Shown: piece by piece, positions 1 to 64,000 of the stretch | Layout of the letters: every line of letters begins with the position of its first letter | Position numbering within the stretch: position 1 is the stretch's first letter | Source: a virus | Lineage: Duplodnaviria > Caudoviricetes | IMG/VR virus record: IMGVR_UViG_3300029288_003882 | Location: 19,913-83,912 of that record | Length of the DNA stretch: 64,000 nucleotides | Direction: 5' to 3' (one strand) | Translations under genes and position numbers: made by a program | The notes under the pieces: generated by a model | What the model saw: only the letters and a program-made list of their open reading frames with translations | Told to the model about the DNA's origin: nothing | Database searches by the model: none

Positions 1-2469
1 TTCAAAGATTAATGTTAATGCTTCAGTGGGTAAAATTAGAGCCATTATTATGGGCATTAATTCGACAAGTATGGCGACAAGGAAGGAAATATTTGGTACA
101 ACTACTTCATTTATCACTGTTGCAACGAATTCGAATACTGGGGTTAACATACCCAGAACGCCCGTAAGTTCCATTATTATCGGCGTCAAGATTGCACCAA
201 TTATGGGAGCCAATGAATCGAGTAGAGGCTTCAATGCCATTATAACGTTGTTGACTGCACCGAATAGTGGTGTTAACCCAATCAGGACATCACCAAGTGC
301 CGTGAAAATTGGCGTTATCGCTTGAAGGACTACCTGCAAAACGCTCGATACAAATCCCGCAAGCATTTGGATGGCAGGCATCAAAGCCATTATCGGTTGA
401 AATACTGCAGTTATTACCTCTATCAAACCAGAAACGACGGGCAATAATGCCATCATCGGTTTTCCCAGTTGTTCCATAGGAACTGCAAGTTGACCGAGTA
501 AACTGCCCACACTATCAACAACGGGCGCAAGTTGATCGAATATCGGTGTTAACCCAGATGTAGAATCGCCAAACATTGTCATCAATGGCGAACCTTGCAT
601 TAACATTTCGACAATACTTCCGAGTGATGTCACCAATGGATTTATCGCCGTTGCGACACTTGGCAAGATAGTTAAAATACCTTCGAACTTCGGTATTATA
701 GATGTCAATAACGGAAGAACCGATTTAACCACCGGTATAAACATATTACCTATTTCAATCTCTAAATCTTGCCAACCTTTTTTCGTTTGTTGCAATGATA
801 AGTCCATTGTACCGCTCATGATATCTGCAGTTGATTGAGTTGCACCTTGAGACGTTGTTAATGCGGTTGTAAATGCTCCCAAGGCATCCGAACCTTGCGA
901 TTTCAAAGACAACATTGCAGAAGCACCACGGGCTCCAAATAGTTCGATCATATCAGCAGAGGAAATACCGGATGTTTCAAGTTGCTTTATTATTTCGGTA
1001 AGACTAACGACGCCTGTTACCCCGTTTTGCATTGCAGCCGTTAAGTCTTTTACCTTTTGTTCCTGCAATGCTAACTGGTCAGAATTTTGTTGTTGTGCAA
1101 TAGAATTTTCCTGCAACTTCAAAGTTAATTGGTCACGTTGGGCACCTAATGCAAGATTCGACGCTTGCAACGTTTCAATAGCCGATATTTCAGAAGCAGC
1201 GGCTTCTTTGATTTGTGCGGCTTTATCCGCTTCGAGCTTCTTAATGTTGTTACCAAGTTCTTCCTGTTGTATCCCTGCCTTCTCTCTTTGTATCGTTAGT
1301 TCGTCATTCGCTTCCTCAAGTTGTTTAATCCTTGATTGTTCCTGTTCGGTCAGGTCACGTCCTTCTCTATCGGCTTGTTGACGTATTTCCATAACTTCGA
1401 GATTGTTTTTCTTCATATCGAGCGAAAACGCAGACATAGAATCCTGGAGACCAAGCATGTCGCTTCTTAAACTGGCGATCTGGTCATCCCAAGCCGAATA
1501 CATACCACTTATCGTGTTTATCGCTTCTTGGTGGATTTGTATTTGCTGATTGTTTGCACCTATGGTAAAATTTATGCCCGCCATTTCGTCATTGATAGAT
1601 TTGGTACTCGATTCTAACGACGCTTGTTCTGATTGCAAGGCATTCAAGATAGGAATCTGAGACTTCAAAGATTCTTTTGCGTTTTCGCCTTCGATTGTGA
1701 AAGTATTAAATTCAAGTCCTAACCGTGTCATTGTCGATATTGCTTCTGTGGAGGGGTCTAATAATTGCGACAACGATAATCTTAAACCTGACGAAGCGGT
1801 GGAAACGTCCATACCAGAGTTAGCCAACGTCGATAAAGCAGCCGTCACCTCTTCAAAGGATATCCCAGCCGCCGTTGTGATCGGGGCTATTGCCGATAAT
1901 GCATCGCCCAATCCTTCCATTGTGAGGTCAGAATTTATTACCGCATAAGTCATAATATCTGATACTCGTGCTGCTTCTGCGGTTTTAAATCCGTATAAAT
2001 CCATAGCATTGTCTAATATCATAGTTGCGGTATTTAGGTCGGTCATTGATGCTCTTGCCAATAACGCCGATTGTGCCGTAAGCGTCATTATATCATTTGC
2101 ATTTTGACCACTTTTACCAAATATTATCATAGAATTGGAAACATCTTTGAAGGCGAACTCGGTATTTTTTGCCAAATCTCTTGCGCTTGTTTGCAATGCG
2201 TCGAACTCTTCCTCGGTCGCACCGCTCACTGCTTTGACTTTTACCATCTCACGTTCGAAGTCGGAGGCTGCCGTTATCGACGCTTTACTAAATGCAACGC
2301 CCGCCATTACTGCAGCCGCCGCAATCGCAACACCTGCCGAAGCAATCCCAGCGCCTACGCCTGCAACGACACCTTGAAGTCCACCTATCTCGTTCCTTGC
2401 TTGATTGAACGAGTCGGTAAAATCGTTTACGCCTTTTATGGCTATTGCAAGAGTAAGTACCTCGGACAT
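1..2469 (-). CDS. Tail tape measure protein (TP901-type), 3' end runs off the window
   Basis: Not in the ORF track (no stop inside the window). Translated by hand from the ATG at 2469: MSEVLTLAIAIKGVNDFTDSFNQARNEIGGLQGVVAGVGAG...ASDFEREMVKVKAVSGATEEEFDALQTSARDLAKNTEF. This is the classic TP901 TMP N-terminal core. Lies directly downstream of the tail tube and chaperone genes. Confidence 0.93.
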   Translation of the reverse strand, partial: MSEVLTLAIAIKGVNDFTDSFNQARNEIGGLQGVVAGVGAGIASAGVAIAAAAVMAGVAFSKASITAASDFEREMVKVKAVSGATEEEFDALQTSARDLAKNTEFAFKDVSNSMIIFGKSGQNANDIMTLTAQSALLARASMTDLNTATMILDNAMDLYGFKTAEAARVSDIMTYAVINSDLTMEGLGDALSAIAPITTAAGISFEEVTAALSTLANSGMDVSTASSGLRLSLSQLLDPSTEAISTMTRLGLEFNTFTIEGENAKESLKSQIPILNALQSEQASLESSTKSINDEMAGINFTIGANNQQIQIHQEAINTISGMYSAWDDQIASLRSDMLGLQDSMSAFSLDMKKNNLEVMEIRQQADREGRDLTEQEQSRIKQLEEANDELTIQREKAGIQQEELGNNIKKLEADKAAQIKEAAASEISAIETLQASNLALGAQRDQLTLKLQENSIAQQQNSDQLALQEQKVKDLTAAMQNGVTGVVSLTEIIKQLETSGISSADMIELFGARGASAMLSLKSQGSDALGAFTTALTTSQGATQSTADIMSGTMDLSLQQTKKGWQDLEIEIGNMFIPVVKSVLPLLTSIIPKFEGILTILPSVATAINPLVTSLGSIVEMLMQGSPLMTMFGDSTSGLTPIFDQLAPVVDSVGSLLGQLAVPMEQLGKPMMALLPVVSGLIEVITAVFQPIMALMPAIQMLAGFVSSVLQVVLQAITPIFTALGDVLIGLTPLFGAVNNVIMALKPLLDSLAPIIGAILTPIIMELTGVLGMLTPVFEFVATVINEVVVPNISFLVAILVELMPIIMALILPTEALTLIFE

Positions 2470-2477
2470 ATCTTCGC

Positions 2478-2649
2478 CTACATATTGTTCAAATGTTCTT
2501 TGCGATTGCGTTCTGATGTTAGGTGAATCAACGTATTTTTCTCTATTGTGTCAAGTTGATTCCACTCTATTAGATTCAGGTTGTTTTCACGCATTACTTG
2601 GGCGAGGAATTGTCCTTCATCTGACTTGGCGAATTCTCTAATTTTTTTT
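2478..2649 (-). CDS. -1 frameshift extension of the tail assembly chaperone (gpGT-like)
   Basis: Slippery CAA-AAA-AAA at 2642-2649. The -1 frame is open from there: IREFAKSDEGQFLAQVMRENNLNLIEWNQLDTIEKNTLIHLTSERNRKEHLNNM*, with TAG at 2478-2480 just before the TMP start. Confidence 0.75.
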
Positions 2650-3031
2650 GAGTGTTGGTGATCGCTTCGTTTATACGCTTCGCAAGTTGCCCCGTCCTTG
2701 TCGTCGAGAATTTCCTGAACTGCTTCTCGGTAAATTCAAGATTCGGGTTGCCTTTCAACATGCGCCTATACGTGAGCAAAATACCGAACATTTGCCCCTT
2801 AGGTGTGCTTGCATCATTAATAAACCCAGACACCCTTTCAAGGTCGGGGTCTATTTGCAGCATCATAACGTCGTCATTCGAAAGGTCCTTAACGTTCAAC
2901 GTCTTTAAGGGCACCTCTTCGCCCCTTTCGTTGATAGACTTGAAGCCAAGATCTTCCACATTGACTTCGATGACTCGATTAGGAACGTCCAGCTCGACCT
3001 CTATCCAGCTCATTGCCTTTTTTGACGACAT
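2594..3031 (-). CDS. Tail assembly chaperone (gpG-like)
   Basis: 145-aa ORF between tail tube and TMP; carries a slippery A8 run near its 3' end. Confidence 0.75.
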   Translation of the reverse strand: MSSKKAMSWIEVELDVPNRVIEVNVEDLGFKSINERGEEVPLKTLNVKDLSNDDVMMLQIDPDLERVSGFINDASTPKGQMFGILLTYRRMLKGNPNLEFTEKQFRKFSTTRTGQLAKRINEAITNTQKKLENSPSQMKDNSSPK

Positions 3032-3065
3032 TTATACCACGTCCTTATGATGTTGCGACCGTGAT

Positions 3066-3470
3066 TTATGATGAATTATCCGTGGAGGACCAGTTCAACC
3101 CTTCGAAGTCAGCGTTAAGCATCAATGCGCCCTTATCCCCTGCCTTGATGCTCGAACCCAAAGACTTCAAAGAACACCCGGAGCAGGTATAGGTATTGTT
3201 GCCGTCGCCGGGGTCGAAGACGATGAGCTTCTCTTCCTTGTTGTTGAACCAGTCATATAACTGTCCCGTTGTGATGCCCCATGCCTTCGTTATCTTGCCC
3301 GTGACCTTCTTCATCCCAAAGGTATGATCTATTGCAACATTCGAACCCTGCTCGATGTATTTGTCCATGTCGTATTCGAGTTTAAAGTCCGCTTCGACGT
3401 ATCCTTCAATAGAGCCGCCTGTCGTTATCTTGCCCGTAACACCGGTAAATGCATGACCACCAGTTGCCAT
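3066..3470 (-). CDS. Major tail (tube) protein
   Basis: ~134 aa, beta-rich with G/T-rich motifs (KVTGKITKAW, TYTCSGC..KSLG); ATG at 3470 follows an AGGTGA RBS; syntenic upstream of chaperone and TMP. Confidence 0.75.
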   Translation of the reverse strand: MATGGHAFTGVTGKITTGGSIEGYVEADFKLEYDMDKYIEQGSNVAIDHTFGMKKVTGKITKAWGITTGQLYDWFNNKEEKLIVFDPGDGNNTYTCSGCSLKSLGSSIKAGDKGALMLNADFEGLNWSSTDNSS

Positions 3471-3493
3471 ATTTTTCACCTTTTTATTATATC

Positions 3494-3554
3494 ATTAGTG
3501 AAATAAAATCGTTACCAGAATATAAATATATATTGTGTTAAAATTAATACCGTC
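3494..3554 (-). promoter_or_regulatory. Late promoter type A (copy 1)
   Basis: GACGGTATTAATTTTAACACAATATATATTTATATTCTGGTAACGATTTTATTT on the minus strand; near-identical to 23034-23094. Confidence 0.7.
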
Positions 3555-3631
3555 CATTCGCAAGACACCTAAATTATACCGAGAAAGTTTTCACTATGCG
3601 ACGAAGAATTTATGAAACAACTTTTGGTTGT

Positions 3632-4297
3632 TTACTTGGAGGCTTGCTTGCGTCTTTGCAACGCGGCATACTCGGGTGAGGATTTCAATGCACCTTCTAC
3701 CTGTTCCCGAGGCATGTTCCCCTTTATGTATGAAACATAGCATTGAAGACCGCCCGCATCGGGTTCCCTTTCAAGAATCTTCCAATATGCCTTGCGGACG
3801 AATTGTTCTGGCGTCGATTCAGGCAAAGTTCGCCAATCGATCTTGGGCTTCGGAACGGCAGGCTTTGGCGGCGCTTGCACAGGCTTCGGCGCTTGCACGG
3901 GTGCGGGTGCGACCGCTGGTGTGGGTGCGCGGACGGGAGCGGGAGGGGTCACGGGCGCTGTTTTTGGTGCAGGTGCGGGAACGGGCTTGGGGGTGATCAC
4001 CGGCATCGGCGGAGGCGTCGATGACTTCAATATCGGAGGAATCGGCTTCGGAGGTTCTGGCGCTTTTACAGGCGCAGGAGGGACAATGGGTGCGGGTGTG
4101 GGTTCGAGTTGCTTTTGTGCATCAAGAACCGCTTGGCGCAGGTATTTCAAAGTGTTCGATGGATACTTTGTCATGTCGACCTTAGCACCGCGCTTCTCTA
4201 AGTCTTCGACGATTTCAAGAAGTTTGGCTCTCTTTGTCAAGTTCGCAAGGTCTTTCTCGGTATAAATCTTAGGTTGCTTGTCAATCATTTTAACCAC
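3632..4297 (-). CDS. Pro/Ala-rich linker protein with C-terminal DUF4214-like domain
   Basis: C-terminus EQFVRKAYWKILEREPDAGGLQCYVSYIKGNMPREQVEGALKSSPEY matches the DUF4214 pattern; long PAP/PKP linker. Confidence 0.65.
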   Translation of the reverse strand: MVKMIDKQPKIYTEKDLANLTKRAKLLEIVEDLEKRGAKVDMTKYPSNTLKYLRQAVLDAQKQLEPTPAPIVPPAPVKAPEPPKPIPPILKSSTPPPMPVITPKPVPAPAPKTAPVTPPAPVRAPTPAVAPAPVQAPKPVQAPPKPAVPKPKIDWRTLPESTPEQFVRKAYWKILEREPDAGGLQCYVSYIKGNMPREQVEGALKSSPEYAALQRRKQASK

Positions 4298-4330
4298 TAA
4301 CGATATATATACCGTTATAAGTATTTAATT

Positions 4331-5290
4331 TTATTTCTTTGCAATTTCAGAAAAGGTACCAACTTCCTTAGTGATTTTGTCCAGATCAACGTCTTCATTA
4401 TCGAAGACAAAATCACTCAACGGGTGCGCTTTATCGTAATCGACCAAGACGACATCCGCGGCGTTATGTATTTGTTCTATGTAGCCAAAAATAACTTTGG
4501 GGTCGTTGTTGGTTTTCTTCTTAAGGAATGTTATTGCGTCTTCAAAGGACATATTTCGGTCCCGCATTAGGTAATAGATGTGCTTTCGAACTTGATGCAA
4601 TCTATTCCTACAAAAGCCATAATGATACACCGAAATCACGGGGTCGCTTTCCTTCGCAATCTTTCCAACTAAGTTAAACTTGTATGCGTCGCCCTCCTTC
4701 AAGTCAAGGTATAGTTTCCTGTCTTTGTAGTATTGATTAAAGAAAGTATCACGATTGTCCCCGTCATTTATCGTTGGATGATTGACATAATACATATATT
4801 CCTGATACTTGAAAAACTTTTGGTGACGTTGCATAGTTCGTATGTTACCAGATTCTTTATCTACAAAGATTTTATTTTTATCCCAAAAGTTAATCACCGA
4901 CGGGACAAATTCACCGATTTCTGGATATTCTTTGATAAGTCTTTGAAGTTTTAATCTCATATCGGGGTCATAGAATTCATCTGCACCATATGTAATGCAC
5001 CAATCGCCAGGTTCCACATGATTGAGCATTGCGTTTTGTTGGTCTTGTTTAGATAGCCATTTTCCATCTGGGTCGTTTGTGATTAATACCATCTTATGCT
5101 GGTATTTGTGCAAGTATGCTTTAAGGATTAATAACGTATCGTCGATGGAATGTCCGTCTGGTGTAGTAAACGGATGCCCGATCACCCCGCCTTCCGCGAT
5201 TATCATCTTATCGACAAGCGGAAGATTATAGAGAAGGAATCGTTCTATGATTTCGGCTTCATTCAAGACGCAACAAAGCCCAACTATCAT
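4331..5290 (-). CDS. GT2-like (GT-A) glycosyltransferase
   Basis: N-terminal CVLNEAEIIERFL, HSIDDT, and a DxD-like GADEFY motif; ATG at 5290 overlaps the upstream stop (ATGA). Confidence 0.75.
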   Translation of the reverse strand: MIVGLCCVLNEAEIIERFLLYNLPLVDKMIIAEGGVIGHPFTTPDGHSIDDTLLILKAYLHKYQHKMVLITNDPDGKWLSKQDQQNAMLNHVEPGDWCITYGADEFYDPDMRLKLQRLIKEYPEIGEFVPSVINFWDKNKIFVDKESGNIRTMQRHQKFFKYQEYMYYVNHPTINDGDNRDTFFNQYYKDRKLYLDLKEGDAYKFNLVGKIAKESDPVISVYHYGFCRNRLHQVRKHIYYLMRDRNMSFEDAITFLKKKTNNDPKVIFGYIEQIHNAADVVLVDYDKAHPLSDFVFDNEDVDLDKITKEVGTFSEIAKK

Positions 5291-5412
5291 AGGTGGCACC
5301 CAACGCATACCAGTCCTTTGCAAGACGGGCAGGTAACTTGGTTCGGATTTCCTTTGACGATGATTTTCTCACCGCAATAAGGGCACTCTATAGGTTCGTC
5401 ATGCTTAGCCAA
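5287..5412 (-). CDS. Small Zn-ribbon protein (41 aa, TTG start)
   Basis: Hand-translated MAKHDEPIECPYCGEKIIVKGNPNQVTCPSCKGLVCVGCHL; GGTGA RBS; coupled to both neighbours. Confidence 0.55.
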   Translation of the reverse strand: MAKHDEPIECPYCGEKIIVKGNPNQVTCPSCKGLVCVGCHL

Positions 5413-6043
5413 ATAAATCACCCCATTTTCCGTTTATCATCTTGAACGCTTCGGCATATTTCATAGTTAGGTTCCTTGCGTTCATTCCTCTAAATGAGGA
5501 CAAGGTCTTTATCGCTTGTATGTAATCGAATTTTTCGAGTTGTGATTTGTATATTTTGGCAATTTTAATCTTGAATGCCAACCCGTCTTCGTCGAACGAT
5601 ACATAAAAATTAGGTTCGGGTATTGTCCATTTGTGATGTTCATAAAAGAAGATTGTCGCCTTCGGAAAAGCCCGCATTGCTTCGATGCCTAACTGCGCAT
5701 GATCTTGGTGTAAATCTTCTGGGTGATGAACAACGACGATATCTGGGTTGTATGACTTCTTTAATTTTACCATATCCTCCAATATTTCTTGTCGTTGTTC
5801 GTTGAATCTTCTCACTTGATAGTCATAGAGTTTATGCGTCTTTATTGCTACCAATCGTTGCGCTGTTTCCCATTCCTTGATGGTAGCAGTCGGTTCATAC
5901 CCATTTGGTAAACTTACAATGCAAGGTGAGAAGGTGACATGCATCGTATCGAACTTTTTAGAATCGACCAACTTTTTAGCCATGATCGGGCAGGAAAGTT
6001 CGATGTCGTCTGTATGCGCCGAAATGAATAGAACTTTTCTCAT
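5405..6043 (-). CDS. PIG-L/LmbE-family deacetylase
   Basis: ISAHTDDIELS and HHPEDLHQDH motifs; KIYKSQ and AEAF C-terminal motifs. Confidence 0.88.
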   Translation of the reverse strand: MRKVLFISAHTDDIELSCPIMAKKLVDSKKFDTMHVTFSPCIVSLPNGYEPTATIKEWETAQRLVAIKTHKLYDYQVRRFNEQRQEILEDMVKLKKSYNPDIVVVHHPEDLHQDHAQLGIEAMRAFPKATIFFYEHHKWTIPEPNFYVSFDEDGLAFKIKIAKIYKSQLEKFDYIQAIKTLSSFRGMNARNLTMKYAEAFKMINGKWGDLFG

Positions 6044-7557
6044 TTTACACCTTCGATACATATCTTGTATAGTTCTACGAGTTTATGAATGTGATTCTCC
6101 ATGACGAACTTATGTTTTACCAATGCAACATTCTTCCGCCACGCTTCTAACGTTTCACGGTTCCAACCATTGCTAATTTCACCGCCGATATAATTGCTTT
6201 CGACAATATCACGGTGAGACTTTTGCAAACCGTAATTACACAATACTGGTAATCCTGAAGCGATATAATCCCATAACTTGTTTGTGCAATTTGAGAAAGT
6301 AGATGTTCTTTCTTTGACGCCTACTGGCACATCTGGGATTATACCAAAATCGTATTTCGCCATCCTTTGTATTAGTTCGGCATATGGGAGTTTTTTCTTG
6401 ATATTGTATAATTTGGAAGGCTTTGCAGAGAAGGTGGGATAAACATCTATCTTGGCTCCACGTTTTGCTATTGCGCTAAAATCGTCCGTAGAATCACGAT
6501 ACCCTCCCATTCCGCCTTCGTAAACGCCCCAAAGATATTTATCATTAAGTCTTGGTTCGAATTTTTTAGGTAGTTGCAACGTTGACGGCATCGAATGCAA
6601 GACAATCGATTTATTTATGTCCACGTCGTATTTGCCCATGTAGTAATAGAGCATCGGATATGAAACGTAAACCCTTCCGTCTGATTGCTTGTTGGCGATT
6701 TCTTCCTCTTTCTTGACAAGATCATAATTCCTCGAATAAGGTTTTAAATAACCCAATTCGTGGCTATCGTGAATGACGCTTATATCATACTTCTTTCTCA
6801 ATTGTATTGCCGTTAAAGCCTGTTCGTCTGGAAAGTTATGACAATGTATAACGTTTATGTTATTTATTTCTACATGTTTCGCCATCGTGGGTCCGTCCAT
6901 CGATGTATTGTAAATTGTAATTCCAGGAATTGTGATGTTGTCGGGTGTATATCTTGATATTATCACTATTTTGCCCACATGGGACTTTAATGCGAGAGCC
7001 TCTTTTATCGCCCGTGTGCATAGTGAATTTTCCACCATTAATACGTTTATTTCTTTTGAATTATTTATTTTCTTAGGTGTTTTTTCTCTTATGACCTCTT
7101 CGATGACTTCCTTTATTTGTTGTGGTTGTGGTTGTGGTTGAATAATAGGTAATATTTGCACAGGTTTAGGCTTTTCTGGTTCGATGCATTCAATCGATAC
7201 ACAATCAATTAATACACGGCTTACAGTGTCCTCAACCCATAATCTGACAAATGCTTCATACGGCATATCCAGATCAGGACATTTTAAATCTATTGACACG
7301 GATAAAAAAGAATCTTCGCATTTCAAGGTAACTATTTTATGGGCGAAATCCATATCTGTGTTTCTATAAAGATTTGCAATCACTCGGGCGCCGTTGATGT
7401 TGCATTTATAATTGAACTTCATGCGATACGTGATGCCCGATATTAACAGAACAGAAAATTGCATCGGCGAGGAACCGTTCCTCAACAATGTACCTTTATG
7501 ATGTTCCACGAATTTCTGGAATAATGAATTGTATCCTATTAATTCGTTTTGGTGCAT
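6040..7557 (-). CDS. GT4-like (GT-B) glycosyltransferase with an N-terminal beta-rich accessory domain
   Basis: IHCHNFPD, IHDSHE, YDFGIIP and NKLWDYIASGLPVL (GT-B C-terminal signature). Confidence 0.82.
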   Translation of the reverse strand: MHQNELIGYNSLFQKFVEHHKGTLLRNGSSPMQFSVLLISGITYRMKFNYKCNINGARVIANLYRNTDMDFAHKIVTLKCEDSFLSVSIDLKCPDLDMPYEAFVRLWVEDTVSRVLIDCVSIECIEPEKPKPVQILPIIQPQPQPQQIKEVIEEVIREKTPKKINNSKEINVLMVENSLCTRAIKEALALKSHVGKIVIISRYTPDNITIPGITIYNTSMDGPTMAKHVEINNINVIHCHNFPDEQALTAIQLRKKYDISVIHDSHELGYLKPYSRNYDLVKKEEEIANKQSDGRVYVSYPMLYYYMGKYDVDINKSIVLHSMPSTLQLPKKFEPRLNDKYLWGVYEGGMGGYRDSTDDFSAIAKRGAKIDVYPTFSAKPSKLYNIKKKLPYAELIQRMAKYDFGIIPDVPVGVKERTSTFSNCTNKLWDYIASGLPVLCNYGLQKSHRDIVESNYIGGEISNGWNRETLEAWRKNVALVKHKFVMENHIHKLVELYKICIEGVK

Positions 7558-8231
7558 GGTTTTTCGAAGACGATAACGCAAACGCCTTTTGATTCGAATT
7601 GCTGAAACGTCTTCATACCTCTTTTCTCAAATTCATTTGCCCACCAATTGGGAGAATGAAGACTGAAATGAGAGGGATTTTTATTCTTACCTATCGATAT
7701 TGTGGGTTCGTTTGTTTCTTTTCCTATCGGTGTGCTTACAACAAGAAAGTCCTTGGTTACCCTTATGTGTTCATCTATTGCTTTTGATAGTTGCCCGTCG
7801 TCTTCTGGAATGTGTTCAAGAACTTCCATAGATATGACGAGTTCGAACATATTGTCCTTTATGTTGTTCTTGTCAAGTTCGCAAACGTCGCCTACGAACA
7901 GGTTCTTTATTCCCTCGTTGACGCCACGACCAATCGCATATGCGCTAATGTCTATCCCCATTGCGTCAACCTTTGCGTTCTTTTGCAACGTCTCGACAAG
8001 ATAGCCGACGGCACATCCAAGAACTAAGACATTATTTGGCAATCGTGATTTACCGAACTTCTTACCGAACGTATATCCTGCCATGTCTAAAATTTGGGCG
8101 CATTGTTCGATCTTGAAAGGCAAATATATTTCACGAGTATATCCACCTCGAGGATTGGAAAAGCCATAACTTGACTTCGTATCCTTGGTAAAATATTCTT
8201 CGTCGAAAAAATCAGCTCCGTATCGCTTCAT
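7539..8231 (-). CDS. Class I SAM-dependent methyltransferase
   Basis: VLVLGCAVG, GIDISAYAI and ISMEVLEHIP motifs. Confidence 0.88.
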   Translation of the reverse strand: MKRYGADFFDEEYFTKDTKSSYGFSNPRGGYTREIYLPFKIEQCAQILDMAGYTFGKKFGKSRLPNNVLVLGCAVGYLVETLQKNAKVDAMGIDISAYAIGRGVNEGIKNLFVGDVCELDKNNIKDNMFELVISMEVLEHIPEDDGQLSKAIDEHIRVTKDFLVVSTPIGKETNEPTISIGKNKNPSHFSLHSPNWWANEFEKRGMKTFQQFESKGVCVIVFEKPCTKTN

Positions 8232-9478
8232 TTTTTCACCTCCATACGTTCGTTAGCCGCCTTTCGCAAGATAAAGTTGGCTTCGTTTGCTATGTCGTCC
8301 CACCCAAAGTTCTTCTTTGCAAATCTGAAGGCTGCCTCTCCCATTTTCCGCGTTTCGCTTCTGTTGTCGTATGCATACTGGAAGGCTTTTGCCATTTCGT
8401 CAACGTCAACAATAGCCCTCCGTATGTTGTATTCGCCCATGACGTAATCATTAGGTGGGATTAAAAAGCCTCTATCGTCGCCTACAAGTTCGGCGCTCGA
8501 TGTATAATCGGTGATCACCGCAGGCGTGCCACAAGCCATCGCCTCCACAGTTGGTATTCCGAAGCCTTCGCCACTTGTCGATGACGCATAAACATCAAAC
8601 AAATTATAGAAAGCCGCCAATTGTGAAACGAGAATACCGTCATCGAGTTTATCCGTTTGGTCGATGAACAATACCTTTCCTTGTTCGATCTTCTTTTGCT
8701 TGATGTATTCGTATAGGTTATTTCCTTGCATTGTTCTATTTGCGGGGTCGCCAACTTTCATAAGCATAACGGCGTCTTTCTTATCCTTGGCGAATTTGGC
8801 AAAAGCATCTATTACTTTTGTATGTTGCTTTCTCATACAATTCTTGCCTATGACACCCACGCAAAACGTATCTGGGTTTTTCTTAAAGAAGTTTTGGCGA
8901 TTTTCTTCTCTAAGATTTCTTGCCAGAGGTTTGAAAGTATCCAGATCAACGCCGTGGTATAGATGTGGCATTCCGAAATGTCTTGTCCATCCACCTCGAC
9001 CAAAATCCATAACCGCTTTCGTGACCACATCACGTCCATATTTTGACATTGCGAGAGGTGTATGCGTCTTTTTTATCATATCAAGCCACGGTGTATAGAA
9101 CGGGTCACCATCGACGGGGAAATAGTTCACGTAAGGAACGCCTGCCTCATTACAATAGTCTATCAATCCCTCCGTAAACCAATAATCGATTAGTGAAAAT
9201 GCACAATCGGGTTTAAACGTCTTCAAATAATGCGGGAACTTTTCTGGGAAGGCAGGGTCGAGCATCGACGTTAGCCCGTGGTTCAATTGAAGATATATCC
9301 CACCTTTTCCGTCGCCGTATTCTTGCGGCATTCCGTTGTGTTGCCAACCGACGTGATAACATTTCCAGCCACGTTTCGCAAGACGTGGTAAAAGATTTGC
9401 CATAACGACGCCATATCCCGTTGGCATAAGTGTCGATTCGCTTCCCGATAATAGAGTTAATATTTCTTTGTTCGACAT
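8228..9478 (-). CDS. GT4 family glycosyltransferase
   Basis: TGYGVV, HLYHGVD, EGFGIPTVEAMACGTP motif, and FGWD at the C-terminus. Confidence 0.92.
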   Translation of the reverse strand: MSNKEILTLLSGSESTLMPTGYGVVMANLLPRLAKRGWKCYHVGWQHNGMPQEYGDGKGGIYLQLNHGLTSMLDPAFPEKFPHYLKTFKPDCAFSLIDYWFTEGLIDYCNEAGVPYVNYFPVDGDPFYTPWLDMIKKTHTPLAMSKYGRDVVTKAVMDFGRGGWTRHFGMPHLYHGVDLDTFKPLARNLREENRQNFFKKNPDTFCVGVIGKNCMRKQHTKVIDAFAKFAKDKKDAVMLMKVGDPANRTMQGNNLYEYIKQKKIEQGKVLFIDQTDKLDDGILVSQLAAFYNLFDVYASSTSGEGFGIPTVEAMACGTPAVITDYTSSAELVGDDRGFLIPPNDYVMGEYNIRRAIVDVDEMAKAFQYAYDNRSETRKMGEAAFRFAKKNFGWDDIANEANFILRKAANERMEVKK

Positions 9479-9521
9479 AACAATCAATCTTTGAAGCGAA
9501 TTATTATTATATAAATATTTT

Positions 9522-9959
9522 TCACCACAAAACGGTGACCTCAAAGACTTGCACCCATGTTAGGCAATCGTTTGCTTTATTCTTATCAATCGCCCAATCG
9601 TTCTCAATTATTAGATCATCTACATAATCGGTAGGATTGTGTGATAACGTCGTATTTTGGAAAATGCGTCTCATTTCATGCACCATTTCACGTCGGATAT
9701 CCTCGTTATAACCAGATACATGAACAAAAATCGACGCTTGATAAATTGTAGGCGACGACGACCTATCCATATCTCTTTGTTGATAGTTTGTAATTGGTTG
9801 GAATTTACCGTCTTTTCCTGTCAAGTATATCTGGCGTTCGTCTTGACGATTCGTCTCAAAATACGCCTCATTAACTTTGGTTGTCCAACCTGTTATCGTG
9901 AAATTTGCAAGTATAAAATCTTTGACTACCTTCCGTGGGTCAATGTCGTCTACCGCCAT
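9522..9959 (-). CDS. Probable tail terminator/completion protein
   Basis: 145 aa directly after the adaptor; size and position typical; sequence support weak. Confidence 0.5.
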   Translation of the reverse strand: MAVDDIDPRKVVKDFILANFTITGWTTKVNEAYFETNRQDERQIYLTGKDGKFQPITNYQQRDMDRSSSPTIYQASIFVHVSGYNEDIRREMVHEMRRIFQNTTLSHNPTDYVDDLIIENDWAIDKNKANDCLTWVQVFEVTVLW

Positions 9960-9961
9960 AG

Positions 9962-10633
9962 TTATTCATCCGTCATGTCTTCGAGTTCGGAAACAACGCT
10001 TTCATCCCGCCATTTTCCTATCGTATGAACGGCAAGGTTTTTATGGCGAATCTTTGTATTAAGCAATTCTTCCACGCGGGACATCCAACCGCCTATTACC
10101 TTTTCCCATTTGTTTATTTGTTCTTTGCATTCCTCTTGGAATTCTCTTGAAGTTGCCAGATCGACCGCAGTCATCAAGATGCAACATTCTTCCACATAAG
10201 AAGGTATTTCAGAATGCCCGTATATGTATGTTGTTTTTACTCTTTCCGTTCCGACATCTGGTGTATCCCAAAATCGTACCATACCAGAATTCGGCTTCTC
10301 AAGCCAATAATCGTCGTTGTTTCTATCACGACCTTGAGTTGCGAGTGTGTATTCTGTGCCGTCATAAACCGACAATTCGGTTACCGATATGACTGGATAT
10401 TTATCGAGAGGCATTCTTGGATTTCCAACAATATCGTGATATTCATCAGTGACGGTTGTTGGATTAAAATTCATCCCGTGCTCTTCGTTAATGCGTTTTG
10501 ACTTTCGCGCGATAAGTCTTTCTACCATACTGGGGTCGAATTTCCCACCAGATATTATCCAGACTTGATTATCAGATGAATATTTACCCAATATATCATT
10601 GATGTCCTGTACCATGCAAAACATAACTGGCAT
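9962..10633 (-). CDS. Head-tail adaptor/connector (gp6/gp15-like)
   Basis: YPVISVTELSV...GMVRF...VKTTYIYGHSEIPSYVEECCILM pattern typical of adaptors. Confidence 0.72.
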   Translation of the reverse strand: MPVMFCMVQDINDILGKYSSDNQVWIISGGKFDPSMVERLIARKSKRINEEHGMNFNPTTVTDEYHDIVGNPRMPLDKYPVISVTELSVYDGTEYTLATQGRDRNNDDYWLEKPNSGMVRFWDTPDVGTERVKTTYIYGHSEIPSYVEECCILMTAVDLATSREFQEECKEQINKWEKVIGGWMSRVEELLNTKIRHKNLAVHTIGKWRDESVVSELEDMTDE

Positions 10634-10669
10634 AATGATATATATAACGGTGCAAGTATTTTAAATTAT

Positions 10670-11949
10670 TTGTCATACAAACGAATGATAAATTTATAAA
10701 TATCGAATATAATTCTTATTAACATGCAATTGACACAAAAAATAAAAATATCACCAACAAAAGAACAGGAAATGGTTCTTATTGCGTTATCTGAAAAATG
10801 CAGGTTGATTTATAATTTTGCATTAACAGAAAGAAAGGAAGCATTTGTAAAAGGTATATATTTAGATTACAACAAACAACAAAATGGTTTACCTAAAACT
10901 AAGGAAAAATATCCAGAATATTGTTGGGTTTATAGTAAAGTTTTACAGATGACTTTGAAAAATCTTGACAACGATTTTAAATCCTTTTTTGCGTTGATAA
11001 AAAAAGATGCAACATCGAAGCAACCTAATTATAAAGGTGAAAAACATTTTACCACGATGTGTTATAATCAAAGCGGATTTAAATTAAATAAGGGGATAAT
11101 AACATTATCACATAAACATCCATCAAAAATTAAACTCAACTTTAAAATTCCTGAAAAATTCATATTCGATAAAATATACCAAGTTGATGTCTATAAAAAT
11201 GGTAAACAATACTTTTTATCTATTACCTATGACGTTAAGGAAAATGAATTTACAGATAATGGATTATACCAAGCGTTCGATTTGGGAATATTAAAGCACA
11301 CCGCGGTTAATATGTCAGGTAAATTTTTTGAAACAACGATACAACGACCTGATAGATATTGGGAAAAATCATTGAGTGATATTCAAAGCAGAAAAGATCA
11401 TTGCAAAAAATACAGTAGAAAATGGATATTTTATAATGATGTTTGGAATAAATTAATAAAAAAATCTTCTAATCAAATGAAGGATAATATTCATAAATTA
11501 TCAAGGAAGGTGATAGATAATACAAAAGCAAATACGATAATAGTTGGTGATTTATCACCAAAACAAATGTGTAAAATTGATAAGCGACAAAAAGGATTAC
11601 ATCGAAGTCTGCACAACACAGGAATAATTTCCCGATTTGTTAGTTTTCTAACCTACAAGGCAAAACTCGTAGGTAAAAGAGTAATAGAAAACAACGAATA
11701 CAAGACATCCCAGAAATGTTGTTGTTGTGGAAACATGATGAAAATGCCTTTAGAAAAACGGGAATATATTTGCGATAAGTGTGGTAATAAGATTGATCGG
11801 GACAGAAATAGCGCCGTAAATATGATGATAAATTACCTATCGCAAAATGGCTTATGGACGGCCTACTGGCTATTTGTCAGTAATCTGCGGCAAACAGGGT
11901 TAGCAATAGTTAATCACCCGCAGGAAATCACCAATGGTGTATAGTTCAT
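10670..11949 (+). mobile_element. IS200/IS605-family element, tnpB only (IS1341-like)
   Basis: AT-rich tnpB inserted against the orientation of the late operon; right end ...GGTGTATAGTTCAT at 11949; no tnpA seen. Left end approximate. Confidence 0.7.
10724..11944 (+). CDS. tnpB: TnpB RNA-guided endonuclease family protein
   Basis: N-terminal HTH (KISPTKEQ..CRLIYNFAL), RuvC-I AFDLG, RuvC-II region IIVGDL, Zn finger TSQKCCCCG..CDKCG, RuvC-III DRDRNSAVN. Confidence 0.93.
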   Translation: MQLTQKIKISPTKEQEMVLIALSEKCRLIYNFALTERKEAFVKGIYLDYNKQQNGLPKTKEKYPEYCWVYSKVLQMTLKNLDNDFKSFFALIKKDATSKQPNYKGEKHFTTMCYNQSGFKLNKGIITLSHKHPSKIKLNFKIPEKFIFDKIYQVDVYKNGKQYFLSITYDVKENEFTDNGLYQAFDLGILKHTAVNMSGKFFETTIQRPDRYWEKSLSDIQSRKDHCKKYSRKWIFYNDVWNKLIKKSSNQMKDNIHKLSRKVIDNTKANTIIVGDLSPKQMCKIDKRQKGLHRSLHNTGIISRFVSFLTYKAKLVGKRVIENNEYKTSQKCCCCGNMMKMPLEKREYICDKCGNKIDRDRNSAVNMMINYLSQNGLWTAYWLFVSNLRQTGLAIVNHPQEITNGV

Positions 11950-12326
11950 ATTATCTTAAAATATGCAAGAAGACCACCAACTATTAATATGAATTCAGTA
12001 AGAATCGTGACCACTGCGCCAACGATATACTTGGTGGAATTATTTTTAAAGTGTATCACGATTGCGCTTTCCTCCTCGCCACAATTTTCCCCGTCCGCGC
12101 ATACATGCTTACCCTTTGGCTTCTTTATATCGTTGTCAATACGTGAATGCACCCGAGATTGGCATCTTTCACGTCTCGTTTGGCAATCGCTTCGAGGAAT
12201 AAACTTTTCCTTCATTTCGTCCGAACATTCTTTTTTGTGGGTGTTTATTGCGCTTGCGACGCCCGCCGCCGCTTTTGCCTCGACGATTTTCTCAAATCTT
12301 GCCCATTCCTTTTCTGTTATTGCCAT
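11946..12326 (-). CDS. Hypothetical protein with C-terminal transmembrane helix (holin/lysis candidate)
   Basis: Hydrophobic tail YIVGAVVTILTEFILIVGGLLAYF. Confidence 0.5.
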   Translation of the reverse strand: MAITEKEWARFEKIVEAKAAAGVASAINTHKKECSDEMKEKFIPRSDCQTRRERCQSRVHSRIDNDIKKPKGKHVCADGENCGEEESAIVIHFKNNSTKYIVGAVVTILTEFILIVGGLLAYFKII

Positions 12327-12339
12327 ATTTCTCCCTCCA

Positions 12340-12624
12340 TTACGGTGGCGGCGGTGGTACAGGAGGTATAATAGCAACGATTATACCGTTTGCAACCATT
12401 ACCGTATTTCCTTGAGCGTCTTCAAATTGTCCCGTAAACCCACTAACCGCTGGTGTTAAAATTGTTTCAGTTCCTTTGGTGATCACCCTTATAGTTCCTG
12501 TTGACGAATGAACATAAACGAGACGATTAGCCAATCTTGATATGTATCCTTGTTTCTTTGCGTAAGCCATCGCCGCAGATAGATTTGGTTGTTCGCCCAA
12601 CCAATTTAAGTTTTCAATAGCCAT
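12340..12624 (-). CDS. Hypothetical virion-associated protein
   Basis: ORF with RBS within the late operon; ends in PPVPPPP. Confidence 0.45.
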   Translation of the reverse strand: MAIENLNWLGEQPNLSAAMAYAKKQGYISRLANRLVYVHSSTGTIRVITKGTETILTPAVSGFTGQFEDAQGNTVMVANGIIVAIIPPVPPPPP

Positions 12625-12632
12625 ATTTCGCC

Positions 12633-12953
12633 TCAAAGATTATCATAGACTTTAAAATTACCTATCGATGATTTCCAGGTCCCAAGTGATGGAAGAACAA
12701 TGCTTGCCTGAATCGTCCAGATACCTGCAACATCCAGATCACTCGCAGAAAGCGTCTTGTAATAAATCTTACCATCTGTTCCATCAGTTTCAAAAATACC
12801 TGCCTTTGTCACTGATGTTCCGTTCGGCTTCTTAAAAATAATATTCTTTGTAGTTGCTTCAGAAATGTCCACTGGGTCATCGCCTTCCTTGACGGTTACC
12901 AAGAACTTTGTTCCGATGTCACCCACATGCACCTCTTCGACGACGTTGCTCAT
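12633..12953 (-). CDS. BppU N-terminal-like (baseplate upper) Ig-fold protein
   Basis: GDIGTKFLVTV..PVDIS..IIFKKPNGT..DGKIYY..DLDVAGIWTIQ resembles BppU_N. Confidence 0.7.
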   Translation of the reverse strand: MSNVVEEVHVGDIGTKFLVTVKEGDDPVDISEATTKNIIFKKPNGTSVTKAGIFETDGTDGKIYYKTLSASDLDVAGIWTIQASIVLPSLGTWKSSIGNFKVYDNL

Positions 12954-13111
12954 AAATCCACCTCTTGATTTTCTTGCGTTTTTACAATGACTTGAACGGT
13001 TGTCTCACGTTCTAAGGTTAGATTGAAATCCAACGACGACAGAAGCGACAAGGAAAGGCTTTCTTCCCTATGCACGTATGCATCTATGAGCATTATGTCT
13101 TCGTCGGGCAT
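12950..13111 (-). CDS. Small hypothetical protein (53 aa)
   Basis: Hand-translated MPDEDIMLIDAYVHREES...VDL*; stop overlaps the next ATG (ATGA). Confidence 0.5.
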   Translation of the reverse strand: MPDEDIMLIDAYVHREESLSLSLLSSLDFNLTLERETTVQVIVKTQENQEVDL

Positions 13112-13115
13112 TGCG

Positions 13116-13259
13116 TCACCTTTCAAGGACGAAAGCGTCCGTCCTATCTATATATAATGTGAATTCGAGTATATCTAACCATTCTCGCTGAGGTACGTAT
13201 GATGCCAAACCGTATGAAGCGATTTGGGATCCTATACCGAGTCCTTGTTGTGGGAACAT
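13116..13259 (-). CDS. Small hypothetical protein (47 aa)
   Basis: MFPQQGLGIGSQIASYGLASY...TLYIDRTDAFVLER; starts 1 nt after the fibre stop. Confidence 0.5.
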   Translation of the reverse strand: MFPQQGLGIGSQIASYGLASYVPQREWLDILEFTLYIDRTDAFVLER

Positions 13260-13260
13260 T

Positions 13261-15747
13261 TTATAACACCTGATTTCCGCGATTTGCTGGACCAGTTCCT
13301 TGTATTGTGAAATTACCACCGCCTGATTTAGTGAATGTCCACTTTTTGATTACGGTGGTTCCTGCATCGTCGTATAGCCACAATTGTTGCCCGTGCCATT
13401 CGAGTTTGTTTTCTAAGATGTCCATTATATCGTTTAATAACGTTGTCAATGATGATAAGTCTATCGATTCAACTGCTTCGATGACATTTTCTTCCGACGT
13501 GGTGATCGCCCCAGTTATGACGCCTTGAGAGGTAGTTATCGCTGATTCCACGGAGGCTTCGCTTGCAGGGTCATCTGGTAGGTTTTCTGTCCTCTCGGTA
13601 ACTGTATCAAGTTGGTCAGATAAAACTTTTAGATCATCGTCATCTGTTCCGCGGATATTTTCTTCGCTTGTTGTGATTGCATCGGTAATATCCCCAACTG
13701 CACCATCTATATAATCTTCGATATTGCCTTCTGAGGTAGTTATTGCGCCAGTAATTACACCTTGGGAGGTCGATATTGCGCCTTCGATGTCGCTTTCATC
13801 CGCTGGGTCAGATGGTAGTCTCGAATTAATCGCCGATGCATCACCGGCGGCACTTGACGCATTAGTAGCCACACCGTCTATTTGGTCGGAAATAACCTTC
13901 AGGTCGTCTGAATCAGAACCACGGATATTTCCCTCCGATGTCGATATGGCTCCCGTTATCGCTGGAACATCTACGGTGCGGATGTTGTTCGTATCGGTCT
14001 TAACACCAGTAACCGATAATTCTTTTGCCATATCTGTGTAAATCGATTTTAATGCAGTGTCTGGATTTCCGAGCATTGTTTCAATAGACTTTAAATTCGT
14101 TCTTGCGGAAGGATTGCCAATGTTTGCAGATATTTTATTTTGAGAATCGGTTGTGGCGTCAAAGGTTGCACCGCCATTATCATCCGCCAACTTCTTAATA
14201 TTCGCTGCTATGCTTGCACCACCGCCGTCTATGTTCGCTGGTGTGCCTATGTTGTCCATCAGTTCATCGATAGAATCGTCATTGACCTCCACCGCACACT
14301 GGTAGACATGGGATAGGTTCAGAATGTCCCTGACCTTCACCATGTAATTTACGTTTGAGGTCGTAAATTCTCCCGCACCTATGTTAAGGGAATAATAGCC
14401 ATGTCCTTGTTCCTTCCATTCTGCTGCGATAGGAACATAAGCGGTCCAGGCCGTATCACTCTCTTTTTTATATTCTACTTCAAGGTCTGCCACTAATTGC
14501 CCTACGACACCGAGTTTATTAGCATCCATCAGTCTGATAGGTATCCAGGTATCGGTAGATTTCTTTCTGCGGAGGACGGCAATGTTATCCTGGAATGTTT
14601 CTGGGACAGTGTATGCTGGAATTGTAATATCAATAGGAACTGCATCGGTTCCATAGTCAGATGCCATTGCCTGAGTCACTGTTTTTACAATGCCTGCGTT
14701 CATTGCCCAGATTTTTATTGTAGGACTGACAGCAGAAATTTGAACATACCCCGTTCCACTTTTCAGATACCCTATATTATATGGAACAAACAAAGCCCTC
14801 ATTTCATTGCGTATCTGGGATACGGTGAATAATGCATTATAATTTCTGATAATTGTTTGTGTGAGATGTGGCCTACCAGTAGCATCGGTCTTTCTACATC
14901 TAAAAATATCATTGGTTATTCTATTATAATTTGTCTCACCACCCGTATATTCTATGGAAAATAAAATATCAGTATATGGATTTCCTGAAACATCCACCGC
15001 CCTGATATTAATTGTTCTTACTTTTGTAACATCGATAAAATCATTATTATATGCGGTTGGGCATGAAAAGGTTATTGTGCCTATAATATAAACTCTTGGG
15101 GCGAATTGACCTACACAACATATCCCTGGAACGACAATAGTAAAATCGTGCCAATAAAATTCTCCCGATATGTCCATACCATTTTCTAACCAAGTAGCCG
15201 AAGATGGGTCTTTTTTAATAGTAGTTTCTCGCAGGTAATGACTCGGATAAAAAATAAATACATAATGTCCCGTTGCGGTTCCGATTGAGGATTTATACAT
15301 ATATAGATGGATGCCTCTTTTAATTTCTGTTGCTGAACTTGGGTATCCTACAAATGTAACACTTGAAGCGACTCTACTCACTGTAAGGGCATAGTCTGAC
15401 ATCCCCAAATGGACATAAGACATATTCCCCGAAAGAACATATAATACTGCCACATTCGACAATGCTAATCTGTATCCTACGGTTGGGTCATCGGGATAAA
15501 CTCCCCCAACTGCATCCCCTGTTATGGTAATTGTATTATAGAATGTGCAATTACCATTACCACAAGACACTGTAAGGTCATTCGTTTCTCTTACAATATA
15601 TAAATATCTTCCAGCCGTATCTGTTGTCACTATTCCCGTTATATCGGCAGGAATTGTCATACGATTGGCATAGGAGGAACCATCGCCTAATCCAGCAGGT
15701 GCTCCCAGAGTCCAAAAAGTTGTTGCAGCAATGGTGTATACCGTCAC
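13261..15747 (-). CDS. Tail fibre/adhesin-like protein with acidic internal repeats
   Basis: 828 aa; T/S/I-rich beta N-terminal half; duplicated blocks AIxTSExNIRGxDxDDLKVxSDQxD and LPxDPAxExxxExAIxTSQGVITGAITTSExN. Confidence 0.6.
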   Translation of the reverse strand: MTVYTIAATTFWTLGAPAGLGDGSSYANRMTIPADITGIVTTDTAGRYLYIVRETNDLTVSCGNGNCTFYNTITITGDAVGGVYPDDPTVGYRLALSNVAVLYVLSGNMSYVHLGMSDYALTVSRVASSVTFVGYPSSATEIKRGIHLYMYKSSIGTATGHYVFIFYPSHYLRETTIKKDPSSATWLENGMDISGEFYWHDFTIVVPGICCVGQFAPRVYIIGTITFSCPTAYNNDFIDVTKVRTINIRAVDVSGNPYTDILFSIEYTGGETNYNRITNDIFRCRKTDATGRPHLTQTIIRNYNALFTVSQIRNEMRALFVPYNIGYLKSGTGYVQISAVSPTIKIWAMNAGIVKTVTQAMASDYGTDAVPIDITIPAYTVPETFQDNIAVLRRKKSTDTWIPIRLMDANKLGVVGQLVADLEVEYKKESDTAWTAYVPIAAEWKEQGHGYYSLNIGAGEFTTSNVNYMVKVRDILNLSHVYQCAVEVNDDSIDELMDNIGTPANIDGGGASIAANIKKLADDNGGATFDATTDSQNKISANIGNPSARTNLKSIETMLGNPDTALKSIYTDMAKELSVTGVKTDTNNIRTVDVPAITGAISTSEGNIRGSDSDDLKVISDQIDGVATNASSAAGDASAINSRLPSDPADESDIEGAISTSQGVITGAITTSEGNIEDYIDGAVGDITDAITTSEENIRGTDDDDLKVLSDQLDTVTERTENLPDDPASEASVESAITTSQGVITGAITTSEENVIEAVESIDLSSLTTLLNDIMDILENKLEWHGQQLWLYDDAGTTVIKKWTFTKSGGGNFTIQGTGPANRGNQVL

Positions 15748-16079
15748 TTAGAAACCACCTTAGCAGTCAATACTTCCTTCTTCCCATATAATTCCAACAA
15801 CCTATCATCTATGTCCTTCTGACTTATGACTACCTTCCCCTTATCATCCATCATTACCTCTTGCCCCTTCCAGTTCTTGATGTCCTCTTTCACCCTTATC
15901 AATTCCTCTTTCAGTTGTGATTGTTTCTGGGACTTAATGAATTCTATCGGGTCTGTCTTATCATCCAGGCCACAGATGCAATGTTCCTCACCATCGACAG
16001 CGACATGGATGTTAGAGAGGCCATCAGACCGCTTGATAGACTTGAGGATTCTATCCGAGATAACTTCGCCTTTCATCAT
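15744..16079 (-). CDS. Hypothetical protein
   Basis: 111-aa ORF translationally coupled to the fibre gene. Confidence 0.55.
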   Translation of the reverse strand: MMKGEVISDRILKSIKRSDGLSNIHVAVDGEEHCICGLDDKTDPIEFIKSQKQSQLKEELIRVKEDIKNWKGQEVMMDDKGKVVISQKDIDDRLLELYGKKEVLTAKVVSK

Positions 16080-16322
16080 CTTACATCACCTTGGCAAGGA
16101 CCTTCTTAGAAATACCTGGTGCGGTTATCATTATTACACCAACTCAGCCTTAAGCACCTGTATCTGCTTGACCTTCTCGACGAGGACTTCGTCCTCTTTT
16201 GTGACCGTTACCATATGATTCACCTTCAATAGTTCACACTATACATATATGACGCATCGAAGATTTAATATCTTCGAAGGTTTCAAAAGGGTGTAATGTA
16301 CCCATTTGATTCGATTTCATAC

Positions 16323-16949
16323 TCACACCAGTTGCCCGAGTGGTTTCTTTGTTGAAAGCGGGCTTTTTAATGCTTGTTGTGGTAAAAAGTATGTTAATTC
16401 TATCTTAGGCGGGTGTGGGTAAGCCGATGCATCGAATCGAGCGCCATAATTTATATTCGCTGGTAGATCATCATAATCCCTACCTGATAATCCGTATAGT
16501 TTAATTTTTCCATCAACTATCAAACCAGAGACTGGTATTTCTATGTCGTTGTATGCATTAAGGGTTATTGTCGTCGTAGGTACCCGTTTAACGAGAGCGC
16601 CCCAATATGCTTTATTGAAATCTCCAACGACGACGGGAATACTCGGGTGAATTCCGTCGCCTTTTACAAATACCAAATCTGTATCCTCAACACCTTTAAG
16701 ATTGCACCACAATCTCAATATCGCTCTTGCCAATGTAATGCCTGCTGGTGGTGTATAGACTAATGCAGCACGGCGGGCATTCCAGGTTTCAAACATACCT
16801 CCAGAATGACCCACAAATATTTCCAACCATTCTCTCGTTAGTGTGCTATCTGCTTCTGTGGCATTTCTTGCGTCGTCTGCAGAACTGAAAGATACCTTCT
16901 GAAAAGAATCAGATACTAAGGTGTCGGTTATAATCACTGTTTTAGACAT
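16323..16949 (-). CDS. Putative virion surface protein (DNRLRE/carbohydrate-binding-like)
   Basis: AILRLW core and RFDASAYPHPPKIELTY end resemble this beta-sandwich family; weak. Confidence 0.4.
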   Translation of the reverse strand: MSKTVIITDTLVSDSFQKVSFSSADDARNATEADSTLTREWLEIFVGHSGGMFETWNARRAALVYTPPAGITLARAILRLWCNLKGVEDTDLVFVKGDGIHPSIPVVVGDFNKAYWGALVKRVPTTTITLNAYNDIEIPVSGLIVDGKIKLYGLSGRDYDDLPANINYGARFDASAYPHPPKIELTYFLPQQALKSPLSTKKPLGQLV

Positions 16950-16960
16950 ATCAGCACCTA

Positions 16961-17350
16961 CTACCGAGCGTAATCGGTCTTGGTGATAGATTTAGGAATG
17001 GTCTTGTTGACGCCCTCTGTTATGTCTATTTGCATTGACACTTTGACGCTTTTTGCCGATTTGAATTCAAGATGTGGATTTGGGTCAGTTCCTACCGTGT
17101 ATGTCTTTGAGTCAATATCACGATATGTTCCATCATCCAGTTCCTTTACTCGGATGGTAACGATCTTCGCGGCGGTAAGATTGTATAAGAAAACCGTCCC
17201 GATGAATTCTTTTACCTTATCATCAGTATTGGAATATTCATACAAATCCTTCTCGGCGGTACCTGAAAGATACGTCTCATCGTCGTTGTCTAAATCTCCC
17301 AAAGAACCTGCCACAGGTCCGCTGGATGAACTTACGTTTCCGGGTTGCAT
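16961..17350 (-). CDS. Hypothetical structural protein
   Basis: 129 aa, beta-rich, downstream of MCP. Confidence 0.5.
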   Translation of the reverse strand: MQPGNVSSSSGPVAGSLGDLDNDDETYLSGTAEKDLYEYSNTDDKVKEFIGTVFLYNLTAAKIVTIRVKELDDGTYRDIDSKTYTVGTDPNPHLEFKSAKSVKVSMQIDITEGVNKTIPKSITKTDYAR

Positions 17351-17356
17351 CGGTGA

Positions 17357-17686
17357 TCACCACAAAATAGTTATCTCAAGGTCAACGTCGCCGTCCACAC
17401 CTTTGTAAGCAATGCATCGAACTTTTTGCGTTCTGGATTGTGATGCGCCAGGACGTATCAACCTCGATGCCGTATCGCTTACATCGCCGGATAATACGTT
17501 GACATCGATACGTGCCGATTTGCTTGCAGGGTCTAACGGGTCTTCGGCATTAGCGATTTCTACAGCTTCCGCGGCAACGCCTATTACCCCTTTCGTCGCA
17601 CCGAAATCAGAAAGCCACAATCGATTGGTAACGCCGTTGCTTGCGGTGACATGTATCGTCTTTGAATTTTCTGGTGATTCTTTCAT
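17357..17686 (-). CDS. Hypothetical structural protein (head decoration candidate)
   Basis: 109 aa, first gene after MCP. Confidence 0.45.
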   Translation of the reverse strand: MKESPENSKTIHVTASNGVTNRLWLSDFGATKGVIGVAAEAVEIANAEDPLDPASKSARIDVNVLSGDVSDTASRLIRPGASQSRTQKVRCIAYKGVDGDVDLEITILW

Positions 17687-17740
17687 ATGACTACCCCATT
17701 TTTCAGGTGCAGGATTTCCGACTTGAACGGAAATCTAACA

Positions 17741-17788
17741 TAAAGAAAAATAGGCTCCCGATTACAGGGGGGTGAAAATCGGGAGCCT
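17741..17788 (-). terminator. Hairpin plus U-tract terminator after MCP
   Basis: 12-bp stem AGGCTCCCGATT/AATCGGGAGCCT followed on the minus strand by ATTTTTCTTT. Confidence 0.75.
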
Positions 17789-17805
17789 TCTTTGCTATTG
17801 CGTGT

Positions 17806-18852
17806 TTACAAAGTTCCAGGTAATACGTTGATTATCTGGCATATCGCAGCGAGGTACCGCACGTTGAAAGCCATGTCCTCTTTCGGGACGAGGATGATCT
17901 GGTCTTTCGTCGGCTCGTCGTCTATCTCAATGGTGAACTTGCGCTCAGCCATTGTCGGGTTGCCGATTATGGGCGACCTCTTGTTGACGACAAGCACAAC
18001 GGTGCGGTTGTCGGCGGTCGTGCCGGAGCCTTGGTTCCTGGCGACGCCCGTGGAATCGAGTGTGTCGGGTATGAGGGACGTCCCGATGACGGTCATACCG
18101 AACAACTTGCCTATCTCGCCCGTCAGTACGGTCGCCTGCGGACCATACTTGTCAAGCGTCTTGAGTTCATCCCATCCGAGGATGACGGTCTCGACCGAGG
18201 TCGATACGATCATGACAAGGTCGGTTTTCTTCTTGCCATACTTTCCGAGAGCCGCGAGAGCCTTGCGGACGTGGGTGCTGGTAAGCGAAGCGCCAGAGGC
18301 GTTCACGCTTGCGCCGCCGTTAAGCGCATAGTACCGCAGTCCTTTGAGCTCCAGCCTTGGGTCACGGGTAACTATCCCGTCGGGGAAGTTGGTGATGTTG
18401 TATGCGCCGTTGATGTTGCTTGCCCCAGCGGTTGTGTCGCCGTTTACGAAGACATCCTCTTCGGTCTCTGCAACCGAATCCTTTATGTCGCCTTCGATGG
18501 CGGGCATCAAGGTGGGAACCGCATACGCCAGAGTCTTGCGGTCAATCGGAGCATTTCCGATTATTGTCTTCATCGACAGTTCTACCTCGTCCGTGGACTG
18601 CCTGGATTCCGTTGCAGCCGTACCGACGTAGCCCGTGGTTCCTTGCATCGTAATGCCTGCAGTGAACTTCGGGATTTTCAGGGTCTCGGTCGTCATGTTG
18701 ACTGACTGGAATGTGTTCCTTACCCAAGACTCCTCCCATACCTGCATGATGATTTCTTCCGAAACCTCTGTAGGTAGCATCTCAGCGCCGTAGCCGGTTG
18801 TGCCATCGAACGCTGTCTTTATCTCTTCAACACCTGGTATTTTCTGGGACAT
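17806..18852 (-). CDS. Major capsid protein (HK97 fold)
   Basis: GAEMLPTEVSEEII, LKIPK, VFVNGD, GEIGKLFGMTVI, IILVPKEDMAF; ATG at 18852 after AGGTGA. Confidence 0.92.
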   Translation of the reverse strand: MSQKIPGVEEIKTAFDGTTGYGAEMLPTEVSEEIIMQVWEESWVRNTFQSVNMTTETLKIPKFTAGITMQGTTGYVGTAATESRQSTDEVELSMKTIIGNAPIDRKTLAYAVPTLMPAIEGDIKDSVAETEEDVFVNGDTTAGASNINGAYNITNFPDGIVTRDPRLELKGLRYYALNGGASVNASGASLTSTHVRKALAALGKYGKKKTDLVMIVSTSVETVILGWDELKTLDKYGPQATVLTGEIGKLFGMTVIGTSLIPDTLDSTGVARNQGSGTTADNRTVVLVVNKRSPIIGNPTMAERKFTIEIDDEPTKDQIILVPKEDMAFNVRYLAAICQIINVLPGTL

Positions 18853-18886
18853 ATGTTTCACCTTTTTGGTTTTTCCGTTTCGATCT

Positions 18887-20368
18887 TTATGAAGACGGTT
18901 TCCTTGAGTATCGGGCAAGTGTCTTCGACATCTTGCGGTAGGCTTCTTTCTTCTTGTCGCTCACGTTCATGTGGGCGAACTCGTCGGACTTGGGTGTCGT
19001 TGCGTCGTCCTCGTTGCTTAGGGATTTCTTCTTGGGCGGTGCGTTCTTTGCCGCTGCATCTACCTGCTCGCGGACTTTCTTCTCGTTCTCAAGTTCTACG
19101 ATCTTGGCTTCGAGCTCCTTTATCTTCGCATTGAGCGGGTCTGCGGTCGTCTTGATGACGGTCGCAATCTCTTCCGCCTTCTTGCGTTCGTCTTCGGCAG
19201 CCTTGAACTTTGCAAGCGTTTGCTCTTGCTCGGCAATCTTCGCCTGCATCTCTGTGACCTTCTTCTGTGCATCGTCAACAGGTGACGGCGCTTGAGTTTT
19301 GTTATCGTTTTCGGACAATATTTTCACCACTTCTTTATTTGCTGGTAAGTTATTTAGCGGTTTTGTGTTAATATTAATACCGTCCACCGTTTCTGGTTGT
19401 GCCTTTATTTCCTGTTTCTTGATAGGTGGACCCGTGCAACCTTTTATCACCAGCATTACCTCCTCCTCTTCGTCTTCGGCGTCGTCTTCGTCTTTCGATG
19501 AAACGTTCTCGGTGGAATACTTGTATGTACCGTAGTCATCGGTAAATTTGGGCTTCAATGCGTCTATCAAGCCCTTCCATTGTGCGCCTTCGATTTCGGC
19601 ATCCCTGTTTGCAGGTGAATCGACGACAGATATTTCCACCAGCCTTATCTTCGTGTATCGCCAATAACACTTGTCCTTCTCGGGGCAATATTGTTCTACC
19701 TTTTTCACCATAAATCCGATAGAAAACGCCCGCAACGTTCCAGAGATGATCTTCTTTATGATGTCTATTTCGGTGGCGTCGATTTGCATTTGTGCCCGAA
19801 CCGTCTGGTTTACCTTCCAGATTTTTAACGTCTTGCCTATGGGGTTGGCTTGATGCATATATCGAACGGTCGGGAACTTCATATAGAAGTCTATACTTTC
19901 TATGATTGCGTCAGGCAATACAATCTCTTCGTATGTATCGACGCTTTCGGAAGATATGATGCCTTCGATTATGAGGTCTTTGCCCTCCACGTATTCATCA
20001 ACCTTCGGTGCCATTTCCTTGACGATACGATATATCATGTTCGAAGTTCTACCCTTAAAACTTTCGAACGATTTTGGCACAACGACCTTCAAAGATTTCA
20101 AATCAAATCCGTGGTCGGTAATCCAAGTTTTTATCTTGTCTTCTGACCAAGAATATTTATCTTCCGTGCTGAAACGGATTGATTGTTCGGTGATCTGGTC
20201 GGGGTTAGACTTCAATGCACCGCCAATCGCCCGTATTCCTTCTTTGTTATACGGGTAATTACCGTCGTCTTTCGTTGGCTTTGCGGGCCAGATTTGCTTC
20301 ATCCATTCGAACTTTCCAGGCTCCTCTACCCGTGCTCTCCATTCTGATGGCTTCTTTTCCAATGGCAT
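18887..20368 (-). CDS. Prohead maturation protease (HK97/U35-type) with C-terminal scaffold-like coiled coil
   Basis: IEGIISSESVDTYEEIV, RYMHQANPIG, RAFSIGF, LVEISVVDSPAN motifs. Confidence 0.92.
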   Translation of the reverse strand: MPLEKKPSEWRARVEEPGKFEWMKQIWPAKPTKDDGNYPYNKEGIRAIGGALKSNPDQITEQSIRFSTEDKYSWSEDKIKTWITDHGFDLKSLKVVVPKSFESFKGRTSNMIYRIVKEMAPKVDEYVEGKDLIIEGIISSESVDTYEEIVLPDAIIESIDFYMKFPTVRYMHQANPIGKTLKIWKVNQTVRAQMQIDATEIDIIKKIISGTLRAFSIGFMVKKVEQYCPEKDKCYWRYTKIRLVEISVVDSPANRDAEIEGAQWKGLIDALKPKFTDDYGTYKYSTENVSSKDEDDAEDEEEEVMLVIKGCTGPPIKKQEIKAQPETVDGININTKPLNNLPANKEVVKILSENDNKTQAPSPVDDAQKKVTEMQAKIAEQEQTLAKFKAAEDERKKAEEIATVIKTTADPLNAKIKELEAKIVELENEKKVREQVDAAAKNAPPKKKSLSNEDDATTPKSDEFAHMNVSDKKKEAYRKMSKTLARYSRKPSS

Positions 20369-20381
20369 AATTTCACCTTCT

Positions 20382-20807
20382 TTATGTGTTTTGATTGCTA
20401 TTTGATTTTTCGGTTTCCTCTTTTAGTATCTTGTCTATTGCAACTAAATTTAATTCGATTAACTTGGCTTGGTTTTTCTTGACTGCATCATGCAAGAAAA
20501 ATCTTCCAGGAAAAAATGAAGTTCCTAATTCCTGGTAGGTTGCGTAATCCACGTTTGTGCCTGGACCTCCGAATTTCACGAAGATGGTTCCCATTTCACG
20601 ACCAGAACCTACCTCCGCTTCAAGCCTTCCAGATCGCCGTAATGCGCCCGATTTTACAGGTGCATTTAACTTGGCGTCCTTTAGTATCAACGAAGCGACG
20701 TTTTTTATTTGCTTCATAGATTCTTTGGAGATTCTGCTTTCCATTTCCTTTAATGCATCTTTGACCTGCTCGCAATTTTCAGACGTGCCCCATTTTTTGA
20801 CGCTCAT
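20382..20807 (-). CDS. HK97 gp10-like neck/tail-completion protein
   Basis: AKLNAPVKSGALRRS, VDYATYQELGT, GRFFLHDA motifs. Confidence 0.8.
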   Translation of the reverse strand: MSVKKWGTSENCEQVKDALKEMESRISKESMKQIKNVASLILKDAKLNAPVKSGALRRSGRLEAEVGSGREMGTIFVKFGGPGTNVDYATYQELGTSFFPGRFFLHDAVKKNQAKLIELNLVAIDKILKEETEKSNSNQNT

Positions 20808-23033
20808 TTAATCACCCTCCTCCTCGTTAGGTTCTGGCGTCATATCACCGCGGCAAAACGGGTGGGCAGGTATGACATCTTCGGCTTCCTCTGCAGGATA
20901 TATCCAGTTATTGTGTTCAAGACAGTCAGGATTGGTAACATCGTCTTCGGTCTCAATGCGTCTAAAATTCTTAAAGCCCATTTGCACATGTCCGCGCATG
21001 TGACCTTCGACGACGAAACGGGCGGTCTCGGTAACTACCACTCGTTCATACATCCATCTGGGAAATCCTTCGCTTTCAGGATTTAAGAAGTCTTCGAATT
21101 CTCTTACCGTCTTTTGCCAATTCCAATGATTATCTGCCGATTGATCTAAAATATCCTTTAATGTATTTTTATAATTATAAGGTGTTTCGTCCGTTGTCAA
21201 GCGTTCGAACATCGGGGGGAAATATTCGTTTTGCAAGTAGTCAAGAACCGCTTTATCTGGTTCGTTGAACGATATACCCATACCTGCATCGCCCATAATC
21301 CACTTCATAGTGTCTTTGAAGACCTGTTTGGTGGGCTTTTTTAGACCGTCCACGCCTTCGCTTGATGCATCTTCCAGAGTTACTTCGAAATCACGATACA
21401 TTTTCTCATAGTCTTCAGGCGACGGATAATCCAAATCATTCGCTCTAATGCCCATTTTTATCTTCTTGACATCACGCATTAAATTCTCATAAAGCGTGGA
21501 TGCAAAAGTTCCTAAAAGATACTTGCGTATGATAGGCGCTTTTATGTCTTTGAAGCGGTCAAGTCTTTTAATAAAGTTAAGTTGTTCTTTCGATGGACGT
21601 CCTTTTGCGGGATATGGTTTGACTTTTGGGTTTTTTTTTTGGATTACCTTTTTGCGATATGGGAAATATTTATCGACGACGATGCCTTCCTCTTGTTGAT
21701 CACCTTCATCGATATTATCCCCGTCTTGCATATCTGGCGGAATTTCGCCCTGTTTTGCAAGTATCGACGGGCTTGGATATCGAACGTCATCCGCCCAAGG
21801 TTCGTCAATTCTTGCCACCTCGAATAATGACCTTGCCTCATTGACGCTTAAAAACCCTTCCTGTCTTCCGATACGGCAGGCATTTGCGTTCTTTGCCCGT
21901 GCTTCGCTTTCAGTTTTTATTTGCTTCGGGCGTAATGTGTTAAACTTGAAATCCCAGTCGGTGCATCCCATCTCGGTAATTATGCCGTTGTAAATCGCCT
22001 TTTCAATCTTTCTTTGTATGCGCTCAATGATGTCGTAATAGGTATCATCCTGATTATCGGCATCACCCAATTTTCCGGGTGTTGCCAGTCCCATCTTCGT
22101 CGGTGGAATCCCGAAAACGGAACAAATCTCTTCCCGATAATATGCAAGCGTTTCTAAGAATTTACCAGATTCGGCACTGTCCATAAGTTTTTGCAATTGA
22201 AAGCCATTCGGCACATTTACCATAATCATGCCGTATGGATTTTGGGCGACGTTTAACTGGTCACGAACTAAGGTAATCAATCTATCCATCTCATCTGGGT
22301 CATAATCGCCGGCGTTTATTATCGTCTTTGGGATTGCGCCCTTATACAACTTGCCCATATAGCCAGTTAAGTTGATTTGTCCAGCAATGACATTAAGCAA
22401 CGACGTTAACGGCGATTGCCCGTTAGTTCGCCCTTTCTTGAATCTTGTTGTTCGGATGATCTTGCGGGCATTGAAGTATACTGATGCACCGTGGACCGTT
22501 TGTTGATAACACATTTCTTCTGGGTCGGTGCTTAATTGCCCCGTCTTGTTGTTTGCAAGGATGAACATTGTTGAGCCGTCGATATGAAAGATTCCGACCA
22601 GATCACCGCCGAACCAGTTGTAATTGTTTTTCGAATCTTCGACATCGTTCGTTCCAACCTTTTCCCAAAATGCATCACCGTATAGTATCAAGTCATAGAC
22701 GAAATTTTCCAACCATTCGTCTGATACGTCGTCGGGATTAGGTTTTGAAAAGAATTTATTGAGCCTATCCAATTGTTCTGGACTCGGTTCTTTTACACCT
22801 ACATGAGGCTTGAATTTATGACCGGCATTTGCTATGTCGTCAGTCATATGGCGGAGTATCCCATCTACCGTTTCCGAGCCGTTTGCAACCTTTCTTAATA
22901 GTGAACGTTCAACGTCGGGTTTAACCGCCGAACCTTCTTGCCAATATGAACTCCCAAAATCAGCAAGCGACGCAACGGCTTTTACCGAGAACTTATGTGC
23001 TTCTTTCGGTTTCTGTTCTTGGGATAATGTCAT
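20808..23033 (-). CDS. Portal protein fused to a MuF/SPP1-gp7-like head morphogenesis domain
   Basis: Portal motifs (LILYGDAFWE, GQSPL, ICSVFGIPP, SVNEAR) followed by ERVVVTETAR and IPAHPFCRG (MuF). Confidence 0.88.
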   Translation of the reverse strand: MTLSQEQKPKEAHKFSVKAVASLADFGSSYWQEGSAVKPDVERSLLRKVANGSETVDGILRHMTDDIANAGHKFKPHVGVKEPSPEQLDRLNKFFSKPNPDDVSDEWLENFVYDLILYGDAFWEKVGTNDVEDSKNNYNWFGGDLVGIFHIDGSTMFILANNKTGQLSTDPEEMCYQQTVHGASVYFNARKIIRTTRFKKGRTNGQSPLTSLLNVIAGQINLTGYMGKLYKGAIPKTIINAGDYDPDEMDRLITLVRDQLNVAQNPYGMIMVNVPNGFQLQKLMDSAESGKFLETLAYYREEICSVFGIPPTKMGLATPGKLGDADNQDDTYYDIIERIQRKIEKAIYNGIITEMGCTDWDFKFNTLRPKQIKTESEARAKNANACRIGRQEGFLSVNEARSLFEVARIDEPWADDVRYPSPSILAKQGEIPPDMQDGDNIDEGDQQEEGIVVDKYFPYRKKVIQKKNPKVKPYPAKGRPSKEQLNFIKRLDRFKDIKAPIIRKYLLGTFASTLYENLMRDVKKIKMGIRANDLDYPSPEDYEKMYRDFEVTLEDASSEGVDGLKKPTKQVFKDTMKWIMGDAGMGISFNEPDKAVLDYLQNEYFPPMFERLTTDETPYNYKNTLKDILDQSADNHWNWQKTVREFEDFLNPESEGFPRWMYERVVVTETARFVVEGHMRGHVQMGFKNFRRIETEDDVTNPDCLEHNNWIYPAEEAEDVIPAHPFCRGDMTPEPNEEEGD

Positions 23034-23094
23034 AATAGTTAATTAAAATCACGTACCCAAATTAAATATCTATTGTATTAAAATTAATACCGTC
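23034..23094 (-). promoter_or_regulatory. Late promoter type A (copy 2)
   Basis: Near-copy of 3494-3554; TATA-like TTTAATTT 25 nt upstream of the portal ATG. Confidence 0.7.
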
Positions 23095-23103
23095 GGTTGG
23101 ATG

Positions 23104-23179
23104 TTGTCATTCCGTGCGCCATTTTACAAAATCTATATATATGGATAATGCGTTATACTATACGGAAGTTGGTCAAATG
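23104..23179 (+). promoter_or_regulatory. Cassette promoter 1 (TGTC-N16-TACA, TATA, leader GGAAGTTGGTCAAATG)
   Basis: Same geometry as the promoters at 33385, 36321 and 50942. Confidence 0.75.
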
Positions 23180-23536
23180 GACGCAACAATGAAAGAAGAC
23201 ATCAAGCAACGCATACAAAAAGACTTTGAGACGATTGCGAACTTTTACGGTGGCGACGCTTCGACAATCACGATAAAAATACATTACGTTGAACCGTGGC
23301 TTTTGCAATCTTCGGGACGATATGTTGCATCAAAGAATCTTATGCACATTTCGATACCCGATAATGTCGAATTCGTAAAAAATAATTATCTTAGGATACG
23401 CAAGACGTTAACGCATGAATGCATACATCATTTTGAAAAGTTGCATCATGATAATGTCGGTTACAAAGTTGGGTTTTATTCGGGTGACAAAGACGTTTAT
23501 ACGATTTTGATTCTTGCAAAAATCTGGAGGAATTAG
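23177..23536 (+). CDS. SprT-like zincin metalloprotease domain
   Basis: TLTHECIHH (HExxH) motif; start reassigned to the ATG of the conserved leader. Confidence 0.65.
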   Translation: MDATMKEDIKQRIQKDFETIANFYGGDASTITIKIHYVEPWLLQSSGRYVASKNLMHISIPDNVEFVKNNYLRIRKTLTHECIHHFEKLHHDNVGYKVGFYSGDKDVYTILILAKIWRN

Positions 23537-23686
23537 ATGGGATATTTTCGAAATTGGTATACGTTGTCCTGCGATTGCGGGTTTAGATGTTATGAGAAGT
23601 ATCGAAGTAATGCGAACGTTAAAAGGCGAAAGGGCAAATACTATTGCCCAACGTGCAACAAAGAACTATCAAAGGAGGAATATTAA
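23537..23686 (+). CDS. Small Zn-ribbon protein (49 aa)
   Basis: MGYFRNWYTLSCDCG...KYYCPTCNKEL; own GGAGG RBS. Confidence 0.6.
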   Translation: MGYFRNWYTLSCDCGFRCYEKYRSNANVKRRKGKYYCPTCNKELSKEEY

Positions 23687-25117
23687 TGAAATACACAATA
23701 TACCACGAAGTTGATGATTTATGGACAATCATCGACGAGAACGTTAAAAGAGTGGGCGAATATCTCAAAAAGGGCGAAGTTGCAAACTGGATTTCCAAGA
23801 ACTTCAAACCTGGCGACGAAATCGAATGGGAAGAAAAGAAGAAAGAACCAGCACCAGAAGAACCTTGGACAGAAGATCGAACGAACAAACTTATCAAGAC
23901 GATAAAGAACCTTGGGAGGTAGGTAAATGAAAGCATACAACGAAATCGATTTAAGTCTTGACGTTCTTGTGGACGTCATGCGCGGACGTGCAGGCGGGTT
24001 AAGACCATCAAAGCCGTCAAAAAACGGTTTGCACCAGTATATCTGGCGGATGTGCAGGTTCCACTCAGGCAAGGATGTGACCATGCCGATAATGTGCATC
24101 TACGATCTGGAAAGATGGCTTAAGGAAAACGATTACGATTATTCCGTTTGCTTCAAGCCTACACCTGAAGCGCAAGCGTTCATGAAGACACTCGATACCG
24201 TAATCGACCAGATTCTTGACAAGTTGAAAGAATCGAAATATGGCGGCGCAATAGCATGGGCAAAGGTGATATGATGTTTCCACACGAATACAGAAAAGCA
24301 ATGAAGGAACTTGATGACGAAGAGAACGAACTGCGAGCAGAGAAGGAAATAACCGTTGCGAAGATGAAAACGGACCCGACCGCATTCAGAAAAAAGGTAG
24401 TCAAAGACATCAACCACAAATTGATGGTTTTGGCAAGGAAGAAATCGCAACTACCCCTTCCCGATGTTTACGTCAAGAAGAACAAACCGAAATCATCGAC
24501 GATAACATCCACAGAATGTTTCTTCGATCTGGTTCCCTGCAATCACGAGTGGGTAAAGGCAAATCCAGGAACGTTCACTTGCACAAAGTGTGGCGAGGTA
24601 GAAAATGTCCCAGAGGTGAAAGAATGAAAACGAGAAAATCCATAGAACGAATCGTCATCGAAGAACTTATGAGACTTCATGACGACAAGATAGTTCTGAA
24701 GGTATGCGCCGATGTTTTCGGCTACGACAAGCGCAAAGTATCCGAAATAATGGGCAATATCAAAAGGTGATATTGATGCCCAAAGACGTATCGACAAAAG
24801 AAACGATAATAAACTGGATGAAACGCTTGAAAGGGATACAACTAATGGACGAATTCACCATACACAATTTGGATATCGATTTCCAAGAACTTGACCAAGA
24901 GACAATAGACTACTTGCATGAATGTGCAATCAATCAAAGGCAACGACGTCCCGCATCTTGCGAAGACGGGCAATGCCCCGTATCGGGCAAGAGTGACTTA
25001 TGCAAGTTCCGTTCCTTATATTTCGGATGTAATGATTGCAACATATACAAAGGCAAGAAACATCTTTTAATCGATAACGTTGGTGATCACCAAAAGAAGC
25101 GACGACACAAATCTTAA
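23686..25117 (+). CDS. Five further small hypothetical genes of cassette 1 (23686-23922, 23927-24274, 24271-24627, 24624-24770, 24776-25117)
   Basis: Overlapping start/stop codons and GGAGG/GGTGA RBSs; several Cys-rich; no recognisable family. Confidence 0.65.
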
Positions 25118-26781
25118 CCTACGGTCCATACCTTAATTTCCTTCTTTCTTGCGAATTTAAGCCCGATCAGGCAATAGACTGCGGTATGCAAGAAGTGGTC
25201 CGGTCCGCTTCGCCCATATCTCGTATAGACATCTTTTGCCTTATAGGATTTGTCACCTAATTTTATTTCGAAATCACTTAATAGATTCGTGAAATGAGGT
25301 ATGGCATCCTCCATAACCTCACGAGAAGTTGGCGCATAAGGAAACGTTATCTTTTTGTTGTGTATTGCTTCGATGCACATTTCTATGGCTTGAGAACGAT
25401 TGACGTTAAGGCGATAAATCTTATTGTTCTGGTCGTCTTTCTCTTTGTATTCATAGAACTTGTCCACAATCGTGATGCCGTATCTGCAACCTTTGACTAT
25501 ATCAAAGAATATACTTTGAAGTTCTCTTACCTCTTTTTGCCCATATCCCCAGTCAACAACGGCATTTTGGATATTGAATCTTTGGAAAATCTTGGCAATG
25601 TGGTCGATTTCTTCTTTTAACGTTCTATAAATCATAGTATCGACAAACTCCATATGCAAGACTTTCATGTTTTTATCCATCACCATAATATGATGACCTT
25701 TGCCGCAGTCCATCCCGAAAACGTTTCCAGGTTCTTCGCTTGAAAAGACATAATTCAATTTGTGATCACAGCAGTCCAGCATTTGGTCAACCGTTATCGG
25801 TCTCGTCCCACCAGAATACGACATTCCCCAAACTTCGTTTTCCCATAAGCGTTCGCTTTCGTATTCTTCTCTTGCTCTAATGATGTCGGTCGCCGTTATT
25901 TGTGGATGCATCATTTGGTGAGTGTGATAGCCTACAAAGTTTGCCTTTGCATGATCTTCGCAAGTTTCTACCCATCTTCCTGCAAGAACGTTTAATACCG
26001 ATTTGCATTCGATACAACCTTTATAGTATTCGTTTTCTTTATTTGGGTCTTTCATGACGTTTTCTTTTTGCAAGAACTGGCGACGACCACATTTTTTGCA
26101 TTGGACTTCCCATTCGTTTTTGGTGGACTTTTCCCACATCTCATCGAATTCGTCACCCTTATCTCTTGCAGTTCCTGCCATTAAAAACCATTTATGAGGT
26201 GATAATCTAATTATTTCTTTGACTTTGGGAAACCATTTGCGCTTCATATCTTGAACTTCGTCAACGACACAAAAATCACCCGCTAAGCCCAACAATGCAA
26301 CGGCGTCGCCCCATGCAGAATACATATAGAGATGATTATACAATTTTCTATCGTTATCAACAATAAATCTTTTATGTGAAATGCTGGAGGGCTTTTCGAG
26401 ATATGCGTCAATCGTACCGTTTACAGAACTATTTATCGCATCGTCGAGTCTTTCTGTGGAAAATACGTTGACCTGTTTCGATCTTGCGATTGTATAAAGC
26501 GATACAAAATATTCCAAAACCAAATCAGATACGAGCAACAAGTTGCATATCGTTTCTGTTTTTTCCATTTTTCTTGAGGATTTCCATACAACGGTTTTTG
26601 GTTTGTATGGTACGAATTCGTGATAAATCGCCCTAAGGTATGGGCGTTTGTCTAATGAAAATGGTTGCCCCTTTATCGTTCTAATTGTTTCGGCAAAAAC
26701 GTCGAAGTTTTCGGTTAAGAAGTCAAGTTCCTCCGAGGTGAATTGCTCGGGCTCTGAAGATATTATTTCCGGACCTGTCAT
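25114..26781 (-). CDS. terL: Terminase large subunit
   Basis: VVWKSSRKMEKTE (Walker A region), CVVDEVQD (Walker B), Zn-like CKKC..CIEC insert, nuclease FGMDCG, VVDWGYG, PDHFLH. Confidence 0.9.
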   Translation of the reverse strand: MTGPEIISSEPEQFTSEELDFLTENFDVFAETIRTIKGQPFSLDKRPYLRAIYHEFVPYKPKTVVWKSSRKMEKTETICNLLLVSDLVLEYFVSLYTIARSKQVNVFSTERLDDAINSSVNGTIDAYLEKPSSISHKRFIVDNDRKLYNHLYMYSAWGDAVALLGLAGDFCVVDEVQDMKRKWFPKVKEIIRLSPHKWFLMAGTARDKGDEFDEMWEKSTKNEWEVQCKKCGRRQFLQKENVMKDPNKENEYYKGCIECKSVLNVLAGRWVETCEDHAKANFVGYHTHQMMHPQITATDIIRAREEYESERLWENEVWGMSYSGGTRPITVDQMLDCCDHKLNYVFSSEEPGNVFGMDCGKGHHIMVMDKNMKVLHMEFVDTMIYRTLKEEIDHIAKIFQRFNIQNAVVDWGYGQKEVRELQSIFFDIVKGCRYGITIVDKFYEYKEKDDQNNKIYRLNVNRSQAIEMCIEAIHNKKITFPYAPTSREVMEDAIPHFTNLLSDFEIKLGDKSYKAKDVYTRYGRSGPDHFLHTAVYCLIGLKFARKKEIKVWTVG

Positions 26782-27419
26782 CTTTCACCAGATTGCCGCA
26801 GTCGGGGCATTCAAGATATGCCCCTTTGCTATTATGAACTTTTCGCCTACCACAAACATAGCACATAATACTCGGATTGGAATATCCACGTTTAAACCGG
26901 TTCATCGATGTGCCTCTGTTTTTTATCGTTTACCGCCTTGACAATTCCCACCGCGTTTTCATGATCTAAGATGTCCTTGAACTTGTCGCAATCGACAGAA
27001 TGTCCTTCGACATCATACATAGCCATAGCGGTGTTGTTAAGTGATACCAGAATAACAAAAGATTCCTTCTCTATCTTGATATTATTTCGATATGCGTTCA
27101 AAGATTTATCAAGAAAGTATCCGCGTTCCTTTAAAAATTGTTCCGTATCCATAGACATCACTCATGCAACATCGCTCGGTCCGCCAAACGCTTCTTTTGG
27201 GCGATTAACTTGCATTTAGGGCAAACGTATGCTGTGGTTGTTTCTTGCATCTTAATGCTCTTGCACCGTGGACAATCCATCTTTGTTCACCACCTTAACT
27301 TCGGCATTCTTTTCGAGATGCAAGATAAGGGTTTCCTTTTCGAATTGTATTCTCGTTACCGTAAAACCTGGCATTTTCAACAACGCCAATAAATCGTCTT
27401 TCGTATAGATGAGTTGCAT
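26723..27419 (-). CDS. Four small hypothetical genes (26723-26905 Zn ribbon, 26892-27161, 27158-27280 Zn ribbon, 27252-27419)
   Basis: ORF track plus hand translation (MDCPRCKSIKMQETTTAYVCPKCK...). Confidence 0.55.
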
Positions 27420-27450
27420 AGATGACAATTTGATTATGAATATATAAAGT

Positions 27451-28443
27451 TTATAATTTTAAACCGTTGACTTCGATATAATGTTTGGTAAATAAATCGT
27501 TGCTATATCTATTTTGGTGTTTTATGAATTCGTCTTTATTGTATTGCTTTATGAAGCGTTCTATTTCTTCGTAAGCGTTCAATATGGACAAGTGTTCCCT
27601 TTCGCCAAATACGAAGCGCATTTTATCGAACGACACATTATAGGACCTATTATCGATGTTTTGCACGTCGGATATAACGTTCAGGTTCTTGTTTATCTTC
27701 TTTAATTCATCCGCAACCTCCGATATACGCAAGTTGAACGAACCTATATTAATTATTTCCCTCATGCGCATGTGCGGATGCACGACCGTCTGCACGAAGT
27801 ATTTGGCGGCATCACGAACATGAACAAACGGGCGCCATTGGTCACCGCCAAAGATATTAATCTTGTTTTCTAAAACGGCGCTTTTGATTAATGTATTGAT
27901 CACCAAATCGAAGCGCATCCTTGGCGAATACCCGAACAATGTGGAAAGCCTGAAAATTTGCCAATCGACATTAATATCCCTATCGGTGCAAACGATATAT
28001 TTTTCCACGTCTGCTTTTGTCTTTGCATACAACGACACTGGGTTAATGTCGCTTGTCTCATACAGTTCCATTTCTTCGGAAAACCCATAAACAGAACATG
28101 ACGAAGCGAATAATAATTTTTTTATTTTGTAGTCTTCGGCTAAATCAATAACATTCTTTGACGCTTCGACATTAACTACTCGGGTGTATTCTGGACTTAT
28201 TGAACATGCGGGGTCGCCAACGATGCCTGCAAGAAGTATAACGTTATCTGTTCCTTTCATCACTTTGGCGATCTGGCAAATGTTCGTTATATCCCCAGTG
28301 ATAACTTCTACCTCTTTCGTTGGTTTCGGAATAATCCCATGCATGAACGAATCAAATATTTTTACCCTTTCACCGTTTTGTATTAAGCCTTCGACGATGC
28401 AAGACCCCAGATATCCAGCACCGCCTATTATTAGAGTTACCAT
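27451..28443 (-). CDS. NAD-dependent nucleotide-sugar epimerase/dehydratase (extended SDR)
   Basis: GGAGYLGS, LAGIVGDPAC, ASSCSVYG, YAKTK (YxxxK), RPFVHVRD. Confidence 0.95.
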   Translation of the reverse strand: MVTLIIGGAGYLGSCIVEGLIQNGERVKIFDSFMHGIIPKPTKEVEVITGDITNICQIAKVMKGTDNVILLAGIVGDPACSISPEYTRVVNVEASKNVIDLAEDYKIKKLLFASSCSVYGFSEEMELYETSDINPVSLYAKTKADVEKYIVCTDRDINVDWQIFRLSTLFGYSPRMRFDLVINTLIKSAVLENKINIFGGDQWRPFVHVRDAAKYFVQTVVHPHMRMREIINIGSFNLRISEVADELKKINKNLNVISDVQNIDNRSYNVSFDKMRFVFGEREHLSILNAYEEIERFIKQYNKDEFIKHQNRYSNDLFTKHYIEVNGLKL

Positions 28444-28451
28444 ATAATCAC

Positions 28452-29036
28452 CTACGGGATATTTCCGAATAAAAATATTTTATTTCTATCATCTATCTTA
28501 TATGTTTGTATCGTTGTTATTTCTGAATTTTTATATTTTTCCAAAACTTCATGTTCCGAACTGAAATATCTTACATGCGTATCAGACATAAAATTTGGAA
28601 CGCTTGCGATATATCTTTTGCCTTTGATCTGGTTCATTAAACGCAAATCGTCCCAAATGTGTTCAAGGAATTCAAGCATGACCACGACTTCGTATTTACC
28701 GAGATTTATTTTGCTTATTGCAGAAAAAACGTCGTCGCATGTGAACTTAAAATATTTATTACGTTGTTTAGCCTGTTCTATTGCAACACTTGAAAAGTCC
28801 ACGCCCATATAATCGACGATACTTGGAATTCCTTCTGCAAATTGACCAGTACCGCATCCTAAATCGAGAATAGATTTGTATGGTCGCAATCTAATATAAA
28901 CGTCTCGCCATATCTTGATATATATCGAAGATTCGTAAGGTGCCGAATAGTCTTTTTTACCTGCGCCCGCATAGTAATCGTTATATTGTTTTGCGGTAAA
29001 TTCAGGCAATTCCGCGCCTCCGTTTTGCATCGTCAA
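28452..29036 (-). CDS. Class I SAM-dependent methyltransferase
   Basis: ILDLGCGTG, GVDFS, LEFLEHI motifs. Confidence 0.9.
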   Translation of the reverse strand: MTMQNGGAELPEFTAKQYNDYYAGAGKKDYSAPYESSIYIKIWRDVYIRLRPYKSILDLGCGTGQFAEGIPSIVDYMGVDFSSVAIEQAKQRNKYFKFTCDDVFSAISKINLGKYEVVVMLEFLEHIWDDLRLMNQIKGKRYIASVPNFMSDTHVRYFSSEHEVLEKYKNSEITTIQTYKIDDRNKIFLFGNIP

Positions 29037-29775
29037 CGACGATCTTCCGCGGGCGCTTGAATTCTTCTGAATTATAATCCCATTTGCTTGATATATTCGA
29101 ACCGTGGTGCCAATAGTATTGTATCGGCGTATCTATGAACTTTATTTTATAATTCTCAGACAGGTTCAACCAGAAATCCCACATAAAGTTCCGATGCACA
29201 TCGTCCCGAATCTTCCAGTCCTTGATTTCTTTCCACGCTTTCGTTCTTACCAAAGAATTATCGATGACGCAACATGTCTCGAGTAAAAAGGCAGGGTCAA
29301 CATAATAACCCTCATTCGCCCGTATGAAGCGTTTTAATGCCTGTGCGGTGATCACCGAATCGAGAGCGGTGAAGTTCTTGTCTGCATTGATGAAATTACC
29401 ATAAGCGGCGCCTATTTCTTCGTTTTCTTCAAGCGCATTAAACTCTACCAGTAGTTTATTTGGGAACCAGAATTCGTCGGCTCCGCAGAAGCAAACATAC
29501 TTGGTAGGATTTATTTTTAGAATATCGAGACCTTGTTGCAAGCCCGCTCTTGGAATACCTTCTTTATTCCATACTTCGATGCGTGAATATTCGGCACTAT
29601 ATTCGTGGCATATCCTTTTGCATAAATCGGGGTCGTCGCCTGCGTCATCGACGACGATAACCCTTTTGGGCAAAATAAGACCACATTCGATGGTCCGAAG
29701 CATCGTTGGCAACATTAATTCATAATTTCGGCAAGCGATTATTACCGTTATGTCCTCTGTTCTTTGTAATGGCAT
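29002..29775 (-). CDS. GT2 family glycosyltransferase
   Basis: VIIACRNY, IVVDDAGD, FCGADE, WDFWLNL motifs. Confidence 0.85.
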   Translation of the reverse strand: MPLQRTEDITVIIACRNYELMLPTMLRTIECGLILPKRVIVVDDAGDDPDLCKRICHEYSAEYSRIEVWNKEGIPRAGLQQGLDILKINPTKYVCFCGADEFWFPNKLLVEFNALEENEEIGAAYGNFINADKNFTALDSVITAQALKRFIRANEGYYVDPAFLLETCCVIDNSLVRTKAWKEIKDWKIRDDVHRNFMWDFWLNLSENYKIKFIDTPIQYYWHHGSNISSKWDYNSEEFKRPRKIVVDDAKRRRGIA

Positions 29776-30871
29776 AGTTAAGCATCTCGCAGACGTATTT
29801 GACATCTGTTAACGTCATGCACACATTGACGGGTAAGGTTAATAATCTTTTCTCAATCACCTGAATTTTTGGGAAGGTATACTTCTGGTGTTCCGTATAT
29901 AGGGCGAGACGGTAAATCGGTTGATATTCGACCGTAGTTTCAATATTTTTCATTTTAAGGAATGTTTGTATTTCTTCCCGATTGACATCAACGGGCAAGA
30001 TCACTGTAAAATTATAAACCGTAGTATCGCTGTTTAAGTAATCACGAGCGAACGGCACGGTTAAGCCTGCAATGTTAAGACACCCATACATGTATGTTCG
30101 ACCGAGTTTTGATAAATGCTTTCTAAATCCTGCCAACTTTTCAAGTTGAACCAGACCAATAGCACATTGATATTCCGTCATTGCACATTTCCCAGATGGG
30201 ATAATCACATCGTATTTCCTGATTTCGTCTGCGATACGACCTATCTCACGCATACATCGGATTTTTTTGCTTACAACATCACTATCGGTAATAACCATAC
30301 CGCCTTCACCGATAGCCAAAGTCTTCGTTGCGTGAAATGAGAAAACGCTTGCATCGCCCCAGTGACCAGCATAATAACCGAAAGATGTGGACCCAATTGC
30401 GTGAGCGCAATCTTCAATCAAGAAGATGCCTTTTTCCTTGCAAAACGCGGCGATTTTGTTGATGTCTTCGCATATATGCCCTCCGTAATGGACGACAACG
30501 ACCCCGACGACATCATCCGTATATTTGCGCTTGATGTCTTCAAAATCGGCGTTTAAATCCCGTTCGCTTTTAATGTCGTATAATCGAACGTTGTGCCCGT
30601 TTCTTGTTGCACAATTCACGGTTGAGACGAACGTCATAGCTGGGGCAAGAACTGTTCCTATCTTGAATGATAACGCCCGAACTGCAAGATAAAGCCCTTC
30701 TGTCGCCGAACAAACAGCGACACCATAATTTTTATGATGCAACTTGGCGATTTTTTCCTCAAATTCTTTCCCTTTATCGTGATGAACAAGCCATCCGCTT
30801 GCGAACACCTCTTTTACCGCCCGCAATTCCTTACTGTCATACTTAAATTGTGCCGTTCGAATCATATCCAT
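29720..30871 (-). CDS. DegT/DnrJ/EryC1/StrS PLP-dependent sugar aminotransferase
   Basis: VVHYGG, IEDCAHAIG, SFHATKTLAIGEGG (PLP lysine), LTLPV. Confidence 0.95.
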   Translation of the reverse strand: MDMIRTAQFKYDSKELRAVKEVFASGWLVHHDKGKEFEEKIAKLHHKNYGVAVCSATEGLYLAVRALSFKIGTVLAPAMTFVSTVNCATRNGHNVRLYDIKSERDLNADFEDIKRKYTDDVVGVVVVHYGGHICEDINKIAAFCKEKGIFLIEDCAHAIGSTSFGYYAGHWGDASVFSFHATKTLAIGEGGMVITDSDVVSKKIRCMREIGRIADEIRKYDVIIPSGKCAMTEYQCAIGLVQLEKLAGFRKHLSKLGRTYMYGCLNIAGLTVPFARDYLNSDTTVYNFTVILPVDVNREEIQTFLKMKNIETTVEYQPIYRLALYTEHQKYTFPKIQVIEKRLLTLPVNVCMTLTDVKYVCEMLNYAITKNRGHNGNNRLPKL

Positions 30872-30881
30872 AAAATCGCCT

Positions 30882-32300
30882 CTATTCGTCGATGATCTTG
30901 TTTAGACGTTGCAGGAATCTTCTCAAACCATACTCGAATCTTGTTTTTACCTTTGCGTCTTCGTCGATGTCGCCCGAGTATCCTTTCTTCATATCTTGAA
31001 TGCACATTATTATATGGTCGACCTCGTTTAGGCAATTGACATACTCGACGCATTCATCCATCTTATGATTCCAGATCACCTGTTTTCCTGCGCTCAAGTA
31101 TTCGAGAACACTTATCGACAATCCGTCCGTATGCGTCAATCTTAGCAACGTTGAGACCTGTGGCATAATCGTCTTCATATCCGACCACATTCCTCCGAGA
31201 TACGTTGCGTTCGGGTGTTCTACTTTTGAAAAGTTCGCAACATCTACTGGTAGACCGTAGATTAAAAATTTAACTTTCGGACAACCAGATATAATCGCAT
31301 GTAATTTATCCGTTGGACAAATGTTATCATTTCGAATATAAATTCCTACAGTGAATTCGTCTGGCATCGGTGCGTCAAAGAATCTAAAGGTGTTTGGCAA
31401 GATATGAATATCCTTGAAGCCTAATTTTATCAAGCGTTCTTCCATTGCCGAATATTCGCATATCACCCGAGGCGTCATAGGATATTCCTTGATATTATAT
31501 TTACCTTCCTCGAGGTAACGAACTTCGGTGCCTGTGAAATAATAATACGGTGTGCATTTGATATTATTTTCACGGAGGGTTTTAAAGATGTATCTAACTG
31601 GATAATCCACTGGCGGCCAGATTAGAACTTTTGAGTGTTGTTTCAATAGACGAACGGCGTCCAGATCATAACGTTTCGCCAACATCCCAGTCATTCTACC
31701 CATATCTTCGGCAAAGCCGTCGCACCACGAGTATGAGATTAAAATATTGTTCTTCGTGAAAGTATAAACGTGGCACGGACTTGCCACCTCGAGGTCATCA
31801 TACAAGCGCCATCCAAATTTCTTGAACAATGCAACGTAATCATGCATAAAGCAATGCTCGTCTGTCTTTTCACATCCTACTGGTTCGGTGATCACCGCGA
31901 ATTTAAATAATTCGGTGATTTGCTTGATAACGACCTCAATATTTAGGTCGTTGACATGTTCGAGAACGGTATTGCAAAAGAACAAATCGAACTGGTTAGG
32001 TTTTAGAAATCTTTTCATGTTCGTTAAGGAATCTACTCTAACTGGCACGTTTGGATATCTGTTCTTGCATTCTTGCGCCAACTCGGACGATAGTTCTATG
32101 CCCATCAATTTCTTTCCTGCGAAGATTCTAAAATAATCTCCGACACCGCATCCTCCATCGATGACAGTGTTAAACTTGATTTGTTGCAAGATGCCCGCAA
32201 GAAGATCACCATGAGCGATGATAGATTCAGATATTTCCTTTGGGTGTTTTGCAATATATTCCTTCGCTCGGTTTTCCCAATATTCTTTATCTTGATACAT
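30882..32300 (-). CDS. Fusion: class I methyltransferase plus GT-B-like domain
   Basis: N-terminal IDGGCGVG..VLEHV; C-terminal DGLSISVLEYLSAGKQVI. Confidence 0.75.
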   Translation of the reverse strand: MYQDKEYWENRAKEYIAKHPKEISESIIAHGDLLAGILQQIKFNTVIDGGCGVGDYFRIFAGKKLMGIELSSELAQECKNRYPNVPVRVDSLTNMKRFLKPNQFDLFFCNTVLEHVNDLNIEVVIKQITELFKFAVITEPVGCEKTDEHCFMHDYVALFKKFGWRLYDDLEVASPCHVYTFTKNNILISYSWCDGFAEDMGRMTGMLAKRYDLDAVRLLKQHSKVLIWPPVDYPVRYIFKTLRENNIKCTPYYYFTGTEVRYLEEGKYNIKEYPMTPRVICEYSAMEERLIKLGFKDIHILPNTFRFFDAPMPDEFTVGIYIRNDNICPTDKLHAIISGCPKVKFLIYGLPVDVANFSKVEHPNATYLGGMWSDMKTIMPQVSTLLRLTHTDGLSISVLEYLSAGKQVIWNHKMDECVEYVNCLNEVDHIIMCIQDMKKGYSGDIDEDAKVKTRFEYGLRRFLQRLNKIIDE

Positions 32301-32301
32301 A

Positions 32302-33132
32302 TTAACCCCACATTGTATATTTTCCGGATTCGGTATCTACTGCGAATCTGATGCCGTGTCTTCGCAATAGATTTCTTGCCTTCTCGGAAATTTTAGTAAC
32401 TTCGCCTTCGATCACCATTAAATCAAAATGGAAATAAGCGTTATCGATTCTATAAGTTAAATCGTCAATCTTTGACCAGATTGTATTAAGTTCGCCTAAG
32501 ATTTCTTCAATCATTTTTTCCTGCTCTTTGACTTCGATACGTGGTAATTTTTGTGATAAGAAATCCTTGGGGCGTGCAGGAATACCAAGCGCAATGCAAT
32601 TATTTGGAACGTCTCTTGTTACCAAAGAATTTGCACCGATAACGACATTGTTTCCAATGGTGACGCCCGGCATTACCGTCGCATTTGGAATCCATACTTT
32701 GTTTCCTATCCTGACAGGTGCGAACTTGACAGGAAAGCCTTCGATGCAAGACAAATAGGCTCCGTGGGTATAAATGTTAGTGAAACGACCAATACCTACT
32801 TCGTTGCCTATTATCACTTGTCGGGCGGTATTTATCATCGAATAACTGCCCATATGGAACCAATAACCTATTTTCAAGGATGATAATGTTTCTTGACAGG
32901 AACCACCACCAATCTCTGCGTGATGATTCGAATAGAACTCTCGCCCGATCTGGATATCCCGACCGTGGATTATCGTATCTTTTCCGATGATAGAATTTTT
33001 CCCAATTTCAAATCTTTCGGTAACTTCTATGTCAACGCCGTCCCGAATTTCGCAATTATCGCCGATAATTAAATTCTTACAATTAATCTTTGCCGTGGGC
33101 GATATGCGAACGTTGTTTCCTATTTTTTGCAT
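32302..33132 (-). CDS. Hexapeptide-repeat (LbH) sugar acyltransferase
   Basis: Repeated IGxN/IGxD hexapeptides; PGVTIGNNVVIGANSLVTRDVP..ALGIPA. Confidence 0.9.
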   Translation of the reverse strand: MQKIGNNVRISPTAKINCKNLIIGDNCEIRDGVDIEVTERFEIGKNSIIGKDTIIHGRDIQIGREFYSNHHAEIGGGSCQETLSSLKIGYWFHMGSYSMINTARQVIIGNEVGIGRFTNIYTHGAYLSCIEGFPVKFAPVRIGNKVWIPNATVMPGVTIGNNVVIGANSLVTRDVPNNCIALGIPARPKDFLSQKLPRIEVKEQEKMIEEILGELNTIWSKIDDLTYRIDNAYFHFDLMVIEGEVTKISEKARNLLRRHGIRFAVDTESGKYTMWG

Positions 33133-33324
33133 AACGTCAAAATCAAAGTATGTTAATAAAAATCTTTCTTTCGGTTGAACGACGCAAAAAACTAAATAAC
33201 TTGATGTCGTTGTATGACTATGGCACGGCTATCTTGGTCATATCTCTTCCATTAAAACCCTCTTTCAAATCCGTGCCGCGGCGGGTATGTATGCCAATGC
33301 GTACCCGCCTCAATTTTTAATCGA

Positions 33325-33461
33325 TTCCTTGGATGACGCTTGGAACTGGATGCTTCATTTTAAGGTTTCCAATCTGCTGGATATTGTAGTTCCGCACGTT
33401 GGGCTACAAAGAGTATATATACTGGTATTGTGATTATCTATACAATGGAAGTGGACAAATG
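33325..33461 (+). promoter_or_regulatory. Cassette promoter 2
   Basis: TTCCTTGGATGACGCTTGGA, then TGTA-N16-TACA (33385-33408), TATATATA, leader TGGAAGTGGACAAATG. Confidence 0.8.
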
Positions 33462-33909
33462 CAAGCGACAAACAAAATATCGGCAATGTTCGAAGCGATT
33501 GCGACGAACGACGGGCTCTGGGAAATGCTCTTCAAGATCGACAACATAATCGCCTTTTCAAACGGAGGAATATAAAATGGTAGCAATCGGAGAAATATAC
33601 GAAACAAGCTGGGGATATGACATGACGCACAACGATTTCCTACAAATCGTTGCCGTATCGAAGACTGGAAAAACCGTCACTTGCAAGATGATAAAGAGCA
33701 AGAAGTTGACAGGCGGCGGATATTCGGGCGAAGAAATCGCCTTGCCCAACGAATTCGTGGGCAAAGAATTCCGCATGAACGTTCGGGAAGATCGCCTGCG
33801 CGGACAATACCCGTACTGCGCCCACGTCATAGATAACGATTCATCGAAGCGCATGGGTTCGTTCAAGTTATGGGACGGAAAAGCGACATACTACAACACG
33901 GTGGACTAA
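33459..33909 (+). CDS. Two small hypothetical genes (33459-33575, 38 aa; 33577-33909, 110 aa)
   Basis: First gene starts at the conserved leader ATG; second has a GGAGG RBS. Confidence 0.65.
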
Positions 33910-33911
33910 AC

Positions 33912-34358
33912 ATGTTCGAATACGAGTGGATAGACAGCTTTGGGGGCTCCGTCAAAGTCAAGGTTACGACGGAAAGGGGAACAGTGACCATCGACGTGCT
34001 CGATTTGATTGATGCATTCAAGCGAGCAAAGAAGGACAAGGACGACGGCGACGACATGCTTTATCTTCTTGAATCGTTCGCCGAGTTCAACGATGACGAA
34101 GAGGACGAAGACGACGAAGGCGAAGAGGAATATAACAACGCAATCGCCGAAGAGGACAAGCGCATCGACGAAGAGGAAGAGCGAATGAAGAACGACAAGA
34201 AGACAAACGAAGCACCTAAACCCGACGACATGACCGAACTACATTGCAACGATTGTGGCGCACCGATGACCTACGAGGAGTCCAAAAACGGTGTATGCTT
34301 CGATTGTGCGAACAACGAAGACGAAGAGGACGCAAAGGACGAAAAGGAGGAATCATAA
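33912..34358 (+). CDS. Highly acidic protein with CxxC..CxxC Zn site
   Basis: About 52 of 148 residues are D/E (hand count); HCNDCG..CFDC. Confidence 0.65.
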   Translation: MFEYEWIDSFGGSVKVKVTTERGTVTIDVLDLIDAFKRAKKDKDDGDDMLYLLESFAEFNDDEEDEDDEGEEEYNNAIAEEDKRIDEEEERMKNDKKTNEAPKPDDMTELHCNDCGAPMTYEESKNGVCFDCANNEDEEDAKDEKEES

Positions 34359-34904
34359 TGGGAAACATGTCTTACTGCAGGATGCAAAACACATACCACG
34401 ACCTTCGGGATGTCGAAGAACATATCAACGACGACGACATGAGCAAAGACGAACTAAGCGCAAGAGAAAATATAATTTCTTTGTGCAAGAGAATCATTGA
34501 CAACGCCGTACCCGCCGACGAACTAAACAACAACGCAACAAAGAAGAAAGAACTGGAAGACGAGTACGATTTGTTGATGCACGAGAAATCCGGAAAGACC
34601 GAAGCACAACAAAAAGAAATCGAAAAGCGCATGTGCCAGATCGAAGAGGAACTGAACGACATAACAGGTGAGTAAAATGGGAACGGCGATGATTGTCAAA
34701 ACATACGAGGCTTGGTTAAATCAGGCGAAAGATGCACAAAAGAAACTCGAGGAATGCGGTGCTAAGAACTTAAACGAATTCAACGAAAAGGACCACCAGA
34801 ACTTTTGCAAGTTGATAGAAGCATTGTATGCCCTCAAAGTGCCGATAGACCAAGATTTGATGCAAAAAGCCGAGATGCGCCCCGTCGATGAATTGTTTTC
34901 ATAA
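34358..34904 (+). CDS. Two small hypothetical genes (34358-34675; 34668-34904)
   Basis: Translationally coupled ORFs ending at a terminator. Confidence 0.6.
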
Positions 34905-34922
34905 TCGGGGCGTATTTTTTTT
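34875..34922 (+). terminator. Hairpin plus T8 terminator of cassette 2
   Basis: ATGCGCCCCG/CGGGGCGTAT stem (one G-U) followed by a T-run. Confidence 0.65.
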
Positions 34923-34923
34923 C

Positions 34924-35157
34924 TCAAAATCCCAATAGTCTTAAATAAACGTGCCACGGACAACCTTCTTCTGCATAAGCGCATACAACAGATGGCGACA
35001 CCGTTCCATCTGGGGAAATTGTATGATCATCTATCGTCTCGATTTTGTTGCAACAACCACACCTAACAACGGTAGACTTTTTACCGTATGCATTTGTCCA
35101 ATAAGTCCATTCGCCCACATCTGGGAACTTTTTATCGGTCTTTTTTAATTCTATCAT
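34924..35157 (-). CDS. Small Cys/His-rich hypothetical protein
   Basis: VRCGCC..HTISPDGTVSPSVVC..CPWH. Confidence 0.55.
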   Translation of the reverse strand: MIELKKTDKKFPDVGEWTYWTNAYGKKSTVVRCGCCNKIETIDDHTISPDGTVSPSVVCAYAEEGCPWHVYLRLLGF

Positions 35158-35389
35158 AACATATCCCCATGAGCGTCTTCGTATCGACAATGCCATCTAT
35201 CGTTCGTATGTTATCTATCACGATTTGCTGAAGTTCTTGCATATCTTTGGCGGTGATCTTGGCAAGAAAGTCAAATTCTGAAAATATAGGATAACATTCA
35301 TCAATTTTATTTTCTGATTTTAACGCATTGAAGACGAAATATTCCTTTTCCGTTTTCACCTTTATCAAGACGAACCCAATAACTGTCAT
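35132..35389 (-). CDS. Stand-alone Lrp/AsnC ligand-binding (RAM) domain protein
   Basis: GFVLIKV...EFDFLAKI...IRTIDGIVDTKTL pattern, typical of archaeal small Lrp/AsnC proteins. Confidence 0.85.
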   Translation of the reverse strand: MTVIGFVLIKVKTEKEYFVFNALKSENKIDECYPIFSEFDFLAKITAKDMQELQQIVIDNIRTIDGIVDTKTLMGICYDRIKKDR

Positions 35390-35946
35390 GGGTGATTATA
35401 TGTCTTCGTTATTATTTCAATCTTTCGAATCGCCATAAAGATGTTATCAACTACAATAACCGGAAAATGAAGATTCAAGGCATCTTCTGCAACTTCGCTA
35501 CCACATCCCGTGCGGACGAGGATAGTCCTGCAACCAGCAGAATGTCCAGATCGAAGGTCAGAAATAGTATCGCCTATCATAAAAGATTTCTGCATATCTA
35601 TGAGTAGGTATTTTTTTGCTTCGTTGAGTAAATACGGCTTTGGTTTTCTACATGCGCAGGCAATAGCCGTATCGTGAAAACAATAATAGAACTTATCGAT
35701 TGTGGTGCCATATTCCTTAAGTTCTTCTTGCATTGCGTTCTCAAATTTTAAAACGTCTTCGATGGTGTAGTATCCGCGACCTACACCAGATTGATTCGAT
35801 ACGACGATCACCAAAAAGCCCATATCGTGGGCGAACTTTATGGCAGCCTTTGCGCCAGGCAAAAATTTCAAGTCTTCTATTTTGTAGGTATGCCCGTCGT
35901 CTTGCGTTATCGTTCCGTCTCGGTCTAAAAATATGGCTTGTTGCAT
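35386..35946 (-). CDS. gmhB: D,D-heptose-1,7-bisphosphate phosphatase (HAD IIIA)
   Basis: IFLDRDGTI, VSNQSGVGRGYY, YCFH..CACRKPKP, MIGDTISDL motifs. Confidence 0.88.
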   Translation of the reverse strand: MQQAIFLDRDGTITQDDGHTYKIEDLKFLPGAKAAIKFAHDMGFLVIVVSNQSGVGRGYYTIEDVLKFENAMQEELKEYGTTIDKFYYCFHDTAIACACRKPKPYLLNEAKKYLLIDMQKSFMIGDTISDLRSGHSAGCRTILVRTGCGSEVAEDALNLHFPVIVVDNIFMAIRKIEIITKTYNHP

Positions 35947-36035
35947 CAAAGAACTTATTTCAAAACGAATAAATAAACTTGTATGCAAGGTCACCGATAT
36001 TAAAATTTAAATAAAGATAAATCGATGTTGCGCTT

Positions 36036-36245
36036 ATGGCATACACATCGTTCTCAAAGAAAGGGGACAACGTTTCCTTTAAGGGTAATTTGTATGTCGT
36101 CAAAGTCATCGACGAGACTGGTATCATCTTAAGGAAGATAGATGGCAATGCCGACTTTGAAGCATTGACGCATGAAGAAATCAAAGAAGCAGAAGAATCG
36201 GGTGATCTGGTCGCATACGTTGAACCTGACGAAGCGAGTATATAA
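36036..36245 (+). CDS. Small hypothetical protein
   Basis: 69 aa, divergent from gmhB. Confidence 0.55.
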   Translation: MAYTSFSKKGDNVSFKGNLYVVKVIDETGIILRKIDGNADFEALTHEEIKEAEESGDLVAYVEPDEASI

Positions 36246-36256
36246 AGGGAACCAAG

Positions 36257-36395
36257 TTCCTTGGATTGAGCTTGGATTGTAATCCGTGCACCAAGTGATT
36301 TTGTCGCTTGTCGTTTTCTATGTAGTTCCAGCGTCGGAACTACAAAGAGTTTATATATAGGTTTGTTTATACTATATGATGGAAGTGGTCAAATG
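36257..36395 (+). promoter_or_regulatory. Cassette promoter 3
   Basis: 22-bp TTCCTTGGATTGAGCTTGGATT; perfect inverted repeat TGTAGTTCC-N6-GGAACTACA (36321-36344); AAGAG-TTTATATA; leader TGGAAGTGGTCAAATG. Confidence 0.85.
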
Positions 36396-38354
36396 ACAAC
36401 ATTCGGAAACAAGAAACTCAACAAGAAGGAAAAGAAGCACCTGAAAGAGTGCGGAATTGTGGGCAAGTGGATGATGGAACAACAGGTAAAGGCTATGCTT
36501 GAAGAACGCAAGAAGTCCAGAGACGAGCGTGTTCTTTGCTGGGAATGCTGGACAATCGCTAAGAAACTCGGAATGGTTAAAGAAGTTTGCCCCGAATGCG
36601 GGTGCACATGGGGGGATTCTTCCCGAGAATGCGACGCCTGCCACTCGCTTGTAAGCCCGATTTTTGTGGAGGCATAATCGTGATCAACGAAGCAACGATA
36701 AAGGAAGCCGTTGCAAGCGACCCGACGCAAGAAATAACTGAAGGTGGAAACGTCGTAGGCGAAAACTGGAACCTCCGCGTTAATGCATTCGTCGAAGCAC
36801 ATGGCAAGATCGTCGGGTCCATAGTTTACAACTACCTCTCGGATGATGAAATATACAACAAAGGAAAAGCCGCAATCGAGCACGGAATGATTGCAGGTAC
36901 CGATATGTATATCGGCGTAATCCAAGAATACGCAAAACAGGGATATTTCCACTGCATGATATGTGGGGCGCATATACATCACCACTATTGGGCGAAGATG
37001 AACGACGGGAAATATGGTGCAATCGGCTCCGAATGCATCGACGTAATAACGGGCACAACGATAGGCGAACTTGCCCAAGTAGCCGCTGGAAAGGCAATAC
37101 GTGATACGCTTGCAAGAAGGAAAGCCTCGGCGGTCAAAAGGGAATTTGTCAGGTATTATAATGCGCTTGATGACGACGAAAAGAACCACGTATTTGTCAT
37201 AAGCGACGGGATAAACAGGTCTTGCCCATACATCACCGAATCACAATACAAGAAGACGAAAGAAACATACCACTTCCGCGAAAGGGCGAAATTCAACGAA
37301 ACGAACATAATAGAATTCTGCAAAGAACATTCCAAATGCTCGGAATTCATGTCGTCTTGCGTCGAACACCCAACTTTTGGAAGAATCGAAGCGGTTAAAA
37401 ATTGCGGATGCAAGACCTGTGGAACGAAGTTCAAAGCCCCAAAGTTCGAAGCAAAACCACCCGAACATTTCAACGTATGCGATTGGCTGGTTGCAAGACC
37501 AATAAACTTCAAGGATATCAAGATAGTTCAAGAAGTTGCCGAAATGAAGAAATGCGGAACGCCTTGCGCTTGCATACAAGAAATCACCTGCGAAAAACAC
37601 ATGAAGTGGATTGCCGATTGCATAATCGGAAGCGATAAGTCTACCACGTGGAAATTCAAAAGCGCAATAAACGATATAAAAGTCCTGATTGAAATCGGAT
37701 ACTTAATGCCTGACTTTGGCAAGGTCGAACCTGACCCAATGAGTGATGACGAAGTAAAAACGCTTAATGCAAAGGTCAACAAGGAAATAGAACGTGCAAC
37801 GAAGATGGCGGACAAGATGAAAGCCGACTTTGAGGCAAAGAAGCAAAAAGAAGAAATCGAAAAGAAAAATTATGAAGCAAAGTTTAAGACAGGAGGGAAT
37901 TAAAATGGACGGTAGAATGAAACAATCTTTGGACAAACACATAACTGGAAATTATGGCGAGGACCAATATCCTGAAGAGAAAGAAGATTGCAACCCCAAA
38001 GAATATATCAGATGCCTGCAATGCAACGAAGCAATGCCACGAAGCGAATTTCTCGAACATTTCAGGACGAAGCATGAAGCGGTGATCACCGACTTCTTGA
38101 ATGACTTTCTAAGGGAAGCCGAAGAACTTGCGACGAAAGAGAACGAAACGTGCATACATCAAGGTATAGAAAAGGACGAAAAGGGGAAGACGCATTGCAA
38201 GATAACTAACACCCCATGCACATGGTCAAGCGTTCCCAAGGACTGCCCGAAAGAAGCGAAAGATTACACTAAGAAGTATAGACTTAATGGGCATCTTCGT
38301 TCCTGCGATTGTGGCGAATGCTTCGATTGTGATGCCGATAACGACGAACTATAA
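36393..38354 (+). CDS. Cassette 3 genes (36393-36677; 36680-37903, multi-Cys, ~407 aa; 37905-38354)
   Basis: RBS-preceded ORFs with multiple CxxC motifs; no recognisable family. Confidence 0.7.
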
Positions 38355-38365
38355 ACGCTTATCAA

Positions 38366-38410
38366 GACGACGAAGCAAACCACTTCCACTTCGTCGTCTA
38401 TTTTTTTTTT
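38366..38410 (+). terminator. Hairpin plus T10 terminator of cassette 3; loop antisense to the cassette leader
   Basis: GACGACGAAG/CTTCGTCGTC stem; loop contains ACCACTTCCA. Confidence 0.75.
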
Positions 38411-40562
38411 AATCATGTTCTAAGATAACAAGATTTGTTTTACCCTTTTCAAAAGGATGTTGCATTAAAGTATCAAGATTCTTGGCTTCTTTTTGTGATA
38501 CAATCGCTTTAAATGATACGTTCAATTCCACAAGGTCGCCTTGCGTCTTATTGACGCTTATCGAATTAAAGTTTATAGCCCTTAGTTCAAGAATTCGACG
38601 CTTCAAGGAAGATCACCTACGACATACCCGCAAGCGATATAAGTTCCTCATAAATGCAATCGAGACATATGTTATACTTGCGATTTGGGTGGCATACTAT
38701 TTGTTTGCAACGCATACATTCCACCCGATTGTCGGCAGGCTTTTCTTGCGTCGTTGCTTCGATGACTCCCGCCGTTTTTGCGGGCAAAATAACGAACTTG
38801 CACCCAAACATCTCGGTAGCCCTTTCGAGTTGCTTCGTGAGTTCTTTTATCGCAATATCAGTAAGATCATCCTTGAACTCAATAAGGTAGATTTTGTTGG
38901 GCTCCAGATTCGATATTTTCTTTATGTCGAACTTCATTATATCCGCTCCTTGACTCTCGTTACCATTCTTATAGAATTGGAAATGACCGCGCGGTCGGAT
39001 GATCTTGTTAATTGCTTATACGATGCGCGGAGGTATCGCAACGCCTTGGATAAGTTTTCTTTGTCGCTTGTCATATTATCACCTAAAAAATGTGGCGCCC
39101 GACGGGATGGGATGTTCACATCGGGCACCTGGTTTTTGCTTTTAGGGATTGTTTTGGGCTCTGCACTCGAAAGCACAAAGACAAAATGACAACAAGTTAT
39201 GGATATAAAAGTTTTTAGTTATGTGGTCGGTGTTTTCCCAAGTTGCGCTTGGCGTGATTCAAACAACGCTTATGAGACCAAAGGATTTTTCCGGTTGTTG
39301 GGTCCTCTTTCTTCATTGCCTTACGGTCTGATTTTACCGATATTGGTCGCCCGCAGAACTGGCAATATTGTCGCATATCTATTCCTTCTTGACGATCTTG
39401 GTGATTTTCCAGCCTTTCAAGTTGGTGATCTGGTCAGTCAAATCGACGACGACAACGCAATGAGTATCCTTTTTGGGGTCGTCGGTCTTCTTAGGTGCTT
39501 CTAAGATTAAGATAGAACGATGTTCTATACCCAATTTCTTCAAACGAAAATCGGCAAGATTGGCATAATCGGCACAATCCTTCGGCGTCGATTTTTGTAT
39601 TTTCATATCTTTAACCTGCTGATTGACAAAATCTTCCATATCGGTCATGATTTCACCTTCTCGGGCAAATGGTCTCTTTTGTTTAGTTCGGTTATTTTCT
39701 CGTCTATGAGTTGTATGTCGAATTGTGTTAGTTGTATTATTGTGGTGGGCTTCGATTGCATCGGCATAAATACCCATTGAAGATATCCATTTTTTAGGGT
39801 TTGCTCAATCATGCCTATGAGTTGTTCGCCCTCTTTTACGGTATATTCTGTAAGTACTCGGTCTATATGTATATGTATCGTCATTTTATCACCTTCTTTT
39901 CCTTGGAACATCGGCAACATTTGTATTTCTGGACGGTGACGGGCTTGATACGATTGCACCACATTATTTCCATCTCGTCGTAATATTTCCGACCGTGATG
40001 ATGCCAGCAGTGGAAACCCAAGATGCATAGGATGTTTCTCATTCTTTTTTACCTCGTTTCTTTTTGGGAAGGATGGCAACTTCGACGATTTTATCACCAG
40101 ATATTAGGATGGAAATGTCGATCATCTTGCCGTCTTGAACGATGTCGGATAATTCTGGTAAGGAGGCTTCGGTGGCGAAAAATTCGACCTTGATTATGTG
40201 CTTATACAGAACATCATTGGGATTTTTGTGTATCTGGTGCTCAGATATGGTCGCTTTATCTATTTTCATAACTTTTGCCCCCGAGCATCAACAAGATTGG
40301 ACTTATGTTGATCTAACATTTTGAGAACGGCTTCTTGCGCGGCTTTCTGGGCGGCGATTTCGGCAGCCTCAACCTCGGCACGAACTTGATTATACCCGTT
40401 AATGTCGCCGCCTAAGATTTGACAATACTTCTGGTATATCTCGTTAGCCTTCTTTTCTTCTTGCAATCGGGCAATAAGATAGTTTATCGTGTTCATCGTG
40501 GCTTCCATTTGCGTCAATAGTTCATGAGCGGATGGCATTACTTCACCTTTCCACTTTTGCAA
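38409..40562 (-). CDS. Run of small hypothetical genes (e.g. 38409-38606, 38617-38937, 38937-39176, 39215-39376, 39379-39648, 40039-40269, 40266-40538)
   Basis: Densely packed, coupled minus-strand ORFs; no family recognised. Confidence 0.55.
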
Positions 40563-40650
40563 TCATCACAAAGACCTAATTTCTTATTTATGGGTATTCC
40601 ATCTCGGATGGGGATGGGCTTCCAGCAACGCCGACAGGTCGTATATTGCA

Positions 40651-40836
40651 TCAAGATTCCTCCTTTCTATCACGGGTGAAATATAAGGTAAATACCATCG
40701 TGATGATGGTCGCAATTTCGCCAGAAAGAGTGTTGGTAACGGCGCAATATATGAAGACGGCGCCGGCTACTAAGGTAAGGATGAACCTGCCAGATGACAT
40801 TTTACCAACTAAGTAATCCTTGGAAGGCATTAGCAC
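40651..40836 (-). CDS. Small two-TM membrane protein (holin-like)
   Basis: RFILTLVAGAVFIYCAV..IATIITMVFTLYF followed by a charged tail. Confidence 0.55.
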   Translation of the reverse strand: MLMPSKDYLVGKMSSGRFILTLVAGAVFIYCAVTNTLSGEIATIITMVFTLYFTRDRKEES

Positions 40837-40987
40837 ACCGCCGAATCGTGCAAAGTTTTGGTCTTATCGACATCGACACAGGATGGGCAGCAGGTATTCT
40901 GGGAATTGGTGCAGGATGGCTTTTGTTCGTGATCGTCGGCGTGGGAACAACCGAGGCAGGATGGGCGAAAAGAAGGGCAACGGACGA

Positions 40988-41203
40988 TCATTTTTTCACC
41001 TTTTCTTGGCGGGAAATCTCACGTTCGAGATACCATTTTGCCTTTTTCAAATCTTCTATTGCATCACCTTTTTTGCCAGATCGGGCAATATATTTAACAA
41101 CATTGCCCAAATGAAAGTTTAAAGCCCAATCTTCAATAACGTCGATGACTTCGAATTTACCGGAATTATAATGCGACGGGTGGTTAACTTTGTTGTCGGT
41201 CAT
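40988..41203 (-). CDS. DUF3310 family protein (T7 gp1.7-like)
   Basis: VNHPSHY..EVIDVIE..FHLGNVVKYIAR.GKK..EDLKKAKWYL signature. Confidence 0.9.
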   Translation of the reverse strand: MTDNKVNHPSHYNSGKFEVIDVIEDWALNFHLGNVVKYIARSGKKGDAIEDLKKAKWYLEREISRQEKVKK

Positions 41204-41351
41204 CCCAATGCCTCCGATATTTTCTTGTATGCAGAATATAATGCAGCTTGTTCTTTTTTAGGATAGTTCGCTGTTCCAATTCCCATACGATCATCCAATT
41301 CAGCACGTATAACCTGCAATTCTAAAATTGTGAATGATATTTTTTTTTCTG

Positions 41352-41561
41352 TCACTCTTTCACCTTCAGGTGTTTTAGGTGCCAGTTGGAAGCTGCGACA
41401 AGAGTTTTTCCGCCGGTTATGGCACCCATATTTCGCAACGTGTTAATGTTTGAGGACAGGGCAGGGTAGGAAATTCCGGTCGCTTTCAAGATTTCTGGTC
41501 GTGAAACGGGTCCAGAATTGCGGATATACTCGTAGACTATTAACGATGTTAGCGGGCGCAT
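41352..41561 (-). CDS. Winged-HTH DNA-binding protein
   Basis: YIRNSGPVSRPEILKATGISYPALSSNINTL. Confidence 0.7.
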   Translation of the reverse strand: MRPLTSLIVYEYIRNSGPVSRPEILKATGISYPALSSNINTLRNMGAITGGKTLVAASNWHLKHLKVKE

Positions 41562-41585
41562 AAAGTGAAATCGTTTTAGGATTAT

Positions 41586-42776
41586 TTAAAAGATTGCGTC
41601 GTATACTGTCATGAAGCCCCAAAGATTCTTATTGTGTTCGGAGGTCAAGTTGAAGGACGGTATCTTATCGGCGTATCGCTTATAGAATTTAGAGGCAAGG
41701 AAAGAGGAGGTGATACGGGAGGTTTCGACATCGCCAAGGTCGATTGTATATTTATGGAGGACGGGAGGGGTAATGTCGAAAAGGGATGGGTCAAGATGTC
41801 GAACGATTGTCTCACGGACAAGGTCGGCATATTTGCCAATTTTTAGGAAAGAATCGTTGCACTCGGCAACGACGGAAAGGTAGGCGTAGGATGTGAATGG
41901 GTAAATAACGTCTTGAAATTGATTATACCACTGGGCAGTCCATTCACCTTTGAGTGGGCAATATTGGAGCCAGCGATTGATGGGAATGTTATCACAATAA
42001 TGGAAGTTTTTGTAGTTGGGATAATTGCGGGATGGATAATCGAATATTTCACCGCCGTAGGAACCGGAGATTACGGTATAATCACGTTCAAGATGGTATG
42101 GGACAAGATCACGCCAGAAATTCATCTGACCAAACCACGTATAGAAGCCGTTTAGAGGGCGATCTTTATGACCGAGGTCATATGGGTTTAAGGAAGGCAT
42201 TGGAAAGGTGGAATAGAATGAAGGAGACCAACCTTGTTTTTCCATTATCAGGTTAAAAAGTTTTTCTTCTGGCTCGTGGCATCGGAAATGGATATGAGGT
42301 AAATCTTTCTTGAATTTACGAAGCATCAAAGAATTAATGCGTGAGTCATACCCACTGGAATGAAATACGAGGTAATGGTTTTTAGACGAAAGAACAAAAC
42401 TGAAAAAACGGTCTAAGGCACCTATTAGTTCGTCGCAATAGTCATCTAATGAATTAACGGTGGGTGTCTTATCTTGCAAGATGTGGAGGTGGGAGGGAGA
42501 GGTCAGGAGGATTTTCTCGGCAGGCGAAGCGAGACGGATTTCTCGGAAGGGCGTTTCGATATAGTTGCGTCGCTTATAGTTGGGATTCAGGTAATGTTCG
42601 TCGAAGGTCAAGGAAGGGAGGGAACGAGCGACATCAAGGATATTGGTGGACGCCTTGTCATTGTCACCGATAAAGATGATGGACGGATAGCAAAGAGGGA
42701 AGGAAGCGGACTTTTTACCTATAAAGCGCATAAAGTGGGAATGTGGGTTTGGAAATTTATACTTTATGCTCATCAA
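41586..42776 (-). CDS. Asparagine-synthetase-like ATP-dependent amidotransferase (synthetase domain)
   Basis: PP-loop HSSGYDSR, ISGSYGGEI, VIYPF..YL. Confidence 0.7.
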   Translation of the reverse strand: MMSIKYKFPNPHSHFMRFIGKKSASFPLCYPSIIFIGDNDKASTNILDVARSLPSLTFDEHYLNPNYKRRNYIETPFREIRLASPAEKILLTSPSHLHILQDKTPTVNSLDDYCDELIGALDRFFSFVLSSKNHYLVFHSSGYDSRINSLMLRKFKKDLPHIHFRCHEPEEKLFNLIMEKQGWSPSFYSTFPMPSLNPYDLGHKDRPLNGFYTWFGQMNFWRDLVPYHLERDYTVISGSYGGEIFDYPSRNYPNYKNFHYCDNIPINRWLQYCPLKGEWTAQWYNQFQDVIYPFTSYAYLSVVAECNDSFLKIGKYADLVRETIVRHLDPSLFDITPPVLHKYTIDLGDVETSRITSSFLASKFYKRYADKIPSFNLTSEHNKNLWGFMTVYDAIF

Positions 42777-43266
42777 CGTAATGGGATAATCCGTGGAAGT
42801 CTGTGTGACCCAAATTTTCAGGTAAATTAATGGTGCGGGAATCTTCCATCATACGACGGATATAGGAATGTCGGAGGACGTGGATGTGCCTCTTTTCTTT
42901 GGGTAAGTTTAAAGAGATTGCAATGTCGGTATAGATACGTTGCATTTGCCGTTTAGACATACGGTCAGATTTGTTGGAAGAAATTAAAGGACTTTTCGGG
43001 TCTTTACCAGATATATGATGGGATAAAATACGTTTCAATGATCTGGAATAAATGGGTATTGTCCGACCTTCAGGATGGTATTTTGAGGAAGAAACACGAA
43101 TATCGGAACAATCTGGTGATATGTCTTCAACGTTGAGTGCAGATATTTCACCCACTCGCATACCAGTATCGATTGCAAGACGTAAGATCAAATGGTCACG
43201 GTGATGTTTGGCACTATCAAGAACTTGGTTAAGTTGTTCATCGGTTAAGGCGTTCATAGATGACAT
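42757..43266 (-). CDS. Minimal tyrosine recombinase (catalytic domain only)
   Basis: TGMRVGEISAL (R), SSK (K), HVLRHS (HxxR), LGH, SHY (catalytic Y). Confidence 0.88.
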   Translation of the reverse strand: MSSMNALTDEQLNQVLDSAKHHRDHLILRLAIDTGMRVGEISALNVEDISPDCSDIRVSSSKYHPEGRTIPIYSRSLKRILSHHISGKDPKSPLISSNKSDRMSKRQMQRIYTDIAISLNLPKEKRHIHVLRHSYIRRMMEDSRTINLPENLGHTDFHGLSHYVDEHKV

Positions 43267-43467
43267 TATTATTCTGATAAGTATATAACAGTTTTGGATT
43301 TTGGTAACCTGCTGGAACTTTCCGGAAAATGGAAGAGTTATCAGTTTTCTGGTTTTTGGGAAGAGAAATGCATCTCACATTCCCATCTTCCACGGCCGAC
43401 CGCCACAGGAAAAAAGAATTCTTTTTGGGAAAATTTCCGCCGCCGACGGGTGATCACCGTGTCGTCG

Positions 43468-43571
43468 TTGTTGTCGTTGTGCTTAGAGTGTCATCACATC
43501 TGTTATTTAGTGTCATAAGGATGACGTTATATTTATATACAGGCTTCCTTAAGAACACCAACACACAACAA
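43468..43571. repeat. Imperfect ~100-bp dyad centred at ~43519
   Basis: Arms TTGTTGTCGTTGTGCTTAG and CTTAAGAACACCAACACACAACAA; central GTCAT-AAGG-ATGAC. Confidence 0.55.
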
Positions 43572-43614
43572 AGATAACATTATAATAAAAAGAATATATC
43601 GACCTTGTTGTAGG

Positions 43615-44259
43615 TTATCCTTTTACTTCATGCGCCTCTATGTCTATTACCTTTTTTTTCCTTTGCATCTTTTCTCTAACTTGCGCCACTAAATCTATCT
43701 TGATGTTGACGTTAACACCAGGCGTTTTGCCATCCTTACCGCCCACGTTCAACACCTTTTCGCCTGATTCTTGTATCTTGATGATCTTCTCTATAACGTT
43801 AGCAACTTGTTGTTTATCTTTGGCGGTTAGTTGTGTTTCTTCTTGCGTTATGTCGCCCTTATACGTTGCGACCGTGAACGTTCTTCCTTCATCGACCTCC
43901 TTCGATATTAATTTCTTTAAGTCTTGCATTGCTTCTTGGCGGATGTTAATGCCTTGTTCTTCGAATTCTTTATACTTAGCAATAAGATGCTCTTGACGGG
44001 CAGCCACCAATGCCTTCAAACGATCTGGCGGGAGGCTTTCAAGAAAACGTTTAACGTGACCGGAATTTATTTGCCCACCTACTGGCATCCTTTTCGTTAG
44101 TTCGCTTGCAATATAATACACACTATGACCTTCCACAACCCACATGCGTATAACGTCATCTTCAAACCCGTGGATTTCCACGGTGGTTGGTTTGTGAGAC
44201 GTCGGCATGTCGTCCGCCAGGCTTCGTTCTACCATATTTTTCATAATATGGATTTGCAT
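43615..44259 (-). CDS. Probable terminase small subunit
   Basis: N-terminal HTH (IRMWVVEGHSVYYIASEL), central coiled coil, C-terminal GVNVNIKIDL..VIDIEA typical of TerS. Confidence 0.6.
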   Translation of the reverse strand: MQIHIMKNMVERSLADDMPTSHKPTTVEIHGFEDDVIRMWVVEGHSVYYIASELTKRMPVGGQINSGHVKRFLESLPPDRLKALVAARQEHLIAKYKEFEEQGINIRQEAMQDLKKLISKEVDEGRTFTVATYKGDITQEETQLTAKDKQQVANVIEKIIKIQESGEKVLNVGGKDGKTPGVNVNIKIDLVAQVREKMQRKKKVIDIEAHEVKG

Positions 44260-44383
44260 TTAAAAAACTTTCTATCGGTATTTACATATGTATAAAGCCG
44301 TTATCGACATGTAAAATATTGTAATAGAGTTCCTTGTTAGCGACATGTAAAGGGTTGTAATAGACAGATAAACTTTTGTTATA

Positions 44384-44827
44384 CTAAGCCTCTTCGCAAC
44401 GTATATTAAAAATAGCCGTGTGATTTTCCGTCCTCTTATATCCCACCACAATTTTTGCCTCGTAGATATATTGCCCATCCACCTTAGGCATTTCGATGAC
44501 AATAATCCCGTTACCCAAATATTCTGCCCTTTCTTCCGAAAAATTGAATCCCCTTACCTGTACCTCCCAAATGTTTTCCTCTGCCCTCATTTCCACCAAC
44601 CAAGTATTACTACCATTCCAGCATCCCGTAAATTCTGCCTTTCCAAACGTTATATTCACATCGTTTTCCCTTTCGTCCTTTTGTGTCATATTTTCCGATA
44701 CATCTTCATACGTCTTCTTTTCGTCATTCAATCCTTCGTAATGGGTGACAAGCGACCAAGCGCCCACCAGCATAAAGACAACGATAGAGCACACCGATAT
44801 TCCAATCAATAATTTTAATGCGTTCAT
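44384..44827 (-). CDS. Membrane-anchored hypothetical protein
   Basis: N-terminal TM helix LLIGISVCSIVVFMLVGAWSLV. Confidence 0.6.
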   Translation of the reverse strand: MNALKLLIGISVCSIVVFMLVGAWSLVTHYEGLNDEKKTYEDVSENMTQKDERENDVNITFGKAEFTGCWNGSNTWLVEMRAEENIWEVQVRGFNFSEERAEYLGNGIIVIEMPKVDGQYIYEAKIVVGYKRTENHTAIFNIRCEEA

Positions 44828-44866
44828 ACCATCACAATTCCCTTATGGTTATATAAAACTTTTATA

Positions 44867-46606
44867 ATGTCCTATCTTGATGCATTTCCGATAATTATGC
44901 CAGTAACAAAGTTAATCCTGCCTTCGGCATCTTTTGATACCGAGTCCGCATTAGCCTCCTTCGCCCTATGTAAGCAATATTTCCCAAAAGAAAAACCTCG
45001 CCCATATCAAGCCGAAATTATCGGTGTCCTCCGTGACGCATTAACCTCGCCCCGTTTCCGGTACATTTTCCTCCAACTACCTGTCGGTGACGGAAAGTCC
45101 GTCATTGCGACCACACTTGCCGAATACCTCGTCCACGAAATGAAGCAATCCTACTACCTTCTTTCCCCCGATCTTGGCTTAACTGCCCAGTACCTCCGTG
45201 ATTTCCCTTTCCTCCGCGAAGTTAAGGGACGCCGCAATTTCTTCTGTGCCCACCACAAATTCCGAAATCGCACCTGCGACCGGGCTCCTTGCGTAACCAA
45301 CCCACGATTCCACTGCGAAGCATCCAAAATTTGCCCCTACCTCATCCAGCGTTCCCGTGCCTCCGGATTCCCCTCCGTCGTTTCTACACCCGCATACATC
45401 GACCACGCAGTCGGTGGCGAAGCATTCACCACCCGTTCCCTTTCCATTCGTGATGAAGCCCACAAATTAGAATCCTTTTACCTATCCTTCCACTCAACCT
45501 CCATCACCCAGTCCGATTATGAAGACCTCTTTCCAGGTATTTCCTATCCATTATATGACGACCCCACCTTCTGGAAAAACGAGATTGACCACATCTATTC
45601 CACCCTTTTTACCAAACTGGAACTTGCGTATGAACAGCAAGATCACCGCACAATGGAACGATTCTATGACCTAAACGAAAAGGTAAAATCCCTCCAATTT
45701 CTCCTCCGTGAAGCTAAAAATGTTGTCGTCGATGTAGCCCAAGCACGTCATTCCGGTAAATATTACACCCAATTCCGCCCAATCAAGGCAAGCGCCATCG
45801 CCAAGCCAATCCTTGACAAAGTATCCGAAAAAACCCTCTTTATGTCCGGCACATTTTTGTCCATAAATGACCGTCTTGATGAATTAGGAATTCCACCAAA
45901 TGAGGTGCTTTATATTAATAAAACGGTAACATCCTTCCCACCAGAAAACCGTTCCATCATTTACCTTCCCCAAGGTTCTATGTCCTTCAAGCGCCGTGAG
46001 AAAACCCTCCCCAAAATAATCGACACCTGCCTCCGTATAATCCAGTCCCATAAAGACCAGCGCGGTGTAATCATTTGTGGCTCCCACCAAATCCGTTCCA
46101 CCATCTACAATGCATTAACTCACCTCCACAATCCCGACCTCCTGATCACCCACAAAAGCGACGATTTTTCCGAAGCAATCGATTCATTTTTATCCCACCA
46201 GACCCTTCCTCAAGTCTTCATAACTACCCGATTTGAAGGCTTAGACTTTCATGACCGCATTGCCGAGTTCCTAATCTATGTAAATCTTCCCTACCCACCT
46301 CCTATGGACAAACAAATCCATTCCCGCCTCCTCCTCGAGCAAAATACCCACCTCGAAAACGTCCACTCCTCCTGTAATCCTTCCATCGATGAATTTGGTA
46401 GTTGCCAAAAAGCCGTTTATTGCCACAATTGCAGGCATTGGTATGACTTGCAAGTAGCCACCGCAATCCAACAGTCCTTTGGTCGTATCATTCGTACCCC
46501 CACCGACATTGGGACGATCTACATTCTCGATAATCGTTTCAAGAAGTTTTTTGGCGAAAATGAAGACATGTTTTTATCCTACAACCGTTCGTCCATAAAA
46601 CTTTGA
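44867..46606 (+). CDS. XPD/Rad3/DinG-family SF2 helicase
   Basis: Q-motif PRPYQ, LPVGDGKS, Fe-S-type Cys cluster, IRDEAHKLE, FEGLDF, QSFGRIIRTPTDIG. Confidence 0.92.
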   Translation: MSYLDAFPIIMPVTKLILPSASFDTESALASFALCKQYFPKEKPRPYQAEIIGVLRDALTSPRFRYIFLQLPVGDGKSVIATTLAEYLVHEMKQSYYLLSPDLGLTAQYLRDFPFLREVKGRRNFFCAHHKFRNRTCDRAPCVTNPRFHCEASKICPYLIQRSRASGFPSVVSTPAYIDHAVGGEAFTTRSLSIRDEAHKLESFYLSFHSTSITQSDYEDLFPGISYPLYDDPTFWKNEIDHIYSTLFTKLELAYEQQDHRTMERFYDLNEKVKSLQFLLREAKNVVVDVAQARHSGKYYTQFRPIKASAIAKPILDKVSEKTLFMSGTFLSINDRLDELGIPPNEVLYINKTVTSFPPENRSIIYLPQGSMSFKRREKTLPKIIDTCLRIIQSHKDQRGVIICGSHQIRSTIYNALTHLHNPDLLITHKSDDFSEAIDSFLSHQTLPQVFITTRFEGLDFHDRIAEFLIYVNLPYPPPMDKQIHSRLLLEQNTHLENVHSSCNPSIDEFGSCQKAVYCHNCRHWYDLQVATAIQQSFGRIIRTPTDIGTIYILDNRFKKFFGENEDMFLSYNRSSIKL

Positions 46607-46607
46607 G

Positions 46608-46833
46608 TAAAAAAATATTATTTTATGTGCATCACGCAAGTCTGCGCCTACACATCACGGGACATTAATATAATAATATAATAAATATATTAATTAATAT
46701 ATATATATATTATAGACTAATCTATTAGTAAAAGCGTTAACTAACTTACGTCTATACGCATATAGCATATAAGCGAAAAGAACACACTTGTATCCGTCTT
46801 CTGACGTTGCACACATAAAAAAATATTTTTTTA
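46608..46833. other. Candidate replication origin: AT-rich core bounded by 22-bp inverted repeats
   Basis: TAAAAAAATATTATTTTATGTG (46608-46629) vs the reverse complement of 46812-46833, one mismatch; (AT)n core; between the helicase and a wHTH gene. Confidence 0.5.
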
Positions 46834-46932
46834 TTTCCTACGTCGATTTAAAGTATTTTGATGAATCTTTTTTTATTTTTATCAAAATAGAAAATCTTTT
46901 TATATTCCTATAACAATTTACGTCCGATAACT

Positions 46933-47433
46933 ATGCCAAAGAATAATGAAATCATACAAGAAAAGTGCCCGAATTGTGATCGCCTCGAGAAACTTTTTAT
47001 GAAGTACCGAACTTCTACCAAATATTTCATAATGAAAATCTTTGAAGATAAATTACCTCGGAAGATGAACACGATATTCCACGATTTTGGTGAAAAATAT
47101 CCAAATTTAATTCACCGTGCAACTGTGGTTAATGCCGTAAACACCTTGGTTTCTGAAGGATTTCTCAAACAATCAAAAGACGTTAACATTTATTATCCAC
47201 CTAATTTGTATGGTGACACCGAAATCACCTTCGACATGCTTGAGATAATAATTGCGCTTCATGATCGCCCGCTCGTTCTTGAAGGTCTTGAAAAGGTAGT
47301 TTACGACAAGGTGGATTATTTCGATGTCGCATTAAAATCTCTCTTGTCTTTAGGTATCGTTCGTGAGGTTCCCCTGCCTTCGAAATTAGGTAGCAATCAA
47401 ACATATCCAGGTGTTGAACTGGTGATAAAATGA
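46933..47433 (+). CDS. Tandem winged-helix protein (initiator/regulator candidate)
   Basis: HRATVVNAVNTLVSEGFL and VALKSLLSLGIV wHTH-like segments. Confidence 0.55.
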   Translation: MPKNNEIIQEKCPNCDRLEKLFMKYRTSTKYFIMKIFEDKLPRKMNTIFHDFGEKYPNLIHRATVVNAVNTLVSEGFLKQSKDVNIYYPPNLYGDTEITFDMLEIIIALHDRPLVLEGLEKVVYDKVDYFDVALKSLLSLGIVREVPLPSKLGSNQTYPGVELVIK

Positions 47434-48549
47434 ATGTTATATTTTTCGGGATGAGAATGTTTCCCGAGTTATCCAAAACGTTCATCGACCTTGAGTTCTA
47501 CCGTTCAAATGTAATAAACGGCGAAGACGACGCAATTAAAATTACCGAGTTTGACCCAGAACATACCTTACTTTGTTTTATGAATGTTAACGCTTATCTT
47601 GACGAATCTTGGAAAGAAAAGATACGATACGCAAGGTCTGTGGATATGGGTGTTCGATACTTCGAAGATTTATCACCTTGCCCCAAATGCGGCTTTCCCA
47701 AGCCAGATCACCAGATAATGCATGACGAATGCAGAAAGAAGGCTAAGAAATGAAGACATTAAAAAAATGCAAAAAATGCCCGCGTCGTTCGATGTGTTCA
47801 AAGGGCAAATCTGCCCGTGGATGTCTTGTCCCAAAGATACATATCACCGAAAGGCAAATCGATTCCGCGAGGCTATATTATCGTGAACGTATAGCATCGA
47901 TATATGAGATATCACGCAATCCTTATAATCAGGAATCTTTTGCCGAACAGTTCGGCGTGCAACGACGACATGACGATTTTTGGGGTGTCGGAATAGTTTT
48001 TTCTGCGCATGTCGAACTATGTGGTAAAATATCTGGTCAAATAGATTCTTTTTATTCCAAACCCATAATAAAAAAGATATTTGACGAAGTTGCCCGAGAA
48101 TTATCAATGCAACGTGCCGACTTCGAAGAACAATTAATTATCGGTGCAATCCAGAAGTATGAAAATTCCTGTGAGTTCGATGTATCACGTTATGACATCT
48201 TGGTTTATTCTGGTGAACCTGACAAAACGGCGATACGTGATAAGAAATTGAATCATACGATTTTTACCTATACGGTGATCTGGACTGGATATATGTGGGT
48301 AATTTTCCAATTAACCTCCGTGGATGTGGTGCAATGAAGATCACCAAAAAACTAATCGTCGAGATAGATATTGTAGTCAACGACGACAATCGGTTATTTT
48401 GTGGTGGTGGTTGTTATTTTCTAACTTGGGATTCCGAATCGATTAAACCTCTTCCGTCTTGCAGGTTATTCCGCGAAAGGCTTAAATTCACGAAGCAAAA
48501 TCATCTCATCATGCGTTGTGATGACTGTCAAAAAAGATTCGGTGATTAA
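47430..48549 (+). CDS. Three hypothetical genes (47430-47753, possibly nucleoside-deoxyribosyltransferase-like; 47750-48337; 48334-48549)
   Basis: Coupled ORFs; EKIRYARSVDMGVRYF resembles NDT/DUF4406-type C-termini (weak). Confidence 0.5.
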
Positions 48550-48550
48550 T

Positions 48551-49444
48551 ATGGTTGGAAAAATCGTCAAAGACATATTTACTCGGAAATGGATAATTGA
48601 GAATTCGGTCGACGTATTAGCCAAAATTGGTGAGGCTTGCACAGTTAGACACTTGCATTATAAATTGGTTGACCGTGGTATGACGAACGATATAAAACAC
48701 TATATGCGAGTGGTTCAGGCGACGATTGAAGCGAGATGGAATGGGTTAATTGCGTTTGACGCCTTTGTAGATCATGAAAGAGAAAAGTTGGGCAATACCG
48801 ATTATGAGGAAACAGATGTCAACGATAAAATTGCCTCGGCAAAATGGTCGATTGAGGCAAGCATGAAATACTACTCAAAGAATCGGTGGGAAAACCAAGA
48901 CGATTACTTGGAAGTCTGGGTTGAGAAAAAAGCCGTCATTCATATTTTCCAGGATGTTTGTAATTCTTTGGACGTTGCTTTATGCCCGTGCAAAGGATAC
49001 CCATCTTTGACATTCATCAAAGATGCCTCCGAGCGATTTCAGGAAGCCCAATCGGCTGGTAAAAATCTTTTCATCATATACTTTGGCGATTATGACCCCA
49101 CGGGCGAGGATATCCCAAGATCGATAAAAGAAACGTTCGAAAAATTCCAGGTTGTTCTTGATGTCGAGCGTATCGCCTTAATTGAAGATGTCGTCCGCAA
49201 ATACAAATTACCTCCAGCACCTGTCAAGCAAAAAGACCCAAGAACTCGAAATTGGGACGGAATGGGACAGGTTGAACTTGATGCATTAGAAATGTCCACG
49301 CTTCGTACCATGTGCAAGGAAGCGATTAATTCACATCTTGACAAGGACAAGTATGAAGAACTAATGGAACAGGAAGCCGAAGAAAAGGAACAATACAAGG
49401 AAGAACTTGTTGACTTCGTTAAACAACTCGCCAAGAAGATATAA
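48551..49444 (+). CDS. Topoisomerase VI subunit A/Spo11-like (CAP+Toprim) protein
   Basis: TVRHLHYKL (putative catalytic Tyr), YLEVWVEKKA, KGYPSLTF, IIYFGDYDPTGEDI (DxD), VELDAL. Confidence 0.82.
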   Translation: MVGKIVKDIFTRKWIIENSVDVLAKIGEACTVRHLHYKLVDRGMTNDIKHYMRVVQATIEARWNGLIAFDAFVDHEREKLGNTDYEETDVNDKIASAKWSIEASMKYYSKNRWENQDDYLEVWVEKKAVIHIFQDVCNSLDVALCPCKGYPSLTFIKDASERFQEAQSAGKNLFIIYFGDYDPTGEDIPRSIKETFEKFQVVLDVERIALIEDVVRKYKLPPAPVKQKDPRTRNWDGMGQVELDALEMSTLRTMCKEAINSHLDKDKYEELMEQEAEEKEQYKEELVDFVKQLAKKI

Positions 49445-49456
49445 GCCCGTGCAACA

Positions 49457-49783
49457 ATGCTAAGATTACACATGACGAACGGACAAACGGTCCTTACGAC
49501 GATTGATAATTTAACATCATTCGATAAAGACAAGATAATAGACATCGAACCATTAGGAGGAATGCGTTTGTGCAATTGCATACAACAGATAAAGGAAAAG
49601 ACAAAAATGGAATACGAAGACGCTGGGCATTTTGACGTTTCGATAGTGATAAATCCCGAAACTCATACCAGCATATCAAAAGTTGGTTTGCGGTTCGATT
49701 ATAAAATCCACGGTTCGAATCGTCGAGCACATCACACAATCTTTGGCGATTATTGCCCATTTTGTGGTACTAAGATAACTTAA
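49457..49783 (+). CDS. Hypothetical Zn-binding protein
   Basis: CNC..YCPFCG motifs. Confidence 0.5.
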   Translation: MLRLHMTNGQTVLTTIDNLTSFDKDKIIDIEPLGGMRLCNCIQQIKEKTKMEYEDAGHFDVSIVINPETHTSISKVGLRFDYKIHGSNRRAHHTIFGDYCPFCGTKIT

Positions 49784-49801
49784 AATATCCTGACCTCAAT
49801 T

Positions 49802-50314
49802 GTGGTAGATATGCCGAAATCGGATAAATTACTCGCAATGTTAGAACACTTGTCCGAACCCTACCGTGCCCAAGCCCTCCATCTTTATGACAAATACAAT
49901 ACCGATTTCCGTTCCGTTCCATCCTCCAAAGATTATCATGGTGCTTATGTCGGCGGAAATTATGATCACACTTTCGACGTTATGAAAAATTGCAACGTCG
50001 TTTATTCCTTCTATCTTGCGTTTTGCAAAGAAAATAATTTACCTATAAAGTTTTCAAAAGATAAGTTAATCTTTGCCGCGTTCTTGCATGATTTTGGAAA
50101 AATATACCAAATGACCAAGAAACCATATATACACCATACCGTTTGGATATTTGAAATACTAAAATCGGAAAATATCAAGATAGATAACGACGTTGCAACA
50201 GCCTTAAGAATGCACCACGGTGGTTATGGTGATCGTGCAGGCGAACCCAACGAGATGTCCATATTATTGCATTGCATCGACATGTTGGCATCAAGATTTT
50301 TGGAGGTGAAATAA
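49802..50314 (+). CDS. HD-domain phosphohydrolase (YhaM-like)
   Basis: YHGAYVGGNYDHTFDV, FLHDFGK, MHHG, LHCIDMLAS. Confidence 0.88.
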   Translation: MVDMPKSDKLLAMLEHLSEPYRAQALHLYDKYNTDFRSVPSSKDYHGAYVGGNYDHTFDVMKNCNVVYSFYLAFCKENNLPIKFSKDKLIFAAFLHDFGKIYQMTKKPYIHHTVWIFEILKSENIKIDNDVATALRMHHGGYGDRAGEPNEMSILLHCIDMLASRFLEVK

Positions 50315-50882
50315 TGCAACAAACGATAGGTATGGTTTTGTATGATACGCATAAGGCTTCCCCGATACTCAAATCGAGTGGATATGAGATAAAAATAACC
50401 CGTCTTCCGTCTGGTGGGAAAATGCCAGAGTTAGTTCTTGAAACGTTTATCATTTATCGGACAAAAAAGAGAAATTATTTTGCGTATGTTTCTTGCCCAA
50501 AAAAGAAGATACGGGAAATATTACCATTGGACGATGACGATGTAACCCAACTTTTAATGCTCGAAAATCGTCCCGATCTGGTCGAACTTTATCTCGGAAG
50601 AAAAGTTCTCGAGGCATAAAAATGGTTCGGTTGCAATGGCGCTGGATGACATTTGCCGAAGATGAGACCAAGGTCGCTTGCGTTCAATGCCAAATAGTCT
50701 TCGCAAACGATACCGAGGCGATGTCCCACAAAACGTCCAATATGTCGCATCAAATCTTAAAAGTGGTGAATTCATACTTTGAATTTACATTATCGAACGT
50801 TGACAAAGACAAAGAGGAAATACCCCTAAAATGGGGCAAAAAAGATAACAGATGTCATCGTGGCAAGTTGACAGGAAAGTAA
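50314..50882 (+). CDS. Two hypothetical genes (50314-50619; 50622-50882)
   Basis: RBS-preceded ORFs. Confidence 0.55.
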
Positions 50883-51015
50883 TTCCTTGGATTGAGCTTG
50901 GATTTACCTACCTTATTCTGACGCATCCAATCCCAAAATATTGTAAATCCAGCGTTGTAATTACAATATCTTTATATAGCCCTATTGTATTTACTATATT
51001 GGAAGTGGTCAAATG
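50883..51015 (+). promoter_or_regulatory. Cassette promoter 4
   Basis: 22-bp repeat identical to 36257-36278; TGTA-N16-TACA (50942-50965); TTTATATA; leader TGGAAGTGGTCAAATG. Confidence 0.85.
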
Positions 51016-53028
51016 ACAAACACAAACAACAACAAAATCGGAAACGGAATTGTGGGCGTGTTCTTCAAGCGAATGTCTGATGGCAAGATGTTCAAGATCG
51101 AGCAAGTCAAGGAAATAAAATCACTTGATGACGACACAAAAACCGAAAAGATATATTATGCATGTGAGCCCGGAAATGAGACTGCAAAGTTCATAATCGA
51201 CGCATACACAATAAGCCAAGGAATGCTTTTCGAAAACGCAAGGATGGGCTAAAAATGACGAATGCAAAAGTTAGGCAAAAGATGACAATCGGGCAATACA
51301 AAGCGAAAATGATAACCGAATCTGACAGGAATTTCAAGATAGACCAAAAGATAGTTGCAAGAAAGAACTTGATTGCACAACTCGAGAATGAAATCCACGA
51401 ATTGGGCAAAAAAAAAGACCCACACATTTTCCAGAGATGCAATCAACACCGCAGAAAAGGGCAATGCGACAAGAATCGGAACGATTTTCATCGATATGCA
51501 TGACAGGCTCCCATCATTCCCAAAACATGTTTTTGAAGTCAACGGAATCTGGACCGAGTATTACGGCAAGAACATCGATGGCAACTTTGACAACCAAGCC
51601 GATTCGAACTTTGCATGGGGCTTTTACCCGATAAAGGACCGCAGTCACTACGACGACGAAAAGGAGGAGTAAAAAATGACAACGAACGTCCGCAAGAACG
51701 ACGCTGGAATATCTTTCGATTTCTCTGACGGAATGGGCGACAACCTGCGCTTAGTATCACGCAACGATGGAAAGATTTTCTTCGAAGCGAACACGGTAAC
51801 AATGAACAACGGAAGGGCAAAAAACAATCTCGTTTTGTTCGAAAATCTTGATAGGGAATTTTTGGGCAAGTTAAGGGAAACCTTGAACATCATAATAAAA
51901 GACCTTGACGAAAAGGAAAAGAAAAAGGCGCCCGCCAGTGGGCGTCTTTTTTACCACTATCACGGGTCAAGATTCGAAATACACCCGACGTGGAAGACCG
52001 TTATCACGTTCGAAGGTGAAATCGCCCTTTTGCACGCTGACGAACTTGTTAAAATTGGCGTTTTCGAAAGGAAGAACCACGGACCTGGAACATACGGCGC
52101 CGTTTCATACAAATATATCGGCTTTGCAGATTCTTTGGAGGCGCAATAATGTCCGACGTGATAACCTCCGATATGTCGCCTGCCGAAGCCATCTTGCGTT
52201 CCGTCGTCGCATTTGAACCCATTGATGAGAACACAATGACACAAATAAAGATTGCAACCTTCGAAAAGACGAACATGAAAAGCAACGGCGACGACGTTGT
52301 ATCCGCATTGATACAAAACGGGTATCTTTTCTACAACCTCGGAATATACACATCGAACAAAGATTCCAAGACAATCGCCCAAATCACCAGTTCCTTGAAA
52401 TCGGAGAGGATAATATAATGAACGACAAAGCAGAAGAAAAGAAGCGCATTGTCCAAGCGTTGCTTGATGTCAACGACAACGCGGTAATAAATGCGCTTCT
52501 TACAATCTATGCAAGACAAACGCAAGACGAACAACAATCGGAACGAACGATAGAAAACAACGCAATCGGATTTTCCGGTGTTGACGCTGAAATCTTGTCA
52601 TCGTTCGCAAGACAATACAACGAGCGTGGCTTTCTTACGTTTAAACAAATGGTGATCGCCCGCAAGAACATCAAGCGGTACTGGCGTCAAGTCATCGAAG
52701 CATACAACGGAAATTTATCGTCGATTACCGACGTTCCTAAGAAGAGGTGTTAAAGATGGGAAAATGTGTGATATGCAATCAGGAATTTGAAGGATACGGA
52801 CACAATGCCGAACCTTTGAAGACGGGCGCATGTTGCGGTTCTTGCAACGTGCAGGTAGTTCTTGAACGCTTGAAAATCGCCAAAGAAATGAAAGACAAGA
52901 TGAACAACGACGGGTGGTCATTCGTCATAAGTTGCGCTTGCGGATACAAGGCAAAGGGCAACAATGAAGACGAAGCGAACGAAGACTTGGAAAAGCATCA
53001 AGACAAAGAACACTCGTCACCATTTTAG
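51013..53028 (+). CDS. Cassette 4 genes (51013-51252; 51255-51672 frameshifted; 51676-52149; 52149-52418; 52418-52753; 52756-53028)
   Basis: Small coupled ORFs; 52418 and 52756 resemble recurrent phage hypotheticals. Confidence 0.7.
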
Positions 53029-53029
53029 G

Positions 53030-53150
53030 ATACGTTGCACCGACGCATAGCCAAGCGACCCTTTGACCAAGTCCCCGTCGTCATACGAAGACACAACGAC
53101 AGAACGACGACGGGGAAAGCGTTGCCTTGCGTCGGTGACGAACAACGTAT
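53030..53150 (+). ncRNA. Putative structured RNA (long three-stem hairpin)
   Basis: Nested stems ATACGTTG/CAACGTAT, CACCGACGCA/TGCGTCGGTG, TCCCCGTCGTC/GACGACGGGGA. Confidence 0.6.
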
Positions 53151-53178
53151 AAATACGCATATCAAGATTAACAAAATA

Positions 53179-53244
53179 GCAACATCGACGAAGTTCCGCA
53201 TTTGACCGCTTCCACTCTCTTTTGTAGTTCGTCGTCGATGTTGC
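53179..53244 (+). ncRNA. Putative antisense hairpin RNA / 5' leader targeting the cassette leaders
   Basis: 13-bp stem GCAACATCGACGA/TCGTCGATGTTGC; loop contains CATTTGACCGCTTCCA; TATAAATA at 53147-53154. Confidence 0.65.
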
Positions 53245-53270
53245 ACCCACTTTAAGGAGGTGAATAAAAA

Positions 53271-53417
53271 ATGACAGATGGCAGGTGTATGAAATGCAAG
53301 GAACAGGTCAAGATGAAAGACGAGAAGGAAGTTGAGATGAAGAACGGACGCATGATGATGAAAGGCAAATGCCCGAAATGCGGAACCGTCGTATGCAAGA
53401 TACTCGGAAAGAAATAG
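53271..53417 (+). CDS. DUF5679-like small basic Zn-ribbon protein (48 aa)
   Basis: Below the ORF-track cutoff: MTDGRCMKCKEQVKMKDEKEVEMKNGRMMMKGKCPKCGTVVCKILGKK; AAGGAGGTGA RBS. Confidence 0.8.
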   Translation: MTDGRCMKCKEQVKMKDEKEVEMKNGRMMMKGKCPKCGTVVCKILGKK

Positions 53418-53432
53418 TTCCAGATCAAGGAC

Positions 53433-53470
53433 GGGGACGAATTTTCAACGATTCGTCCCCACATCTTTTA
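53433..53470 (+). terminator. Hairpin terminator after the DUF5679-like gene
   Basis: 10-bp stem GGGGACGAAT/ATTCGTCCCC then CTTTT. Confidence 0.6.
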
Positions 53471-53480
53471 GGTGAAATTT

Positions 53481-54479
53481 ATGGTAATAAAAAGCGTTGC
53501 ACCGTTGCGTATATCTTTTGCAGGCGGGGGAACGGATGTACCGCCATTTCCAGAAAAGTATGGTGGGCTTGTCGTTAGTTGCACAATCGACAAATATGCC
53601 CACGTTTCGGTAAATAGCAGTTACGACGAAGATATAAAAATCGAGCCGCTCGATTATAACATCACGAAAAGATACAAAGTCAACCAGCATCTCGAATATA
53701 ATGGCGAACTCGATTTGGTAAAAGTTGTAATCAATCATTTTAAACCATTATCAGGCTTTGATTTGATAATGAAATCGGATGCGCCGCCAGGTTCAGGATT
53801 GGGTAGTTCTTCGGCGCTTATTGTCGCATTAATAGGCGCATTTGCCAAAATGACTAATAAGACTATGACGAACTATCAAGTGGCGCAATTGGCATACATT
53901 CTCGAACGACGACGGTTAAAAATATCAGGCGGCTATCAAGACCATTATTCTGCAACTTTTGGAGGATTCAATACCATAACGTTCTTCAAAGATAACATTG
54001 CAGTTATTCCTATGTCGATGTCGCAAGAATTAATTAAGACGATAGAACACAATTCGATTTTATGCTATACTGGTGGAACGAGAGTATCGGCTAATATCAT
54101 TGACGACCAAACGACGAACGTATTAAAGAAAGACGAAACAGTTATGGATGCATTGTGTGGCACCAAAAGGCTTGCGAACGAGTTGTCCGAAGCGTTGAAA
54201 CATTCCGATATTTCAAATTTTGGAAATATCTTGAATGAAGGATGGAAAATGAAACGCAAATTTTCCAAAAAGATGACGAACGACGACATAGATAAACTTT
54301 ATTCGACGGCGATCACCAACGGCGCATTGGGCGGAAAATTATTGGGTGCTGGAGGTGGTGGATATTTATTTTTCTATTGCGATTTTGGGAAGAAACAAAA
54401 CGTTATTGAAGCATTGAAATTGGCAGGTGGCAACGTCGTCGATTTTGAATTTGAACCCAACGGATTGAAGGTGATTTAA
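53481..54479 (+). CDS. hddA: D-glycero-alpha-D-manno-heptose-7-phosphate kinase (GHMP family)
   Basis: APLRISFAGGGTDV, PPGSGLGSSS, GGYQDHY, GGKLLGAGGGG; adjacent to gmhA. Confidence 0.9.
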   Translation: MVIKSVAPLRISFAGGGTDVPPFPEKYGGLVVSCTIDKYAHVSVNSSYDEDIKIEPLDYNITKRYKVNQHLEYNGELDLVKVVINHFKPLSGFDLIMKSDAPPGSGLGSSSALIVALIGAFAKMTNKTMTNYQVAQLAYILERRRLKISGGYQDHYSATFGGFNTITFFKDNIAVIPMSMSQELIKTIEHNSILCYTGGTRVSANIIDDQTTNVLKKDETVMDALCGTKRLANELSEALKHSDISNFGNILNEGWKMKRKFSKKMTNDDIDKLYSTAITNGALGGKLLGAGGGGYLFFYCDFGKKQNVIEALKLAGGNVVDFEFEPNGLKVI

Positions 54480-55072
54480 TGGCGGCTTTTGCAAGTTATA
54501 TTAATGAAATCAAAGAACGATTTAAGGAAAGCGCAAAGATTAAAAATGATATTGCAAAGGATGACGAACAACTTTTGGTATTAAATTCAATCGCAAACAT
54601 GATAATACGAGCATACAAGAACGACAACAAGATATTAATCTTTGGCAATGGTGGTTCCGCCGCTGACGCTCAACATATAGCCGCCGAACTCGTTTCTAAA
54701 TTCAAGATGAATAGAAAAGGGTTGCAAGCAATCGCATTAACGACCAACACATCGGTGATCACCGCGATAGGCAACGATTTTACATTTGACCAGATTTTCG
54801 ATAGACAAGTTGAGGCTTTTGCCAAAAGGGGCGATGTCGTCATCGGAATATCCACGAGCGGTGAATCTAACAACGTTATTTTAGGATTAATGAAAGCGGA
54901 TAAAATGGGTTGTTATACAATAGCATTCACCGGCAAAAAAGATAATAGAATTTCTATGTTTTCGGTTCTCACGTTTAATGTCCCGTCGAAAGATACGGCA
55001 CGAATTCAAGAAGCACACATTACCGCAGGTCATATCATCTGCGAAATTGTAGAACGAGAATTGTTCTCGTAA
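54479..55072 (+). CDS. gmhA: Phosphoheptose (sedoheptulose-7-phosphate) isomerase
   Basis: GNGGSAADAQHIAAEL, TAIGNDF, RQVEA, GISTSGES, RIQEAH. Confidence 0.95.
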   Translation: MAAFASYINEIKERFKESAKIKNDIAKDDEQLLVLNSIANMIIRAYKNDNKILIFGNGGSAADAQHIAAELVSKFKMNRKGLQAIALTTNTSVITAIGNDFTFDQIFDRQVEAFAKRGDVVIGISTSGESNNVILGLMKADKMGCYTIAFTGKKDNRISMFSVLTFNVPSKDTARIQEAHITAGHIICEIVERELFS

Positions 55073-55108
55073 GAGTTGGTAAATATGTGGAGGAGAAGCA
55101 TAAAAAAG

Positions 55109-55660
55109 ATGATCGTCGGCGTGGACGTTGACGGTGTTCTGCGTGATTTTTACGGGTCGCTTGAACGAACTTATTTAAAATATTACCACGACCACATCAT
55201 AAAAGATCCGCCATCTTTTCAATTGCATGAGTTGTACCCGATTGGGTACAAGATTTATGATTTTGCTTTTGAAGAACATGCAGGCGAAGTTTTAGGATTT
55301 GCCGATGCATATCGAAACGCCGAAGGCTTCATGCGTATGCTTCATAAATTCGCCGATATTGTTATCATCACATCACAACCTACAAAACGTGCCAAGGTCT
55401 TCACCTTTGCGTGGCTTCAACGTGCCGATATTTTGCAACATGTCGATAGTGTGGTCATTGTTCAAACGAACGGGCTATTAAAAAAACATCATATCGGCGT
55501 TAACTACATAATCGACGATTACCCACCAAACTTGATGGATTTCCCGCAATCTAAGGTTATAGTTTTCGATCAGGTCTGGAATAAAGGCTTAGAGTGGGGT
55601 AAACGTTGCTATTCATACGACGAAATACTCAAATATCTCCAAGGTCGCATGACGAAATAG
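55109..55660 (+). CDS. 5'(3')-deoxyribonucleotidase-like HAD phosphatase
   Basis: VGVDVDGVLRDF, IIITSQP, YIIDDYPPN, QVWN. Confidence 0.85.
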   Translation: MIVGVDVDGVLRDFYGSLERTYLKYYHDHIIKDPPSFQLHELYPIGYKIYDFAFEEHAGEVLGFADAYRNAEGFMRMLHKFADIVIITSQPTKRAKVFTFAWLQRADILQHVDSVVIVQTNGLLKKHHIGVNYIIDDYPPNLMDFPQSKVIVFDQVWNKGLEWGKRCYSYDEILKYLQGRMTK

Positions 55661-55692
55661 TTTATATAAACATTAATTGATTTTATGTCCCA

Positions 55693-57684
55693 ATGCTATT
55701 AAAGATTATTCAATCAAAAGAAATCCAGTCCTTGTTCACTTGTCAATACAATACCAATAAAGTAGTGGTGAACTTACTCAAAGGAGGCGAAGCGTTAAAA
55801 TGCCACTTGACAGTGAACGACGTTATACTCGGAAAATACGACCTTCTTTCTGCAACGTCGATACAAAAAGCATACAAGCAGTTTTCCCTTTCGTTCACTC
55901 AACATAAGGAAAAATTCAAAGACCAAAACGAATTTGTGGACTTGATGTTGCATGTTGGTCAGAAAATCCGCGACCAAGAATTTGAGCGTGAGCAAACAAT
56001 CATACAAAGACAACTTACCAAAGAAGCAAAAGAATTTTTATCTGCGCCTGATCTAATCGATAGGATGGATAATATCGAACGACGAACGACAAAAGACCCA
56101 CTCATCTATTGCGAGGAAGATTTATTGCTTTTCAATCTTGTTATTGTATCTTGCAAGACACCAAAACCAATAACTTACGAACATACTGGACCCACATCTT
56201 CAGGTAAAACTTTCCCCGCTGAACATGCGGTCAATGGATTTCCAAAAGAGATGATATTTGACCCCGCAGGCGTATCAGCAAAAGCCAACAAATACGATTA
56301 TGATTATCAAGACCCAGAAACTGGTGAATTCGTCAATAAGACTGGTGAAAAATGCATTTATTTCCGTGAAAAGGAAGATTCAATCGAAGCGGTGAAATTT
56401 TTTAAGCCAATGATGTCGCATGACAAAGATCGATTGATGTATAAAGTCACTGGGAAAAATCAATCGACGGGCACAATGGAAACCATAACCTATGTTTTGG
56501 ATGGTATCGCTTCTTTCATTTTACTTTCCGTTAAGCATATGGAGGACGAAGAAATGTCCTCCAGAACTATGAAAGGGTCGCCCACAATATCCAGAGAAAA
56601 AACCAACCTCGTTATAACATCGACGTTTGAAAGTGATGCAAAGAGGCAATTATGGAAATTACCAGCAGAATTACCAGTAATGCATGACGCAATGTTTTCC
56701 CTAAAAAAGCATGAAGCGATAAACATTTTTGGACCAATATTGGGCAAAATATTCCCAAAAGATGAGATGCGCCGTGCAAGAGACATGAATCGTTTGCGTG
56801 GGTTAATCCAAGCCTGTACCGTCTTGCATCAATACCAAAGATGTTATGAAATTATGGAAGACCAGCAGGTTTATTATTCATCACTCGAAGATAATATAAT
56901 TTCTTTGTTGCTTCTTGACAAGTTGCTCGAATCGACAATGCTCGGAATTCCAGCCACGACAATGAAGATTTATGAACTTATGAAAGATTTAGAGACACGA
57001 GATATACCTTTGACGTTGAATAATATCCACGAAAATTCAGACGCAATAGGTTACCATCAAACGATGGATACTTTAAAGGATGTGCATCTTGATACTCTTG
57101 AAAATCACCGATTGATAAAGATAAAAGTAAAAGCGACCCGATCAAAGGAAAGGTCGTATGCGATTAATCAACGCTTCGAAGACATCACAAAGGTTCCAAA
57201 ATTGACGCCGTTGTTTATCGAAGAGTTGCAACTATGCTATAAAAAAATAATCGAAGAACAAAAGGAGGCATTTTCGGTAATGAAGTTGCCTGAAGTATCT
57301 TTGCCTAAGAACACTATACAACATAAGACGAACGACGAACACATAAAGGACGTTATCAAGCATATGTTTGGCTTTAATTACTTCGATGCATCGACAGAAG
57401 GAAACGTCTTGTGGAAGATATGCTTAAAAGAAATGCGGGACTTGATGTTTTCGCGGCACGTCTTAGATCAACCCGCAATCGATACAACCGAAGAGAAAGA
57501 AATCATCGAACGAAAAGATAAAGCGATAAATGAAATCAAGACTGGACAATCCGCAAGAGAATGGCATCGTGAAATAACCCCAGTTGACGAAGCGTTATAC
57601 CAAGAATACGTGCAACAACAAAAAGAAAAACGCAAGATTTTGGAATCAGGTGGTGATGACGACGATAAATTCTCTGGTTCATGA
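55693..57684 (+). CDS. Divergent MCM-like AAA+ ATPase (putative replicative helicase)
   Basis: TGPTSSGKT (Walker A), VSAKANKY, CIYFRE, EMSSR (Arg finger-like), RRARDMNRLRGLIQA lid. Confidence 0.65.
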   Translation: MLLKIIQSKEIQSLFTCQYNTNKVVVNLLKGGEALKCHLTVNDVILGKYDLLSATSIQKAYKQFSLSFTQHKEKFKDQNEFVDLMLHVGQKIRDQEFEREQTIIQRQLTKEAKEFLSAPDLIDRMDNIERRTTKDPLIYCEEDLLLFNLVIVSCKTPKPITYEHTGPTSSGKTFPAEHAVNGFPKEMIFDPAGVSAKANKYDYDYQDPETGEFVNKTGEKCIYFREKEDSIEAVKFFKPMMSHDKDRLMYKVTGKNQSTGTMETITYVLDGIASFILLSVKHMEDEEMSSRTMKGSPTISREKTNLVITSTFESDAKRQLWKLPAELPVMHDAMFSLKKHEAINIFGPILGKIFPKDEMRRARDMNRLRGLIQACTVLHQYQRCYEIMEDQQVYYSSLEDNIISLLLLDKLLESTMLGIPATTMKIYELMKDLETRDIPLTLNNIHENSDAIGYHQTMDTLKDVHLDTLENHRLIKIKVKATRSKERSYAINQRFEDITKVPKLTPLFIEELQLCYKKIIEEQKEAFSVMKLPEVSLPKNTIQHKTNDEHIKDVIKHMFGFNYFDASTEGNVLWKICLKEMRDLMFSRHVLDQPAIDTTEEKEIIERKDKAINEIKTGQSAREWHREITPVDEALYQEYVQQQKEKRKILESGGDDDDKFSGS

Positions 57685-57856
57685 TTTGTGTCCGAAATGT
57701 GGAAGAAAAAGGCACCACGGATTTGAACAATGTGGCGATCTATTTTTCGACGTTGAAATACCTATAAAATTACCATTTATTTTACGTTGTGCAAGTTGCA
57801 ATATCAAGATACATATTACCAAGTTTAAAGACAACGGTCTATTATCAAAAATATAA
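57656..57856 (+). CDS. Small Zn-finger protein
   Basis: CPKCG..CG..CASC. Confidence 0.45.
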   Translation: MTTINSLVHDLCPKCGRKRHHGFEQCGDLFFDVEIPIKLPFILRCASCNIKIHITKFKDNGLLSKI

Positions 57857-57912
57857 ATACTCTTATAATGATTAATCTTTGAAATGACATTAAAAATTTC
57901 CGTGGTGAAAAT

Positions 57913-58071
57913 ATGCCTGGCGAACTAATAGCAATCAACAAAGTCCACGAATTGGGCGGCTCCTTAGCAGTCACTTTGCCCAATATTTGGGTAGAGGAAA
58001 ACGGCGTCAAGAAGGGCGACCAACTTAAAATTTATAAGCGCAACAATGCGCTCATAATAGAAAAGGCATAA
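57913..58071 (+). CDS. AbrB/MazE-like DNA-binding protein (52 aa)
   Basis: Hand-translated KVHELGGSLAVTLPNIWVEENGVKKGDQL; swapped-hairpin signature. Confidence 0.85.
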   Translation: MPGELIAINKVHELGGSLAVTLPNIWVEENGVKKGDQLKIYKRNNALIIEKA

Positions 58072-58092
58072 AGAAAAACAGAAGGTGTAAAT

Positions 58093-59478
58093 TTGGTAAA
58101 AGCAGCGACGACACAACAGGCGGGAATTCGGGGCGCAAAGCTGCACCCCGATGCAGAAAAACTTCTCAAGCGCCATATAGAATACGTTGAGAAGTCTGGG
58201 CTTTGCACAAAGGAAGACTTGATGGAAATGTTCTATCAAGTATGGGAGGCTGGCGATAATTTCGCTGAGCAACTCATAAAGCGCGGATACAACGATGTCA
58301 AGGCACAAATGTATGCCATCGATTCGGTGAAAGCGCAACTTGGACGGAAGATCATACGACCAAAGTATAACGTCGTTTTCCGCCCGACGAATGTCCGCCA
58401 CGAGACGCAAAAGGACGAGAAGATACCCACAAAGACGAAACATTCCGTTTTTGCGTTCGGGCAAGGCTTCGTCATCAACCCGAAGAACAACAACCGCACC
58501 GATGAGAAGTTCATCGAAGTATCGGCATGGGACGCCGATGCACAAAAGTTGGACGACATTTCACTCGGAAATACCTACGAGTTCGAAGCGTCAACATCGA
58601 ACATAACCGCCCCAATCATCAACATGACCGTGGACGATAGATGCAAAGGAGCGGCACTTTCGGAACAGGTATTGAGCGACATCGAAAAGCTCATGACCAA
58701 GAATTACGACATCACCCCAATCAGCGAGGCTGGTAACAACAAGTCAAACGGCAGGAACGATTACCGGCTGGTTGAAGGCAGGATAAACTTCATAACATTC
58801 CCAAAGGGCAAGAATTACGCCAAGCTCGAACTTACGGATACCTCCGTGGGTCTTGACGATCTGGAAAAGAAGAAAAACCAGGCGAACTTGGCTTGCCTGT
58901 GCAACAAGGAAACCGTATCACACATCGGCAAGGATTCGGTCGTTCGCATACTCGGAAACATCAACGTCAAGGAAGATGAGACATACGGCACGCAAGTCAC
59001 TCTTTTCTTCCCACCCATGATTTATCCGATGTTGCTTACGCCTCCCGAGGTCGTGGACGAGAAGCCTGCAAGCGACGATACCGAGGACGCATCGGACTAT
59101 TTCTCGAAGAAGGCGGCGAAGGAAAAGGAAGATTCAAACAAGTATTTCAAAGAAGAAAAGACCGACGAACCTCCTGCAAAGGTCGAAGCGCCAGAGGAAA
59201 CGCCTGAAGTTGTCGAAGAGGCTCCTGCCGAGGTCGAAGAGGAAGCAACGGACCCAGATGAAACGGTCGACCTTGCAAAACCCGAACCCGTCAAGAAGAC
59301 ACCGACAAAGGCTGGAAAGTCTGCGCCTGCGAAGAAAGACGACATCGATGCCGACATAAAAAACCACCCGTGCTTCAAATCGGGAGATTTCGGTCACCCG
59401 AACGTCAAGGATACCGGGTGCATCGAGTGCTCAAAAAGCGAACCGAAGATATACGCGGCTTGCACCAAAAAGAAGTAG
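58093..59478 (+). CDS. OB-fold ssDNA-binding protein (RPA-like) with acidic linker and C-terminal Cys cluster
   Basis: IEVSAWDADA..LGNTYEF and LELTDTS..VRILGNINV OB-like segments. Confidence 0.65.
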   Translation: MVKAATTQQAGIRGAKLHPDAEKLLKRHIEYVEKSGLCTKEDLMEMFYQVWEAGDNFAEQLIKRGYNDVKAQMYAIDSVKAQLGRKIIRPKYNVVFRPTNVRHETQKDEKIPTKTKHSVFAFGQGFVINPKNNNRTDEKFIEVSAWDADAQKLDDISLGNTYEFEASTSNITAPIINMTVDDRCKGAALSEQVLSDIEKLMTKNYDITPISEAGNNKSNGRNDYRLVEGRINFITFPKGKNYAKLELTDTSVGLDDLEKKKNQANLACLCNKETVSHIGKDSVVRILGNINVKEDETYGTQVTLFFPPMIYPMLLTPPEVVDEKPASDDTEDASDYFSKKAAKEKEDSNKYFKEEKTDEPPAKVEAPEETPEVVEEAPAEVEEEATDPDETVDLAKPEPVKKTPTKAGKSAPAKKDDIDADIKNHPCFKSGDFGHPNVKDTGCIECSKSEPKIYAACTKKK

Positions 59479-59488
59479 GTGAGGAAAA

Positions 59489-60595
59489 ATGCCCAAGGCA
59501 AGTCCATCAAACAACAAGAGTGTTTCCGCTCGACAGCGGATAAACCAAGGAACTATGGTCGCCGCAATGTTGCGTGGTGATCGTGGCACAGGAAAAACCA
59601 GGTTTATTTTGGACTTGCATATGTCGAACGTGCAAGACGCATACAAAAAAATATACAACGAAGAACTAAACTGGGAAACAAGCGATAAAGACCAAATCAA
59701 AGACGCCGCCGAACATTGCTTAATGTGTGTGGTAGACTTTGATATGGAAGGTCAAGAACAATTAATAATGCGTTCATCGATAATGCCCGACGAAATAACC
59801 GACTCGTGGCACAAATGGCCGGTAACTGGTAGTCCTGAAGATTCACCAGAAGACCAGTATGAGCACCGCTTCGATGAAGGCAAGCGCGCCCTTTCGTATT
59901 ATCTGCAGATGTTAAAAGAACATCACGAAAAATATCCAGACTTTTCCCAACAAAGGGTATTAATCGTGGAAGACTTGGGCGAAGTTTATGACGCTGTTCT
60001 TGACCATTTTTTCTTTATCACAACAAGAGGCAAGATAAAAACTTTTAAAGATCAATTCGTCAAGCAAACGACCTTAAAACAAGTTCTTGGAAGAGACGAA
60101 AAGGGGAAAGGTCCTGCAGAAGCGGCACTATTTCCTATGGGTCAACGTGAAACATTTGGGATGGTAAATCTTGAATACAAAGATTTTATCCGCGAGTGTG
60201 TAAAATACAAACGTGATATGGGATATAATTTCTATTGCACGGCGAGAATCGGTGTTACCAAGGATAAAGAAACCGAAAAGACAGAAGAATATACACTCGG
60301 GCGGACTTACCTCATTGAAGGCTTTCTCGATTTAATTATTTCATTCAAGAAGCCCTTAAAAGAATCGGTGATCACTGAAGGAAAGTTTAAGGGTAAAAAA
60401 GTTTACGAATCGATGTATGTTCTCGATACCGTAGAAGGCGCAAAAAATAGGATGTCACCAGACTTTTGGATGGAAAATACTGGTGCTGGTGATTTCTTCA
60501 GGCGTCTTAATGAAGAACGAGACAAAGACGAACGAAGACAACTTAACAAGCGCAATAAAAAACAGGAGGAATCTAATGCCGAAAGCACAGGATAA
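59489..60595 (+). CDS. Sak4/AAA_24-like P-loop ATPase (ssDNA-annealing recombinase candidate)
   Basis: GDRGTGKT, VVDFD, LIVEDL, FLDLII; located beside the SSB gene. Confidence 0.7.
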   Translation: MPKASPSNNKSVSARQRINQGTMVAAMLRGDRGTGKTRFILDLHMSNVQDAYKKIYNEELNWETSDKDQIKDAAEHCLMCVVDFDMEGQEQLIMRSSIMPDEITDSWHKWPVTGSPEDSPEDQYEHRFDEGKRALSYYLQMLKEHHEKYPDFSQQRVLIVEDLGEVYDAVLDHFFFITTRGKIKTFKDQFVKQTTLKQVLGRDEKGKGPAEAALFPMGQRETFGMVNLEYKDFIRECVKYKRDMGYNFYCTARIGVTKDKETEKTEEYTLGRTYLIEGFLDLIISFKKPLKESVITEGKFKGKKVYESMYVLDTVEGAKNRMSPDFWMENTGAGDFFRRLNEERDKDERRQLNKRNKKQEESNAESTG

Positions 60596-61484
60596 AAAAG
60601 AAAAGGTCGATAAGTCGGAAGGGTTGGTACCGGATATACCAATCTTTAAGAACCCGTCGAACGCACCAGAGTTGGAAATACCGCCAGAAAAGTTGCAATC
60701 GATTCTGGAATATTTCTGCGTCGGTGACGAATTCGCTGTGGTAGCCATTGAATGCGAAGACGAAATCCAGGTATGCACCAGGAATGCCACAAACAACGTA
60801 TCTGGACATTTCATCGGGCTGCCTGCAGACACCAAGGTAAAAAAGCCGGGATATTTCATCGTTGAACCAAAGAAGTTAACATCCTTGCTCGGCACGAAGT
60901 ATAAGGGTAGCAACATGATAACGTTAACGTGGAAGCCCAACGAGAAAATCCACATCGAAGACGAAAAAGGAAATCCAACGAACATAACACCCAAGTCATT
61001 GGGCAACCTCATAATACCCCCGCTCGATAGGCGTTTCACGTTCAAGGAAAAGAAGTTGCAATTTAACATCAAGAAAGGAAAGGAAACTGTCCTTGACGAA
61101 GCGACGGGAAAGCCTGCAACAGAAAACGCCAAGACCTCATTGAACATCGATCAGGCGGAACTTCTCAAAGGCGCCAACGATATGTCGGTAAGTGATGTCG
61201 ATTACATTATTTACCACATCGACGAAGAGAACGGGTATTGCATATCAGGCATTTGGAATCCCAAAGGCGACGATTCAAGAACTGATGGTTTGGTCTTTGA
61301 AGATTTCGAAGGCGAAAAGATAGAAAAGGCGATGCCAAAAATCTTCGTCGACCTTGTCAAGCGCATGAGCGGCAAGATAAACATCCAAAGCACACAGGAA
61401 AAACCCGTCTTCGCATTGTCGCAATGGGTAGAGGATGGAGAAATTCACTATACGGTAGTTGAAAGCAAACAAAAGAAGGACTAA
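60576..61484 (+). CDS. DNA sliding clamp-like (PCNA-like) protein
   Basis: Repeated alpha/beta pattern; C-terminal GKINIQSTQEKPVFALSQW..IHYTVV resembles the PCNA C-terminus. Confidence 0.5.
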   Translation: MPKAQDKKEKVDKSEGLVPDIPIFKNPSNAPELEIPPEKLQSILEYFCVGDEFAVVAIECEDEIQVCTRNATNNVSGHFIGLPADTKVKKPGYFIVEPKKLTSLLGTKYKGSNMITLTWKPNEKIHIEDEKGNPTNITPKSLGNLIIPPLDRRFTFKEKKLQFNIKKGKETVLDEATGKPATENAKTSLNIDQAELLKGANDMSVSDVDYIIYHIDEENGYCISGIWNPKGDDSRTDGLVFEDFEGEKIEKAMPKIFVDLVKRMSGKINIQSTQEKPVFALSQWVEDGEIHYTVVESKQKKD

Positions 61485-61486
61485 AA

Positions 61487-61777
61487 ATGCCCCAAAGCCT
61501 CGACCACGGAAAAGTCAAAAATCTTGGTGCGCTTGCATCGAAGATGGGATATTCCAGTGGTGATCTGGCACTTCAAAAGGTCGAGGCTTTGCTTTTTATT
61601 TTAGACTTTAATATAATAGATATGGATAAGGTAAAGAAAGTGGTTAACAACGTTGCTGGCGAAGACGTTTATAACCCAGAAAATCTCCGAGAAGCCATTG
61701 ATTGCATTGTTCATATGAAGATTGTTACCGACATAGACAACGCAAGAAAAACGGCAATGGAATCACTCGAAGATTGA
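61487..61777 (+). CDS. Hypothetical protein
   Basis: 96-aa ORF in the replication operon. Confidence 0.55.
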   Translation: MPQSLDHGKVKNLGALASKMGYSSGDLALQKVEALLFILDFNIIDMDKVKKVVNNVAGEDVYNPENLREAIDCIVHMKIVTDIDNARKTAMESLED

Positions 61778-61861
61778 ACTTTTTTGTGTTAGAATTTTGT
61801 TATAATAAAGTTTATATACCGATAATGCATTTACTACCTCACACCTTATGGAGGTGTTTTA

Positions 61862-62473
61862 ATGGAAAGCGCAAAGACAAACGACAACAACAAGAACAAG
61901 GTCGCCTTTGTGATTGAATGCACAAAGGGACATAAGAGCCAGTATTTCCCGAAGAACGGTGTCCCAGCAAAGGACATAAAGTGCCCACATCTCGTCGCCA
62001 ACATACCCTGCAAGGCACGCTGCAAAGTCATCGACACACCCGCAGTACCTCCCGTCGATGTGACCAAGGAAGAACCAAAGAAGACGACGAAGCCCGAAAA
62101 GGCGAAAGATGCAAGCACAACCGAACCCAAGGAAAAGCCGATATACAAAACGGAAGAACTTGTCGATGGCGTCGCTGATGACGTTAAGGCAATGTTCGCA
62201 AAGATCGAAAGCGCCGCAAAGTCCTCGGGCTTGACATCGAAGCCCACCAAGTTGTATGTTCTTTTCAAGAAAGACAAGGACGCAAGGTTCAAGATAGAGA
62301 TACATGACAAGTTCCTAAACGTCTTCGTCAAGACGGAAAAGGCAATAACCGACTTGAAGGACAAGACGGCTGCCCGTGATGCAAAGGGCGATAACTTCAC
62401 CCATAAGATAAGCAAAGTCCTGCCTGCGGACGAATCTTCGCTTATGAAGATATTAAAGATCGTGATGTCGTAG
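61862..62473 (+). CDS. Hypothetical protein (N-terminal Zn site, Lys/Pro linker); monocistronic
   Basis: Own TTTATATA promoter (61811), GGAGGTG RBS and downstream terminator. Confidence 0.65.
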   Translation: MESAKTNDNNKNKVAFVIECTKGHKSQYFPKNGVPAKDIKCPHLVANIPCKARCKVIDTPAVPPVDVTKEEPKKTTKPEKAKDASTTEPKEKPIYKTEELVDGVADDVKAMFAKIESAAKSSGLTSKPTKLYVLFKKDKDARFKIEIHDKFLNVFVKTEKAITDLKDKTAARDAKGDNFTHKISKVLPADESSLMKILKIVMS

Positions 62474-62494
62474 GCAAACAACGTTTCCGTATGC

Positions 62495-62538
62495 GGTGGT
62501 CGACGGGGTTCCTATCGACCACCCATATATTTTTTTTT
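62495..62538 (+). terminator. Hairpin plus T-run terminator
   Basis: GGTGGTCGA/TCGACCACC stem then a T9 run. Confidence 0.7.
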
Positions 62539-62589
62539 ATAGTTGTATTTTCATTGTGTGATTATCACGTTTCTATCCAAAAAGAAGGA

Positions 62590-64000
62590 ATGCTTATGGA
62601 ACCAGCGAAAAGAATCCTATACTATTACAACATGTCGAACAGCGCAAGACCTGAAACAGATAGTGGTCCTTTGACGCATTATCAAGTTATCAAGCGTTTG
62701 TTAAAAATGCACCCGACGTGGCACTTTTACATAGTATGTCCAGTAGGTTGCATCTTGCCGAAGTCTTCAAGAGTTACCCCGATTTTTATCCCGTTCGACA
62801 CTTACAACATGAACAGCAGGATGGGGTTCGATCTATACAACTTGAAAGATGCAATCAAGATATCCGATTATGATTACGATATGATTTATAACAATCAACC
62901 CGAGATATCGCCTGCGCTTTTCATAATGCTAAATAACCATCCACGTATCACATATTCCATACCGATAATCAATCACGTCCACTGGTTCGTTTCGCCCGAT
63001 AATTATATGGGCAATGCGGGCGAAAATATGCAAACGTGCAACGAACCGGTAACGCATCAAGCAATAGTTGGACTATTATGCGGTGCCGCCACGGGCGTGA
63101 ATTCGCAATGGGCAAAAGATTTCATAATCAAAGAATCAGAACGTTTCATCACACCAGAAAAAACAGAATATTTGCGTCAAAGAATTATACCAACAACTTC
63201 TGGAATAGATACGGTAGAAATCGACAAATACAAAACAGAAGAACGCTTCGATAAATTCACAATTCTTTGGAATAGCCGATTGACCGCATACACGGGCGCA
63301 ACCTACTTTTTTGAATTTTTGGATAAAATGTGGGAGGAAGGTTATCATAATTTCCAGGTCATTTGTACCAATGTCGTCTATATGGTTTTTGCTGATAAAA
63401 GAATATCAAAATACCCATATGTCAAAGTTATGGACCATATGGCGACGCCCGATTATCTGAACCTGATCTGGAAAGTTGATTGCGGAGTTTTCATGCATAT
63501 CGGGTGGGGGGCGTGGTCACTTGCAACGCTTGAACTAATGACCTGCGGAAAACCAATTCTTGCAATCGATGGACGTTCTGCGCCCGAACTTTTGGGAAAA
63601 GATTACCCATTATTTTTCGCCAAGGCGACCGAAGACAAAGACGCATACAAAGGCTTCCGAAGAAAACTTTTATCGATGATAAACGATAAAGAAATGTGCA
63701 AGAAAGTTGGTGAGAAAAACCGCGAAAGAGTAAAATCGATGTTCGATTGGGAAAAGACCATATTTGAGTGGGATGATCTTATATTGAAGCATTGCGATTT
63801 TGATTTATCGAACGACGACTCGGAAGGTAAATTGAAGTTGCTTGAATACGTCAAGAAGAAAGGCTCCGCTTCGAAACGTGATATATTAAATCAATTCGGG
63901 GGCGCCATTTCTTATACAAGATACAGGAAATACCTCCTGACGCATGGGATATACGACGATTACACGAAAGCGGAGGTTGAATACACATCAACGATGCCAA
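62590..64000 (+). CDS. GT-B glycosyltransferase with C-terminal wHTH-like domain (runs off the window)
   Basis: Not in the ORF track; verified open to 64000. TILWNSRL, WSLATLELMTCGKPIL, MFDWEK, then KLLEYVKKKGSASKRDILNQFGGAISYTRYRKYL. Confidence 0.8.
   Translation, partial: MLMEPAKRILYYYNMSNSARPETDSGPLTHYQVIKRLLKMHPTWHFYIVCPVGCILPKSSRVTPIFIPFDTYNMNSRMGFDLYNLKDAIKISDYDYDMIYNNQPEISPALFIMLNNHPRITYSIPIINHVHWFVSPDNYMGNAGENMQTCNEPVTHQAIVGLLCGAATGVNSQWAKDFIIKESERFITPEKTEYLRQRIIPTTSGIDTVEIDKYKTEERFDKFTILWNSRLTAYTGATYFFEFLDKMWEEGYHNFQVICTNVVYMVFADKRISKYPYVKVMDHMATPDYLNLIWKVDCGVFMHIGWGAWSLATLELMTCGKPILAIDGRSAPELLGKDYPLFFAKATEDKDAYKGFRRKLLSMINDKEMCKKVGEKNRERVKSMFDWEKTIFEWDDLILKHCDFDLSNDDSEGKLKLLEYVKKKGSASKRDILNQFGGAISYTRYRKYLLTHGIYDDYTKAEVEYTSTMP

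Follow-up and report, generated by a model that had tools for sequence, protein, structure and literature searches.

Hairpin loops complementary to a repeated promoter leader in a probably archaeal tailed virus: candidate RNA anti-leaders derived from an inverted promoter

What is the complement of a ribosome-binding leader, common to four operons, doing in the loop of a hairpin that precedes a different gene? The question is raised by a tailed-virus genome of which a 64-kb window was analyzed (contig C9, positions 19913-83912; all coordinates below are positions in this window unless contig numbering is indicated). Such a complement could belong to an RNA that masks the leaders, could be an inert relic of a promoter, could bind a protein as DNA, or could serve the mRNA in which it lies. 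The system is compact (16-nt leader, 13- to 40-nt loop) and comes from an almost unexplored field: the documented examples of gene regulation in archaeal tailed viruses that we found are the repeated promoters of HF2 and the counter-transcript of phiH.

The virus and its probable host

The contig (83,912 bp) carries a direct terminal repeat of 496 bp (98.8% identity), which shows that the viral genome is complete and is no provirus, and encodes a portal, a prohead protease and a terminase. The MAG that holds the contig has sigma-70 factors, contains neither TBP nor TFB and looks like a member of Campylobacterota. No sequence linking the contig to this MAG was found, and assignment of the virus to the co-binned Campylobacterota was rejected; the contig is mis-binned and probably represents an archaeal virus.

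An archaeal host is quite probable, judging from the gene content and promoter layout, and the main finding is independent of the host. The RFC-like clamp loader matches those of haloarchaeal tailed viruses with E about 1e-35, compared with 1e-20 for bacterial phages; the virus carries a family B polymerase and Mre11/Rad50-like genes; and the closest homologues of its GHMP kinase and of its DUF5679 protein are found in contexts that appear archaeal and cellular. In this virus, as in terminase relatives recovered from other samples, start codons without an SD are preceded at 21–24 nt by TATA boxes, which is the archaeal leaderless layout. Against an archaeal host stand the terminators, which are of the hairpin plus T-run type, and one replication protein that is ~50% identical to Bacteroidales phage proteins.

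Four promoter cassettes with a common leader

The leader in question is the last part of a promoter cassette that is present in four copies, all on the plus strand.

23104-23179 (+), cassette 1: palindromic operator, TATA, A/T proximal element, leader, ATG
33384-33461 (+), cassette 2: leader at 33446-33461
36320-36395 (+), cassette 3: leader at 36380-36395; closest to the element in hairpin A (below)
50941-51015 (+), cassette 4: leader at 51000-51015

The cassettes have a common layout, in which a palindromic operator with 10-bp arms is followed by a purine-rich BRE-like run, an 8-nt TATA box, an A/T-rich proximal element and the leader, and in all four the BRE/TATA core heads an operon. Cassettes 3 and 4 have the same 16-nt leader, even though the adjoining promoter spacers have diverged, and the leader is conserved well past the needs of an SD alone. 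A 20-mer that includes a pair of CTTGGA-type repeats additionally precedes the ATG by ~135 nt in cassettes 2, 3 and 4 (33325-33344, 36257-36276 and 50883-50902, respectively) and is absent from cassette 1.

An inverted promoter fragment in the loop of hairpin A

The complement of the leader is embedded in the following features.

53137-53167 (+), upstream box common to hairpin A and a second hairpin, B (below): half-site-like heptamer, TATAA, 13-mer
53148-53155 (+), TATA-like box TATAAATA, upstream of hairpin A
53179-53244 (+), hairpin A: perfect 13-bp stem (53179-53191 / 53232-53244) and 40-nt loop (53192-53231)
53199-53214 (+), anti-leader: reverse complement of the 16-nt SD-to-ATG leader of cassettes 3 and 4
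53221-53230 (+), operator half-site complement in loop A: reverse complement of the right half-site of cassette 3, then a BRE-like purine run

The TATA-like box had been recognized in the initial annotation, which placed it one base off (53147-53154). The stem of hairpin A begins 23 nt past the box and, given the archaeal TATA spacing of 22–24 nt, the TSS is predicted at ~53178-53179, at the base of the hairpin. The window contains 6 perfect hairpins of at least 11 bp, compared with 0–3 in shuffled sequences, and hairpin A is the longest.

The anti-leader matches the leaders of cassettes 3 and 4 in 15 of the 16 positions, and the sole difference (T/C) becomes a G-U pair in plus-strand RNA. The leader of cassette 2 has one extra mismatch beyond the G-U, and that of cassette 1 (ending at the ATG 23177-23179) aligns with a 1-nt bulge. 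The initial description of the 13-bp stem, the complement in its loop and the deviations in cassettes 1 and 2 holds. The complementarity spans both the SD and the start codon of mRNAs encoded elsewhere, as it does in trans-encoded RBS-masking antisense sRNAs. A 16-mer with at most one mismatch is expected by chance 0.0044 times per window (analytic estimate), and the 15/16 match together with the adjoining half-site goes far beyond what chance would give. The anti-leader is genuine and non-random; a chance origin, at an expectation of ~0.004 per window, is rejected.

The half-site in the loop is identical to that of cassette 3 (10/10), closer than the cassettes are to each other. When hairpin A is read on the minus strand, the right half-site and the BRE-like run are joined nearly directly to the leader and ATG, and the ~30-bp TATA-to-TSS segment, that is, the TATA box and the proximal element, is absent; the initial annotation was right on both the half-site/BRE copy and the missing TATA segment. 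Unlike cassettes 1–4, the element has no BRE/TATA core heading an operon. Its homology to cassette 3 ends exactly at motif borders. The element clearly descends from an inverted promoter of the cassette-3 type minus the TATA and proximal segment. The motif ACCRCTTCCA occurs 4 times compared with 0.10 expected, namely in two cassettes and two hairpin loops. Outside the loop, at 53137-53146, the half-site-like heptamer adjoins the TATA box; together with the loop A copy it makes up an inverted repeat (12/15).

The genes flanking hairpin A are all on the plus strand and there is no T run of at least 5 between the end of the cassette-4 operon (53028) and the hairpin, so that the anti-leader is expected to be transcribed; for the same lack of T runs, an RNA reading through from cassette 4 would hold both the leader and the anti-leader. 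No T run follows hairpin A, which accordingly does not have the form of a hairpin plus oligo-T terminator. An Rfam covariance-model search of 52000-54500 yielded no match at E <= 1.

Two more stretches with partial complementarity to leader variants were noticed. Past the stop of the cassette-4 operon and ahead of hairpin A, the plus strand can form a long imperfect hairpin (53030-53150; region fold z = -6.1). In an internal loop of this rod, 9 nt (53062-53070) are complementary to the leader variant of cassette 1, a match that was dropped as independent evidence because matches of this kind are near chance genome-wide. A 12-nt perfect complement of the cassette 2 leader variant is found at 35089-35100, on the plus strand, ~1.6 kb downstream and inside a probable minus-strand ORF; it was dropped as well, being probably due to chance (BLAST E about 1).

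The gene downstream of hairpin A

Hairpin A leads a short gene, whose features are as follows.

53271-53417 (+), 48-aa basic zinc-ribbon gene (DUF5679): strong SD at 53254-53263; codon-usage log-odds +0.43
53376-53386 (+), ORF segment complementary to loop A: 11 nt, perfect, against 53193-53203 (5' part of the loop)
53433-53460 (+), terminator-like hairpin past the end of the DUF5679 gene; a short T run comes next

The ORF matches PF18930 (DUF5679) at positions 2-40 of 40, with E 4e-11 and 43.3 bits compared with the cut-off of 27. The strong RBS, the DUF5679-like protein of 48 amino acids and the terminator had all been annotated at the outset and are upheld. The DUF5679 homologues elsewhere are encoded in unrelated contexts and have short, unrelated leaders.

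A second, homologous hairpin

A hairpin with a similar loop is located at the end of the cassette-3 operon.

38365-38399 (+), hairpin B: perfect 11-bp stem and 13-nt loop, homologous to hairpin A
38401-38410 (+), T10 run, directly after hairpin B

Within loop B, 38379-38388 is perfectly complementary to the leader over its first 10 nt. The hairpin is found just past the stop codon of the last plus-strand gene in the cassette-3 operon, at the point where minus-strand genes converge. Hairpin B thus has the hairpin plus oligo-T form and, from its position after the last gene at a convergent junction, appears to be, together with the T10 run, the terminator of this operon.

The homology between loci A (53137-53243) and B (38343-38405) can be gleaned from their local alignment score, 61.4 compared with 18.2 +/- 3.5 for shuffled sequences, none of which (0/1000; maximum 33.8) reaches this value. 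The two loci have in common the inner stem, the anti-SD block, the 3' arm and the upstream box, whose copy in locus B overlaps a gene's stop codon; the 13-mer box between the TATA box and hairpin A (53155-53167) recurs in locus B with one mismatch. The differences amount to about 6 indels and to substitutions at only about 5 positions (about 92% identity in alignable blocks), so that conservation is block-wise and includes the anti-SD block. The two stems are built from partly different sequence, the outer 7 bp of stem A coming from an A-specific insertion. Hairpin B has neither the half-site nor the ATG-proximal part and retains the perfect 10-nt anti-SD. It is likely to be a trimmed derivative, given that A is not derivable from B by random insertion because the extra bases of A recreate promoter motifs.

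A third copy of the motif pair occurs upstream of the window, at 13255-13284 in the record numbering of contig C9, inside a Rad50-like ORF (12348-14579), where a half-site/BRE-like 13-mer (12/13) is followed by the exact 13-mer box of 53155-53167.

The identical leaders of cassettes 4 and 3 are located ~2 kb upstream of hairpins A and B, respectively, on the same strand. The hairpins lie at the ends of those operons, which makes action in cis possible. No anti-leader hairpins were found at the ends of the cassette-1 and cassette-2 operons: the latter ends in an ordinary hairpin with a T8 run and the former inside a gene overlap.

Folding and pairing of the hairpin RNAs

The predicted duplexes of loop A with the leaders of cassettes 1–4 have energies of -24.2, -25.2, -31.1 and -28.5 kcal/mol, respectively, and those of loop B with the leaders range from -12.3 to -16.5 kcal/mol. 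Hairpin A folded alone has an MFE of -24.9 kcal/mol. When the UTR is folded alone, hairpin A is the MFE structure, with the anti-leader in the loop and an opening cost of 4.7 kcal/mol. In the full RNA (53178-53470), the MFE is -85.8 with pairing between the UTR and the ORF, compared with -75.1 when the hairpin is enforced (a gap of 10.7 kcal/mol), and in this model of the complete DUF5679 mRNA the anti-leader is mostly paired (opening cost 13.5 kcal/mol). The long-range helix is driven by the pairing of 53193-53203 with 53376-53386, jointly with a leader-like site at 53300-53311; an 11-nt complement between UTR and ORF was reached in 24 of 5000 shuffles. Fold z-scores are similar on the plus and minus strands and so do not discriminate between them.

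The antisense reading put forward in the initial annotation fares well in part. The exposure of the anti-leader in the loop when the hairpin is folded alone, its setting on the strand of the neighboring genes, the predicted pairing of -24 to -31 kcal/mol with all four leaders and the probable archaeal nature of the virus agree with it. Overlooked there were the preference of the full mRNA for pairing with the ORF, the position of both hairpins at the 3' ends of operons and the lack of a role for the half-site in an RNA model.

Comparison with related sequences

No nucleotide relatives were detected by blastn against phage records or by a DNA search of 60 related genomes. Patterns for the leader and the operator (IMG/VR and metagenome contigs) and for the hairpin and the upstream box (IMG/VR) yielded chance matches only. 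Two small proteins encoded upstream, when used as a route to syntenic relatives, led to nothing, and the same route through the GHMP kinase ended in cellular genes as the nearest homologues. The terminase relatives, at 45–51% identity, are partial contigs only and differ in their cassettes; a GTDB scan for relatives returned three MAG contigs with mixed labels. Same-strand complements of at least 10 nt between a leader and a hairpin loop were absent from 954 kb of related viral loci (partial loci), which indicates that such complements are rare by chance.

One of the terminase relatives, the IMG/VR contig L054 (terminase 47% identical), has repeated cassettes of its own, in which a TATCGAT-type palindrome abuts the TATA box and an identical long leader, different in sequence from that of the virus studied here, is found at several operons on both strands. 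The same layout with a different operator and leader suggests that the cassette architecture is a trait of the lineage.

Candidate anti-leaders acting as RNA

The reading that we tentatively prefer, and that may well prove wrong, is that hairpins A and B are RNA-level anti-leaders masking the SD and AUG of the cassette mRNAs, in cis or in trans. The loop would expose the complement of the SD-to-AUG leader that is common to the four cassette mRNAs, pairing between loop and leader would block ribosome loading, and the duplex might also turn into an RNase substrate, as with Tant of phiH. In cis, the 5' leader would pair with the 3' hairpin of its own operon transcript; in trans, hairpin A would act from within the DUF5679 5'UTR or a cassette-4 read-through RNA. 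The production of RNAs in these forms, their pairing in vivo and an effect of the pairing on expression are what we infer.

An RNA role is favored by a combination of observations: there are two homologous plus-strand hairpins with the same anti-SD, the second of which strengthens the case by holding it in its loop as well; their conservation is block-wise; the predicted pairing is strong; the leader itself is conserved; and hairpin B has kept the anti-SD while the half-site was lost. The case is weakened by several others. The half-site in loop A would be useless in RNA, as the cassette transcripts start downstream of the operators, the ORF behind hairpin A competes in cis for the anti-leader, and two of the four operons (those of cassettes 1 and 2) are without such hairpins. 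Moreover, A and B are only ~8% apart in alignable blocks, so that a recent duplication without selection could explain the retention of the anti-SD, and template-switch events can yield perfect stems without selection.

A fuller scenario, in which a disabled inverted early promoter gave rise to a family of anti-leader hairpins that throttle the translation of a four-operon regulon, either as 3'-end feedback or as a switch in the DUF5679 transcript, is rather unlikely as a whole. The initial proposal of a single trans-acting 'master switch' expressed from its own promoter, with early-to-middle timing and help from the DUF5679 protein, is unsupported.

Alternative explanations

The first alternative, somewhat unlikely, is that the hairpins are relics: an inverted promoter fragment was caught in a hairpin, lost its TATA box, and with it an antisense promoter, and was then duplicated, the complementarity to the leader being merely inherited. 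Hairpin B would then be a terminator hairpin only, and hairpin A a structural or stability element or nothing. This would account for the make-up of the element, which consists of exactly contiguous promoter parts (half-site, BRE, leader, ATG) minus 30 bp and includes a half-site without use in RNA, and for hairpin B being a textbook hairpin plus T10 terminator. The ~92% identity of A and B in aligned blocks fits a young duplication, cassettes 1 and 2 are without equivalent hairpins, and conservation elsewhere was not found either by the pattern searches or in the 954 kb of related loci. A relic would, however, hardly be expected to show ~6 indels to 5 substitutions, a ratio that is far from neutral and resembles that of conserved blocks, nor homology to cassette 3 that stops precisely where the motifs do, nor two perfect stems made of partly different sequences. 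Furthermore, plus-strand RNA is to be expected, and at about -26 to -31 kcal/mol a 16-nt duplex would be hard to keep inert.

It is improbable that the element works as DNA, with the half-site and the leader motif binding one or more virus factors that recognize the operators and TSS regions of the cassettes. Placed past the DUF5679 promoter and devoid of a core promoter itself, it would then serve as a roadblock, a decoy or an autoregulatory operator. The perfect half-site, which exceeds the match between cassettes, would be explained in this way, as would the heptamer that abuts the TATA box in inverted orientation to the loop copy; the third locus, on contig C9, joins a half-site/BRE-like 13-mer to the box upstream of hairpin A, and in HF2, partial motifs of the intergenic repeats at other promoters have been read as common regulatory motifs (PMC8707807). 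The palindromic operator is nevertheless represented by just one half-site, hairpin B is without any half-site and still has the anti-SD, the perfect stems are left unexplained and the regulator is only hypothetical.

Less probable still is a purely cis-acting 5'UTR of the DUF5679 mRNA, in which a toggle between the local hairpin and the long-range helix (53193-53203 with 53376-53386; 53202-53213 with the leader-like 53300-53311) would set translation or stability, and the leader complementarity would be a by-product. The rarity of the 11-nt perfect complement among shuffles and the lower energy of the long-range fold of the full-length RNA speak for such a toggle, and the site inside the ORF resembles a cassette leader, with an in-frame Met15. 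On the other side, the DUF5679 homologues have short and unrelated leaders, hairpin B is left unexplained and the fold z-scores are alike on both strands.

A fifth cassette on the minus strand, whose SD and ATG (at 53201) are intact and would start a 58-aa gene (53025-53201) in a frame open for 58 codons, was rejected as having next to no likelihood on the non-coding codon usage of the ORF (log-odds of -0.16 bits per codon compared with +0.25 to +0.43 in real neighbors), which also has no TATA box upstream on the minus strand, no Pfam match and a course across two hairpins. An invertible promoter switch was rejected because the 40-bp segment is too short.

Relation to known systems

Repeated promoter cassettes have a precedent among archaeal tailed viruses in the class I intergenic repeats of halovirus HF2 (PMC8707807). 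In both viruses, an upstream regulatory motif, BRE/TATA and a conserved TSS motif head early or middle operons, and partial copies of single motifs are found at other promoters too; however, the sequences are unrelated, and neither an inverted TATA-less hairpin copy nor a complement of the TSS motif has been described for HF2.

An early transcript of phiH is bound at its 5' end by the antisense RNA Tant, and cleavage of the duplex follows (Stolt and Zillig 1993, as related in PMC6210493 and PMC8707807). As far as these accounts go, phiH resembles the virus studied here, in which the antisense RNA is a candidate, in that an archaeal tailed virus directs such an RNA against the 5' end of an early transcript, and differs in that Tant is encoded in cis opposite its single target, with facing promoters. 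In the virus studied here, the opposite strand has a sense promoter that is dead, and pairing would be with four paralogous leaders encoded elsewhere or with the 5' end of the very transcript that carries the hairpin. The locus does not form a pair of the phiH T1/Tant type: the minus-strand copy is without TATA and proximal element and the 58-aa ORF has non-coding usage. The initial remark that no equivalent is described in archaeal tailed viruses overlooks both Tant and the HF2 cassettes.

The nearest bacterial-phage analogue of the proposed anti-leader is the c4 antisense RNA of phages P1 and P7, which reportedly belongs to the same operon as its target and pairs through short exposed segments at sites covering the RBS. 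It is said to be a processed RNA of 77 nt, from bacterial phages, with one target operon and no promoter-derived origin.

The class of 3'UTR-derived sRNAs includes the terminator hairpin. Hairpin B with its T10 run is similar to these in that the 3' end of an operon mRNA carries a seed-like sequence, and dissimilar in that the seed is in the terminator loop. GlnZ is an example of a 3'UTR-derived sRNA (PMC9731577). Another archaeal RNA, sRNA162 of Methanosarcina mazei, masks an RBS via a single-stranded region and has both cis and trans targets (PMC3510493); it differs from the hairpins described here in being cellular, in its unrelated sequence and structure, and in having no multi-copy leader regulon.

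Repeated promoter cassettes (HF2), a viral antisense RNA (phiH) and an archaeal RBS-masking sRNA (sRNA162) are thus already known. We have not come across a description of an inverted promoter copy that is TATA-less, lies in hairpin loops and is complementary to a multi-operon leader. Under the fuller scenario given above, the hairpins would be the first antisense regulator with several targets and a capacity to act in trans to be described for an archaeal virus, and there would be a clear route from promoter duplication to a regulatory RNA. Should the hairpins act on the common leader, one short RNA motif would coordinate dispersed viral operons post-transcriptionally in an archaeon, and such a regulator would have arisen from a dead promoter copy. 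If the hairpins are only relics, they still record the turnover of promoter cassettes in a new, probably archaeal virus lineage.

Other features of the genome

Several further observations concern other parts of the genome. Sugar-modification genes are found at 53472-57684 and 27451-33132, encoding a heptose-type GHMP kinase, a SIS isomerase, an NT5C-like phosphatase, a DegT aminotransferase, methyltransferases and a glycosyltransferase; the nearest homologues of the kinase (56–59% identical) are cellular genes adjoining pyrB and pyrI. An IS605-type TnpB gene with a Cas12f-like TNB domain lies within the viral genome at 10724-11944. Between a helicase gene and the next operon, the stretch 46609-46910 is extremely A/T-rich and contains tandem TATA-type repeats, which makes it a candidate replication origin or promoter cluster. 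Finally, a further TATA promoter with a similar proximal element is located at 61811-61864; its SD may pair with an upstream CACC-type segment, in a possible SD-sequestering hairpin.
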